Shown piece by piece: positions 1-64,000 of a stretch of 64,000 nucleotides of DNA (positions are counted from its first letter, which is position 1; each line of letters begins with the position of its first letter). A program made the position numbers and the translations under genes. The DNA lies in assembly GCA_010093605.1 (NCBI GenBank), contig MU004187.1, forward strand, positions 992,001 through 1,056,000, written 5' to 3'. The notes beneath the pieces were generated by a model. It was given only the letters and a program-made list of their open reading frames with translations. It was not told the origin of the DNA and did not search any database. The stretch comes from Lophium mytilinum. Its lineage: Eukaryota.

Positions 1-820
1 CGCCCTCCAACTCCTCAAGGAAAAACGCGACCCCACTCCCCTGATGGAACGCGCCATAACCGAAGCCTGCGAAGCTGCAGCTGCAAAGAAAGTCCTACTG
101 CTTCCAGGGGCTGAGGAGGAGGTATCTAACGCTGGGATCGAGAAATGGACACGAAGCATGCAAGAGCGCTACAACCGTAACGGCCCCGGCAACGCCATCA
201 TGTACACCACATACCAGTGCTACCTTAAGTCCGCCCACGCCAAGCTCGCCAAAGACCTCGCGGCCGCCCAAGAGGGAGGGTATACCCTCGGCGTGAAGCT
301 TGTCCGCGGCGCGTATCTCAACTCCGAGCCCCGCCACCTCATCTGGGACACAGTAGAGGAGACACACAAGAACTACGACGCTCTCGCCGCGTGTCTGCTC
401 AAGCGCCAGTATGGTCCCGGACTGCAGCCCCTCGAGGGCGCCAGCAGCGACAAATTCCCCCAAATCGACCTCGTCCTCGCGACCCACAACCACGACTCGG
501 TCCGCAAGGCACAAGCAATCCGCAACGAGCAGGCTGCTCGAGGCGAGGAGCGCGTGAAGCTGGCTTACGCGCAGTTGCAGGGCATGGCGGACGAGATCAG
601 CTGCGAGCTGGTGCAGGTGGCCGAGCAGGCGGCGGACAAGGCCCTCGACGCGCCACGGGTGTTCAAATGTATGACATGGGGTACGACGGCTGAGTGTCTG
701 AACTTCTTGCTCCGGCGGGCGGCGGAGAACAAGGACGCTGCGGCGCGGACGGTGGATACGCGGAAGGCTATGGCGAAGGAGCTGTGGAGGAGGACGAGGG
801 GGTTGGTGGGGCTGGCTTAG
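1..820 (+). CDS. put1: Proline dehydrogenase, 3' part (runs off window start)
   Basis: Motifs TYQCYL, LGVKLVRGAYL, ATHN, AQLQGMAD and LLRRAAEN are typical of PRODH/Put1/PrnD. Confidence 0.92.
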   Translation, partial: ALQLLKEKRDPTPLMERAITEACEAAAAKKVLLLPGAEEEVSNAGIEKWTRSMQERYNRNGPGNAIMYTTYQCYLKSAHAKLAKDLAAAQEGGYTLGVKLVRGAYLNSEPRHLIWDTVEETHKNYDALAACLLKRQYGPGLQPLEGASSDKFPQIDLVLATHNHDSVRKAQAIRNEQAARGEERVKLAYAQLQGMADEISCELVQVAEQAADKALDAPRVFKCMTWGTTAECLNFLLRRAAENKDAAARTVDTRKAMAKELWRRTRGLVGLA

Positions 821-3090
821 ATGGCATTTTAGAGGGATGGAGCGGCATTGTTACTCGTTGATGGGTTGATTGTTATGGAGTTTTGCTGTACAGCGTTTTG
901 ATAGATGCATTTTATGATAATGAAGCCCATGTGGCGAGAGGTTCTGATGCCAATACGAAGATGCTGCCGTGCCCCCTGTCGTGGAATTCTCCGGGTGTTT
1001 GCAATTGGTGCAAGGGGAATAGGTCGCTGGGTGATCGATGCTCGTGGGCCTCGTATCGCGAACGTCAGACCTGCATCTCATCATCGATTCTGCGCCTGGA
1101 AGTCCTGCGGTGATGGTCGGATTCATCAGGCAAACTTCTAAAAGCACCCAATTCCCCCAGCCTATGCTGCATATCGGAGATTCTAGCCAACAATGCAAGA
1201 CACTCTTCCCTTCGCATGCCATACTGCTCCTTGACCGCACTTCAGGACTCTAGCCCCTAATATATCGTACTGTTTAAGGAGTTTCAGTTCTCATATCTCT
1301 GAGTTCCTTATGGGAGCTTAAATTTCGGTCATCGGGACCTCTATTAACCTCCCATTCCCAACGTCGGGTGGAAACCGATGGTTTCTGAGAGACACGTTTT
1401 GAAGCCGATTTCATCAGGGCAATTCCTCCCCTCAGCACGTCCCCATGTTGGTTGATAGTTAGATAAAACGAGGCCATCGCCTTTAGAGTCGTGAAGATTT
1501 TTGCTCCCACACCCTACAACGCTGGTGGGCTTCCTGGCGGTGTTGGTGAGCCACGCCGAGGGTACCCAGGTACCCAGAACGCAGATTCAACTCCACATCA
1601 GAGTGAATATGCTTGGAGAATTGTTTCCAGAGAAGGTAGATCGTCAGTTTGGTTTTGTAGTTGAGATGAAGTCCATGGGCTCGCCTTCTCATTGGGTGGA
1701 AGGGGCGGGTTTGCGTCGCTTCCTTTCCTTCAGATCATCATTTCCATCACACCGTCATCTAGAATGCTTCTTCTAGGACTCTGTCCACTCAAGAAGACCT
1801 CAGCTTGATATGCTGACCAAGTCCCACGATGATCCGATCCCTGCTGCCCCTTTTCCCACGGCTGTCGCTCGAGGCTGATGTCAACACCTCCGCCAAGCCC
1901 GCACCTCCTCGAAGCCTCCACCTCCACCATCATCGAAGCCCATCTCGATCTGAACACCTTGACCTCTAGGAGGCCTTCTACCGAATATAACGGATGATTT
2001 GACTTGCTGCACGGCGTGAGGCGGCATCAACACGAAGAGAGCCCGCCTCAGCATACTTGACGCGTCTCCTCATCTTCCCTACGTCAACACCACATCTCTC
2101 CGGACCTCCTCCAGCATCCACATTATACTCGTTGAACCTCAGGAGTCACCTCTGATACACCGAAGAATGTGCAGATACCAAGCCGCCTTAGAGTTTTCGC
2201 AAACCCCATCAATAGTCGACTCTGCTCTTCCCTCGAGGGCCCTTGAGGGCTTCGAAACCAGCACTACTTCGCCGTCCATCTCATACGGAGCCATTGATAT
2301 GCATATGAGGGCGATTTGGCATGCCAGACCAGTTCCTGCGACTTCGGCATGGACCGGTTGCACAATGGTAGCACGAATACACAGACGCACACCGCTCCCC
2401 GACAACCGCTTCTTACCTCGCTCGCGTGATCGTCGAACAAACACAGATGGAGCCCTTGGTCTTCTCAGCAGGTCTAACTCGCAAAGACCTCCAGCTTCTC
2501 CCGGTTTAGGATCGAAAGCCGGATTCTCGACTTGTGGCAATGGGGCACCTGCAGCCCCAAGTCGCTCCTACGGCGACCCACAACTCGATCAGCGGCGTCG
2601 TTAATTCGACGGCCCCCTCATCCAAGAAACGACATCGATCCGTAAGAGCCCTTTAGCCGATGGTACCACTGGCCGATTCACTACCCCGGGACGGTGATAT
2701 TGGTGGCAATGCAGCACTACGCAAGGGGCCACCAGCCACAGGCAGCCTGCATCCTGTTGTGGCATGTATCTTTACGGGTTTCTTGAGACAACGGTTTCTT
2801 CTTCTGGCAATGCAACGCATAGTCTGTCGACAACTTCGTCCTCATAGGCAAGCTGGTCGGCTGTTTTCTGGCAGCAAGCCTCGGGAAAGTCTCCTTGTGA
2901 AGGAAAACACACCAGCTAGCCAAAATCGACAACCGTCTTGCTGAAGCATATTCCAAGAAAATATTGGACGCTGCCCGATATCCAGCTGTGAACTCCCAAG
3001 GAGCCCATGAGATAGGAATACGCTCCAGCCAAAGCATTTGTTGACTGGCCATAGTACCCTTCAAGCCCCAGCTGCGTGCCTTGGGGACGA

Positions 3091-3152
3091 ACGTCCATGC
3101 GTCGAAGCAAATTCTCAAGGCACGTCCATGCGTCGAAGCAAATTCTCAAGGC
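3091..3152. repeat. Perfect 31-bp tandem duplication
   Basis: ACGTCCATGCGTCGAAGCAAATTCTCAAGGC occurs at 3091 and 3122. Confidence 0.9.
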
Positions 3153-3689
3153 TTCATCGAGGGTACTGTCCACCCAAACACCCGCTTCCCCCCAATCCAA
3201 ACCGAGACTATCGGCAGTAACCACCGCAGGAACTCCTGACTGGTATCTCATATACAACACAACCGCCTGGCCATAAATATAGCCCGATATGCTAGCCAGG
3301 CAGGATCTTGTCCTGCCCAACCGCTTCCGCTTGATAATTTTAGGGCCTCCGTCTCCGGGTCGAAGACCTCTGCGTCGAACCAACTTCTCAATCCTCTATC
3401 CAGGGTACTGTCCTCCCAACCACCCCTTCCCCTCAATTCAAACTGATACGATCAGCTGACTATACTAAACATGACGCGACTCCGAGGCCACAGCCACACT
3501 CCGGTGCGAAGGCCAGGCAGGATGCTAATCCTGCCCGACCTGCGTCCACTCGGAAACAAAAATATCGTTCAATACATCGACAATGCAGGACATCACTCTG
3601 CCGATCGACATCCACTCAAACGTTCCGGGAACACACAACTACCCTTCGATACGCAAGCATCGTAAATCCACTCCGCCCGACGGCGATTA

Positions 3690-4165
3690 CTCGACGATCC
3701 TGGAGACAAACATTACCCTCCTATTATGGCCAGACTGGGGAGCACCCAGCCCGATCGCATCCGCTCGACGCCCATCAAGATGCATAAAGGTCCTTCCGAT
3801 ATACTGGCCAGACAGGATGTTATCCCGCCCAACCGCGTCTACTCGACGACCCTTGAGACACATTAAGGCCCTTCTATATACTCGCCAGACAGAAAAGGGT
3901 CCCGCCCAACCGCGTCCACTCGAGGATCCTGGAGACACATTAAGGCCCTTCTATATACTGGCCAGACAGAAAAGGGTCCCGCCCAACCGCGTCCACTCGA
4001 GGATCCTGGAGACACATAAAGGCCCCTCCGTATATTGGCCAGACAGGATATAATCCTGCCCAACCGCGTCAACTCGACGACCTTGAGACACATAAAGGCT
4101 CTTTGTGTATACTGGCCAGACTGGATGTGATTCCCGCCCGACCGAGTCCGCTCAACGATCTGGAA
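3690..4165. repeat. 77-bp minisatellite, ~6 copies
   Basis: GCCAGAC anchor at 3729, 3807, 3884, 3961, 4038, 4115. The central copies are near-identical, and related fragments lie at 3295 and 3512. Confidence 0.9.
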
Positions 4166-4304
4166 AACAAATGGTCAATTCACTGCTGTCGTGTTAGTAC
4201 AAGATCTCAATTCACTGCTATTGTGTTAGTGCCTTGGCGCTAAATACTGTTCCGTTAGACACAAGGAGGTCCCGCCTTTGCTGCGCAGAGCCTCAATTAA
4301 AACA

Positions 4305-4525
4305 TTCCCTGGACTCCGGCACCCTGATTCGCCCCAAGAAGCGTCCGCTCGAAGTCCAGCCCACATCCCTGGATCGCTCGTGACACGTCCCGCGATCACT
4401 TCAGGCCCAGGGAAGGGGTTCCCTTCAAGAAGGTATGCCAATGGACAGATCGGATACTTGAAGAATTCTTAGACTCCGGCAACAGGATTCGCCCCAAGGC
4501 ACGCCCTCTGGGAGTCCAGTCCCAG
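4305..4525. repeat. Degenerate direct duplication, 160-bp offset
   Basis: GACTCCGGCA..GATTCGCCCCAAG..AGTCCAG at 4312 and 4472. Confidence 0.75.
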
Positions 4526-4687
4526 GTTGGGACTCCCTCTGAGTAGCTATACCATGGACAAATCAACTATAAACGTTGGAACTATTGGACCGGAAAGGGA
4601 AATTGGGCCGAAGACGACAACGATAGAAACTCTTAAACCTACCTGAATGGAGCCAGCGGCAACCATCCTACTGAGAAAGAAGACTTT

Positions 4688-6198
4688 GGGTTACTTACTT
4701 AGGTTCCCAAGCCCGAGATACGACACCGACAGGAGCTTAAAATATGCTTTGGGAATACGATTGGCAAAATCCCGTGGACAAAGGAGACTCGAGGGGCACT
4801 TTGAGTGGGTTCCCAAGCCCGAGACGGCATAGCCAGACGAACTTGAAACCCGCTACGGGAGGGCGCCATTGGCAATACCCCTTCGAGACTGAGGGTCACT
4901 TCGACTGGGTTCCCAAGCCCAAGGAATTTACCGTATCCGGGGCTGCGGCCGGACCGAGAAACAGATGGCGAAATATTTGAGGATGGGCACACCTACCGTT
5001 CCGAGGAGAGGACTATCAGCCGCATTCCTACTAACGGAAGAGATTTAGGGTCACTTTAATTGGGTTCCCAAGCCCGCGAATAGTAGACTTCTAGCCTCAA
5101 TGCGTAGGACGTTATGGAAAAATCACTTCTAGTTCTTGGAGACATAGCTGGAAAAGACGACCATTCCCAATTGCATATCGAAGACAACGGACTCACCTTT
5201 TTTGACTCGACCATTATGCGATGCGAGCGATACCGGAGAAAGCTTACGTAACGGGCTTCGATAAGATGACCTGCCTGAACGGACTGACGCAGAAACAACG
5301 ACTCGCTGATGCAAATATGCACTCGAGAAGCGATCTTTGAGATTACCTGCCGAGGGCAACATGGAAATATGTTGACGAATCCGATAGAATGACTCATTTT
5401 TATGGGAGACTTCGACACAAGAGATGAACGGGGCACTTTCGAATGGGTTCCCAAGCCCGTAAGATCACCACGCCTGCGGAGTACCTTGGCAAGACTTGAG
5501 TATGCAGCGCTGTTGAATATTGAAAATGACTGCAAGAGCTAAGATGGCCCTGGAATTTGAGTACATGGAGACATAGAGCCTACCTTGGAAGTTTCGAAGA
5601 GTTGAGAAGCGCAAAATCTCGGCGGACTCGATAAGAAACCGTGGGAAGAGTCCGTTGGAGACGGCTGATGGGGTTTAGACGGCTAGAAGACGTCTGACTT
5701 TTGGACTGTGCCGGGAACAAGCTTGACAACTTGGAGGACTTGGCTAGGAGACATGTGCCTGAGAGCACTTCGCCCCCATCAATGGCTTGCGGACTCGAGA
5801 CATTTGACAAGAAGACACCTCCTAGACGGGACCTTAACCGAAAATAACGGCCTGTCAACTCGAAAGGTCGAGTTCAACAAGACATCTACAGCGATACGCG
5901 CAATGAAACCAATACAAAGGAATCCAGACGAGAATCAATACCTGAGACGGTTCTTCTTGAAGAAAACAATCGAATTGACCGAAGATTGGGGTCCTTCGGA
6001 CGGGTTCCCAAGCCCGCGTTCTCCGGTTAGTTGACTGGCCAGAAGCATATGCTTGATTAAAGAAACAGAGGGGTCGCTTCGAACGGGTTCCTAAGCCCAT
6101 ATTCATTAAGGATGGCCCAGCATACGATACCAGTACCAAGAGAGAGAAGAGACGGCCCACCAGATCCTGAGGATACTTCGGATGGGTTCTCAAGTCCG
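4688..6198 (+). repeat. Interspersed array of 8 copies of a ~29-nt motif, consensus GGGKCACTTYGRAYGGGTTCCCAAGCCCG
   Basis: Copies end at 4715, 4821, 4921, 5076, 5459, 6016, 6099 and 6198, separated by largely unique sequence. Confidence 0.9.
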
Positions 6199-6794
6199 TG
6201 ATGCTGAGGATTGCGACAATCGTGTACGAGGAGAAACCACCTACCGGATACGTACCTTGCTATATGGTATTTCGCCTCGAAGAAGCTGCCTCGTTTTCGA
6301 AGTTCAATCGACGTTGATAAGGAAAGGAGAGAAGGTGATTGACTTGCGTTTCGTGTGACTAGGGAAAATGTACCTGGTTGACGAAGGGATTGAGAAAGAG
6401 ATGGAACTCATTCAGATTGTCAGGATGAAGCGCGAGTGCCCGAATCACAGGGTGGATGATCAAGAAAGAGGTTCGGTCTTTACGAAAAGTCACAAAAGAC
6501 TTCAGTCGAAGACCATATCCAACAGACCAGGCCGAAGAAAGCTAATTGATGATGAGGAAATGGATGGGATGAAAATAAACGAAATGGTGTGGGACGATGA
6601 AATGACCTTCCACGCTGAATTATGATATTGAAATGGATGGGATTGAAAAGAGATGAGAATAAGAGAATATTAGATTCAGAGGAGATGGGACCGAGAAGAA
6701 ATGGAGTCTAAGAGAGACTGCAAATGTGCAAATTTCATGTCGAGAGAAAAAGGAGTTGAGAAGAGATGAACCTGGGACGAGAAAGAGTTGAGAA

Positions 6795-6905
6795 GGGAGG
6801 TGACGGAGAAGAGAGGTGAAAGAGAGGTGACGGAGGAGAGAAGTGACGGAGGAGAGAAGTGACGGTGGAGAGAGGTGACGGTGGAGAGAGGTGACGGAGA
6901 AGAGA
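6795..6905. repeat. 16-bp GA-rich minisatellite (AGAGARGTGACGGWGG)
   Basis: GTGACGG at 6800, 6827, 6843, 6859, 6875 and 6891, inside a purine-rich tract at ~6300-7120. Confidence 0.85.
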
Positions 6906-8179
6906 TGTGCCGGGAAAGAGATGGAATCGAGAAGAGATGGCAAGGCCGAAAATCGAGGGAAGTTGAAACTTGCGATACCAGAGAAGCGAAAGCGACAACT
7001 CCTGAAACTCAAGGTCAATGATGAGTGGCTTCCAGGAAAGGTCCGAGACTAGGGCACGACACGCTGCCCGAGATTGCAAGTCTGAGATGAGAGAGGAGAG
7101 AAAAAAGAAAGAAGAACAAGATCCACTAACCTGGGACATCCCTTTGACCTACTGTGGGACATCCACCTACCTGAGTAGAATTCGCTGGTATGCTCATGAT
7201 ATCGAGGAAGATCGAGCTCATCGCCTGTAATTGAGTATTGGCAGACATCTCTTTATCTCGCAAAACCTCCTATGATTCCTGAGTATCCGTAAGCTTGGAT
7301 CGACCGGTCAAGTGTGGCATTACATACTCCACCAGGCTTTCGGCCGCTCCTCCTTTCCGGTCCAGCCATGTGATCCGAATGGTGTTTTATGTGCGCCGGG
7401 GACAGCGAGTCCAACTCCCTGAAAGAAAGGCGACCTGTCCACTTGACAGTAGTGGAGGATTTCAACAAGTAGAGCATGTTCTCATAGTCGCATTGTAGCG
7501 ACTTTCAGCTGGGTCATTTCTGGGAGATAAATGCTCAAAGTCGAAACGTGCTGTCTTAGACGGCTCGAGCAACATCATGGCGGGTGTAGTAACGCTCCTC
7601 CGCGCAAAGATTGCCGGATCGCGACTAAGAAACTTCGAGCCTTCGATGGACAGCGGTTTCGTAAAACGATCGGCTTCGGGGAAAGACTGGTTGTGTTTCG
7701 ACGTGGCTGTCGCGATTCGCCTTGGCGGGGCTGGCGACTGGGGAGGCCAGGCCAAGGTCGTGATGTCTTCCGCATATACGTGTGCTTCGACTATGTCGAC
7801 ACACTCTGGTTTATCTACTGCCAAGGCTATCAGCAAGATGTCTGGATGCGACGGAGACGCATTGCGAAAGCGCAGGCCATACCCGGCCAGGCTAAATCGA
7901 TCCGCGACGGAAGGGTAGATGAGCCAGGACCGGATAAGATTAGGGACGCTTACTCAACTGTTCCAGAATTGCGATGAGGTTTGATGCCTTGTTTGCCGAT
8001 TGTCGGTATCGGTCTGGCTTGGAGAATGGCTGGCGGAGATGTGATGAAGGTGCCGTAGGTCCTGGCATCGCTGCGCGCAAGGAAACGACGATAAGCCTGG
8101 CTCCGACCGACTTGGACGATGAGGAGTGTAAACGAAGCCTCATTCAGTTTCGTTCGGATCTCTGTTGTGGCCGAGTGAC

Positions 8180-8770
8180 TCTGACCGTGGTATTAAGCTT
8201 CGCAGTCCTCCGCAGTCCTCCGCAGCGGTGGTATCGCGACAGGCGAATAGATCGGTATAAGGCTTGCCCAGTCCGCCTGAACAATTCAAGAGGCACAAGA
8301 AGACTTGCCATGCTCGAAGTAGAGACGTCCTGGCTACAGGTCACCTTTGCCGCGGTGTTGAGCCGGACAAGATCTACAAACCCCGCGCCAGCGGCATCCG
8401 CCTGCTGGCGAGGTTCGTAAAGTAGAGGCTTGCAGCTGCCAGTCTGAACGATTTGGCGATGGGGGAGAGACTCACGATGCTTGAAGCGGATGCCTCCTGC
8501 GCCAGATGGCCTTGACCGTGGTGTTGAACCGCCGGAGGAGATTCGCAAACCCTGGCGCCAGCGGCATCCGCGCGCTGGCGGAGTCATGAAGCAGAAGCTT
8601 GGCCCTATCAGTCTAGGTGATGTGAAGAGAGGAGAGAGACTCACGATGTGAGAGGCAGATACCTGCTAGGGCCAGATACCCTTGGCCGCGGTGTTGAGCC
8701 TGAAGAGATTCGCAAGCCCCACGCCAGCGGCCTGCGCATGTTGGCGGAGTTGCGAAGCTGAGGCTTGCTC
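8180..8770. repeat. Degenerate 165-170 bp tandem repeat, ~4 copies, three with a CGCCAGC..GYTGGCG inverted repeat
   Basis: GGTRTTRA anchor at 8189, 8354, 8520, 8690. GGAGAGACTCACGATG occurs at ~8464 and ~8632. Inverted repeats lie at 8386-8410, 8556-8580 and 8722-8746. Confidence 0.8.
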
Positions 8771-9629
8771 GTGAGTTTCAGCTCCCTTAAATGCTTCATG
8801 TCCGTTTCCGAGGCCAGCGCTTAGTGTTTGGGTGTACGCGGGTCGCTCTCGTGGGTCAGGCGAAGCCGGTCGCCGCCATGAGCCTTGCGGCATCGCATGA
8901 ACGAAGGGGACGAGGGTGGGGCGCTGAGAAGCTTAGAAGCAAATACGAGGATGAGGATGTCGATGTCTACCGCCTCGCGAAGGTGAGGGAGTCGATGCTG
9001 CAAGACGTTGTTGGTGTTGTAGGATGAGGGGGTGAGGAGACGGGCGGCGAGGTTTTGACGAAGGCGCGCTTGGTGTTGAGCCCAACAACTCCATAGCGAC
9101 AGCCGCCGACCCCTGAGAATAGGCCCCCGGAATGAGGTTCAGGACGTCGGAGAAGTACTCTTATGTTGCTATCATCATGCGAAAGCAGCTCTGAGGATCT
9201 GGGTTTGCTCCGGCTACTCCGAAGGCCATTCCGGTGTCCGTGGAGCGATCCACAGGCTTTTTCCGCGCGGAAGTAAGGCCGCAACCGCCATAGCTGCTGG
9301 GACGGCTCTCAGTATTGCTCACAGGCTGCGGAAAGGCGATGGCTATGAAGCGCTGGTTCTGGGAAATGCAGAAAGGAGAGGGTCATGCCAGCCCTGCAAG
9401 AATGCGGGCACACAAGGGGGGGCAACGTTTGCGCTCTGAAAAGCGGCATAATGAACCACGCGGTGTCTCAGCAAACATGCCAAATCAATACAGGCACCGG
9501 GACTTAGCATTACGCGTTTCCTCATGGAGCAGCTTTGCTCGGGGCTGCGTGGGGCTGCGCGGGAGTCTTTTAAAGCATAACACGTGCAGGAAGCCGGTAT
9601 GCGACCATCCTTTCAAGAGAGCGACATCA

Positions 9630-10075
9630 CGCAGGCATTCTATCGGACACTAGAAACAGGCTAATTGGCATTCGCGAAGGCTGCATCTTCTTTGAGACCT
9701 CAAGGGGTATTTCAAGATACATATCACGTGTGCAGCGAGATGTTTACGGAAGCCCGATATAGGGAAGCGCAGGATGCGGCCTTCGCTCATCTGGTTTGTC
9801 TTTGTGAAGGCATTCGATCAGGCGTTGGGAATCAGCTCATTGGCTTCGGCAAATGCTACATGTTGCCTTGAAAATTACTCCCGGGGGGTTTTTCAAGACA
9901 TTGTCTCACAAGCCAGTAGGAGAACACGGGAAGGTCGATACTTATGTCCTTCTCTTGTGTACAGCTTCACTCATACAAGGTCCTAGGCACGATGAAAAAC
10001 ATGAGACTGCATTCCGCTCATCCTGCGCGAGAGTCCAGGGGTATCCCAGGGACTCTCTCACGTGGCCAGCGAGAA
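9630..10075. repeat. Highly degenerate ~165-180 bp repeat, 2-3 copies
   Basis: AGGCATTC at 9633/9808, GGGGT.TTTCAAGA at ~9704/~9885, and GGGGTAT..TCACGTG..CAGCGAGA at 9704/10038 (offset 334). Confidence 0.55.
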
Positions 10076-11749
10076 TAATGTGGTAAGCTGATTTTGGCTT
10101 CTTAATGTTGACGTTTGGCATTAGATTCGAATCACAGGGGCGCGAAGAAGGTAAGATATAACGAAGATGCATTCAGGACGTTAGTATACCTAGCAGGTTT
10201 TCAGACGTCCAAACGCCAAGAAACGTAGTTCAGCCCCTATATATGCCAAGCATGCCTGGGAAAAACAAAAGCCTGCCCGCTCTGAACTCCTTTCTCTCCA
10301 CCGCTATCAAGCATCATCGGCTTCAAACTGCATACAATCCTCAATGATCTTGGCTTTTGATCAAGCTCTCTGTTACCCCTTTTGACGGTTGGGGACTGAG
10401 AGCCTATCGGTAAGCTGTCAGGCTTCATTCATACTCACTCCTAGATGCAGGTCACAAGGAACCCCAAAACAACAAGCAAATCACTTGTAATACTCCCTGC
10501 AGGGCAACCCAGGCTTTATCTTTTCGGGTGTCTTCCGGGAAATTACACGAAATCAAGATACCCCCAACGCCGGCGCCCAAGCGCAATGAAACCTGTTCTG
10601 GGACGCATATTAGCTGCTGCTGCGGAAAGTATAGCCAAAACCTAGGGCTTTGCAGGCCCTAGAGATGGGGCGCGCGAATCAGGGGCTTGATACCGACAAA
10701 CTTGCCCAAGCCAAATGGTACTAGGAGCTCTCCCCCCCCTTTCCCCCCTGCCCAAAAATTATCATCACCGTCGTCTTCTTCTCCCTCCTCTCGTCGTCTT
10801 CGTCTTGGTCGTCTTCGGGGGCTATTCGTCCTCGTCCTCGTCCTGCTCTGCTTGTCAGCCATGCTCTAGCCGTCTCATATTCCCATTCCCTCAGGTATGT
10901 TCGTAGGCCCGACGGCTTAGATCGGTCGGTATAGAGGCGTCAATGGGAGGGTTCTTACACGGCAAGTCCAGCGCCTGATGCGGTGGCGACCGCCGGCCGT
11001 GAAGCTAGGGAAAAAATCAGCTTGCTGCAAATTACGTTCTGGCCAAGTTGAACTTACACCGACTTCCCCGCTCGGAGGCGGAGCCAACACCAGTAGATGA
11101 GGCCCGCGATCTTGTTATGCCCCCGTTAGTCTCGCGATCTACATATGCCTGATCAAGGGCTTACGCCGACAGCGCAAATCGCAGCCGCGATCCCGACCCA
11201 TTGCGGGAAGAACCACCACGGCAGAGTCATGGCGGCAAGGTGGAAGGCGAGGTAAGGGTTCGAGGGTTCTCCTAGCTCTTGGTCGGCGGTGCTGCTGGTG
11301 TCGTATGGGGTGCCTATCTTGGTGGTGATGTGGCGCAGGGGTTCTGAGGCTCTCTTTCTGCAGCGTTTCGGGCATTATCAAAAGCTGTGACGCCAAGATT
11401 ATTCCTTGGCGAGGTTTTGTGTCTCCTTCTTGTTGTTCCTCAAGCTCTCTCCCCCAACCTCCTCCACCCCCCATCTCACCATCCTACCTCGACTCTATAT
11501 CCATCAAATATAAGCTGCGCTTCTTCTGAGCCTCATACTCAAGCTCCTCCTGCTTTGCTGCAACCTCCTTGCCCCTATTTCCGAGAGATCTCGGTGGGCA
11601 GCTGCGCTCTCTCCGCCGTCCACCAGCCTCCCTCAAGCCTCGCAGCTCTCTCGCAGTCAACACCTTGTCTGCAGCTGCCCTCAGCTCTCTCCTCCATCAG
11701 CTGATGATTGCCTCCTTCTCTGCGGTCTCGCAAGCCTTCGCCCCCGGCG

Positions 11750-12250
11750 TCGGCGGCGTCGCAGGCGTCGCAGACTCGTCTTGCCCTTCCGCCAGCCTGA
11801 CGAGTCTCCTCCGACGGCGTCAGCTGCCTGAACCTCTATCCGGCGTCCGCAGCTTCCTGCTCTAGCAGCTAGCAAGGGCACCTGCTTCACAAGCTTCTTC
11901 ACGACCTCGCAAACCATCACACTCATCCCCAGCAGCGTCGGAGACGCATCCTGCTCCTATGACCTGCCCCTCCACCGACCTCCGACAGTCTCAGCTGCTT
12001 CACCAAACCTCTACCTACCCAGGCTGCCTTTGACTCTCAAGATCTTGAGCTTACCTTGTTTCTACTGCCGAGATCTTCGCACGGCATCACACCCGCCTTC
12101 AGCACCGTAGAAGATGCGTTTTACTCGTACGACCTACCCCACCGTCTACCTCCAACGGCCTCAGCTGCTTCACCAAATCTATATCTGCTCAGACTGCCTT
12201 CGGCTATCAAGATCGTCAGCTTGTCAAGCATCTCCTGCAGAGATCCTCGC
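11750..12250. repeat. Degenerate 170-bp tandem repeat, ~3 copies
   Basis: CCTCCRAC.G..TCAGCTGC with TCAGCTGC at 11820, 11991 and 12161. Segments 11931-12055 and 12101-12225 align along their length. Confidence 0.8.
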
Positions 12251-12985
12251 CAAGCGTCGCCGTCACATTCGGCATCCTCGCATCGCGCTACTGGCAACAC
12301 GAACCACCCCGCTTAGTGTCTTCGGCAGCCTCATCTACATAGCCAAGCAGTCGTCGTCGCAATGCGCTTCGAGGTGACAAACCTATGTTCTCCCTGCCAA
12401 CGTCGTAGCCTGCCGTCGCCGACGACATCCAGATTCACCACCAACGGCGTCACGTGGTCTTCACCCCTATGGGAAGACCTTCGTCAGACACCCCTACATG
12501 ACTAGCTGCTCATCAAAACGTCTTCGAGCGTGGCTTCATTCAGGCGCTCTCCCTTATATAGTAAGCTTAGCAATCTCCAAATCTGCTACATGACTGTCGA
12601 CTAACCTACTTTACAGTGTCTCGGCGGCATGCTCCATGCCCACCACAGCCTCGTCAGCAACATCATCATCAATCTCCAACCCATCTGAGCCACTCTCGCC
12701 TTGCTCTTTGGCTGCATTGGCCAACTCTTCTAGTCCCCTCGAGCTTATTCACCACAAGAGCGAGACGATGTCACGTCCAAGCAGGCCCAACTCCCATCTC
12801 AAACACCATGTTGGTGGCGTTCCGACCCACTTGCGAGCAGCCTCATGTTGCTATATCTCTCGCCAGCGTTGCGCCTTTTCGAGTCAGCGTTGCAGACCCC
12901 TCAACAAGCCTCTGCTGCTCGCCATCCAAATCAAGACACAAGGCCACCTCACTGCCACCAACACAAAGACACAGAGGAAGATTCA

Positions 12986-13014
12986 CGGGCTTGGGAACCC
13001 GTCCAAAGTACCCC
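12986..13014 (-). repeat. Single inverted copy of the 29-nt motif
   Basis: The reverse complement reads GGGGTACTTTGGACGGGTTCCCAAGCCCG, matching the 4688-6198 consensus. Confidence 0.9.
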
Positions 13015-13069
13015 ACCCCCTATTCTTATTCAGCGTCGTCGTTTTTGTTTGCTCTTCTTTCCCTATTTG

Positions 13070-13740
13070 TATCTGGGCGGGCTGGCCCCGCAACGGGCTG
13101 GCACCGTGGGTTAGGGGTGGGCTCATTCTTACCCATTCTTACCCATTTTTATTCATTCTTACCCATTCCTACCCATTTCCTATTCTTGTCTGGACGCCTG
13201 CTGGCCGGGAGGGAGGGTTCGTGGGTATTCTATCCCCCATTCTTATCCATTTCTACCCATTGTTACCACGTGTGGCATTTGTTTTCCTATTTTACCCCCC
13301 ATTTTATCCCCATTCTTTTCCTTATTCTTATCTTTCTGGGCGGGCTGGCCCCGCATGCCTGGCGGGCCAGGAAGGCGGGCTTGTGGGTATCATTATCCCC
13401 TATTTTTACCCATTTTTACTGGTTGCCCGCGGGCGGGAGGGAGGGATCGTGGGTATTCTATCCCCCATTCTTATCCATTTTTACCCATTGTTACCGCGTG
13501 TGGCGTTTGTTTTCCCATTTTACCCCCCATTGTATCCCCATTCTTTCCTTATTCTTATCTTTCTGGGCGGGCGGGTCCCGCATGCCCGGCGGGGCCGGGA
13601 GGGTGGGATTGGGGCATTCTTATCCCCTATTTTTATCCATTTTTACCGGTTGCCTGCGGGCGGGCGGGAGGGCTTGGGGCTAGTTTATCCCCTATTCTTA
13701 CCCATTTTTACCCGTTCTTATCCATTTTTATTCATTTTTA
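13070..13740. repeat. Compound repeat of alternating G-run blocks and TTA(C/T)CCATT blocks, higher-order unit ~228 bp
   Basis: Segments at ~13190/13420/13647 align, as do ~13075/13338/13565. Confidence 0.85.
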
Positions 13741-13849
13741 GTTGCTGTAGGATAATGTATGATACGTGTAAGATAACAAACTGTGCCTTAATGCTTGAGT
13801 GATGTTGTGAGTGCTAAGTTGAGAGAGTGGAGTGAGGGTTTTGGAGTTG

Positions 13850-14410
13850 GGGTTGTGATGGCAGGGGTGGGTCGCGTGGGTGCAGGATTTTGGGGTGGAT
13901 GCCGACGTCTTGACGAGCTAGATTAGGTTGATGAGTTTAAGGAAGGCTTTACATGTGCAAGGCAGGAGACCGTCCAGTTCATGCGGCCTTGATTATGGGT
14001 TTGAATATAGCTTGGCAATGGCAGGGGCGGATCACGTGTAGATGAGAGCTCAGGGGAGGATGTAAAGGTCTTGAGGGGTCAGATTAGACGGATGGATTCT
14101 GGAAGGGCATTCCACGTCCGAAGTAATATGAGGGCTGATTTGTATGACTTGAATAACGGTTTTGAAGAGAGCTTGATAATGGCAGGGGCGGGTCACGTGA
14201 GTTTGAGAATCTCGGAGCAAATGTAAAGTATCGAGGGGCTAGATTGAACGGATGGAGTTATGAACTATTTCACGCCTACACATCACTACCAACGCTAGAT
14301 TGCACCACCTCCATGAGGATTTTGAAGACGGCTTAGTAATGGCAGGGGCGGATCACGTGGCTACAAGAATCTGGGGAGGATGTCATGCTCGAGGAGGCAA
14401 TTCGGAACGG
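13850..14410. repeat. 160-bp degenerate tandem repeat, 4 copies, conserved core ATGGCAGGGGYGGRTCRCGTG
   Basis: Core starts at 13858, 14018, 14179 and 14339. Confidence 0.88.
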
Positions 14411-14680
14411 CTTGCTGCTTCGAGCGCGCGCGGCCCAAGCTCCCTCCAGCTTCCCCACACTCATGCATGTGGAGACCTGGAGCTCCAGGTGCAGCACATA
14501 AGAGCCTGCGATCGCCGCAAATTGTTTTTTCCCCAGTTTCTGCTGCTCCCGTCTTCTGCTCTGCGACCTGCTGCTCTCTACAAAACTGCGTTTCGTGTGC
14601 AATTGAACCGCCAAAGCTTCTTCATTCGAGATTGCTTCCTCTTGTTTTCTTGAGAACTCAGCCATAGTGTCAAAAGCAAG

Positions 14681-15984
14681 ATGTCTAAACCAATCCTCCT
14701 CCACCTCGGCGACGATATCAAATGGAACCATGAGCTGTACAAGCAGCTGCAGTCGAAGTTTACTATTAAGCGCAGCTATAGTATGAATCGGGCCGATTTT
14801 AGCAAGGCGCTCAAGGCGAACCAGTTTGGGGATTTCGTGGCTATGTATCGGCCGTTTTGGAATACGGGCGGCGAGATGGGCAACTGGGACGCTGAATTGA
14901 TGTGAGTACATGGTGTTTGGGTTGGTAGAGGGAAATTCACGTGCTAATGGGTGGATGTAGTTCGCTACTACCGAAGAGTTGTAAGATTTATGCTAGTGCT
15001 GGAGCTGGGTTCGATTGGGTTGATACGAAGAGGTTGGCTGAGTCTGGTAGGTTGTTCTCCTAAGTTATTCTCCTTGCTCTTGGTTATGTCAAGTCCGGAA
15101 TCTCGGGTACTTTTTCATTCTATCTCCAATTTCCACGTCTCAACCTTTAAGAGCTCCAAAACACCATACCTCAAAACCCTGCCTTCCTCTCATTCATTAT
15201 TCCCCCCTAAAATCCAACAAAGACCTCCACTAACCCCAACACCCCCACAGGCATAATCTACTGCAACGCCGCCGCCGCCTGCACTGAATCCGTCGCCGAC
15301 GCCGGCATCTGGCTCATCCTCTCCACCTTCCGCCTCTTCTCCTGGTCCGCCACCGCCGCGCACTCCACCTCCATCCCCGCCTTCCAAGACGCCAACCGCA
15401 ACATCGCCGCCGTGACGCACAACCCCAACAACTTCACCCTCGGCATCATCGGCCTAGGCAAGATCGGCTACCGCATCGCCCAAAAAGCGCACGACTCCTT
15501 CGACATGAAGATCCTCTACAACGACATCCGCCGCATGCCCAAAGACATCGAAGACACGATCAGCGCAACATACTTCGAGAGCCTGGATGCTATGCTGCCC
15601 GAGGCGGACTGCGTGCTCGTGGCGACGCCGTTCGCGGGCGATAAGCTGATGGATGCGCCGCATTTTCGCAAGATGAAGAAGGGGGCGCGGTTGGTGAATA
15701 TCGCGCGCGGGAAGCTGATTGACGAGCCGGCGTTGGTGGAGGCGCTGGAGAGCGGGCAGCTGGGGGCCGCGGGGCTGGATGTGCATTATGACGAGCCGAA
15801 GGTGGATGCGAAGCTGGCGGGAATGCGGAATGTGCAGTTGTTGGCGCATACGGCGGGGGCGTCGATAGAGAGCCATATTGGGTTTGAGCGGCTGGGGATG
15901 GAGAATGTGATTGGGTTTTTGGAGACGGGGAAGGCGGTGACGCCGGTGAATTTGCAGTGGATTGGGGAGAAGGCGAGGCTTTGA
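14681..15984 (+). CDS. D-isomer-specific 2-hydroxyacid dehydrogenase (glyoxylate reductase-like), 3 exons, C-terminal ARL (possible PTS1)
   Basis: Motifs ASAGAGFD, GIIGLGKIG, LVNIARG, AGLDV..DEP and LAHTA. Introns at ~14902-14960 and ~15047-15250. Confidence 0.9.
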
Positions 15985-16287
15985 GGGGTGAGATGGGGAG
16001 GTGGGGTGGGAAAGGGGCATGGGACAGGGGTTGGATCTTGTGTTGAGGGAATTGGCGTTGTGGTTCTGAAAATGGAACATGTTTGAGGCCAGTCTTACAG
16101 TGGTGAGATTGTTGAATGCATTTCAATATCCATCCACTGATATACAGTGATCTCAACACCCATGCACTGATACACAGCACAACACCTTACCCCTGTAATC
16201 CACCCCCGAAATCACGCCCAGTACTCCGCTCCCCTACTCCAACCATTCGCCAATACCCCCTCCACCCAGGACGCTGTCATCCCCCCA

Positions 16288-17221
16288 TCAAACACCCCCA
16301 TCAACCCCCTCCTTCTCCACCCTCCACCCCAAATGCTTCGTAACCAACCACCCCATATTCTGCGCCTCCCCTTCCTCCTCAAGCGCATCTCCCAACGCCA
16401 CCCACGGGTGCTTCCGCCGCTTATAGCACATCTTCCCCCCATGCTCATGATACACACACGTCCCGTCGTCCCACTGATAGGGTGCCCAAGCCGGCCGCCG
16501 CTGCCCCTCCTCCTCCCGTGCCTTCAACGTCATAAATTGGAACGACAGCGCGTAGAGGAAGTCATCGGGCAGCAGTTCCCGCTTCTCCGCGCTGATCCAG
16601 TCCGGCTTGCCCGCCGCGCGGTAGTGGTCGACCAGCAGGCGGCGCACGGGCGCGCTCGGCGGCGTGTTCTCGTAGATGTAGATGAGCACGGCGGGGTTGC
16701 GCTTGAAGAACTCCATTTCTTCGAGCTCGGTGGCCTCGGCGTCTGTAGTTTCGGGGGAGGATGGGCCGTCGGCGGTTGTTGTTGAAGGGCTCGGCGAGGA
16801 AGAGGGGGGAGGGGGTGCTTGCCCGATCTTGTAGCCGGATGTGGGTGGTGGGCCGGCCCGCGGCTTGATGGAGGTCGGGTGGTGTTTGTTGAACTTCTCG
16901 ATCATGGCGTCAATGACTGTGTCTTTGAAGTCGGAGTCTTGCAGCTTTTCTCCCAAGACGTAGGCGCAGGCGAGGAGCTCCCATTCGTCGGAGGACGAGT
17001 CGGATTTGCTGGCGAGTAGGCCGGTGTATAGCCAGGTGCGGTAGAGGGCGAAGGTGGAGGGAGCGTCGTCGGGCAGCGGGACGATGCGTGATTCTGCTTC
17101 AGCCCAGGCGCCGTTCATGGCGTTGGCGAAGAAGGGGCTGCGGGAGCAGACGAGAGTTTCATGGACGGAGAAGTCGGTTGGGGGAGATCCGACGCGGACG
17201 GTGATGGAGAGGAGACCGAGT
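16288..17221 (-). CDS. BTB/POZ-domain protein (first exon not resolved)
   Basis: The frame extends upstream of the listed ORF: ITVRVG..FSVHETLVCSRSPFFANAMNGAWAEAESRIVPLPDD..F..Y..WLY, then YVLGEKLQD..FKD. Acceptor-like CTCAG at ~17222. Confidence 0.8.
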
Positions 17222-18241
17222 CTGAGAGGTATGAGTAAAAGCTAGGGAGTGTTGTATCTTGCTTGAATCTAGGCTGGACGATATGATAAGAGATGGAAGG
17301 AAGATGAACTAGACCACAGGGACGGAAAACATGAATTTCTGCATCCCAAATCGGAGGATTTGAGAAGAGACTGAATGAAATCGGACTGGACCAAGTACAA
17401 GAGACAGAAAACAGTGAATATAACACAAACCAGCTGCAATCGGGAACTTACGGTGGTCCTTCATCGATCCCAATCCTCACACCGCTCCATCTCTGCGCAT
17501 TCCGCCTGTCCTGGTTCTCCTTTGCTGTCTTCTCCGATTCCTCAAACAGCACCCGATTAGCCTCGGGCTTGGATACTATTCACCACATCAGCTTTCCCAT
17601 CCTTCTCAATCCGCGCCGGAATAATTTACTCACTGTCAACCAGCGACCGACGGTGACCCCTCGGAGGCCGCGCCATCATGTTTGCTGTGCGCGCAGCAAT
17701 GATTGCGGACGGCCGTGGTGTTTATGCGGCGGTGGAGTCCGGAGCTCTGCTCACTCTCCGGAGCCATCTAGGCGTCATAGGGCTGAGCATGGGGTGAGGT
17801 TAGATCACGTGACCGTCGGCATAACCGACTAAGAAGGGCCGATTAAGGGCCGTGTATTCATCCGTTGTTTCCGAATATCTTCGTCCGCACGCCTTTGGGA
17901 AACGCGAGATGCCACTTGCATGCCACATTGAAGAGCCTGGATGACCAATGACGGATCGTGTTGACGCCGAGCGCATAGTGAAGGCGGTTGAAATTGCATT
18001 AGGCTTCTCCATAGACGTATGTTTTCCAGCTAACTATCGATATGCAAGGGTAAATTTGTTAGAGCATTTCAAAGCCATATCGAGGGGCTTGGATGCCTTG
18101 GAAGATGTATATAAAGACTAAGAGCCCAGGTACTGAAAGGCTTATCCGGGCGGGCTATCAATCACTTTCATAGTCAATATCAATCTCAATTCCAGTCTCA
18201 TCTCAGCGCAGTCTCCATCTTCTTCCTCCGTCTTCTTCAAA

Positions 18242-19297
18242 ATGGGCTGGGCATCCCACTTCATCTACTCCCAATTCTTCCTCACCCCTCCCCTCCCCAT
18301 CACCCCCCTCAACTCCCAAGTCTACATCATCACCGGCTCCAACACCGGCCTCGGCCTCGCCGCCGCCGCCCACCTCGCCCGCCTCAACTGCGCCCTCATC
18401 ATCCTCGCCGTCCGCTCCGAAGCCCGCGGCCGCGCCGCCGTCACCAGCCTCGTCGCCAGCACCGGCCGCCCCGCTTCCTCTTTCGCCGTCTGGCCACTCG
18501 ACCTCTCCTCCTTCGCCTCCGTCCGCGCGTTCGGGGAGCGCGTCGCCGGAATGGAGCGCCTGGATGCGGTTATCCAGAACGCGGGCGTGCTGAGGGAAGA
18601 CTGGGTGGAGGCGGAGGGGATGGAGAGCACGATTACCATCAACAGCGTCGGCGCCGTGCTCTTTGGTATGCTTATGCTGCCGAAGCTGCGGGAGAGCGCG
18701 CGCAAGACGGGGAAGATGGGCCGGTTGAGTTTCGTTGGGAGCGATTTGCAGATGCAGGCGAAGTTCACGGAGAATCAGGGGCGGGAGGAAGCTGGGTTGA
18801 GCGTGCTACAAGCGCTAGGGGATGAGAAGAAGGCGAATATGGGGGATCGGTAAGACGGATTTCACCTTATCGATCGAATGTGAAGGATGCTAAAGAGAAT
18901 CAGATATTCGACGAGCAAATTGCTGCTTATTCTTTCCGTGCGCGCCCTTGCGCAGCAGAGCCCGCTGACGCCGGAGTCTAATGTTCTGATCAACCTGGTT
19001 TCGCCGGGGGCGTGCCAGAGCGATCTCTTCCGCAGTGAACCGTCGTTTGGAATGAAGATTGTGGTGTTTTTGTTGAACCATATTATAGGCCGCCGGACAG
19101 ATGTGGGGGCTAGGGTGCTTGTGAATGGTGCGAGTCCGGAGCTGGGCGCAGAGGCGCATGGAGCGTTCATCTGGGATGATATCAGGAGTCCTGGTGGGCT
19201 TGCTGAGGGCTCTAAGGGCAAGGCACTGCAGGAAGAGTGGCACAAAGAGCTCTGGGCCAAATTGGAGTCGATACATCCGGGCGTAACGCAGTTCTAG
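18242..19297 (+). CDS. Short-chain dehydrogenase/reductase (retinol dehydrogenase/WWOX-like), 2 exons
   Basis: Motifs TGSNTGLG, LDLSSFASV, NAG, YSTSK and VSPG. Intron at ~18850-18903. Confidence 0.9.
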
Positions 19298-20143
19298 AAG
19301 TTGGCAGTTCAGGCCTTTCTGATAGCCTTACGATTAGGGAGTGCAAATACCCTATATCTTGAATCGTGCAATTTTGATATATTTCTTTCGCATGTCAAAG
19401 TCATTTTCAGCTCTTACTGTCTCAACTGTTTGATGACATCCTCCTTGGTTTCCCATACATATGTAACCCACGTCTGACGTTATCAGACACTTCAAAATCC
19501 CCGGCTTTAACGCGCTCGAATGCATGTCAGCTGTCTAAATGCCCCCGAAAGCGTTCTATCTAGAAGTCTGTAAAGTACATGTGTTACACCGCGTCTCCAG
19601 AATATGACACCAATTCTAGCTTCTAGTTTCCCATGCACAACACCTCCAACGGTATCTAACGCAAGTCAAGGTACTCCAAATCGGCCGGTCCAGCTTTACT
19701 ATCCCTAAATCCCATACCCGCTTCTACAATTCCATCGTCACGTAATCCACCCCTTACTATCGCCACATTGTCACCAGGAACATCTTCCCATTCACCCTAT
19801 TCCGCGTTCACCGCACCAAGCCTCCCCTCACAGCTCCTCAAACCCGCCTCCATCACGTCTCAAACAAATCGCAGCAGTAGACAGAATAACCAGTTTTATA
19901 GAGAGGTGTGTATATACATCATCCCAAGCGCCAGAAACTCGATGGGTATTGCCAAAACAAAACAAAAAGTACAACTTGGAGAATATCTCCAAACGCCACG
20001 TGCAAGCATAATAGTACAATCCCAGACGTCCGTCAATAACATCTAACACAACAAGCACGCTAACACCCACTCTCCAGAGCCTCCTACGCTCCCACCCATA
20101 ATCCATACCTGAGAAGAACTACGTCTCGTTAATTCGTCCTCCA

Positions 20144-22836
20144 CTAAAACCACGTCGGCAACCCCATCAGATTCGCCCCCGTATTAATCGTCTGCCCGGG
20201 AATAACCGCATTCGGATCAACCTCCATTCCATACTCCCTGACCATGTCATCCCAATTCGCCCAATCAACCGCTTCCTCCAGCACTGGCGAGCGGAAGGGC
20301 GAGTTGGAGCTCTGGTTCGAGCTCTCGTTCGGGCTGGTGTCGAAGATGCTCGCGTTGCGGTTGTCGAGCGGTGGAAGCCCGGTGGTGTCGGCCGCGGCCG
20401 TGGCGTCGTAGTCGCCTGCCATCGCCTCGCCGATCATGTTGTCGCCCATGACGTCTGTCATCAGCCAGTCGAAGCCCATGTTGGACAGGTCTTGGAACTT
20501 CTGTGCTTCTAGGTTGACGGGGCTGCGCACCAGCGGGCTGGTGGCTGGCATGCTTGTCGGCGGGCGCGCGGCGGGTGTGTCGCCGAGTCGCGGAGCGGAG
20601 GGGCGGAGCATGGCGTCTAGCTGCTGGTGGGGGGTTCCCACGGACGTGGAAACGGGGGTGGGGAGTTGGGTGAGGTCTGCAAATGGGCCGGATGGGAGCG
20701 TTTGGGATCTGAGGTGGGCTGCGGCACGCTCGAGGGCCAGCTCGCGTTCCCTGGCTGCTCGGGCTTTAGCCATCAGCTTCCGTAGCGGCTTCCAGAGACA
20801 CCCTTGGCGGCCTTTTCGCTCTGGGTTGCTGGCGAGGGGGAACCACCAGCGGCTTGCAGACTTTTCTAAAGCTCGCCAGGCGCGTTCGACGGCTTCGCCT
20901 TTGGTGCGGATGCAGAGTTCGGATAGGAGGAAGGCGATTGCGTGCCATTGGACGTAGGTTCTGAAGAGCCAGCCCCATTTCATAGTACGGGCTTCGGTTT
21001 CGAGGAGAGCGGCGTATTCGATGTTCTCAAGCGAGGTGATGAAGAGCTTGTCTTTGGTTTCCTGGGGAAGACTGGCGCCCCCGTCTTTCCGTTGGTGTGG
21101 ATGGTATACTACGAGCCACATCTGCACAGATCAGCATTTTGATGATTAAGAATATCTCGAGGAAACTAACCTTTGACATAACCAACCGCGAGATAGTCGC
21201 CGTCACCCAGTAGAGAGGTATCGTCATGTCGCAGCTTGAAAGATACTTTTCTTCAAGTCGCTGATGACATTCGGTGATCCACTTCTCTTTCTCCGGAATA
21301 GTTAGGTTTGCGAAGTAGGTATTGCACCGATTGGGCCCCGGCGGAATATAGAGGATACGGCGGAAGATATTCGCAACCTCGAAGCGTATAATACAGAACG
21401 TCATCTCCGTGAATCCGATCCTGCTCTCGGGGAAATCCGCCATGTTAGGATCCAGATCCGCATCATTCACGTTGAGCGGCATCTGTGTATCAAACTGCGC
21501 TTCCACAATGGTTGGGTCGCATCCGTGGTCCTCTGAAGCCCGCGCGTCCAAGATACAGACTTCCCACCACAGCCGTCGCCGCATCTCGACCTCGAACGGG
21601 GGTAGGTTGAAATGGCTTCCATCTCGATGCACACCGAGCGTTTGTGCGATGCGCACTACGAGTCCGGTGAGAGTCCAGATAATCCTGGCGTCGTCGTTCC
21701 GTCGGAGCAGCATAAGGAAGAGTACGAAAGCCTGGAGAATGATAATTTCATCACAGTAAAGGAAATTAGCTCGAGCTAAGGCTTGCTCGACTGCAAAGCG
21801 ATACTTTCTGAGCAGGACCGAACGCTCCTCACCGAATATCTCGAGGCACTCCTTGGGCATTTGGCTGGTCACCGCTCCGTAGTATATGACGAACAACAGG
21901 GCCTCGAGGCCTTTTGGTATCTTGTCCAGGTGGGTTGCCGCTTCCAAGATTATAGGCTCGATTGTGGGTATATGCAGCACCTTGACCAACGGATCGACAT
22001 TCTCCTTGAAGAGATCCCAGTATGTAGCCAATCGCTCCGGCGAGGGGTGTAATTCCATCATATTGACACTGGAAGAGCTGTATCCAAACAGGAAGCTTTG
22101 GTGATCGGCGGTAGAAGTCGAAGTATCAGGAGAATCATGTGTATCCTCTTCCTGATCCGAGGGATCGAGCAGTATGCTTTTGAGATCTTCGACCTATCGC
22201 TCCACATTAGCATAGTCTTAAACATCCTCGAATATCGCAACATACTTCATTATTGAGACTCGCCCAAAAGCTGTTATTTATATACCGACTCCTCCCCTGA
22301 TCCACCACGAGCCTCCCAAACCTATTCTCCAGCCCCTCGACCGAGTTATCCACCACCACCCGCGGCGACTCCGCACCACCCATCGGACAATGCGGCTTCT
22401 GATCGCCCTCAGCCGCCGAGCCCTGCCTGCTCGGCCCATCCCCACCACTCCCACCATGCGCCTGCTGCTCTTCCTCGACCTGCGCGTTCAAGCTCTGCAC
22501 CACCCCCTCCAACTTGCGCAGCCGCTCCATCAGCTCCCCGTCCGGCGGCTTCCTCGACTTCCGCGGCGCGCGCCCGGGGCTGGGGAACACGCACTCGATC
22601 TTCGCCTTTGTGCAATTGCTGCACGGATTCCGCTTGTCGCACTTCACCTTGCGCTTGCGGCAGGTGACGCAGGAGCGCGGGTGCGTCGTCGCGCTGCCGC
22701 CGACACTGTTCGTGCGGGGCAGCATCTGGGAAGCGCCATTCGAGCTATTTGGTTTCTGGACGCGGTTGTCGTGGGTGGCCGAGGTGTGCAGCACGGCGTA
22801 CGAGGGGTCGTTGAAGTCCTCCGACATGGTTTGCAT
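20144..22836 (-). CDS. Zn(II)2Cys6 transcription factor with Fungal_trans domain, 3 exons
   Basis: CVTCRKRKVKCDKRNPCSNCTKAKIEC and LGVHRDG..PFEVEMRRRLWW. Introns at 22194-22245 and 21122-21170. Confidence 0.93.
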
Positions 22837-24011
22837 AGAGGAAAAACGTTCGGGGGGGTTCCGGGCAATTGAATTGGAGGAGGTTCACGGTGGCATGAGC
22901 AGTGGCACAGTAGAACAGTGGATATGACGAGGATTTTGAAGGAACGGGCTGGAGGTAAGTCTATCCCTGCCCTGGCCGTGTCGGGGCTTGCTTTGTCTGA
23001 CGCCCCGATCCCTACAGGCGGTGCGGTATGCAGCCGCCCTTTGCACTGGCGTCCCCAGAGGCGCGAAGGGGGACACTGTGGGGGCTTGCAGGGCTGACGA
23101 AGGGGATGACTCAGGCGAGGGCAGAAGGGGGGTTGCTGGGAGACTGTGAGTGGAGGGGCGTGTTGGCGTGTACGAGGACGGGCATCCCGAAGATGCTGGT
23201 GTGTGCTGAGCCGCACCTATCCCGTTCTCTCGGGCCTTCTCCCGTGTGCTGGAGCGCGGGAAGTGCCTTGGAGCTTGGCCATCTGATCTCTTGATCTGAT
23301 AAAGCTGGCGACGTGATTACGAAGACGAGAGGAGACCCTGGTTATACTTGCCCAGGCGGTGCCCCAGGCCAGGCTAGAACCTTAGAATTTACTATAAAGC
23401 CGCCTTTGCTGATCTTCATCGGCAAAATCAGGTGTGGACTATGTTTAGAAGAGCTGTAAGAGTCACGATGCTCTTCCGTTGCGCTATTCTCAATGGCATA
23501 TTTACCTAAATCCGCAAGGAACACCATCATAAACCCATTATAAAGCCCATTCTCCCTCCTTAACCTATAAGCAAAGCACCTCTCCTCTCGAAATCCCCTT
23601 GACCCTCTCAAAACCCAAACTGCTGCCTACACTCCTATATGCCTCCTCATATGCACCCCAAAAAAGCCTCACCTCCCAGCAAATCGCATACGAAATCGGG
23701 CTAGCTCCCATGCACTAGCTTGCACATCCTCGCCCCGATATGCAACAGGGTTTAGCGGAGCCAACCACATCACTTTCTTCGTACGAGCCGTCGGTCACTC
23801 TCGTACATCCCTAAATACCTATACAAAGCCGCAAGGCCGGGGCGTCTCCTGACCCGCGAACCGCGCCGAAGGGTCCAGTTTCCAGAGCCTTAGAAATCAG
23901 GTTGGCGGTGTAACTAATGCAGTGGGTGTTGCATGATCGAGGGGAGGGATAGGTGTTGGATGTCGGAGTTGCGGAGCGAGAAAGGGCGGAGGTGTCGGAG
24001 TTTGCGCTTCG

Positions 24012-24720
24012 CTTTGGCGAAATAACTACCTGCTAACCGGGCCACTCTTCACAGTGGTATTCAGGGAGCAAGAGGTAAGTCTAGGTGTGTTATATTGAAC
24101 AGCGGCGCCATGGGTCTCTAAAAATGTACGCTCGACGTGATATAACAGCTACAATAGTAGAAATTAGCTTACCCTTTAGCAAAACAACTACCTGCCGGCC
24201 GGGCCACTCCTTACGGTGGTATTGAGGGAGCAAGAGGAAAGTCTAGGTGTGTTATATCGGGCGGCGACGCCATAGGTTTCTAGAGATTTACGCTTAACGT
24301 GATATAACAGCTAGAATAGTGGAAATCAAGTTACCCTTTAGCACAACAACTACATGCCAACCGGGCCACTCCTTATGGTGGCAATAAGAGAGCAAAAGGG
24401 TAGTCTAGGCGTATAATATCGGACGGCGGCGTTATAGGGTTCTGAAATTTACACTCGACGGGATATAACAGCTGGGATAGTGGAAATTGAGGTACTCTTT
24501 GGCGAAACAACTACCCGCTGACCGGGCCACTCCTTACGGTAGTGCTAAGGGAGCAAGAGAGAAGTCTAGGTGTGTTGTGTTAGGCGGCGGCGCCATAGAT
24601 TTCTAAATTTCCGCTCGACGGGACAATAACGGTTGGTATAGTGGAAATTGAGTTACCCTTTGACCGGGCGGAGACGTATGTGTTGAGCTACTCCTAACAG
24701 CGGTATTGCATGAGCAAAGA
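24012..24720. repeat. 162-bp tandem repeat, 4 copies plus a partial fifth
   Basis: CCGGGCCACT at 24037, 24199, 24361 and 24522. Copies align along their length, with many transition differences. Confidence 0.92.
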
Positions 24721-24888
24721 CTAAGATGTAGAGACGCTAAGTAGGAGCTGAGTACTAGTACCTCAAATATTAAGATGTAAAGGTTCGTACAACAGGAGTT
24801 TAGTTTGTGGGTTTATGTTTTAGTAAAGCCTTTTGAAGGTTTTAATGACGTTCCGTATGCCAGGAACAGCCCACGAAACGTCAGAGGA

Positions 24889-25100
24889 TTCATTAAGGCA
24901 TTGCATCAGAGACTATGTAGGTAACCCGACCACTTGTAATGGAAGCAATGGGAGTAATAGGAGTAATAGGAGTAATAGGAGTAAAAGGAGTAATGGGAGT
25001 AATGGGAGTAATAGGAGTAATGGGAGTAATGGGAGTAATGGGAGCAATGGGATTCAATGAGGCATTGCATTGGAAACTATGTAGGTGACCCGACCACTTG
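24889..25100. repeat. (GGAGTAATR)n 9-mer array between two ~50-bp direct repeats 164 bp apart
   Basis: GGCATTGCAT..ACTATGTAGGTRACCCGACCACTTGT at 24897 and 25061, with ~12 9-mers between them. Confidence 0.9.
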
Positions 25101-25242
25101 TCCAAGCGGTCCACCAAGCCCGTGGATACTCCTACCTAATTCCCAGGAACCCGTACCGAAATGTCCGTACGCCTCGCTACCTATGGCATCCTTGCCTATG
25201 CATGAACCGAAATCGGACAATGAAGTCACAAGACCGGAAAAA

Positions 25243-27502
25243 CTATCTGAAGCGGTGCTCGCCGCGGCCACCAGTGTTCCTCTCCCTACGCCTCCGGCCC
25301 TGCTCAGATTCCCTCGACTCCTTGTCCTCGGCCTCCTCCCTCATCTCCCGGTCGACCTTCTCGCGAATCCGCATGATCTGCGCTTCAGTGAGGCCGTGAT
25401 TGTTCACCACGACGCTTGGGGCGCCCTCTAGGTAGCGGAGGTTCTCCATGGCGTGGGCAACGAGCTTCTGCAACTTTTCGCGCGAGTTCTGGTTATCGTG
25501 ACGCTTCGTGTTATGCAGATTTGGGTAGAGCATGCCACCACCGTTCTCAGCACCGTCAAAGGCTTGCAGGTATGGGAGATGCATTGGCAGGTTATTGTGC
25601 AACTCGGATCCAGTGCAGACGGCTGTCTCATGGCACCAAGTGCGGGCCACGTTACGTGGAGTGTAGCCGCCGCCTCCAATGAGGAGTAACGGGATGTTGA
25701 AGCTCTTGACGTGTTCGACGCAGAAGCCGTGCGCCTTGATGTTGAGATTGAAGCGGCCGAGACGGTCGCCTCCAAGCGAGTCTGCTCCACATTGCAGTAC
25801 GATGGCTGTAGGCTGGTATTTCAAGATCACCGCACCTGTGACAGTCTTGAATAGCCACTTATATTGCTCGTCGTCGATACCGTCCTCGAGCGGGATGTTG
25901 AGCGTGTGGCCTTTTCCACGGTTGGATGGGTCCGTGGGACCAACCTCGTTGATGTTGCCGGTTCCTGGGAAGAAGCCCGCGCCCCATTTATCCAGGCCAT
26001 ACTTGTGGTAGGAGAGAGTAAAAACTCGGTCAGTGGACTCGAAAGCCTGCTCAACGCCATCGCCATGGTGCACGTCTACGTCAATGTAGAGCACGCGCTG
26101 GTGTTGAGTGAGAAGGTGCTGGATGGCAAGCACGATGTCGTTGACGTAGCAGAAACCAGACGCAGCATTCTTCTTCGCGTGATGCAGGCCGCCAGACCAG
26201 TTGATCGCAATATCGGATTGCTGATTTAGCAGGTTATGGGCGGCATGCATGGAGGCACCGCTGTAGAGCGAGACGTAATTCCAGAGACCGTCGAAGACGG
26301 GACAATCGTTAGATTCGCCACCAAAGCCAAACAGCTCTAGATATTTGGCCTTTGCAGGATCCGAGTCCAGGTTTTGGGGGGTGATGCTAAAACAGTGTTA
26401 ATATCGAACAAATCGCGAGAAATAAGCATGTTGGAGCGTATCATACCTCTGGAGGAAACCCAAATACTGACGGTCATGGAAGATGGCTAGCTCGTCGAAG
26501 GTAGCAGGTCGCGGTTGATACAGATCCATAGCATATTCAAGACCGTATGCGAGAATCAACTGCTTCGCGAGGGTCAAACGCCAAGGCTTCATGGGATGCG
26601 AGCTTCCGAAATGGTGATATTCGACTTCGGCATTGTAATGGAACGAGACCTTGTAGCCTTTGGGCTTCTCGATGCCGTACTCATCAGCCTCCTTCTGAAT
26701 GACGGCCTCCTTTGCCTCGGCAGACATGCTCTTGAAATCTCCGTAATCGACCGCCCATGGCTCTGTGGGTTCCCATTCCTGGACAATCTGGTTGGAATTC
26801 TTGCTCGCTGGACCTGGCATGAACCCTAAGTTCGGAGCCATCGTAGCAGCGCCCCTCTTGCGCTCGTTTCGGGCAGAATACTTGTTGGGGGGGCCAATAG
26901 CTATCAAGTTCAGGATGTCTTCCCACTTGGTCTTAGTGTTGGAAGTCCTCGAGAGCGGTTCTCCTGAGTCGGCAACAGTGACAACGTAGTCTTCAGCTGT
27001 TAGTCCAGTCCAATCTCTAGCGGGCTTGGATAATCTTGATGCACGCGGGCGAGGTCGTTTCTGCAGCAACAGTAACTCACTACGACCCGGTCCCTCAGAT
27101 GCACTCCTCTTCTTCGACCCAGAGGGCTTGGAAGCAGCCGAGTCACAATCAGACGCGCCTAAATCAGGGGCTTGGATACCAAGAGATAGTTTGTTGAGCT
27201 TGGTGGTTGCAGATCGAAGAACACGCTTCCCATGGGCCTGCGCACTGAGGTCTACTGGCGTTGGAGGCGCGTAGCCGCCTGAGGCGTCCTTGCTAGACTC
27301 TGGGGACGTAGGATCTTCTTCGTCGGAGTCAGCGCGGTCCTGGGGGTCGTCGAAATGGCTAAATTTGAGGTCAGTCTGGATGATTTGATGTGGTTGGAGG
27401 CGGGATGCGGGCGCTGTACAGGGCTGAATCGGCGCCATCACCCATCTGGCCATGGTATGTGGCGTCCATCTTGGCGTGCAGCTGATCAACCTCTTTGACC
27501 AT
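25243..27502 (-). CDS. hos2: Class I histone deacetylase, HOS2/HosA-like
   Basis: Motifs HPMKPWRLTL, WSGGLHHAKK, GFCYVND, YIDVDVHHGDGV, QCGADSL and GGGGY. Intron at 26387-26446. Start is either 27502 (via a putative intron at 27359-27419) or the downstream ATG at ~26840. Confidence 0.9.
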
Positions 27503-27890
27503 GTGGACCGTCGCAAAGACAGCAGCAAACACGAAACTGTCGAAGTGGTGTTGAGAGGACGACGAGCAGACGAAGAGGAAGTGATTTAAAGCCACGGCGC
27601 GACTGAAGGTGCGCCTTTTTGGGGGGAAGTCCGCCTTCACTGGCCACCTGTTGAGCAGACAGCGCGATTGACCACACCGCGCCTTCACCTACTCCACCAC
27701 GTCGATTCCATCAAACTTTCATCAGAATCTCGTCCGCTACTATCATCTCCATCCACCTCCATCACGGTTTTGCCACCAGACTCGTTCTTTGCGTGAATCA
27801 CCACGAATCCACCAGCCAAGCCCATCAAGACCAACATCTCGCCACAAATCCAGCCGTCAAAACACTCAAGAATAACCTCTCACTACGACT

Positions 27891-29225
27891 ATGGCTATCC
27901 AGGAAGACCCCGCCTCTGTACTGGATCAGTGGCTTCATGATGGTGAGTTCATTCACTTTGCTAATAGGATACCGTCTGACTCCTGATGCAGTGGCAAACC
28001 TGCCGGCAGAAATCTCACATCTGTACGAGGAGATGCAGGCTAAAGAGCAGCAGATCCAAGACTACAAGAGCGTCATCGCTGGCCGTGACAACAGCCTGCA
28101 GAAGTTCATCAAGATGAACGGCAGTCTCGTCGTCAACCCCAAAGAGGAGCCCTACAAGAAGGTCATCCGCGAAAACTACGACAAGGCCATGATCCTCCAG
28201 AACGAGAAGGTCGCCCTGGCCGAGAGAGCACAGGCTCTGGTACGTTTCCTCTTTCACGTCGGTGACATTCACTGCTCACATGACCAAAGTTCGACCGTCA
28301 AGTCAAGCGGCTGGATATCAAGATTCGAGATCTCCAGAACGATGGCTCCATGGCAATTGATCCCCAGCTACCAACTCTGCTGAAAGAATCCATGGGTAAC
28401 TTGGTCCCGCCCCTGTCTGCCAGCAACACAGGCACTTCCACCCCACTCAACCCTCTGTCGGGTAATGCCGGCGGAGGTTCCAGTATTGCCAATGCTGCTA
28501 TTGCTCGCATCGTATCTGCTACGTCTGGGGCGGGGAGGGCTAACCCAACTGCTCTTCAGAACATGCAGACGCAAGCTCTCCTCAATCAGCAGCGCCTCGC
28601 CAACGCCCAGACTGCTTCCCAAGCAGCAGCCCGACAGGAACGCGAGATGTCAGCTGGCAGTGATACCAAGCGTCGTCGTCTCAATGCCAGCCTTGGTGCC
28701 CTGCCTCCAGCTCCATCTTCTCTCGGCCGACAGTCTTCACTTGGTCCAGGCACGCCAAAGCCTTCCACACCTGGCGGCAGTCGAGCGGGAAGCGCAGGAC
28801 CTAGGCCGCAAAAGCGTGCTCTAACTATCAAAAAAGCAAATCCTCAGCAGCCATTGCGCAAACAGCTGGGCAACAAAGCAGGTCTTTCGAAGAAGTCTCG
28901 TCGTCGTCTGAATGGCGGATCACGTGCTTCTCCATCTACGACAGCAGACGACGAAAGCGGAAGAAGCGAGGGCGGAACCGAGGACGAGGAGATGACTGGT
29001 GTTGGCCACGACGGAGCGGCCGATGCCGACGACGACGAGGGAGATGACACCAAGTACTGCTTTTGCCAGAGTGTGAGCTACGGCGACATGGTGGCCTGTG
29101 ACAACGAAAACTGCAAGTACCAGTGGTTCCACTGGGACTGCGTCCACATAAAAGAAGAACCAGTCGGCGACTGGCTGTGCCCCGAATGCTCCAAGCCAGG
29201 GACCAAGGTCAAGCGGGCTCGTTGA
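27891..29225 (+). CDS. yng2: ING-family PHD-finger protein, Yng2/ING3-like, 3 exons
   Basis: N-terminal ING domain ([19 protein letters not shown]) and C-terminal PHD ([36 protein letters not shown]). Introns at 27943-27991 and ~28240-28289. Confidence 0.88.
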
Positions 29226-30590
29226 TATTCTTGCAGGTTCGAGGATGTCGAATTGGATATCAGAAATTTCAAGGTAATTTGTGCGCTTGGGTCAGCATTT
29301 GGACAGACTAGGACTAAGCTTGAAACGCATTCCCGGTAAGCGGGACGCATGTTGCTACCAGGTCTATAGAACATCACACGGGTTTGAGTGCGCGTTGGAA
29401 AAGCATGATTTTTCAACAGTGGGTTGGAAATGCATTATGTTGATGACGGGTTGGAAATGCTGGATATTTCGACGGCGGGTTGGAATGAAAGCATGCAGTT
29501 TCTCATGGCGGCAGGTTCTCCTGAACGTCATATACACTATATACCCATTATACCCATGTTCCAGTTTCTGAGGCAGAACAAGCTTCATCACGAACAGACT
29601 GCGGATCCGAGATGGATCGACGACGCGTGAGAATGATCACTCTCGCGACCCTAGCTAGACAGGGGCAAACAGGTTCCTCGGAAGATAAAGTAGCAGTTAA
29701 CAAACGCTAAGGACTCTCATTACAACCAGTCCTACACTAAACACACACTCTCCAGGCTTGTACACACTGCCGAGTACTGCATGGAGTCCTCTGATGCTGG
29801 ATTTTCGTTAGCAAGACTTGTAAAGCGACAGTTGCAGCAACGTAAAAAATCCCTTGGTCGCCCGAGAAGATGCCAGACTACCGTTTTATATTCAAGGGAG
29901 GCAGAGTGGTCCTCCCTGATCCTGGCTGGACAGGGGGCCAGGGGTTTCTTGGAGTTGTATTCAGCAAAATCACCCTCCTTCAGCCGACCAGCCCGCGCTC
30001 AAAGTGCGGCACCTGACTATCCTCCGTCTTTATTCTGTCTAGGAAGCTGAAGAAACTGGCGCCCTGTATAGCGGGCGGTCGTTTCGAGTGCGCCATTCGC
30101 TGCGACTTACCCGCGGCGCCAAAAGCCCACCGTTGGCCTTGCATTTGTAGGACTAGCCCGCCAAGAGCGAAAGGGGCCATAGCGAGGGAACTTCACTCCG
30201 TCTGCTCTCCCTGCAGGCGGCTCGTCCTCTCTACAATACTCTCCTTTGGCCCTCTGTGCTGCGTTGATTGCTTGCTGTGACGACATTCTGTGCTCTTAAT
30301 TGCCACGCCCACGCTCCTTCTTTGTTCACTGCTGCGCTCCTTTCACCACAACTCAACGCAGACCTCCGGGTCCCACGCCAGCCACACCGAGTCCCGTCTT
30401 TACCTACATTTCTCGTTTCACAGCTGTTACTGCCCGGACGCCACTCCCCATCGAATGGTCCGCAGCGATCCGAAGCCAGATCTCCCTTCGTGTTGTGTGC
30501 CCCCGTTGTAGCAGCGCCCGCGAGTCTTGTCTGCATTCCTGACCGCTAGGCGCTTCGGCGTTCGCTCTGGCGTCCTCCTCGCAAAACACC

Positions 30591-33500
30591 ATGAATGGGC
30601 GCAATGTCACACTGTCACCGGTTTCCACAGACAGCAACGACTGGTCCCCAATCTCGAGATACCAGAACCTGAACGGCAGCGACAGCCCATATTCACCCAT
30701 AGTCCCCAACAATAGAGGCATCACGCCGCCCACTTCGGTCCACACGAGCACGAGCACAACGGATGGGGGGATGTCGAATGGGCTGCCAAACGGTCCGGGG
30801 CGGCGGCGGCCAAGCAACGGCAATCCATCGCCCCCCAGCTCTGTCGGTCGGTCCAGCGACGGCACCGGGCTCTACGCGTCAAGCATGACGGATTTGAGCG
30901 CCAACAGCCGCAAGGCCCTTATACTGGAGGAGACACTGTCGCAGCACTTCACCGTGTTGAAGGTCTATCTGGGTCCATATCTGCGGGACGAGAAGGGCAA
31001 CCTGCGGCCGAGCCGAGCAAAGGACAAGCTCACGCGACTTTCACAAGTGCAATTCCAGGAGCTGAGTACGGACGTCTACGACGAATCACTTCGACGAGAG
31101 CAAGAGCGCAAGAAGGGCGGCCCCAATGCGCCGGGGAATGATACACCCAAGTTTTTGCTACCGAAAAATAATTTCCACCCCAAGCGGAATCAAGCGCGAC
31201 AGAAGCTCTCCACCCTGCCCCTCGAGCGCTTCCGACAACTCGCTACCGACGTCTACTACGAATTGGACCGCCGGTTCCCCCGCTTTAGTGGAGGAGAGAT
31301 TGAGCGAATCGGCAGTCCGGCTGGGAGTGTTGCCAGCAGAGGCAGCGGTCGTGGACCACCAAGTCGCGGCGGCACCCCCAACGGCATGAACGGCGGACCA
31401 CCCCCCGGATTCCGTAGACCACCGCCACCCCAAGGCGGCATGCCGTATCGCAATGGTCCACCAGGTCCTCCTCCTGGCTCTCCAGGTGGTCCTCCAGGTG
31501 GTCCTCCAGGTTTTCCTCCAGGTGGTCCTCCAGGTGGTCTGCGGCCAGGCTCTCAAGCAAGTCAAGGCGGCGACTTTGGACGGCCACTGCCAAAGACCTT
31601 CCAGAGCAACACGATAGTCCCGAACAAGAGTACCATGGTCGAAGACGACGATGATGGCAGTGGCATGGACGATGACGATGACGATCAGGAAGATGCCTTC
31701 AACCTCGAAGGGGCGACGACCCGGCAGAGCAGGCGGCAAACCAACAAGAGCTTGAAGAGCGTGAAGAGCATGATCGGGCCTGGGGTATGACTTCCTGATC
31801 ATTCTAGCTTTGGCATCACACTGACCAATTCACAGCAGGAAAAACTTGTGACGGATCTTCAATCGCAAGTCTCACAGCTGCAGGGCAAAGTGGACGCCCT
31901 TGAAGGCGATCTAAAAAACAAAGAAGCAGAAGTTGAGAAGTTAACCTCTTCGGTGAGAGACAAAGAGAACGTGAGTCGTGCCATTCGTTCATGCTGGTAC
32001 TAGAAACTAACATGATCAGGCCTTATCATCCCAACAAGCTGAATGGGACGAATTGCGGTCCTCTCTAGAAAGTAAAGTCAACGACGCCGAGAACCTGAAC
32101 TCTTCCCTCCGCTCTGAGATCGACAAGCTGCGCAATGATAATTCCTCAAAGGAACGAGAATTCGACGCGCATATCAATGATCTTCAGATGGAGGTGCGCA
32201 AGCTAGAAGATCAACTACAGGACCAGGGCCCGAATGGCCAAGACGAAGAGTGGCGCCACCGGTATGAAGATCTCGAGCGGGAGCTCACCAACCAGCAACA
32301 AGTCACGGAAGAAGTACGGCAGCAGGCCTCGCAATTTCTACAAGAAATGAAAGAGTTATCGAAACGTAACGATCAGACACTGGAAAAGGAGGAACGCCTT
32401 CAAGGCCAAGTCTCTGGTCTCGAAAGCGAGCTCAGAGATTGGAAGTCTCGCTATGCTGTTGCTAAGACCAAGCTCCGGACACTCCGCGCTTCGTCTGTCG
32501 GTTTGGGCATGGCCATGCACTCGCCCGAGTTGAACGGCTTCGTGAAGGACAGAAGTTTCGCCTCACCCGACGGACTCGTAAAAGACATTCACGTGACGAA
32601 GTTCCAGCTCAGCATCGACGAATACCTGCAGGTGGCTAGGAGGGAGGATCCGCAAGCGCTACTGGACTCGATGAAGAATGTTTTTGTTTGTGTCAAGAAC
32701 ATTACCTCGGATATTGGTGCCGGCAGTCCTGCATCATCACCGCAGTCCAAGAATGGAAGCGTCTACACTGATAGCGGGAGTGCCAGTCCAGACAAACAGC
32801 AGTCAAAATTAAAGGCACAAGTCAGCGCCACAACAAACAATCTCATCACGGCCAGCAAGAACCATGCCTCCTCGGCTGGCATGTCGCCAATCAGTGTTGT
32901 CGATGCTGCCGCAAGCCATCTCAGCACAGCCGTAGTTGAACTCGTCAAGTTCGTCAAGATCAGGCCTACGCCTCCAGAGGAGCTTGAGGAAGAGGAAGAC
33001 GCAGACAGGCCAATGCCACTCAATTCGTATGGTGCTGGAGGCAGCCCCTACGGACTCGGTGTATCAGGCTTGGGACCAGGCCACATGAGACATCGTAGCC
33101 GCGGCGGAAGCACAGACTCAGCTAGCTACCGAACCAGCCTCAACTCGCCCCGCCACGCGCATAGTAGCTGGGCGAGCCGGAAGAGCGTGAACGGTATCAT
33201 CCCAGAGGTAGACACCGGCATGTCTGATTTAAGGGTATGATATGAAACATTCCAGCGAAAAGAAACGCACTGACTTGCTACAGACCTACCTCGACGACCA
33301 AACCGCTCTCCTCGTCCAGAGCATCCAGCCCCTCGTCCACGCCATCCGCTCACTCCCCCCATCCGCCGTCATCCCGGATCAGGATTCCCTGCAGCTGTCG
33401 AACTACATCTCCGACATCGGCCAAGCAGTGCAAGACACCGCGCTCAAGGTGCAGCAATCAGTAGCCGCGCTGGAAACCCCGGCGCTCAAGAAGCACGCCC

Positions 33501-33746
33501 TGCCTGTGGTGGATACCCTGCTGGACTGTCGCGCTGGCATCATGAATGTGGACGTGCGGACGGAGGGCAGGAAAGAGGTTCCGCCGCTGGCCTTCCGCAC
33601 TGCCAAGGCGATGAAGGTGAGCTACCACATCAACTTCACTTTCGCGTGTATGGGATGCTAATAGTAACTAGGAACTCATGCTCCGCGTCGAGCGTATCGA
33701 GAACGGCGAGTTGAAGGTCGAAATGCCAGTCGTCACGGACTACTGA
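30591..33746 (+). CDS. spa2: Polarisome scaffold Spa2/SpaA, multi-exon
   Basis: Two Spa2/GIT homology repeats (KLTRLSQVQFQELSTDVYDE; ARQKLSTLPLERFRQLATDVYYELDRRFP), a coiled coil and a C-terminal helical domain. Confidence 0.9.
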
Positions 33747-36005
33747 TCCCATTTCATCCCCCCCTTGAGTTCTTTCTTCGTTTGCGTATCAGCATGGCCC
33801 TGGTTGGAGTCACGGGACTTGTACCCTCATCTCATGAGGTTTCGAACTTCACATCCCCTTCTCTAGGCGGTCACTCAGCCCGCGTCTTTTTTTTCGGAAA
33901 ATTCTCCGTTTCTTTGGTCAGCACGCATACGGACACGACCCCCTCATGGCTCTCCGTCGGCGGTACTTTTTTTTTATACACATGGCGATGGAGCTAAGGT
34001 CGATTCTTTTCTTGTTGGGCGGCGAGTGGGTTTTCACAGAGACGCCGCTGAATACGGCTGGATGCGTGAGAGTTTTGTTTAATTTCTGAAATGCAAGGGG
34101 GAGGGGATGGGGTGGGGTGATTTAGAGCCTGTCGAGGCGGGTTGGGTGGGCAAGGGTGGTTTGGAGAGAAGGACCGGAAGGGGAGTGTACGGCAGCTACG
34201 TAGGAATGTGAACGATGTGATTGAGCGGCTGTTCAGAGGTGTGTATATCTGTTTGACACTGTTTGGAGGTCCTCGATGGGTCGGTGAGACGCTGGGGTCT
34301 AGGGAATTGGAGTGTCTGTGGGCATGTTGGAGTGGCTGAGGCGAAGGGGGAGAGACTCGCCTTCACTGCCCCCAAACAAGCCCCCAGCGTGACCATTCAC
34401 CGCTAGCCGCCGCCGCCTCACAAAGAAAGGAAAAGAAGGTACAAAAAGAAGACGCGGGGTCCACCTTCACCGCGGATCGAACCGGCAAAAGTTCACCCTG
34501 GCTGCGAGGTGCCAGGGTTATGAAAACCGGAGTTTTGCAGACTACATACTTGAAACAACACATGGTAATTGTTACACTGGTCCAAAAGCGCCCCCTAAGT
34601 GCCAGATCCTTAGGGTGAGAGGGGTGCAGAATGTTAGGGTTTATATAGACGGGTGAAGGTTTGGAAGGTAGGGGTGTGGGTAGATGGGGGAAGTGAGGTG
34701 AGGTCGTAAGCAGGGTTGGAGGGTAGAAGCGGAAATCGCGTGGTGAGAGTGAAGGTGTGGGCGTGTTTGGGTTGTGCTGGCTAAGGTGCCTCGGTGCGTT
34801 GAGCTCGAGCTAGAGGTAGTGTGGATCAAGTAGTTCTAAAAGTGCATGAAAGGTTATGGTTTGCGCTGCTTAAGATTTCTTCGATATGTTTTAGAGGTAT
34901 GGATAATATTAGAGATCCGTGACCTGAAACAGCTTTTCAGTTCTTGAGATTTGGCACGCTGTTATCTACTAGTGGTCGCTTTTGTGTCTTGTAGTACTAT
35001 ACCTAGGTAGGATGTTTAGTTCTCGCTTCCGGTTTCCCTATTGCTCTCTTCTGGAAACTAGAGAGGGAGAGTCGTGTCTGTGTAGGACAGCCGTCTGACC
35101 TGCCTTCACACTTTTACGGAAATCCGCATAGAACGATTTGACCTGTAAATTTAGCCCACTAGGCTGCCTCTACCAGAGCCCTAACGTCATGCAGTCGTAG
35201 AGTGCTCCGAGGTAACTGCCCTCTCCTCTTCACAGTATAATTGTAGTCATCTCTAAGTTCTTCATAATAAGCTTTATCTACCCACTTAAAATACCAAATA
35301 TACATTTATTATCCCTTGCCGAGGGGGCAGCGGGCGGGGCACATTAGCCTAATTTGTAGCACCTGGGCGCAATATATAATCTGCTGCAGGCTCCGACGTC
35401 GCTCTTCAATAGACTGACTTCTCTCTGGCGGCACGCCATCTTTGTGTACTTATGCGGTGTGCAACAGGACGAAGGGCGTCGAGCTTGTAACCCTTGTAGG
35501 TGCGTTGCTGCCAAAAAGCCCAGCTGCGAGTCGCCCCTTATCTTCCAAGGTTCTGCAGCTCCCCTCCCTCTCCTCCATCTTGTCCACCTCACAAGCAACT
35601 ACAGATGACACGCGACCGGGGACACTAGACCCTTCAAAATAGATTCTCCTACTTACACCTCATCTGGGACTGCTTGACATCTGGCTGTGACGGCTACGGA
35701 TACGTGAGCGTGTTGAATGAGTTCGCAAAAGCGCTGCTTAGATGCCGAGGCAGGGGATCTAGAATTATAGTTGGCCCCCATTGGGAAGCGCCTTCGGCGT
35801 TCTTAGCTTTTCGCAGGCATCCAACACTGTTGCGGCTCAGACACGAGATGCCCGCTACCCCTGGAATTTTCCTCCTTTAACATGCAGCCTTTAACATGCA
35901 GGTTCGTTGTGTCTTAATGCCTGAACAAATTCCTCCTCGATTTTCTTTCCGTCTGAAAACTATCCATCGGAAGAGAGGGTTGGTGGGTACGCCTCATCTG
36001 CCAGC

Positions 36006-39000
36006 ATGGCTGAACCTCACCTACCATCCTTAGAACTCCTCAAAGCAGCACGAGTCCCTACCGAAATCGAATTCCAGCTGGCAGAGGGAGAAATCCCCAA
36101 AATTCAACCAGGCGATGCAGGCCCTGCCAAATCCCAGACAGCGGAGGAGGAACCCGCCCCAAGTCAAAAGCAGGAATCGGACCCTCAGAATGACGGTTTC
36201 GACTGGGATCTCGACCAGAATGAGGGTCATGAAGACGAGAAATGGTTTCCGACAGAAAAGATACTCCGGGTGATGCGATCGACCTTCTTCATCTACGTCA
36301 TACAGTATGGTCTGCCCAAGGAGCAACGGGGGATGTTCTACTTCCTCTTCGTTCAGTTTCATGAAGATTTCAAACCCGAAATGATCTTCTACTCCGCAAT
36401 ACCCGCCGTCTTGATGTGGTATTACCCGCAAATTTCTCCCGGATTGATATACAGCTCAACACGCTCTATTGACCTTTACAGCCGAAGTCGATACATGGAA
36501 ACGAAAGCCTATTTTATCGACGTGGGCACATACGCTATCTTCACTGGGCTCTTTGCAGTTCTCTTTGATTTTCGGGGATTAACAGCAGAGATTGAGCCCC
36601 TTTTTGGACAGGCTTCGACATGGCGAGGCGCGCTCTTGCCCATTTTTCCTGGCATATTTCTACGATTCGTCAACGAGCGCCCGAACTCCATAAACGGCTT
36701 TGTCCCGGAAAACAAGCAGGGAATTTTGATGGCTATCTTCGTTCGAGCTTGCACCGCAGTTCTTCCTCCGGTCGTTACGTGGCCAATTTGGGTCGCCTAC
36801 TCGGCGCCAAGTACAGAACATCCTACCATGTTCGTCGACTGGTTGTTTTGCACCTTTCTTTGGATATATACCGAAACTTCACCACTGGGTGCATATGCAA
36901 TATGGCTCCTGGTCAACCAGTATCGCCATACATACACGTGGTTTCTTAATTTTGGCGGCGGTCCGTCTGTCATTCTACAACGTGAGCGAAACGGAACCAT
37001 GTGGTACATCACAACCGTATTGTTGATGCGGCTTCTTGAAATCGGCGCTGGTCCAGATATTGTCAAAAGCGAGTTCCTCACGCTTGCTCCACAGACTTGG
37101 ATTCCTATCGCACTGATCTTTAGCATTGGAACATACCTCCTCCAGTATGGATTGCTCTTGCGTATTTACAAGTTCGAGCACAAGCCATTGGCGAAGGGAG
37201 ACAACCTCCGACTATTGCGGCTTCGTGCCCAACCTTGCCTGCCGAACTCTCCAATTCAGTGTGACATTATCCACACCTCGATCGCACGCCCTCCGCAGTA
37301 CGTTGCAGTGTCTCATCGATGGGACTCATCCGGAGCGCCCCAAGAGATGATCCTGCTCGATGGCGGCCTGTTTCCAGTTTCACGCAGCATCCATTCTCTT
37401 CTCATGGCAAAGCGATCCAACCTCCATCCACGGTATTTTTGGATCGATTCCATATGCATCAACCAGAAAGACAATGTTGAGAAAAGCAAACAAGTTGGCT
37501 TGATGAGAAACATATATGAAGAGGCAGATATGACTCTAGGATGGCTAGGCGAGGACCCGGGCGCGAAGAAAGCCGTTTCTCTCATCAAACGAATCGCCGG
37601 GATTACATCGGTCGATGCTCTGTCCAGTCTCTGCTCGGAGCCAGATTCTGGCTGGATCGAATTTGAGAAGTTCATGTCAAACGAATGGTTTGAGCGAGTT
37701 TGGATTGTCCAAGAGATTGCGGCAGCAAAAGCTCAAATTCTTCGATATGGAAATCAGGAGATCGAATGGAGTACTTTTTCTTCCGCGCTGGTTCGCATCA
37801 TGCAGTTTTCTGTCCGGATGGAGACCAACACTTCTGCTCTTCTCGGTCGACGAGAGGTCCTCAGCGCTCTTATCATGGAAGAAATCAGAGCCCACATTGC
37901 CAAAGTCGATCTCGTTAAGCTGAAGGATGCGCTAAAGCTCTCGCTCGGGTTCAATGCCACACTTCCCGTCGACAAAGTCTACGCCCTACTTGGACTTGTT
38001 GATGAGCGCCATACACCACTGTTTCATCCCAAATTTGGATCCTCCAACGGACTCATAGGAAACAAGATCAACGATTATCGGTTCCTTTTCAAAGATGCTA
38101 TAGATTCAGGGAAGTTACTGACTGAGCTGTTAAGCACTGCAACCGGTGAAAAGAATTCAAGACGTGCTCGCGCCATTCTTTCTTTAGGCCCCTCCCATGC
38201 TGTGCGATACATCGTAATCCTAGTCCGAGACCTCGACAAAATCCTCAAAAGAATAGAGGAATGGAAGAATGGAAATCTCAAAATGCTAGAAGAACCCATT
38301 CAACCGGACTATACTGGGAAGACCACCGCTCTGCTAATCTACACACATGTTGCAAGAGACCTTGTCAAGCAAGGCGACGCCATGTCTTTCATCAAGTATG
38401 CCGGAACCTGGCGTCCAAGGAACAGGGACTTCACTGCGTTGCCCTCCTGGGTCCCAGATTGGTCCACGGATGGTGATGTGTTTCGAGAGGTTGGAATCTA
38501 CCTTCTTCCCTGGCGGAAATGTAATCGACTAGCCAGCCAGAACAAAAAAGATGAGTCTGGTGAGCCCCAAATACAGCCTTCTGTCTTCGAAGACGGCGGG
38601 TCAAAGATTTTATTCATCAAAGGCTTGGAGATCGGGTCTATTGCACGCCTGGCGCCTCTCGCGAAGAATCTCGATGCTCCCCAAGATGCCGGGCGCGAAG
38701 AAGCCACAAAAGATTTCCTCCAGATGACATCGACCTATCACACCGCACTGGAACTTGCAAAAAAGCTTAGCGCCTCCAAATACGACTCAGAAGACGCCTT
38801 CGAGAACGCCTTCTACCGCACCCTCGTCGCCGACTCCAACTCAACAGCCGGACGCGGTCCAACTCCACAATCAATGAAAGACTGGACTTTAAACGGATCA
38901 GCAGGCTGCCCCATCGGCCCAATTCTCCTGCCCGAAGAGTTCCCGGAATACTGGTCCCATTTCTTCACGTCCGATGAGCCGGACGCAGCGAGCAAATTCC

Positions 39001-39611
39001 GTGAGACTCTCCTCAAGGAATATCTATTCATTCGCCGCATGCAATCCTCTGCTAATTCCAAGTTTGCGCATCTCATCCGCACCGATATCGCTCCTTCTTT
39101 CTCTCGGTATAATATGCGGGCAAAAGCAAGTAGTAGCAATGACGCCGCAGAGGAGAGTCGGCCGTCGATGTTGAGCAATGGAGCTGGCAACCCTCTGACT
39201 GGGTATGCCCAGTACGTTGACTATACGATCGGCAGATCCTTCATTGTTACGGGCGAAGGACTCATGGGACTTGCGCCACCTGGCGCGAAGGAGGGAGATG
39301 TTTTGGTGAGGGTGGAGGATGATGGGAGGGTTGTTTGGTTGACGTTGCGAGAGGAGAAACCTCCGCAAGGAGATGTTCAAGAACCCAAAAAATCCCAGGG
39401 TCACAGCAAGCTAGACGCGACGGCTGATCTCAAAGATGCCACTACTCCACGGAACAACATTGATCAAGAAGATGCGATGAATCTACCGAAAGTCAACGAC
39501 CGCCGACCATGTCATCCGGGAACCTTCCGACTAGTCGGCGAGGCGTACATTCACCAGCCGAAGTTGGAAGCTAGCCCGATTGAAGATTTGAAGTGGTTTG
39601 AGGTGTGGTGA
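36006..39611 (+). CDS. HET-domain protein with a multi-pass hydrophobic N-terminus, intronless, 1201 aa
   Basis: HET motifs YVAVSHRW, FWIDSICINQ..EKSKQV.LM..IY and WFERVWIVQE. HET-6-like C-terminal motifs DKVYALLGL, LPSWVPDWS, GLAP..GD and FRLVGEAYI. Confidence 0.9.
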   Translation: MAEPHLPSLELLKAARVPTEIEFQLAEGEIPKIQPGDAGPAKSQTAEEEPAPSQKQESDPQNDGFDWDLDQNEGHEDEKWFPTEKILRVMRSTFFIYVIQYGLPKEQRGMFYFLFVQFHEDFKPEMIFYSAIPAVLMWYYPQISPGLIYSSTRSIDLYSRSRYMETKAYFIDVGTYAIFTGLFAVLFDFRGLTAEIEPLFGQASTWRGALLPIFPGIFLRFVNERPNSINGFVPENKQGILMAIFVRACTAVLPPVVTWPIWVAYSAPSTEHPTMFVDWLFCTFLWIYTETSPLGAYAIWLLVNQYRHTYTWFLNFGGGPSVILQRERNGTMWYITTVLLMRLLEIGAGPDIVKSEFLTLAPQTWIPIALIFSIGTYLLQYGLLLRIYKFEHKPLAKGDNLRLLRLRAQPCLPNSPIQCDIIHTSIARPPQYVAVSHRWDSSGAPQEMILLDGGLFPVSRSIHSLLMAKRSNLHPRYFWIDSICINQKDNVEKSKQVGLMRNIYEEADMTLGWLGEDPGAKKAVSLIKRIAGITSVDALSSLCSEPDSGWIEFEKFMSNEWFERVWIVQEIAAAKAQILRYGNQEIEWSTFSSALVRIMQFSVRMETNTSALLGRREVLSALIMEEIRAHIAKVDLVKLKDALKLSLGFNATLPVDKVYALLGLVDERHTPLFHPKFGSSNGLIGNKINDYRFLFKDAIDSGKLLTELLSTATGEKNSRRARAILSLGPSHAVRYIVILVRDLDKILKRIEEWKNGNLKMLEEPIQPDYTGKTTALLIYTHVARDLVKQGDAMSFIKYAGTWRPRNRDFTALPSWVPDWSTDGDVFREVGIYLLPWRKCNRLASQNKKDESGEPQIQPSVFEDGGSKILFIKGLEIGSIARLAPLAKNLDAPQDAGREEATKDFLQMTSTYHTALELAKKLSASKYDSEDAFENAFYRTLVADSNSTAGRGPTPQSMKDWTLNGSAGCPIGPILLPEEFPEYWSHFFTSDEPDAASKFRETLLKEYLFIRRMQSSANSKFAHLIRTDIAPSFSRYNMRAKASSSNDAAEESRPSMLSNGAGNPLTGYAQYVDYTIGRSFIVTGEGLMGLAPPGAKEGDVLVRVEDDGRVVWLTLREEKPPQGDVQEPKKSQGHSKLDATADLKDATTPRNNIDQEDAMNLPKVNDRRPCHPGTFRLVGEAYIHQPKLEASPIEDLKWFEVW

Positions 39612-42035
39612 ATACTTTGAATGCTCTCGTTCCGGCGTATTGCGCGTTCTGCTACTGCACTGCACGGGTCTAATAAGCTCCCTTGCAATGATGGCGGCCT
39701 TCTTATTCTGCGTTGTCGACTATAGGAGATGTTTTCGGATCCCAATCTGCAGGGCGGAGGTGAATAACGTACCAGGCTGGAAGACGTTGGGTGACGACTT
39801 GCAGGTCGGAATAGCAATATTATATGCGGCTTTGCGTAGCCTCGTAACGCTCTGCATTACCATCATGCACGCTTCCTTGTAGTCGCCTGCATGAGCCATC
39901 CCGACGTGCGTGGACACAATTGGCTACCCTCGATTGGAGTTGATGTCAGTTTCGAGAGGTCTCAATTCAGATTCAAGCGCTTGCGCGAGGCCGACGCTGT
40001 GCTTATTCACCGACATCCATTTTCAGAGGGGTAGTCACTAGAGATATGTGATTAGTTGTAATCTCGCATACTGCGTCATGACGATCACTCGGATCTGAAA
40101 ATGGCAAATAAAGAGATAGTAACAAGGTAGCATATCGTTCTAAGGTAGATATTTGGATATTTGTCAATCATTTCTCAACGATTGGGTACATTTTCGGTAG
40201 ATAGCAGATCTGTAAATCGCGATGCACCCAGATCTTGAACACAGATGGAAAAATAAAAGCTCGATCTCCTATGCCAAGACACCATAGTGCAATGACTATT
40301 GAGTGTACTTCATCTTCGCATGTTGCCTAATACTTAGCGTACCAGAATGTATACAAGAAATTGTATCTGAATTTCGCCAACCGGAGTATAGTGATAAGAG
40401 CTCAGAGTTCGTCATTCGACCATGCTCCTCGGAAGCTTCGATTAGAGCTTCTAGAAAGCCACACGACAGGGCCGATCCAAGACCATGTGCATACCCGAGG
40501 GTGCCGGTTTGTGCTAGCGGGAGGCCGGACCCAGGCTCGCGGTTGTGTTGCAGTAAGCTCTGCCGAGTCTGCGGTGCTACTTGGCGGATTATCTTGATTG
40601 CACTCTGCGATACCTAGGTATCCTCTACGAGCCGTGGTCTGTCTCGGTTCGGTCTTGACATGGAAATAAGGAAATAGCATATGACGTTAGGAGAGTTTGA
40701 AAGTGGAAGGGTGGACCTCATGAGCTCTACCAATAGCAAGCGGCACTCCGCAATCTCGCTATCGACCAATAGTCTGGGACGCCTATCGTGCAGCTTCATT
40801 GTCGGTTGCTCGATTGAATTTGACATTGGTGCCCGCCTGTCAGGACAGCAGACAGGCGCCATAAGGCGATTGTGCGGTTTCCCGGCCAGGCCTTGCCGCG
40901 GTGGCCGTATCTCGAGCTCCCAAGCCCACGTCGGCGGAGGAGGCAGACGCTTCGGGCACCTCCGAGTGGCCATCCCACGATCCCACGACACTCCACGAGG
41001 TGCTCCACATACCACGCGGTTCGCGGCACACTGAAACTGCCCTGTCAGAGTGCTCTTGTACCGAAGCGGCTTGCAGGACCTCGAAGCTGGAGACGTGCAA
41101 CTCGACACCACCCCCGATGCGCGTCGTCTGCATGCAGGGCGCAACCGGCCCTGCTCGAAGCGGATTGTCGACATCATTTCCACGGTGCGACGGCCTCGAT
41201 GCGCCCGCTGGCTGATCTCCAGCTCCCCAGTGTCCCAGGCCGCGAAGAACTGCTGCAGTGAGCCCTGACGCACGGCAGCCAAGCGCGAAGGACAAATTCT
41301 CGAACGTCAGCCAGCATGCTGATTGGCGCGCGTCTTATCGCGAAACAACACGGTGCTGGACGCCACCGGGGAGCTGCGCGATGGCGGGCGGAAGAGTAGG
41401 CCGCTTCAGTCCACCATCTGGGGTCCCATGCTCGGTATCGCCAGGCCAGTTGCTGCAGGACATGCTTTTACGTGCTTTTTCCCCTGGTAAAATGAACTCC
41501 TCACGAGCTGTGAGCGCGGGGGAGTGTCGACGGGAGGCCCACGGATCTGATGCTGGTGCCAAATGGTCGTGTATGCCCAGTGTTGCACGAGATATAGGGC
41601 ACTGAGACCCATGCGCTGCCGCTGAGGGCGCTTGGGACAGCAGCGCAGTTCGCCGCTTTCACGGTCAACGCCTTCTCTCCTCGATCAAGCGTCCGGTCCC
41701 GGGGTGTGCAAGCGGCCGATCTGGGAGCCCATCTCGCCCTTGCCGTTGGTGCTGTGGGTGAATGGGCGCCGAGTCCCGTTACCAGACCCAGAAAGACCCC
41801 CGTAGCCTCCTCCACATCGCGCCTCGAGTGCGTTAGGCTTATCGTGGTGGCCAGCAGCATGCCCGGGATGCTCCATTGCCGTCCTCCATATATTAACGCC
41901 CGAGGTACCTCATCCTAGGCTTTCCAGTGCAGCTCTTGACAACAGCCCTTCACCACCTTCAGCACTCAGCTTCAGGTCAGTCCGCGACCATCCGGAGATC
42001 AAACTCGAGCAGCTCCGGCTTCACACGTGCCCGCC

Positions 42036-43763
42036 ATGGGTTATCAGGAATACGACCACGATGTTGAGAAGGAGCCCACTCTCCCGACTCAGTATGTCCA
42101 GGACGACGGTGCGGTCCCCGGCGAGAGCTTCGAGTATGGGAACTCCACCTATGCAAAGATCCAGCGGTTGGCTGGCAAGTTCAAGATTGAACAGCGAGGC
42201 ATTGAGCGCGTCCCTGAGAATGAGCGGGACGACAATTCTCTGCTAAATGTTGGCACTATGGTATGTCTCCATTTCCAGATACCTAATATCACAACCTCTA
42301 ATACGTTTGATAGTGGCTGTCCGCCAACATGGTCGTCTCGTCCTTTGCGATTGGTCTGCTCGGCAAATCACTCTTCTATCTTGGCTTCGTTGATGCCATC
42401 CTTGTCGTGATCTTCTTCAACCTCATCGGCATAATTCCGGTCTGCTACTTCTCTACCTTTGGCCCTCGCTTCGGTCTGAGGCAGATGGTGCTCTCGAGAT
42501 TTTGGTTCGGCTGGTGGGGAGTAAAGCTTAGTATGTTTACCAGTAAATCACCTCGAGATCACCGAACTAACAGGTTGTAGTCGCTATCTTCAACGTTCTC
42601 GCATGTATCGGATGGTCATCAGTCAACTCCATTGTCGGTGCTCAGCTCATCCATGCTGTAAACAACGACGTCCCCGGGTATGCTGGTATCATCGTCATCG
42701 CTGTCTGCACATTCCTCATCACCCTCTTTGGTTACAAGGTCGTGCACGCCTACGAGTTCTGGTCTTGGATCCCGACCTTCATTATCTTCCTGATCATTCT
42801 CGGTGTCTTCGCTCACTCCGGCGATTTTGTAAACATCCCAATGGGCGTTGGAACTTCAGAATTGGGATCGGTTCTTTCCTTTGGATCCGTCATCTACGGC
42901 TTCGCCACTGGATGGACTTCTTACGCTGCCGACTACACCGTCTACCAGCCCAGCAACCAGGGCCGCACTAAGGTCTTCTTCTCCGTCTGGCTTGGCCTCA
43001 TCATCCCTCTCCTGTTCACGGAGATGCTTGGCGTTGCTATCATGTCCGCCACCTCCCTTAACGGCGGCGACAACATTTACCAGACTGGCTACGATGCCTC
43101 CGGCACCGGCGGTCTCCTCGCCGCAGTACTCTTCCCCCCGGCTGGATCCTCCCACAGCGGACTCGGCACGTTCGGAAAGTTCTGCCTGGTCATCCTCGCT
43201 CTCTCCATCATTGCCAACAACTGCCCGAACATCTACTCCGTTGCCCTGACCATGCAGGTGCTCGGACGCTGGACTCAGCGCGTTCCCCGTTTCCTCTGGA
43301 CTGCTATCGGCACGGCTGTCTACATCGCCATTGCGATTCCCGGCTACTCACACTTCGAGTCCGTTCTCGAGAATTTCATGAACTTCATTGGTGAGTCTAC
43401 TTGAAATCTCGAATAACACGAATAAGCACTAATCAGAATGAAATAGGTTACTGGCTCGCCATCTACGAGGGCATCGCCTTCAGCGACCACTTTTTCTACA
43501 AGCGCGGCATGGCCGGCTACATCCCAGAGCACTACGACCAACCCCGCAAGCTTCCCCCGGGCATTGCCGCCATCGCCGCCTTTTGCTTCGGCGTCGCAGG
43601 CATGGTCACCGGCATGTCGCAGGTGTGGTTCGTGGGCCCGATCGCACTCCACGCGGGCGAGGCGCCTTTCGGCGGCGATGTCGGCTTCGAGCTTGGCTTC
43701 GCGTTCTCTTTCACCAGCTATACTTTCCTGAGATACTTCGAGCGGAAGTATTTCGGCAGGTAG
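42036..43763 (+). CDS. fcy2: Purine-cytosine permease (NCS1 family), 4 exons
   Basis: Motifs IEQRGIERV, WLSANM, GPRFGLRQMVLSRF.FG, GWTSYAADY and IANNCPNIYS. Confidence 0.9.
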
Positions 43764-44577
43764 ATGTGTGGGGTGTGCTTGTAAGAATAGTAGGGGATGG
43801 GGCGTTATAAGGGGATGATATGATACCACGGTGGCAGGAGTCCTTCTAGTAGGGTTGTTACATTTAGCGATTTCCTTACCGTCGTTTGAGATAAGGTTTG
43901 GATATACAGAAATCTGGCCTTGGTAATTCTATCGCTCGTTCTAAGAAAAAAGGATTAGAGTGGGATAAAATGGATACCATCATTACTCAATCTGCTTCCC
44001 TGTTCGCTATGTGATGTGTCTTCGCATAATCCGCCTTCTATACCTCGCAAGACTAATTTTGACATTTGAGCCTCGGATCTTATGGGTCATATGAATTTTG
44101 TTTGCAGCGGTGACGTCTCTAGTCATGTGGTGCCCACGTGATGCCAGTTTCATCGGTCTTACAATGTGTGATGTGACAAAGGTTCCGTCGCCCTTCAAAA
44201 GATTTGGATCTCTGAAATGTCCTGGAGTGACTCATCTAGGAAGAAATCAATACAACATATGCTCGAGTCAAGGATGAGTCGAAATGATCGTGCATCTGGC
44301 TACGCTGGAAGCGGAAAAGAGGCGACCTTTTTGCAGCCCTCAGCCATGAGCGTCACAATACACAGCTTTTCGAATCTCCACCACGCATGCCGTGTGAAGT
44401 TTCAACATGGCATGCTGAGATGACGGCATGCCCAGACGCCGATTTTCAAGATGTAGATAAGTGCACACAAATCTCTTCCACATCCTCAGTCAACACCTTC
44501 ACAAGAATCAAACCCCTTCCCTTTCTATGCCACCACTCCCCTCCCCATCTCTCCACATCCAAACAAACAACCGTATC

Positions 44578-45813
44578 ATGTCCTCCCCACCCCCCAACTA
44601 CCCCATCCCCACCGGTCTCCACCCCATCCCCCCATCAAACCTTGACCTCCGCCCGGACTCCGCAATCGACCAAACCCTCCTCCACCCCCTCCCCATCTCC
44701 TCCTCCTCCAAAAACATCTGGTTCTTCTGGCACGCCGGCTACCCCTCCCTGCACCCCTACACGCGCCGCAACATCCGCGCCTGGCACCGGCGCCTCGCGC
44801 CGCATGGCTGGGTAATCCGCGTCCTCGACCTCGCGCCCAACTCCCCGCTCAACATCTCAAACTACCTCGACGTCTCTGACCCTCAGCTTTTTCCTGCTGC
44901 GTTCCGCGACGGCACGATCGGCGGCGCCTACGCGCTGCAGCACGCGTCCGACCTCGTGCGCTGGCCGCTGCTGCTGCGGTACGGCGGCGTGTACGCGGAT
45001 GTCGGGCTGCTGCAGATCGGGGACCTGGACCGGTTGTGGAGCGCGACTGTCGGTAGTGCGGGGTCGCGGTTTGAGGTGCTGGCGTATGATGATGGGGGTG
45101 GGGTGGGGAGGGGGTTGTGTAATTATTTCTTGGGGAGTGGGAAGGGGAATGAGTTGTTTGCGCGGTGTCAGAGGTTGTTGGTGGAGCTCTGGGAGGGGCG
45201 GACGAGCACGGAGGGGATGCATGCGAGTCCGTTGCTGAAGGGGGTGCCGCTTTTAGAGGGGACGTTTAGTTTTGAGGAGGAGGAGGGGAAGGCGGTGATT
45301 GGGCATGAGGAGGCGAGGAGGATGTTGTCGGATTATATTGTTCAGGGGCAGGTGATGACGTTGGTGATGAATCTTGTGGATGTGGAGGGAGGGTGGGATG
45401 GGCCGGGGTATGTGAAGGAGCATGTGTATGGGATTGAGTTTATGGTGGGGGCGCAGTTGATTAATGAACTCACGGCGTGGGACGGGGGGCTGGCGTTTAG
45501 GTTGATGTCGCTGGAGATGCCGAGGGAGGGGGAGGGGGAGAGTGAGGAGCAGAAGAGGGCGAGGGAGATTGTGGAGACGATTTTGAGGAAGAGTTTTGGG
45601 TTTAAGTTGGCGCATGGGATGATTTTGAAGGCGTATAAGCATACGTTGGGGTCGTTGTGGAGGGAGAATGAGGGGAGTGACGATGTGGTCGGCACATATG
45701 CACATTGGTTGAGGTATGCGATGGTTTATTGGACTCAGGATGAGATTCCGTCCCCAGTGGAGTATAAGGGAAATGAGCCGTATAAGATTGGTCCGATGCT
45801 GAGGGAGGAATAA
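44578..45813 (+). CDS. Caps_synth/GT32-like DXD-type glycosyltransferase
   Basis: Motifs KNIWFFWHAG and QHASDLVRWPLLLRYGGVYADV. Confidence 0.8.
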   Translation: MSSPPPNYPIPTGLHPIPPSNLDLRPDSAIDQTLLHPLPISSSSKNIWFFWHAGYPSLHPYTRRNIRAWHRRLAPHGWVIRVLDLAPNSPLNISNYLDVSDPQLFPAAFRDGTIGGAYALQHASDLVRWPLLLRYGGVYADVGLLQIGDLDRLWSATVGSAGSRFEVLAYDDGGGVGRGLCNYFLGSGKGNELFARCQRLLVELWEGRTSTEGMHASPLLKGVPLLEGTFSFEEEEGKAVIGHEEARRMLSDYIVQGQVMTLVMNLVDVEGGWDGPGYVKEHVYGIEFMVGAQLINELTAWDGGLAFRLMSLEMPREGEGESEEQKRAREIVETILRKSFGFKLAHGMILKAYKHTLGSLWRENEGSDDVVGTYAHWLRYAMVYWTQDEIPSPVEYKGNEPYKIGPMLREE

Positions 45814-46083
45814 GTGGAGAGTGGAGTTTGTTGTACGAGAGAATAGGTACCTATATCCAAGCCCAGATATATCCGTATTACTGTCAATCCTTTGCGAAAA
45901 GTCTCTCCTTCCGTGTTGTTTAATTTCAAGCTGCGCCTGCAGTAGCCGTTCCACTCTCGGTTCTCGCCTCAGTTTCATACTTCGCGATACCTTTCTTCAC
46001 TTCCGCATCTACATCCCAGGCATACAACCTCTCGTTCATGTCTCCAAATAGAAGTTGCGCTATACCCGAGGAACATACATTAG

Positions 46084-47618
46084 CTAGCTATCGCAACCGA
46101 TTTGAAACGTAGGAGTAAAAGAGAACTCACCAATCCAAGGAACCTTCCCAAACAACCACATGAACCCACACATTACCATCTCCCCCACAACCCCAATATC
46201 ACCTTTCCCGCGGTCCATTTTCTTCGCCGCGTCCGAGATCTCCCGCACACGCGGCTCGCGTACAGCATACAGAACAGAGGCCGTGGCGTCGATCGTAGCT
46301 TGGAGGTCTACCCCACTCCCACTTTGCTCGGAAGCATCGGTCTCGTTATAGACTTTGTTCAGATAATGTGAGAGAATTAGGGACAACGTGAGTCCGTCTT
46401 CCAGACACTGGCTCGCGCCCTGCCCGCTGGTTGGCTGGAGCGCATGTGCGGCGTCTCCTATTAAGATGAGTGCATTACGGCCCCAATGGGGGAGGGGTGG
46501 GGTGGTCCAGGTCGGATAAATGGAGGAGACGGAGTCGGCGACTGAGGAGATGATGGTTTGGATTACAGGGTCTTTCCAGGCGGCGTGGCGTTCACGGAGC
46601 TCGGTGGTGATAGTTGGGATTGAGAGGTCGTCTGAGGTGGGGAGAGATGGGGTGTGATAGGTTGACCACCTGCAACGTGAGAAGACGAGACAGTTGGATC
46701 AGGTAAGGAGAACAACGTACCACATTAGACTCTCCTCTTCCTCGGATGCACTACTCCCGTATCCGAAGAAGCCGTTCCCGCCGAAGGTGAAAACCATACC
46801 TTTCTCCCTTTTCACCTCATCCGGTAGTGGGCCCTTGACGAAACCGCCTACACCAGCTTGGTTCCTTCGATACATCAGCACCGTCTCCACTAGCTACCCT
46901 CAAACCGGCGACGGAAAACCCAAATGTAGAGTCCTGCTAAAGAAGGCCAAACTCACATATAAACCGGCGCATACCCCTCCCCAAAAGCCCCCTTTTTGAC
47001 CACACTCCTCACCCCATCTGCGCCCACCACCAAATCCGCCTCCTCCACTTCCCCATCTTCGAACTTCACAATTGGCTTCCCGCTCGCTCCTTGTCCTACC
47101 TCCGCAACCTTCTTATACCGAATCACCCCTTCTCCGTCTCCGCTCGCCTCCACAAACCCTCGGAGAACCTCCCACAGCCCCATCCGACTCATGCTCACGC
47201 AAGCCTCCCCGGGTACGCGCGCGTCTGTGCACGGCATGCTACTCAACCGCCACCCCCTCGCCGACCGGAAGATGAAGCGCTCGTTTGCGAAGCCTTGGGC
47301 TAAAACTGCCTCGTGGAGTTCGGATGAGAGGCGGGCGAGGATGCGCATGCCGTTTGGAGCGAGGGCGAGCCCTCCACCGATGGTGGTGGTTGAGGGGGTC
47401 AGGTTTGGTGTCGTTGGGGGCTCGGATTCGGGGGAGTTGGATGAGGGAGATGACAAGGAGGTAGAGGTAGAGGGAGAGCTAGAGGGTTTGGGCTCGTGGG
47501 ATTCGTATATGAGGAGCTCGTGGGGTGGATAAGGGGCTGGAGGGTTAGGGAGGTGCTGGAGGAGGTGGAGGTAAAGGGATGTGCCTGCGATGCCGCCGCC
47601 GACGATGATGATTTTCAT
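46084..47618 (-). CDS. FAD-dependent monooxygenase, multi-exon
   Basis: Motifs IIVGGGIAG, DLVVGADGVRSVV and LIGDAAHAL..TSGQGASQCLED (~46400-46470). Confidence 0.88.
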
Positions 47619-48501
47619 GGTGTTTGAATGGTGGGATTTTTGTAGAAGTGTGAGGGGTTACGAGCGAGGAGTTTAAGTATCGAAGGGTTAGACACAGGAG
47701 AAGGATCTTGGTAGAGACGTAACAGTTTTGGAAGGATGGTATGTTGAGAAACTTGAAGTTTGAAAGTTTTGAAGCAGAGACAAAGAATGCTAAGGCTACC
47801 TGCCCTACTTCAAACCATAGTATGCAAGACGCGGCTCATTAAGGATTCTGGCGCTTCAGGCAGCAACGGATAGCGGCCTCGTAATACGGGCATGCCACGC
47901 AACTCGGTGTTGATGCATTGGAGATGTACACGCGTCTTCCATCATTGTGAGTGTAAGAGGCTTGCAGTTGCAGGGCGAGACGAGGCCGTGGCGTCGTCTA
48001 TACGAGGCACGTGATAACGTCCAACCCTTCTAACTTTGAACTGTTACGAGTCTACCGCTTTTCCGTTGATGGTACAACTTTGTGGAGCCGTAAACCTTGT
48101 AGAAGTATTCGGCGATAAGACTGTACACATCAACTCATCACTGTTTGGGCTATCCCTAGTGTTATTTATTACCCTGAACATAATGAAAGGCTAGGATAGT
48201 GGAAACATTCCACAGAATATATTTCGCCCATGCGAGGGACTTTCATCACAATTCCCTTGCTCGAGGTAGAGGTTTGATAGCGAAGTGAATTTTCATCTTC
48301 ACTTCGACAAAGGGCTCCCTTATCTCACTTCCTCAGCTATTAGACGGGTTGAAAAGATCGACAGAAATCAGATAACAAGGCTTCAATCAAGGCTCAGCTT
48401 TTGTGTCTGGCTGATGTTTAGAAGTCTAGTATAATTGTTGGCTCCTCTATAGATTGATCAGTATCATGACCAGTAATCTAAAGGCTTTCCTTCATCTATG
48501 C

Positions 48502-49845
48502 TCATATCTTAGCCTCGCCCCCCAGAAACCCACCGACCACGGCACTCAGCAGCTGATTCGCAATCGCAGTGCCAGGAGGCAACCTCAACCCTCCCTCCTT
48601 ATATTGAGGTCCCGCATCTTCACCGATACCACTCGTGCCAATCCTCAGCGCCTCTCGTACTTCATCCGCCGTGTACCACTTCGCGTCCGCGAGCTCAGCA
48701 TCATGGCCGAGATGAATATCCTCGCCTCCTGGTATAGCCTGGCCAATAGCGCCAATCATGAGATTAGCAGGATACGGCCATGGCTGCGTGGAGTGCACCA
48801 CAACACGTCCGACATGCACACCACTTTCTTCCCACACCTCACGGCGGACAGCTTCCTCTACGCTCTCGGCGGGCTCGAGGAAGCCTGCCAGTGTGGAATA
48901 CCAGAGCGGTGGGAAGCGCTTTCCTCGACCAAGCAGGACTTTGGAACCATCATGGGAGACAACGGCCATGATAACGGTGGGGTCGGTCCTAGGGAAGGAG
49001 AGATTCGAGATGCCTGTGCGGGTGGCACAAGGAGGCCGTGGCGCAGAGGTGGTGTCTATGGACTCTGCTATGTCTGCGGGTGGGCATGTCCGCTTGAATC
49101 CACCATTGACAGAGAACGTTTTATGGCCGCAGGCGGCGCAGAAGGGGTTGCGGCTGTTCCAGTCGAGGACGTGGCGCGCGGCGGCGTAGATGGCAGCTAT
49201 GACGAGATATGGTCAGTGTTTTTGTTTTAACTCTATACAAAGTGATTATGTACCTTCTTCCGGTGGGAGGGAAAGGTGCATCCGGCCCTTGGAGAATTCC
49301 AAGCCCTTTGACTCCAGGGAGGATATCAGACTCTCTGCTGCCGCAGTGACGGACTCTTTGGGGGTGACATCTAGAGCGAAGTATGGGGCGCCTTTGTAGT
49401 GGTCCTTGTATACGAAACCTTCCTTGTTCCGGTCGTCCAGACCCAAGAAGATTAATTGCGGGATATACGTTGAAGAGTTATATTCCTTTATTAGATCTTC
49501 TTCTGACTTCTTAAATGGGTCCTCGCCGATGAGCGGCTGGACGTCTTTGTATATTGAATAGCCTAATTGGGTTGGTGATTTCACCAGAGGATTCAGGTCG
49601 TTGAAGAGCAGGAAGGATGTTGAGGGGTGCTTGAGAGCTTGGGAGAGGAATGCATGGTCGGTTCGGAGGAAGGACACTCGATTCAGTGGAGATCCTGTAT
49701 CCGTCTGTCAATCACATATTCAAGTACATATTCCGGGAGTGAATGTACCCGAGAAGTAGTTCGCGACTTCTTTCCCAAACTTCCGGCTCAGCATCGAGTC
49801 CAATTCCGCATGCGCTGGCTCTGGTAGTGCGGGCTGGGGTGGCAT
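48502..49845 (-). CDS. npy1: NADH pyrophosphatase (Nudix), 3 exons, C-terminal AKI (possible PTS1)
   Basis: Nudix box AGFLEPAESVEEAVRREVWEESG, STQPWPYP, Zn-ribbon FCAACG and N-terminal NYFSGSPLNRVSFLR. Confidence 0.92.
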
Positions 49846-50149
49846 TACGGCGAATCTAAATACTGCAGGAGGAAATGCAAGTTGTAGTGAATGTTGGGTA
49901 GAATGAAGAAGAGTAGGGCGGAAGACTATCTATCTTCCCGGAAAGCGTAGAACTCCCCACAGTCCCCCGCCATTACCAAGCAGACGTCGTCGATGCACGT
50001 CAGAGATCCCGAGGTCGGCTTCGTTTTCCGGCTCACTATTCCTCGCTAGCGACTAGGTTTATCGATAAACTCAGGGTCGATCTTAACACTTCGTTCGAGG
50101 GGTCCAGGTGTGTGCATGGCACCAGCGCGTGAGGTCTGATCACGTCAAC

Positions 50150-51065
50150 ATGAGTCGATTCTATGTATGCACTTCAATCAATTTCCCCTACAGTTAGTGA
50201 CAAGTTTATTAATTACTAGCAGTTCGGCGGCTCCTCAGCCTCCTCTGGGGACGACTCGGACGAAGACAACCTCCCATACCCAACTCCCCTCCAACGCTCC
50301 GACTTCCTCGCTCCCGACTTCTCACCCTCCACTTACCTTAGCTCTCTTCACAATCGCCATCAGACGCTCGAGGATTTGCGCTCCGAATTGCGCGCGCGAA
50401 GTCAGTTGCTCAACAAGGAACTTCTGGATCTGGTCAATTCGAATTACCAGGATTTCCTCAGCTTGGGCGGTAGCCTTCGAGGCGGTGATGAGAAGGTCGA
50501 GGAAGTTCGCGTTGGGCTACTAGGATTCCGCAAGGAGGTTGAGGCTGTGAGGAAGAAGATATTGGAGAAGGAAGCTGAGGTCGCAGATTTGGTGGACGAC
50601 AAAGTGGACATCAGGAAGCAAATTGCAGTGGGTCGAGCATTACTTGATGTCGAGGCACGACTATCAGCATTAGAGGAACGGCTTATGGTCGAGTCGGCTG
50701 GGAAGTCTGGGCCCAGCACGAACGGGGAAGATGCTATCGACATTGACAGCGAGGACACGAGCGACGAAGAGGATGAGGAGGGCCAATCTGTGTCGATTGC
50801 GAAGCTACAAAAACACGTCCACCAATATCGCCTCATCCAGAAACTCTCCGAAAGAATTGGGTCTGAACATCCATTCCTTGCGGGCCAAGAACCAAGGGTT
50901 GTCAAGGTCCGGAATACTTTATTGCTTGACCTAAGCAATGCGCTTAAGCAAGCGAAAGCTGCAGGCTCCGACGGAGTTGATCGAGTTATGAAGATCATGG
51001 GCGTGTACCGCGACATGGACGAGGCTGCGGAAGCAGTCACAGTATTGAAGTCACTAAAAGGCTGA
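50150..51065 (+). CDS. cog2: COG complex subunit 2-like, 2 exons
   Basis: LPYPTPLQRSDFL..FSPSTYLSSLHNRHQTLEDLRSELR..LLDLVNSNYQDFLSLG. Intron at ~50165-50222. Confidence 0.82.
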
Positions 51066-51154
51066 TGCACTCTGCATTTCACATGATAGGCATAGCGAGG
51101 GCGTTAGGTGATATAACTTTACACTACATGTACAGCCTACTTTACAGCGCGTAC

Positions 51155-52184
51155 TCAAAAGGTTTCCACTGTCATTTGATTTGTCGGGACCGAGTTTGGC
51201 CCCTTGAACTCTCCGTTCAAACTGAACCCTGGTGAATTTGTAGAGCTCAATACCTGTATAAATTAGCAAACAGACCTCTTTCTGGAAAGACGAAACCTAC
51301 CACTTCGTGCACGTCCTTCGATATCCGGTCGCTCATTTGAGCAACGTCCTTCTTGACCTGTTCCATGAACGCCTTGATATTCTTCTGCATCTCCTCCGGC
51401 GAGAATCCCAGTTGTCCGATGGCCATTCGGATGACACCCAACCTCTCCCTATACTCGCTTCCGCCCACCATCTCTCTAACAGTAGTCTCCACGTCTTTCA
51501 CCACGGTGCCCATCTTCGTGCTCGGCATCAAGCCTCGTGGACCTAAGATCCTGCCCAACGCAGCTTTGTTGAGCTTTTGTAGAGAATCGATGTGGCAAAT
51601 GCACCTCTCGAACTCAATCTTTCCCTCCTTTATGAGGTCGAAAACTTCGTCTTCCCCAACCAAAACCGCGCCCGCCTTTTTGGCTTGTACCGCAGCAGCT
51701 GAGTCAGGGGGACAGATGACGCAGATTCGGAGGTCGGTTTTGACAGGATGGGGAAGTCGTAGACGGTTTCGTATCGCGGGACCGTTTTTTATTGAGCGTA
51801 GCTTGACATGCATTTCGTATTTGGAGGATGAAGGGGGGCGGCCGACTTCGAAAGCCCGAATATATCTGTTTCTATTAGTCCAGCCCTCGGTTCTTCCAGT
51901 CGCTCCAGGACGTACTGCATGGCATCGCACAGATTGAACTGCTCCGCATCGCGCAGATCATACTGGATAAATGTACTTCGCGCCTTCTTTTTCTTCTGTG
52001 TCGAACCCTGATCTTTGCGCTTGTACTTTGCGGCGTTTTCAGAATGGGCTCCTTTGCCGACGGAGGCGCATCGCAGCTGCTGCGATGAGAGGAACGCGAT
52101 CTGGGAGAGTTGAGGGGTAGGTCGGAGGGGTTGAGTAATGATATTCCTGCTCAATTGAGCTATGCAGCGGTTTGCGGAGGCCAT
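51155..52184 (-). CDS. mrpl1: Mitochondrial ribosomal protein L1 (uL1m), 3 exons
   Basis: Motifs LRLPHPV, GAVLVG, LGRILGPRGLMPSTKMGTV and VLSSTNSPG, with a basic presequence-like N-terminus. Confidence 0.9.
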
Positions 52185-52863
52185 GGGAAGTTTTATAGCA
52201 ATGGCCAACGCGCTGTCGAAAGAGAGTCGAGTTTCGGAACTTGAGACGGCCCGAAAGCTGTCACGTGCATCTAGATTACCACCTCCATTCATCCCTGGAG
52301 CACTGATTTTCTTACACAGCTCCATCATCAACCGGACAAGGTCCAAGCAAACGTTAAAATTGCCAAACGCTTTGCGAATCACATCTCAACCTTATTATCT
52401 GCCCCTCGTATCTGCCGAGGGCGTAGGCCATCGTCTGTCAAGACAGCTACCGAGCGCTCGTACGGTTGGAGCTCGTATTTGACGTATTCAAGAAGTAATT
52501 ATTGTCAATCGTGCCAGAATCTGACACAACCTTTCTATCTCTGTCTCGTCGTAACGTCTTCCTTTCTATCTTGATCAATCTGCTACCATGACTTTCGTAC
52601 TAGCAATTGAATCTATTGGGACAATATCCCGTGAACCAGATTTAGTCTCCAGCAATGTTCAGTCAAAGTTGCATCGTACTCATTGAGTCATTGCATTGTA
52701 TCCTACACGCCGTTTCGCAATGTTTTCCAACAATGTCTATACTTCACAATTTGATGTTCATATATAAGGCAGCTGGGAGAGTGCTAGAAACTTCTCAGAA
52801 ACCTGCACCCCAAACAACATCACCAAAACTGCTATCAACAGGACAAAAACTGACCTACTGACA

Positions 52864-53343
52864 ATGCCGAAAGCAGAGAACTCAAAGCCTCCGCGAAACG
52901 GTTCGTCGTACGCATCCTCGAAGCTCTCTTCGCGCCGGCCACACGCAGATCATGTGAGCGAGATGACCTCTAATTCGTCCTCGCCTGACCATGATCGCTC
53001 AGCTAGCGTGGGAAAGCAACATAACTACCTTTACGAATATAGCAAGGCAGCCCTCTTCGAAAGGTACGGTCAAGAGGTAGAAGTCTATGAGGACGTACCG
53101 GACGACGATGAGACTGACCAAGAGCAGCAATGCTTCGCCAATTGGGGCGAAACTTTTGGCCGTCCCCCGCCATGCAATCCGATTCCGTACCGTTTGGCGG
53201 TGATCCCCACTGCGAACTCTGGGCCGACCCCTGCGGAAGTCCAGGCGTCCGATGCTGCGATGCTAAAGGAGATCCTAATGGCGCGCGTTGTCTTGTTGCC
53301 AAAGAAGGAGCGCGAAGATGCGACGGAAGGTGTGGCTAAATAG
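52864..53343 (+). CDS. Hypothetical protein, 159 aa
   Basis: ATG in ACAATG context with TATATAAG ~100 bp upstream. No recognisable domain. Confidence 0.4.
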   Translation: MPKAENSKPPRNGSSYASSKLSSRRPHADHVSEMTSNSSSPDHDRSASVGKQHNYLYEYSKAALFERYGQEVEVYEDVPDDDETDQEQQCFANWGETFGRPPPCNPIPYRLAVIPTANSGPTPAEVQASDAAMLKEILMARVVLLPKKEREDATEGVAK

Positions 53344-53961
53344 AAGTGAAGACTGACTATTCGCAAGTCTGAAACTCGGACTACTGAGTTGCCAACAGCA
53401 AGAACTCTAAATACGTAACCATTTGCTGAAATCTTTCCGGACCCCCATATCGACTTTGCCAAGTGTGAATAGAGAAATGTAGAAAACTCGACGACTTAGG
53501 GGTATAGGTAAAATATATTTGGTACTCAATCATAAAAGGATCACACCAATGACTCAACGGTACTGGGTGGAAATTGCGTCCACGTGAGAAGAACAACGAG
53601 AGTACGCTTGGGTGCCGAGTCGCACTCCTTTTTCGCCTTTTCTTTTGTTTTCTAGCTACGTGATCTTTCTTGTTCACTCACTATCCTCGAAACGCGTAGA
53701 CGCTGATGAGGGGTTGTATTGTTAACCTCGGTGCTAATAGTGTACCATTTCTTTATCCTTAGCTTCACATCAACCTGTTGGATGCATGTCGACGCATTGT
53801 TAAAATTCCTATGAAGCCGAAGCTAGTATGGCTTCAACATAGAGATGGTTTCTTTATGCCTACCCCAGTAAATGCACAATGTAGATACATATAAGGTAAA
53901 GCTGGGCAAAGGGTATTTGATTCTATCAATAAAATACCTTTCGCCCCGACTCACATTCAAA

Positions 53962-54831
53962 ATGAACGAAACACTCCCAAATATAGCTCCCGAAGTCCAC
54001 CAAACCGAGGATTGGGAAACGCAAGTAACTAACAAACCCAATAATCATCAAGTAGACCAAGAAGCAGGCATCACAGAGTATGACAGAGCCTCGAGCACGA
54101 CATCACACAGCATCATAGACAGACGAATGGATCAGCTCCGCGAAACGCTCGCAGGAGATCCGAGCGGCTGGGTTCCCGAAGAGACTAGCATCCCGGACTC
54201 AACAGTGTCTGTGGGAAAGCTGAGAGATCTTCTTCGGAGAGACATATCTGATTGGCGTGCCGAGGACATGGGCCTTGTTGGCCCAGCCTTGTTTGTTTCC
54301 CTAGTAGCAGATGTTTCTTGGCAATCCCTACCATCTAAATCTGACCGCAAAGTGGTAGCCAAACGAGTTCAAAAGACTTCCGAGAACCCTGAAGATTCGG
54401 TTTGTACTATTTGCCACGAAGAGATGGAGTATTCGGTAGTCAAAGAAGGCACCAACGAGTCGTCTATTAATAACAAGCACATCGCAGTAAAACTGGAGTG
54501 TCAGCACATCTTCGGCTCGGAGTGCGTTATTAAGTGGTACTCGGAGCATGGAGCTAAGACATGTCCAATATGCCGCAAGGTGATGGTTTTGGAAGCTGCT
54601 GAAGAGGGCTACCCGGACCTATCCTTACCGGGAGAGGTGACTGGGCTTCATAAAGATATTCGCGAGCTTGAAAATGAGGAGTATCGAATCTGTAGAGTGT
54701 ACCGTCAAGTTGAATATGATATCGAAATTCAGGGCTCTGAAGATCTCGCGCTTCTTGGACGGCTTTTGCAGTCAGTCCGGGATGAGATAGCGGAAGACAG
54801 GGACAACCTTGATCGAAGGTCTGGACGCTGA
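53962..54831 (+). CDS. RING-finger protein (variant RING-H2)
   Basis: CTICHEE..LECQHIFGSECVIKW..CPICR. Confidence 0.75.
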   Translation: MNETLPNIAPEVHQTEDWETQVTNKPNNHQVDQEAGITEYDRASSTTSHSIIDRRMDQLRETLAGDPSGWVPEETSIPDSTVSVGKLRDLLRRDISDWRAEDMGLVGPALFVSLVADVSWQSLPSKSDRKVVAKRVQKTSENPEDSVCTICHEEMEYSVVKEGTNESSINNKHIAVKLECQHIFGSECVIKWYSEHGAKTCPICRKVMVLEAAEEGYPDLSLPGEVTGLHKDIRELENEEYRICRVYRQVEYDIEIQGSEDLALLGRLLQSVRDEIAEDRDNLDRRSGR

Positions 54832-55672
54832 TACAGGGCACCAATGTATCCGCTCTAGTACTCGTTGATTCTGTTGATCCCGAGACATATTGAGCAAGGT
54901 GAATGGGCCATAAAACAATACTCACCAACGAGACTTATGGCGAACAGGCCAGCTGAATCCCATCAGCTCCTTCAGGCGTGACTCCATGACTTCAGAGAAT
55001 AGATTTGCCGAGGAATAATATACCACGATTTGACCGACACGAAATATGACAAGATGAAATGAATTCTAGAGAACCAGCGTGACAACCGCCAGCCTAACAA
55101 TAGGGCGAGGGGCGTCGCCTCCCTTGAATATTCGCACGAGGGTACGACTATTCGATGTCTCGGCTGAAATACTTTGCAGGGTCACACATGAAGTTGTGGT
55201 GAATCAACGCCGGAGTAGTATCCGCACTGGCAGACAAATCATAAATCAAGGAGATTAAGCCATTGCCCAAGTCCCGAGTTTGTATCCATGGCTCTGTATC
55301 TTGGAAGCCATCTGCGAAGTAGTAATTCGGTGAAACGATAGGATGACGTTGCAGGGTTGGCACGTGGTTGGGATAGAATAGACGGAACGCGCTAGGCCAC
55401 TTCTAGTTTACCGAACATTTCCCTAGCAACCACAACACTAACCACAACAAAACATCTCCGAGCTCCTTGTATTCCTTCTCGCACGAGAGGCCTTCCCCAG
55501 ACTGCTCTGCCAAGCGCATTACTGTCATTTCATTATTCGCACCCACTGCTCCCGCATACCACGAATACACACATACACTCAATCCCCAACAACACGCATG
55601 TCGGGAACGCAAAGGCCCGCCGGATGAACCTCACAACAAACCCTCAATCACACAGACACATCTCGGCGGAGT

Positions 55673-58600
55673 ATGGCTCCAGCCGCACAACCATTGCCGG
55701 TGCGATTCCCGTGCTGGTGCAGGGCAACATACTCCTGGGGTGGAGAGGTAATCAGCGACTCTGGGTTGAGCTATTGACGAAGTACTAATTGTGGTATAGA
55801 CGAAGCGCGACCTCGGATTCATCGAAGGAGACCTCATAGAATGCCTCAACGCCGGAGACGGGTCTTGGTGGATGGGTCGATTGAAACGGGATAGACGTAT
55901 GGTTGGGCTGTTTCCCTCGAACTTCGTCGAGGTCCTCGATGAGAGCTTTCAACCATACCGAAATGGCAGTCCACATCTGCTCCAGAATGGAGGAAGCTTG
56001 TCGAAAGGAAACGGTGCAAACCCGGCGTCCGCGAACCCAGCACCACAAAAGTCGAAGAGCAAGTTCCGCAAACCGTTTACCGCATACGCCGCAGCCGGTT
56101 CTCCAAATCCAGGAGCAGCAGCGAGAGAGGTGCAACAAAAAACCGGAGTGCTGCCACCAAACCACAACGGAAGCATCTCCAAACACAAGCCTTACGCGTC
56201 TATGAAACGATCTTCCTTAGAGAGCCGAGAGTCGTCGCCGTTACAAAAGTCGGCCACAGGATCCCAGCTTCGAATCGTCTCGCCAGCACCAACTGTTCGC
56301 CAGCCCGTTCCTCGTGCTGTGTCTCCGGCTCCTCCTCGACCACATCAATCGTATTCGCGGGCCATTTCTCCAGCTCCTCCCTCCCGATACGTTGCTCAGG
56401 CGCGTGCGCCATCTCCTGCTCCCCCAATACAATATCAACATCATTCGCGTGCGCCGTCACCAGCTCCCCCAACCCCATATCAACATCATGCGCGCGCACC
56501 TTCTCCGGCTCCCCCAACGCCATATCAGCACAATGCTCGGGCTCCATCTCCGGCTCCGGCAACACAGTACCAGCCTAATTCGCGTGCACCGTCTCCAGCA
56601 CCTCCGTCACAATATCAACATCATTCACGTGCGCCCTCTCCGGCTCCTCCTACACAATACCAGCCTTACTCAAGGGGCCCTTCTCCCGCTCCTCCTATGC
56701 AGTACCAGCCCTACTCAAGGGGCCCCTCTCCGGCTCCTCCTATGCAATACCAGCCGTACCCTCGAGCCGCATCTCCTGCGCCCTCTTTTCAATATCAACC
56801 CAATGCTCGAGCTCCCTCACCAGCGCCTTCTTTCCAATACCAGCCGCAGTCTCGAGGCCCCTCCCCGCTTCCCTTCGAATCCCGTAGCGATTCACCACCA
56901 CCGCCTCCACCTCCTCCCCATCGGATCGCATATAATCAGAATCGGGCACCTTCTCCGGCACCGTTCAATGAACATGATTCCACAGGTGGCTATCATACAC
57001 CAGTTCCACGCTCTCCCGCTCCACCTTCTCCAGTCAGAGGCGGGTTCACGCCCTCGCCACTGACCAACGCTATGAATGATGTCATGTCATCTCTGCAGGA
57101 TATGAGTATGTCGCGGAGTGCTGACTCTCCAGATGAGCCAGCAACGCCACCGAGTGTCTGGTCTCCAGAAGCATTCGATCAGGTTTATCATGCGTCTGCA
57201 AAAAAGATACGGCCTCGGACGTCACTCGGAATCGGAGCGGTTGAGGAATACCGTGAAGAAGAGGAATTCCAAGAACAAGGCCAATATCACCCAGAATTGG
57301 ACGAGGCACCACCGCAGGTGCATAGTTACGTCCAAAGAATGGAAAGCCGACTTCGCCAGCTGCATCAGCAGGAAGATTCTCCTCACTCCACACAGCCACG
57401 AGACGAGCTGTTCATCCCTCAGGATCAGACTGGTCCACCTCCTGCAGTGCCTCCGAAGAGCTCTACATACCAACCACGACCGCAGTCGTCAGTTGACCAG
57501 GTACAAGACTTTGGCGAACGGAAAATGTCACTTCGGAAAACCCTAAAGCATAGGAAATCTGCGTTTGACATGGGAAAAGAGGTGCTGGGACGCACGTTTA
57601 CAACCAAAACAAATTCCACATCCACTACTCATAGTAGTAACACAACCCACCACAGCCTCATGTCTGGACACTCTGCAACGAACATGAGCGCTACGAGTGC
57701 TGGAAGCTACTATCGAAAGAAGTTCGGCGTAAATGGGGGAGCAAAGGCCAGGGCTTATAGCGTTATGGACACCCGGGATACTAGCTCGAGGGGAATTGGA
57801 TTTGACGACAGCCGACCAGAAACTCCTTTCACCGGGGTGACCTATCATTCGAGCCACGATTCTCAACAATCCAGACCTGGAATGAGCTCGAATGGTGATT
57901 GGGCTGCTAACGTCGCCGATGGAAAGGATCCTTTGGGTGGCTTAATGGCGCCGAAACCAAAGAAGAGTGGATTTTTCCGCAAGGTCATTGATACGGCGAA
58001 AACTTCAGCAGCAAGTGCTCGAAGCACAATCGCGTCCGGGCAATCTAGCCGACCAGTTTCACGACAAGACAGACTGTTGCCAAATGGTGTTACAGGGATC
58101 GCAGGCGGCGCAAGCACACCTTCCAACGCAGCCCGAGACTTGGGGTTAGGTGGAGCAGTGGACTGGGTCCAAGTTCGACGAGATGTCAACCGGTCAAACT
58201 CGCTTAGTAAAAACGAGCGGAATGAGCGAGCTGAACGATGTCAAATGATGGATATCCCAGTCATCAATCCCATAGACGCACTCTACGAAACTGCAGAGGG
58301 CGACGAAGGACTTGACGGACTTCCGATTGCAGACCCTATGGATTTTTCGAATTGCAACTTGGCATTGGTAGACAAAAGCTCCAGATTCATCAACAGCGTA
58401 CCCTTAGGAACAACTTCTGCAAGCCTGGCGCAAGGCTACATCTGTAGGCCGTATAGAAGCGACGTTCAGCGACTCCGAGCGATCTTCACCTGGGTTAGCG
58501 AACGAATCTCCTGGGAAGACGATTTCGAAGGCGATGTCGATACTCGCCATGTCATTCAGACGAAACGTGGCTGCTCGCAAGAAATAGCCATACTTGTCTT

Positions 58601-59886
58601 CGAGATGTGTTCCTCGGTTGGAATACACGCCGAAGTGGTTCGAGGATACTTGAAGACTCCCGGCGAAGCTATGGATCTGGACCTTGTTGCTCGGCCGAAC
58701 CACTTCTGGAACGCCGTTATTGTCGATGGAGAATGGCGCGTTCTAGATTGCGCTTTGGCTGGTCCTACAAATCCCAAACGAAGCCAGTATTCGAGTACGG
58801 GGTCCCAGGTCGCGGAGAATTGGTGGTTTCTTGCTCGTCCGATGGAGATTTGCTACACCCATGTGCCATTGCTTCCGGAACAGCAGCATATTTGTCCACC
58901 GGTATCGCACGACATTCTCATGGCCCTACCTTGCGCATGTCCTCCTTATTTCAAACATGGCCTCCAGATGGTAGATTTCGACACGAGCTTACTCAATCTC
59001 GACAGTCTTGAGCTCGCTCACCTTTACTTCAACGTCCCAGAGGATGTGGAATGTCTAGCGGAAGTGGAGGCCCGTGGGTATGCCCAAGACGCAGATGGCG
59101 ACTATTTTGAGAGTGGAGATATGATAAAGAAACCGGCATTGGCGCAAGCGGAGTGGGTTGGGGAGCAGAAGCGATATACTGTGAAGGCACTTCTCCCAGG
59201 CGACGAAGGTCATGGTGTGCTGAAAGTTTACGCTGGGAAGCGTGGACTGATGGTAAGACCTTCCAACTTTCCACTCGTGAATGAATTAATACTAACGACA
59301 CAATTAGCACTCCATAAAATCGAACCCGCACTCGCTTGCTTTTGCCCTCCCTCTCACGCACACAGGCTCGAATCCGCCGTACTCATTCCTCACCATTCAT
59401 CCCACACCGCACGCCCAACGCCATGATCTTTACATTGCTCAGCCTCAATGTTCACGATTAGCACTCAATAACACCTTTGTTTTTGCTATCCGCCAGCATC
59501 CATCCTCACTTACACGCTCGCCGGACCCGTCCATGGCATCCGACCGTCCACGATCTCCAAATCCGTTTGCTCGTCCTACCTCAGCGATGAGCATGATCTC
59601 CATGTCTCATAACGGGTCTTCGTATTCCAACCCCTCTGCGACGTCCTCTTCCTCCAACTCCTCCTCAAATGGGCAAAAGCCGGCCAAGCTGGCAATCCAG
59701 ACGCCAGGCGGAAAGATTATCAGGCTGCTGAGAAAGAGCGAGCATATGGGTGGCACAGCCGAAGGCGCAAGTGGTAGTGTCTGGGAGACTGTCATCAAGA
59801 TTGGTGAACGTGGTACCTGGAGAGGACTTGTTCTAGCTGATCGAAGCGCTCGATGGTGCGTCTTTGGTGAATGGGAAGCCGAGTGA
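55673..59886 (+). CDS. cyk3: Cytokinesis protein Cyk3 (SH3 plus transglutaminase-like domain), 3 exons
   Basis: SH3 (RATYSWGGE|TKRDLGFIEGDLIE..WWMG..GLFPSNFV), RAIFTWVSE, VVRGYLK and HFWNAVIVDGEWR. Introns at ~55748-55799 and ~59252-59308. Confidence 0.92.
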
Positions 59887-60551
59887 TTGATTCCTACCTT
59901 GTCAACCCTGTCGTTGAAGCGGAAAAGTTAAGGGCTGGGTATTAGGGCATTTTTGGCTTGGTGTTGTTGGCTATTGAATGCGTTTGAGCCATGTCGCTGG
60001 TTGTTTTCTTCGGCGGTTGGAGTTTGAGTATCTCAGCATTTCTAGCGGCGTTTGTGCATGAGTGTACGAATTTGGCAACGTCAGCCTCTGAATAGACGTG
60101 GGCTTTGGTGACGTTTTGTGGGTAATGGATGCATAGATTACCAGCTACATCTTCTACACTTTTGCCTGTGATCAATTGGGGTTCAATTTAGTAGTCGTAA
60201 TATCTTGCTAGCACGTGACTACCCCGAAATAGGCAAGGTAAACCGAGCCTTGCCAGCTCAACCTTCAGCCTTCTGAGCCTCTTTCCTTTTTCCTTTCCCT
60301 TTTCTTTCGCTTCTCTACTCCACGACTCGTCTACATGCTGTTATTCCTGCGCTACTCACATCTGTCTTGGTCGTTATTTCTTTTTGAAGGCACCAGCATC
60401 ATCTTCATCGGTCCGCTCGTAGGACATCCGGGTTTCCAGCTGGCCTAAAGTCAGATCAGCTTCCAGCCTTGTCGTACTTTCCAAATCTCATCGTCTCTAT
60501 CGCGACGTATACTTCACTATCCTATATTTGCGAACTCTCCAGTCATCGATC

Positions 60552-62343
60552 ATGAACCATAATGAGCGTGGTATGGATTGGGCTGGTCGAGGCACCTCCC
60601 ATGTTGACTTTTCGAGAGATGAGACGATACCACTGGAGACAGGAAGGTTCCTAGGCCACGGAGTCAATGGCCCTGTCCATGAGACTGTTTGCAATGGTGT
60701 GAAACTGGCTTGGAAGAAGATTTATTGTCGAAATCGAATAACTTCGCAACACCGAAAGGAGATTGAGATAATTAAGAAACTGAAACACCGCCACATCATT
60801 GAACTTGTCGGGACGTATACCAAAGGCCCTTATCTCGGGCTCCTCTTGTGGCCGGTCGCTGTATGCGATCTTGGTACACTGCTCGAAAATTTGAATTACC
60901 TGAAGACTCGACTATCTGATCCCACTTTTATCTCCGCCAACGTTGACGCAGATATTGTAGAAAGTCAGTGTCATGCACTTGGTTATTCTGACACAGCAGA
61001 CTCGTTAATGCAAGAGCTCATGACATATCCACGTTGCATGGCCGCTGCAGTACGCTATCTCCACGGCCAAGACATCAAGCATAAAGACCTAAAGCCTTCG
61101 AACATTCTACTATTTCGTGACGGCCTTCGAATCACCGACTTTGGCACTTCCTCGGACATTTCCGCACTAGACAGCAGTGTGACTACGGGAGATGAGCGCG
61201 GAACTCCGAAGTACTTCGCCCCGGAGGTCGCCGCTTATGAACGAAGTGGGCGAGCGGCAGATGTATTTTCTCTTGGCTGCATTTTCTTCGAGATGATCAT
61301 GATGGCAAATACGGGATTTAGCTTAGACGATCTAAAGCATATGCGCCCCCGAGAAGATTGTTCCTTCCAGGCCAACTTATGGACCATCAAGGGTGCAATT
61401 CAGAGCGTAACTTGTGAAGGGAACCGAGGATTACAGCATTTGCTGTACTTGATCTACAGGATGCTTCAGGGAAGTGCAAAGCAGCGCCCTAATATTGCGG
61501 ATATACACATTGCTCTAGATCATTTCACTATCTTCTACCAGCAAGGAGTCTACTCTCAATTTGAGACTAGACGGGGACGTCGTTGCTGCCCATCCATCGA
61601 CAGCGATTATATCTACTGGCCAAAATCCTTCGAAAGATCTTCCTTCCCGTTTTCGATTGCAATCGCCGCGCACTCTGTCCAACCCCTAATCGGCGGTTTC
61701 GAAGTAGTGATCAAGGTTCAGTTTTCCAGAGCTGCCGTTATAGAGAGCGTCTCAATATATTCGGTCAGTACTTCGTTCAAATGCGTATGCTTCTCATAGG
61801 CGCCTTGTGACGGCAACGAAAGCTCCATGTTGCTGCCAAGTCGTTGAAGAGAACTCTGTTAATGTAGCTTCCGCAATGGCCTCCTCTAGGGGTTTTACAT
61901 ATTTCCCACATTATCTATACACTGTCTATACTTAAGTCATACCCTGATGATTTCTGCGGCATGAATCGATGAAGCTCTTAGCTGTACTCCGCTAACATCA
62001 ACTTTAGTACCCATCGAATGCATACCCATCTAATGTATTGAGAGTTCCGCAAGCTTGGCACCTCAACCATCCCCCATTTGAGTCAAAGGTGGATGTTGTG
62101 ACATCCCATATCATCGCCGTTCAATTCTTGCTTAAAGAAGACTATTGCTGGATATTCAAGACCACTGAAAATCCGCCGACGCCAGCACGCAGACGAGTAA
62201 CGACAATCGTGTGGGAACTGGATCCTGTGGCAAGAGAAAGCCTTCGCAGTTACGCAATGGTGGTAGAGGGCCCGTATGACCCTACGTTATCGGGATTCCA
62301 GATCCCGTTAGGCCTTCAGATGCTCAAAGGAGTTGAGACATAG
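60552..62343 (+). CDS. Ser/Thr protein kinase, probably with a second exon encoding a divergent YEATS-like domain
   Basis: Motifs LGHGVNGPV, LAWKK, HKDLKPSNIL, TDFG, GTPKYFAPE and DVFSLG. Phase-0 intron 61764-62007 (GTCAGT..GCTAAC..TTTAG). The unspliced ORF ends at 61799. Confidence 0.82.
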
Positions 62344-62957
62344 GAATAATAGCGTCCACGTCGCGACTTCTACCCAACAGGGACATATCAGAGATGCAGT
62401 CCATGAAAATCTACTTTACCTCCCATGAACGCACAGCACAAGGTCATGTTTCAGGCAGCGAAATCAGAGCTATCCTCTGACCTGACGACTTCCTAGTAGC
62501 AGGGAGGTAAAATAGACCGGCCCGGATATGCCCTTCGCTCGGATATGCCCTTCACATTCTCGTACGCCACTTTTAGGAGTACCTCCGTGGGGATTTCGAA
62601 AGTAAAGTGCAATGTCAAGTTTCACGCCCCGGAATCCTAGTTGCCTTTTGATGGAACAGCTGCCTGGTAGCAGGGCTACTCCTGAAAGTGGTATCGAGCT
62701 CCGGAAATCAGTGCTCAGGGAGATGTACTAATGTGGCCTAAAGCGAGACGGCTCAGGAGCTCAGTAGGGAAGCCGGCAAAGCAAAGCGCCTACTCCGATG
62801 AGCCATGCCAGGCCAGACACTCCTTTGTGAATAGTCTAGGACTTCTCATAAATCTGACATCACGAACCATGACGGAAAACATGCTAGATCGTACAAATTG
62901 AGAGTCTTCTGAATCATTGTAGCGTGCTGCATGTGAGGATCTACGACTGTAAAGATA

Positions 62958-63542
62958 GGACGAGCTTAATTACCACCCCCCCATTCTCTCCGTAGCACCC
63001 CCCTTTTCTCTTCCTAGCACCCCCCCTGCATTAAGCCTAGCTCCGGCCCGGATTAATGTTGTTTCACCAATTAAACTCACTTACTTGCCTCCGTATATTC
63101 TAGGCTGCAGTATCTTAAATAAGAGTCTATTTACTCTATCTACTCTAGCGACCGGCGGACTACTCTGCCAGCGGAAAGCGCCCTAGATGGCTACCGTCCG
63201 ATCTCTAACTAAATAGAATGCCAAATATACGTATACTAAGGCCTTACCCCAAATATCCTCCTACTACACCGGCTCCTTCACCACGGAACAGCCTCAGGCC
63301 TAGTTATTAATAAACTTTATACTATCCTCTATGGATGCATGTAGAGGAAGTAGTGTTATGTATTAAGAGTAAGTGCGCTAGTAATGTAAATTCTAAATTG
63401 TTTATAAGCAGGCAAGCGAATAAGTATAATTAGTGAAACAACATTAATCCGGGCCGGAGCTAGGCTTAATGTAGGGGGGGTGCTAGGAAGAGAAAAGGGG
63501 GGTGCTACGGAGAGAATGGGGGGGTGGTAATTAAGCTCGTCC
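62958..63542. mobile_element. Non-autonomous TIR element (MITE), 585 bp, Mutator-like (hAT not excluded)
   Basis: ~116-bp TIRs (62958-63073 / 63427-63542) beginning GGACGAGCTTAATT. 8-bp duplication TAAAGATA at 62950-62957 and 63543-63550. No ORF inside. Confidence 0.92.
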
Positions 63543-63786
63543 TAAAGATAACCACTTGCTACGTAGATGACTTTTGTTACTGCTTTCGGGGGACCGAGAC
63601 GATGAAGACCTAGACTTTCGATTTTACACGCCCCGAAAGACAATACCGAAGCAAACACTCAAAATCAAAAGCGCGAAAACACCGAAACCAGTTACCAAGC
63701 AACCCCGAACTTCCCACATCCCATGCTTCCACCACATCACCCCAAATCCTTCTCACACTCCTTGTTCACCCGCCTCTTCAGAATGC

Positions 63787-64000
63787 CTACGGCCCTTCAT
63801 TCACCTCTTCGCCCACCCTCCCCTTTAGTCTACCCCCAAAATTCACAGCATGCGCCGTTTCCCGCGTAGAAGCTGGCTCTGACGACGACGAAGTCGGAAG
63901 CAAAAGTTTCTCCTTCCAATCTACGACCGCAATCAGCTGCTCCCCAGTCCACTCCACATAATCCATCTCGAAACTCAAAAGCTCGCACAAGCCTGCTGTA
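63787..64000 (-). CDS. Possible 3' part of an unidentified gene entering from the right edge
   Basis: Open frame to the window end (LCELLSFEMDYVEWTGEQLIAVVDW). No motif recognised. Confidence 0.3.
   Translation of the reverse strand, partial: TAGLCELLSFEMDYVEWTGEQLIAVVDWKEKLLLPTSSSSEPASTRETAHAVNFGGRLKGRVGEEVNEGP

Follow-up and report, generated by a model that had tools for sequence, protein, structure and literature searches.

Eight copies of a conserved box lie in one exon of an apparent non-coding transcript of the fungus Lophium mytilinum

We analyzed a 64-kb stretch of Lophium mytilinum DNA (the window) in which a region flanked by genes for a proline dehydrogenase and a 2-hydroxyacid dehydrogenase carries a short repeated sequence, the box, present as eight copies on the + strand spanning 4677-6201 and as a ninth on the - strand at 12983-13024. 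The coding genes closest to the array are 3.8 kb and 8.5 kb away. From 3 to 14.4 kb, the surroundings are patched together from tandem duplications, the units of which measure 10, 16, 31, 77, 160, 170, and 227 nt. Nine CATTCY motifs are found on the + strand in 13050-13760, compared with 42 per strand in the 64 kb; four 160-nt repeats with a conserved core (13819-14375) sit directly upstream of the 2-hydroxyacid dehydrogenase gene, and TCACGTG occurs three times on the + strand and once on the - strand in 13800-14400.

Each box is ~30-40 nt long and consists of AGAY, a few bases, GGGKCACTTYGRAY, and then a nearly invariant GGGTTCCCAAGCCC(G), with copies that are 64-100% alike pairwise (Table 1). 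A sequence-only reading of the window had described eight copies of the motif; all eight are present at the positions it gave, as seen in consensus, core, profile HMM, and covariance-model searches, and its seven core-to-core spacings (106, 100, 155, 383, 557, 83, and 99 nt) are reproduced exactly, with 99 the only multiple of 3, but it overlooked the inverted ninth copy. Its 29-nt consensus, allowing up to three mismatches, matches six sites, with 0.00 expected from 100 shuffles. The 14-nt core GGGTTCCCAAGCCC, allowing up to two, matches 12 sites compared with a mean of 0.57 in shuffles; nine of the 12 are real copies, and the remaining three (at 16480, 22577, and 40914, with two mismatches each) are chance-like. 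A profile HMM built from the nine copies recovers them in the 64-kb window at E <= 3e-7, with the next match at E 2.5, and a covariance model applied without filters scores them at 38.9-49.9 bits, with the next match at 11 bits; copy 1 scores 38.9 bits and has an nhmmer E of 2.9e-7. Scans of the 64-kb window with these two models, of a kind that the sequence-only reading had proposed for the genome and its relatives, yield nine copies and nothing further, and neither the core search nor the two models find weaker or intermediate copies in the 64 kb. The RAGAY reported to precede the motif is found in the upstream 17 nt of six of the eight array copies, compared with p = 0.14 per random 17-nt exon window, an enrichment with a chance of about 2e-4 by hand arithmetic. 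Sequence shared between the ninth copy and the array ends at 28-34 nt, and the flanks are unrelated. A segment in the longest spacer, read by eye and below the HMM and covariance-model thresholds, is possibly a unit that lost its box.

Table 1. Box copies, transcript features, and introns, in window coordinates
Feature	Position	Strand	Core start	Remarks
Box copy 1	4677..4718	+	4701	Core AGGTTCCCAAGCCC, 13/14; degenerate, 5' half fits the consensus poorly
Box copy 2	4783..4824	+	4807	Core 14/14; consensus/core search, HMM, covariance model
Box copy 3	4883..4924	+	4907	Core 14/14; consensus/core search, HMM, covariance model
Box copy 4	5038..5079	+	5062	Core 14/14; consensus/core search, HMM, covariance model
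Box copy 5	5421..5462	+	5445	Core 14/14; 5' half with one additional base
Possible decayed unit	5757..5790	+		Within the 557-nt spacer; keeps CTGAGAGCACTTCG like the box 5' half, core lost
Box copy 6	5978..6019	+	6002	Core 14/14; of the eight, most similar to inverted copy 9 (93% across 30 nt)
Box copy 7	6061..6102	+	6085	One core change, CCC to CCT (loop of proposed hairpin); C-A outer pair
Box copy 8	6160..6201	+	6184	Most diverged; two core changes, one giving a G.U pair on the + strand
Box copy 9	12983..13024	-	core 12987-13000	Solitary, inverted; core 14/14
Linked X3 contig span	1095..11528	+		Contigs joined by + strand GT..AG joints
Exon-like unspliced stretch, 5.3 kb	4259..9597	+		One X3 contig, 0 other letters, 0 gaps; contains the whole array
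Intron, 51 nt, GT..AG (cut +1)	3404..3455	+		Joint 3403>3455 in X3, absent from X1/X2
Intron, 66 nt, GT..AG	4193..4258	+		Joint 4192>4259; GTTAGT...TTAG; immediately upstream of the array exon
Intron, 83 nt, GT..AG (cut +1)	9596..9679	+		Joint 9595>9679
Intron, 53 nt, GT..AG (cut +2)	9932..9986	+		Joint 9931>9985

Conservation of the box has sharp edges. Mean pairwise identity per column, measured among paralogous copies of one genome, is 0.94 in the core, 0.55 in the preceding 15 nt, and 0.24 in the far flanks, and the box-to-box gaps are irregular (54-528 nt). The spacers had been described as mostly unrelated, which holds in general but not for units 1-3, whose local alignment scores of 12-17 lie above the shuffle 99th percentile (12-13) in three of four cases. 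Because these units retain residual spacer similarity, the array is, to judge by its sequence, a decayed tandem duplication of ~100 nt in which the box alone is preserved. That it is not a tandem satellite is borne out by Tandem Repeats Finder, which at a minimum score of 30 returns 23 rows in 1-16000 and none in 4677-6201, making no call across the array; we reject a present-day satellite or minisatellite, with units too diverged for this program and a tandem origin that remains visible in units 1-3. The spacers of units 1 and 2 are ~60% alike (an estimate by eye), yet the 17 nt GGTTCCCAAGCCCGAGA are identical in both; uniform neutral decay therefore fails to account for the box, and its conservation probably reflects selection.

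Sequencing run X3 is presumed to be RNA (a guess). Its contigs contain four + strand GT..AG joints, all located between 3403 and 9985 and none present in the DNA runs X1 and X2; an unspliced contig could in principle derive from DNA. The X3 contig that covers the array (4259-9597) has ends matching the joints 4192>4259 and 9595>9679 and no internal joint, and from this continuity the array would belong to a spliced RNA. With the array on the sense strand of that apparent RNA, a role at the RNA level is therefore possible. The linked contigs appear to represent one long non-coding transcript or several overlapping ones. The description of the locus as a gene desert stands in that no coding gene is recognizable, but not in that splice joints are present and the region appears transcribed. 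The ninth copy lies beyond the X3 contigs with + strand joints and would be sense only if the - strand is transcribed there. X3 depth is 0 in the bin 12007-12673; as depth is given as one figure per contig, we take it as no guide to expression level or transcript ends. There is also a loose end in X3 at 4364 whose 30 letters are absent from the window, which points to an exon further upstream, beyond the window, or to a chimera of the assembly. We considered the boxes as splice sites and rejected this, as AG lies just upstream in six of the nine copies and GT follows in three, and X3 has no joint inside the array.

The array region has no coding signal. The longest ATG-initiated open reading frame (ORF) of the spliced model is 156 aa, and none of the 112 ORFs of >=65 aa in 900-14900 reaches the Pfam cut-off. 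Codon-usage scores of box-containing ORFs are -0.14 to 0.13, compared with 0.11-0.28 for the window's real exons, and the ORFs that cross the boxes on the minus strand use three frames between them to read the box. For ORF 4741-4977, which spans two boxes, a set of 5.8 billion proteins contains none sharing three 5-residue words; the set is without the ORF itself, and this null result says nothing on relatives.

The 3' half of the box can form a small hairpin, YGGGUU-CCCA-AGCCCR, on the + strand, predicted without statistical support. Across the nine copies, 52 of 54 stem cells pair (96.3%), and the inverted repeat is imperfect such that pairing is restricted to the + strand: the U.G pair at columns 28/35 occurs in all nine copies and, as the sequence-only reading pointed out, becomes a mismatch on the - strand. 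The pair types it listed are correct (outer pairs UG in five copies, CG in two, UA in one, and CA in one, with one stem mismatch in copy 1 and one G.U in copy 8), but the covariation it saw in them finds no support. No pair of columns has a double change, and the covariation score of 0.125 for the nine copies is matched or exceeded in 463 of 500 shuffles, near-invariant columns being incapable of showing covariation. The consensus hairpin reaches only -5.5 kcal/mol, 53-nt contexts fold no better than their shuffles (z of -0.80 to +0.84), and the hairpin is in the minimum-energy fold of only five of the nine copies. Repeat-induced point mutation (RIP), which had been offered as a source of decay, is marked by high TpA/ApT, low (CpA+TpG)/(ApC+GpT), and low GC; by the usual thresholds, 4600-6300 lacks this signature, with values of 0.78 and 1.02 and a GC content of 0.498.

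We favor, with a probability of roughly 0.4, a reading in which the boxes belong to a long non-coding RNA and act there as a platform for multivalent recognition. A ~100-nt unit would have been duplicated in tandem, with selection retaining the ~30-40-nt box alone, the spacers drifting to random, and at least one unit seemingly losing its box. The eight boxes would lie in sense orientation in one 5.3-kb exon of an apparent spliced + strand non-coding transcript, possibly >10 kb long, and would serve as repeated recognition sites on that RNA; the platform would bind several copies of one sequence-specific partner, either a protein or a complementary RNA, with the small hairpin perhaps presenting the site. 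We infer that selection acts on the RNA and not on the DNA and that the boxes bind multivalently. This reading is favored by the presence of nine copies where none are expected, with nothing intermediate, and by the asymmetry of the conserved stretch, whose 29-42 nt are more than one transcription factor would usually contact. The sharp conservation profile, the + strand splice joints, the missing coding signal, and the restriction of hairpin pairing to the + strand also speak for it. Against it are the absence of covariation, a weak hairpin that folds no better than shuffles, the inversion of the ninth copy 7 kb away, and other decayed tandem arrays nearby with DNA-site-like cores, which favor a role as DNA. 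A fuller version, in which a spliced ascomycete non-coding RNA of >10 kb has eight selected boxes that dock one RNA-binding protein or a complementary RNA, possibly from the ninth copy, is doubtful.

Repeat-bearing lncRNAs such as Xist with its A-repeat, NORAD, and the fission-yeast meiRNA act as multivalent platforms. The A-repeat has ~8 copies of a 24-30-nt conserved core with variable spacers, and its proposed hairpins recruit proteins multivalently. The box array likewise has about eight conserved cores separated by variable spacers (0.94 vs. 0.24 identity) in sense orientation within what appears to be a long RNA, spliced and non-coding, where X3 is presumed to be RNA and the exon interior is taken from contig continuity. 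Unlike the A-repeat, to which it has no sequence relation, it belongs to a fungus, its spacers are much longer, irregular (54-528 nt), and not U-rich, and its hairpin and binding are proposals only. NORAD repeat units and the DSR clusters of meiRNA resemble it as non-coding RNAs with many copies of one recognition element, acting as a decoy or scaffold for an RNA-binding protein; their elements are 6-8 nt with known binding proteins, whereas the conserved element of the box array is 14-42 nt.

If the RNA reading is true, multivalent lncRNA repeat platforms arise outside animals and fission yeast, and the principle of the Xist A-repeat and NORAD would have its equivalent in a fungus. We know of almost no functional sequence elements in fungal long non-coding RNAs. 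A literature search for repeat- or hairpin-bearing lncRNAs in filamentous fungi gave nothing comparable in the parts of the sources available, and the motif string has no occurrence in a full-text literature search. We rejected the HAX1 lncRNA of Trichoderma reesei as a counterpart, since it has a different locus and different flanking genes in the part of its description available. The paralogous copies reveal 14-40 constrained bases, and the box could be used as bait and the array deleted or mutated.

The main rival, which we consider unlikely, is that the boxes are a homotypic cluster of DNA sites that a sequence-specific protein would recognize in double-stranded form; a dimer, for instance, could sit on the imperfect palindrome GGGTT-N4-AGCCC and make an additional flanking contact. 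The long intergenic region would then be a large cis-regulatory one, tandem duplication having enlarged its site arrays, with the transcript as a by-product. A DNA site is indifferent to orientation, in agreement with an inverted ninth copy in unrelated flanks, and the RNA hairpin lacks thermodynamic and covariation support; the neighboring arrays (CATTCY, the 160-nt repeats, and TCACGTG) also have conserved cores that look similar to the consensus of known DNA binding sites. However, an asymmetric stretch of 29-42 nt exceeds what one site would usually occupy, every one of the nine copies breaks the palindrome at the same position, which a symmetric dimer site does not predict, and the array is in the middle of a 5.3-kb exon, kilobases from either coding gene. 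A CGG-N10-CCG arrangement, a zinc-cluster type site and an idea prompted by the proline dehydrogenase neighbor, fails, as both triplets are found in only two of the nine copies and the inner bases are the invariant ones. The CENP-B box in alpha satellite and homotypic transcription-factor clusters act as DNA, independently of orientation and transcription, and the array is like them in having a box intact inside otherwise diverging tandem units; it differs in that its units have decayed below detection by Tandem Repeats Finder and sit in an exon. Were the DNA reading true, the 14-kb region would be an unusually large fungal regulatory region composed of several homotypic site arrays.

A functionless, decaying minisatellite, in which the box is kept by short-tract gene conversion, a mutational cold spot, or the youth of some copies, is improbable. 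It would fit the duplication-prone patchwork at 3-14.4 kb and the unit at 5757-5790 that apparently lost its box (at least one such unit), and the conservation is seen among paralogues of one genome only. Conversion or age would nevertheless hardly produce a step from 0.24 to 0.94 identity within a few bases, nor the identity of 17 box bases in units 1 and 2 beside spacers that are only ~60% alike, and the ninth copy persists alone in unrelated sequence.

The chances are slimmer that the boxes pair with an antisense RNA from the + strand at 12986-13014, or that the array is cut into small RNAs at fixed positions. That segment can pair with the boxes, matching the complement of copy 6 at 93% across 30 nt, and perfectly kept stretches of 14-17 nt are typical of nucleic-acid pairing, but precursors of the Dicer type would need far longer hairpins and no Rfam family is matched: there are no matches at the gathering score in the window and none at E <= 1 in 900-14700, and in 4000-7000 only two chance-level rows, with E of 6.5 and 7.2. 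ARAGORN finds no tRNA or tmRNA genes, and a resemblance of the box to a tRNA T-arm, a pol III B box, or 5S rRNA is unsupported by either program.

It is very improbable that the box stems from a mobile element, for instance from its end or from a terminal or subterminal repeat, with many copies elsewhere in the genome. Copies do occur in both orientations, but no Pfam domain, transposase-like or otherwise, is found in the ORFs of >=65 aa in 900-14900, the copies are not surrounded by terminal inverted repeats or common flanks, no consistent target-site duplications or element ends were found around them, and there is no further copy in the other 50 kb of the window. A metagenome scan with CTTYNNNYGGGTTCCCAAGCCC gave 27 loci, most of them 55-73% GC, but no array-like or full-box matches; the core occurs just once per locus and always without the GGG 5' half, and we treat these loci as chance or unrelated sequence.

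Scarcely credible is a peptide G-x-F-x-[WR]-V-P-K-P encoded by the box, whether in small ORFs on one RNA or in a dead repeat-protein gene. One frame does read the peptide in seven of the nine copies, and in copy 5 after a 1-nt insertion, with Gly as GGG, GGT, GGC, or GGA and Phe as TTT or TTC; however, variable columns fall 4/3/4 over codon positions 1/2/3 (seven indel-free copies, counted by hand), the codons for Val, Lys, and the final Pro keep the same third base throughout, only three of nine copies have an in-frame ATG ahead of the box, copies 4, 8, and 9 have a stop at a distance of 0-2 codons upstream of the Gly, a TAG replaces Trp in copy 1, the spacings place the copies in different frames, codon-usage scores fall mostly below those of real exons, and the protein search for ORF 4741-4977 in the 5.8-billion set was null. 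With no common frame, stops adjoining the motif in four copies, and the 4/3/4 distribution, the earlier verdict that this is not a protein repeat stands. The polycistronic tarsal-less/polished rice RNA carries a short peptide motif in several small ORFs, and the array is like it in being a seemingly non-coding RNA with a repeated short peptide motif; unlike it, six of nine box copies are without a start codon, stops abut the motif, and there is no third-position excess.

The array recalls CRISPR in its repeat-spacer look and partly palindromic ~29-nt repeat, but we reject this class: HET, Fungal_trans, and Zn_clus domains and spliceosomal GT..AG introns mark the window as fungal nuclear DNA, the boxes follow one another at irregular distances (83-557), similarity between repeats is only 64-100% with a 5' half 0.55 identical, spacers 1-3 are interrelated, and no cas-like ORF is among the 112 near the array.

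Other pairings within the box were also considered. An alternative helix between GGG (columns 11-13) and the loop CCC (30-32) was rejected, having no double change in register; slid by one column it has one, and the apparent GAG/CTC compensation of copy 8 thus depends on the register. A small helix, GAGG/CUUY, ahead of the proposed hairpin can be seen by eye in four of the nine copies, with variable loop length.

Matches to the 29-nt consensus of the sequence-only reading, at up to three mismatches, number six in the window, with 0.00 expected from 100 shuffles, and the eight copies of the array are spaced as that reading listed (106, 100, 155, 383, 557, 83, and 99 nt), so the motif and its positions stand. 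The near-invariant 14-nt core of this conserved box, GGGTTCCCAAGCCC, recovers 12 sites at up to two mismatches against a shuffle mean of 0.57; nine are true copies, including one on the minus strand that was absent from the earlier account, and the other three carry two mismatches each and are compatible with chance. All nine copies are found at E <= 3e-7 with a profile HMM and at 38.9-49.9 bits with a covariance model, both trained on these nine copies, and no further copy is present in the 64 kb, the next-best matches lying at E 2.5 and 11 bits, respectively, with no halo of weaker copies. A RAGAY precedes six of the eight array copies (p = 0.14 per random 17-nt window in the same exon). The observation is thus confirmed and extended in three ways: there is a ninth copy, the array has a tandem origin, and the region is apparently transcribed.

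Features of the box array and its surroundings, in window coordinates
Feature	Position	Strand	Details
Proline dehydrogenase gene, end	near 820-908		One flank of array
X3 joint	3403>3455	+	GT..AG, 51 bases skipped
Tandem repeat, 77-nt unit	3783-4164	+	4.9 copies, 83% matches; exon between first two introns
X3 joint	4192>4259	+	GT..AG, 66 bases skipped
Box core starts, array	4701, 4807, 4907, 5062, 5445, 6002, 6085, 6184	+	Core search
Purine-rich 16-nt unit, GAGAAGAGAGGTGACG	6790-6939	+	8.6 copies, inside box-array exon
X3 joint	9595>9679	+	GT..AG, 83 bases skipped
X3 joint	9931>9985	+	GT..AG, 53 bases skipped
Ninth box core	12987-13000	-	Core search
Runs of 10-nt unit, CCCATTCTTA	13050-13760	+	Within 227-nt repeats (2.3 copies, 87% matches)
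Four 160-nt repeats	13819-14375	+	Flanks diverged (64-74% identity)
D-isomer-specific 2-hydroxyacid dehydrogenase gene	14682		ATG as read; other flank of array

When the nine copies are aligned on the core without gaps, mean pairwise identity by column is 0.24 in the far flanks, 0.55 in the 15 nt 5' of the core, 0.94 in the core, and 0.37 in the 7 nt 3' of it. Spacer similarity is mostly at the level of shuffled sequence, the exception being the spacers of units 1-3, which align visibly with local scores of 12-17, three of the four exceeding the 99th percentile for shuffled sequence (12-13); those of units 1 and 2 are ~60% alike (estimated from the alignment), whereas 17 bases of the box, GGTTCCCAAGCCCGAGA, are identical in the two units. 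The array thus arose by tandem duplication of a ~100-nt unit, and everything except the box has since decayed, to the point that TRF does not report a tandem repeat there any more. At ~5757-5790 the 5' half of a box is kept and the core is lost, which suggests that box units can die. GGAGAC(A) recurs at 5138, 5567, 5657, 5747, and 5797 (plus strand) in the two long spacers, partly at 90-nt intervals, opens several box units, and closes the 77-nt repeats; these recurrences may mark further decayed units.

The window belongs to the nuclear genome of a filamentous ascomycete, with HET, Fungal_trans, Zn_clus, and other domains present. The 14 kb between the genes flanking the array contain no recognizable coding gene, none of the 112 stop-to-stop ORFs of at least 65 aa reaches the Pfam cut-off, and there are neither Rfam matches nor a tRNA; the region is a patchwork of further tandem repeats, whose units are 10, 16, 31, 77, 160, 170, and 227 nt long. 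We compared window positions 1-20000 with three public sequencing runs. The two DNA runs, X1 and X2, cover the region without joints. The third, X3, labeled RNA only by guess, has nine GT..AG or CT..AC joints missing from the DNA runs, among them introns of both flanking coding genes, and in this it behaves as RNA. The four intergenic joints are all plus-strand GT..AG. One X3 contig begins at the acceptor of intron 2 and stops at the donor of intron 3, so that it covers exactly 4259-9597 and encloses the whole array, with zero differences and zero internal joints; its continuity suggests that the exon interior is part of the same RNA. Jointly, X3 contigs (the depth of which is unsuitable for ranking expression) cover 1095-11528, which spliced gives 10.2 kb with a longest ATG-initiated ORF of 156 aa. 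Codon-usage scores of box-containing ORFs (-0.14 to 0.13) are mostly below those of real exons in the window (0.11-0.28), the median for all 50 plus-strand ORFs being -0.01. We conclude that a long exon of a spliced non-coding RNA appears to carry the array in sense orientation, and 1095-11528 appears to be one such transcript, or several, of up to ~10 kb. An X3 contig also joins ~255 nt foreign to the window to position 4364, which closely follows a CAG (4357-4359); the junction could reflect an alternative acceptor that receives an exon from beyond the window, or a chimeric assembly.

Of the earlier interpretation, the repeat layout and a possible RNA role survive; the 'gene desert' has no recognizable coding gene yet is apparently transcribed, and the claim of covariation fails. 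The YGGGUU-CCCA-AGCCCR hairpin is able to form, with pair types as previously listed, but three of its six pairs are invariant and none is changed on both sides, and its 96.3 percent pairing and covariation score of 0.125 are both reached by 463 of 500 shuffles. The RNAalifold consensus has -5.5 kcal/mol (covariation term, -0.11), single copies folded in 53 nt of context have z from -0.80 to +0.84, and the hairpin is in the minimum-energy structure of five of the nine. A rival helix of the leading GGG with the loop CCC gave no double change in register. The hairpin is strand-specific, since a U.G pair that every copy shares turns into A.C when the opposite strand is read; the structure is compatible with the data, and support ends there. 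Mimicry of covariation by RIP, also raised earlier, is not indicated by the usual index thresholds (0.78 and 1.02 over 4600-6300, at 50% GC).

We favor, with a probability of roughly 0.4, an RNA-level role for the boxes; their length, asymmetry, and strand-specific pairing fit one. The eight boxes, all in sense orientation within a single exon, would give a putative partner, either a protein or a complementary RNA, a multivalent platform in the manner of the Xist A-repeat, NORAD, and meiRNA. The main rival, possible but less probable, is a cluster of candidate DNA-binding sites, for which the ninth copy, being inverted, speaks, as do neighboring arrays with conserved cores that look like DNA sites. 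CATTCY, which we take to be a TEA/ATTS (AbaA/Tec1-type) site, occurs nine times on the plus strand and never on the minus strand in the 710 nt of the 10-nt-unit runs; the window as a whole has 42 per strand. The 160-nt repeats, 300-860 nt upstream of the 2-hydroxyacid dehydrogenase ATG, share a core, AATGGCAGGGGCGGRTCACGTG, that is intact in all but the first, where it has diverged; part of it is TCACGTG, an E-box-like palindrome, with three plus-strand occurrences in 13800-14400. They are a second instance of a conserved core inside decayed tandem units.

We argue that the box is retained by selection, because conservation steps sharply, the lone ninth copy survives, and the core is identical in units whose related spacers have diverged by ~40%; that the array is a non-functional remnant is doubtful. 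Antisense or small-RNA pairing that involves the ninth copy, which has 28-34 nt in common with the array and no similarity found beyond them, is less likely again, and slightly below it comes a transposon fragment, for which the window holds no evidence. Least credible is an encoded peptide: although most copies can be read as G-x-F-x-[WR]-V-P-K-P with all four Gly and both Phe codons used, variable columns fall 4/3/4 over codon positions 1/2/3 (seven indel-free copies), the Val, Lys, and final Pro codons are invariant at their third positions despite saturated spacers, frames differ among copies, an in-frame ATG precedes the box in three of nine, three copies have a stop 0-2 codons upstream, and a stop replaces Trp in copy 1. 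ORFs on the minus strand run through the box in three different frames. Constraint acts on nucleotides, not peptide. CRISPR is ruled out by the fungal host, the irregular spacing, the imperfect identity of the repeats, and the absence of cas-like ORFs.

Known from one genome, the box array would be part of a lncRNA with repeats or else a homotypic array of sites. A metagenome scan gave 27 single, unrelated-looking matches and no relative, a protein search gave no candidate, and the motif string does not occur in the papers searched. Among the titles and abstract openings listed by full-text searches on fungal lncRNAs with repeats or hairpins, nothing was comparable; HAX1 of Trichoderma reesei is, by the excerpts available, a different locus.

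Contigs of X2, and not of X1, have loose ends just before 6730 and 8064 that resemble the terminal part of a loxP-type site with CCTCAGC after it, and the X2 assembly graph branches at 6730-6759 and 8064-8093, which suggests that the X2 material contained a laboratory construct whose arms derive from this region. All three runs have loose ends at 18260, 18299, 18497, and 18533, within a short-chain dehydrogenase ORF (18137-18853), suggesting a second, related copy of 18260-18533 elsewhere in the genome.
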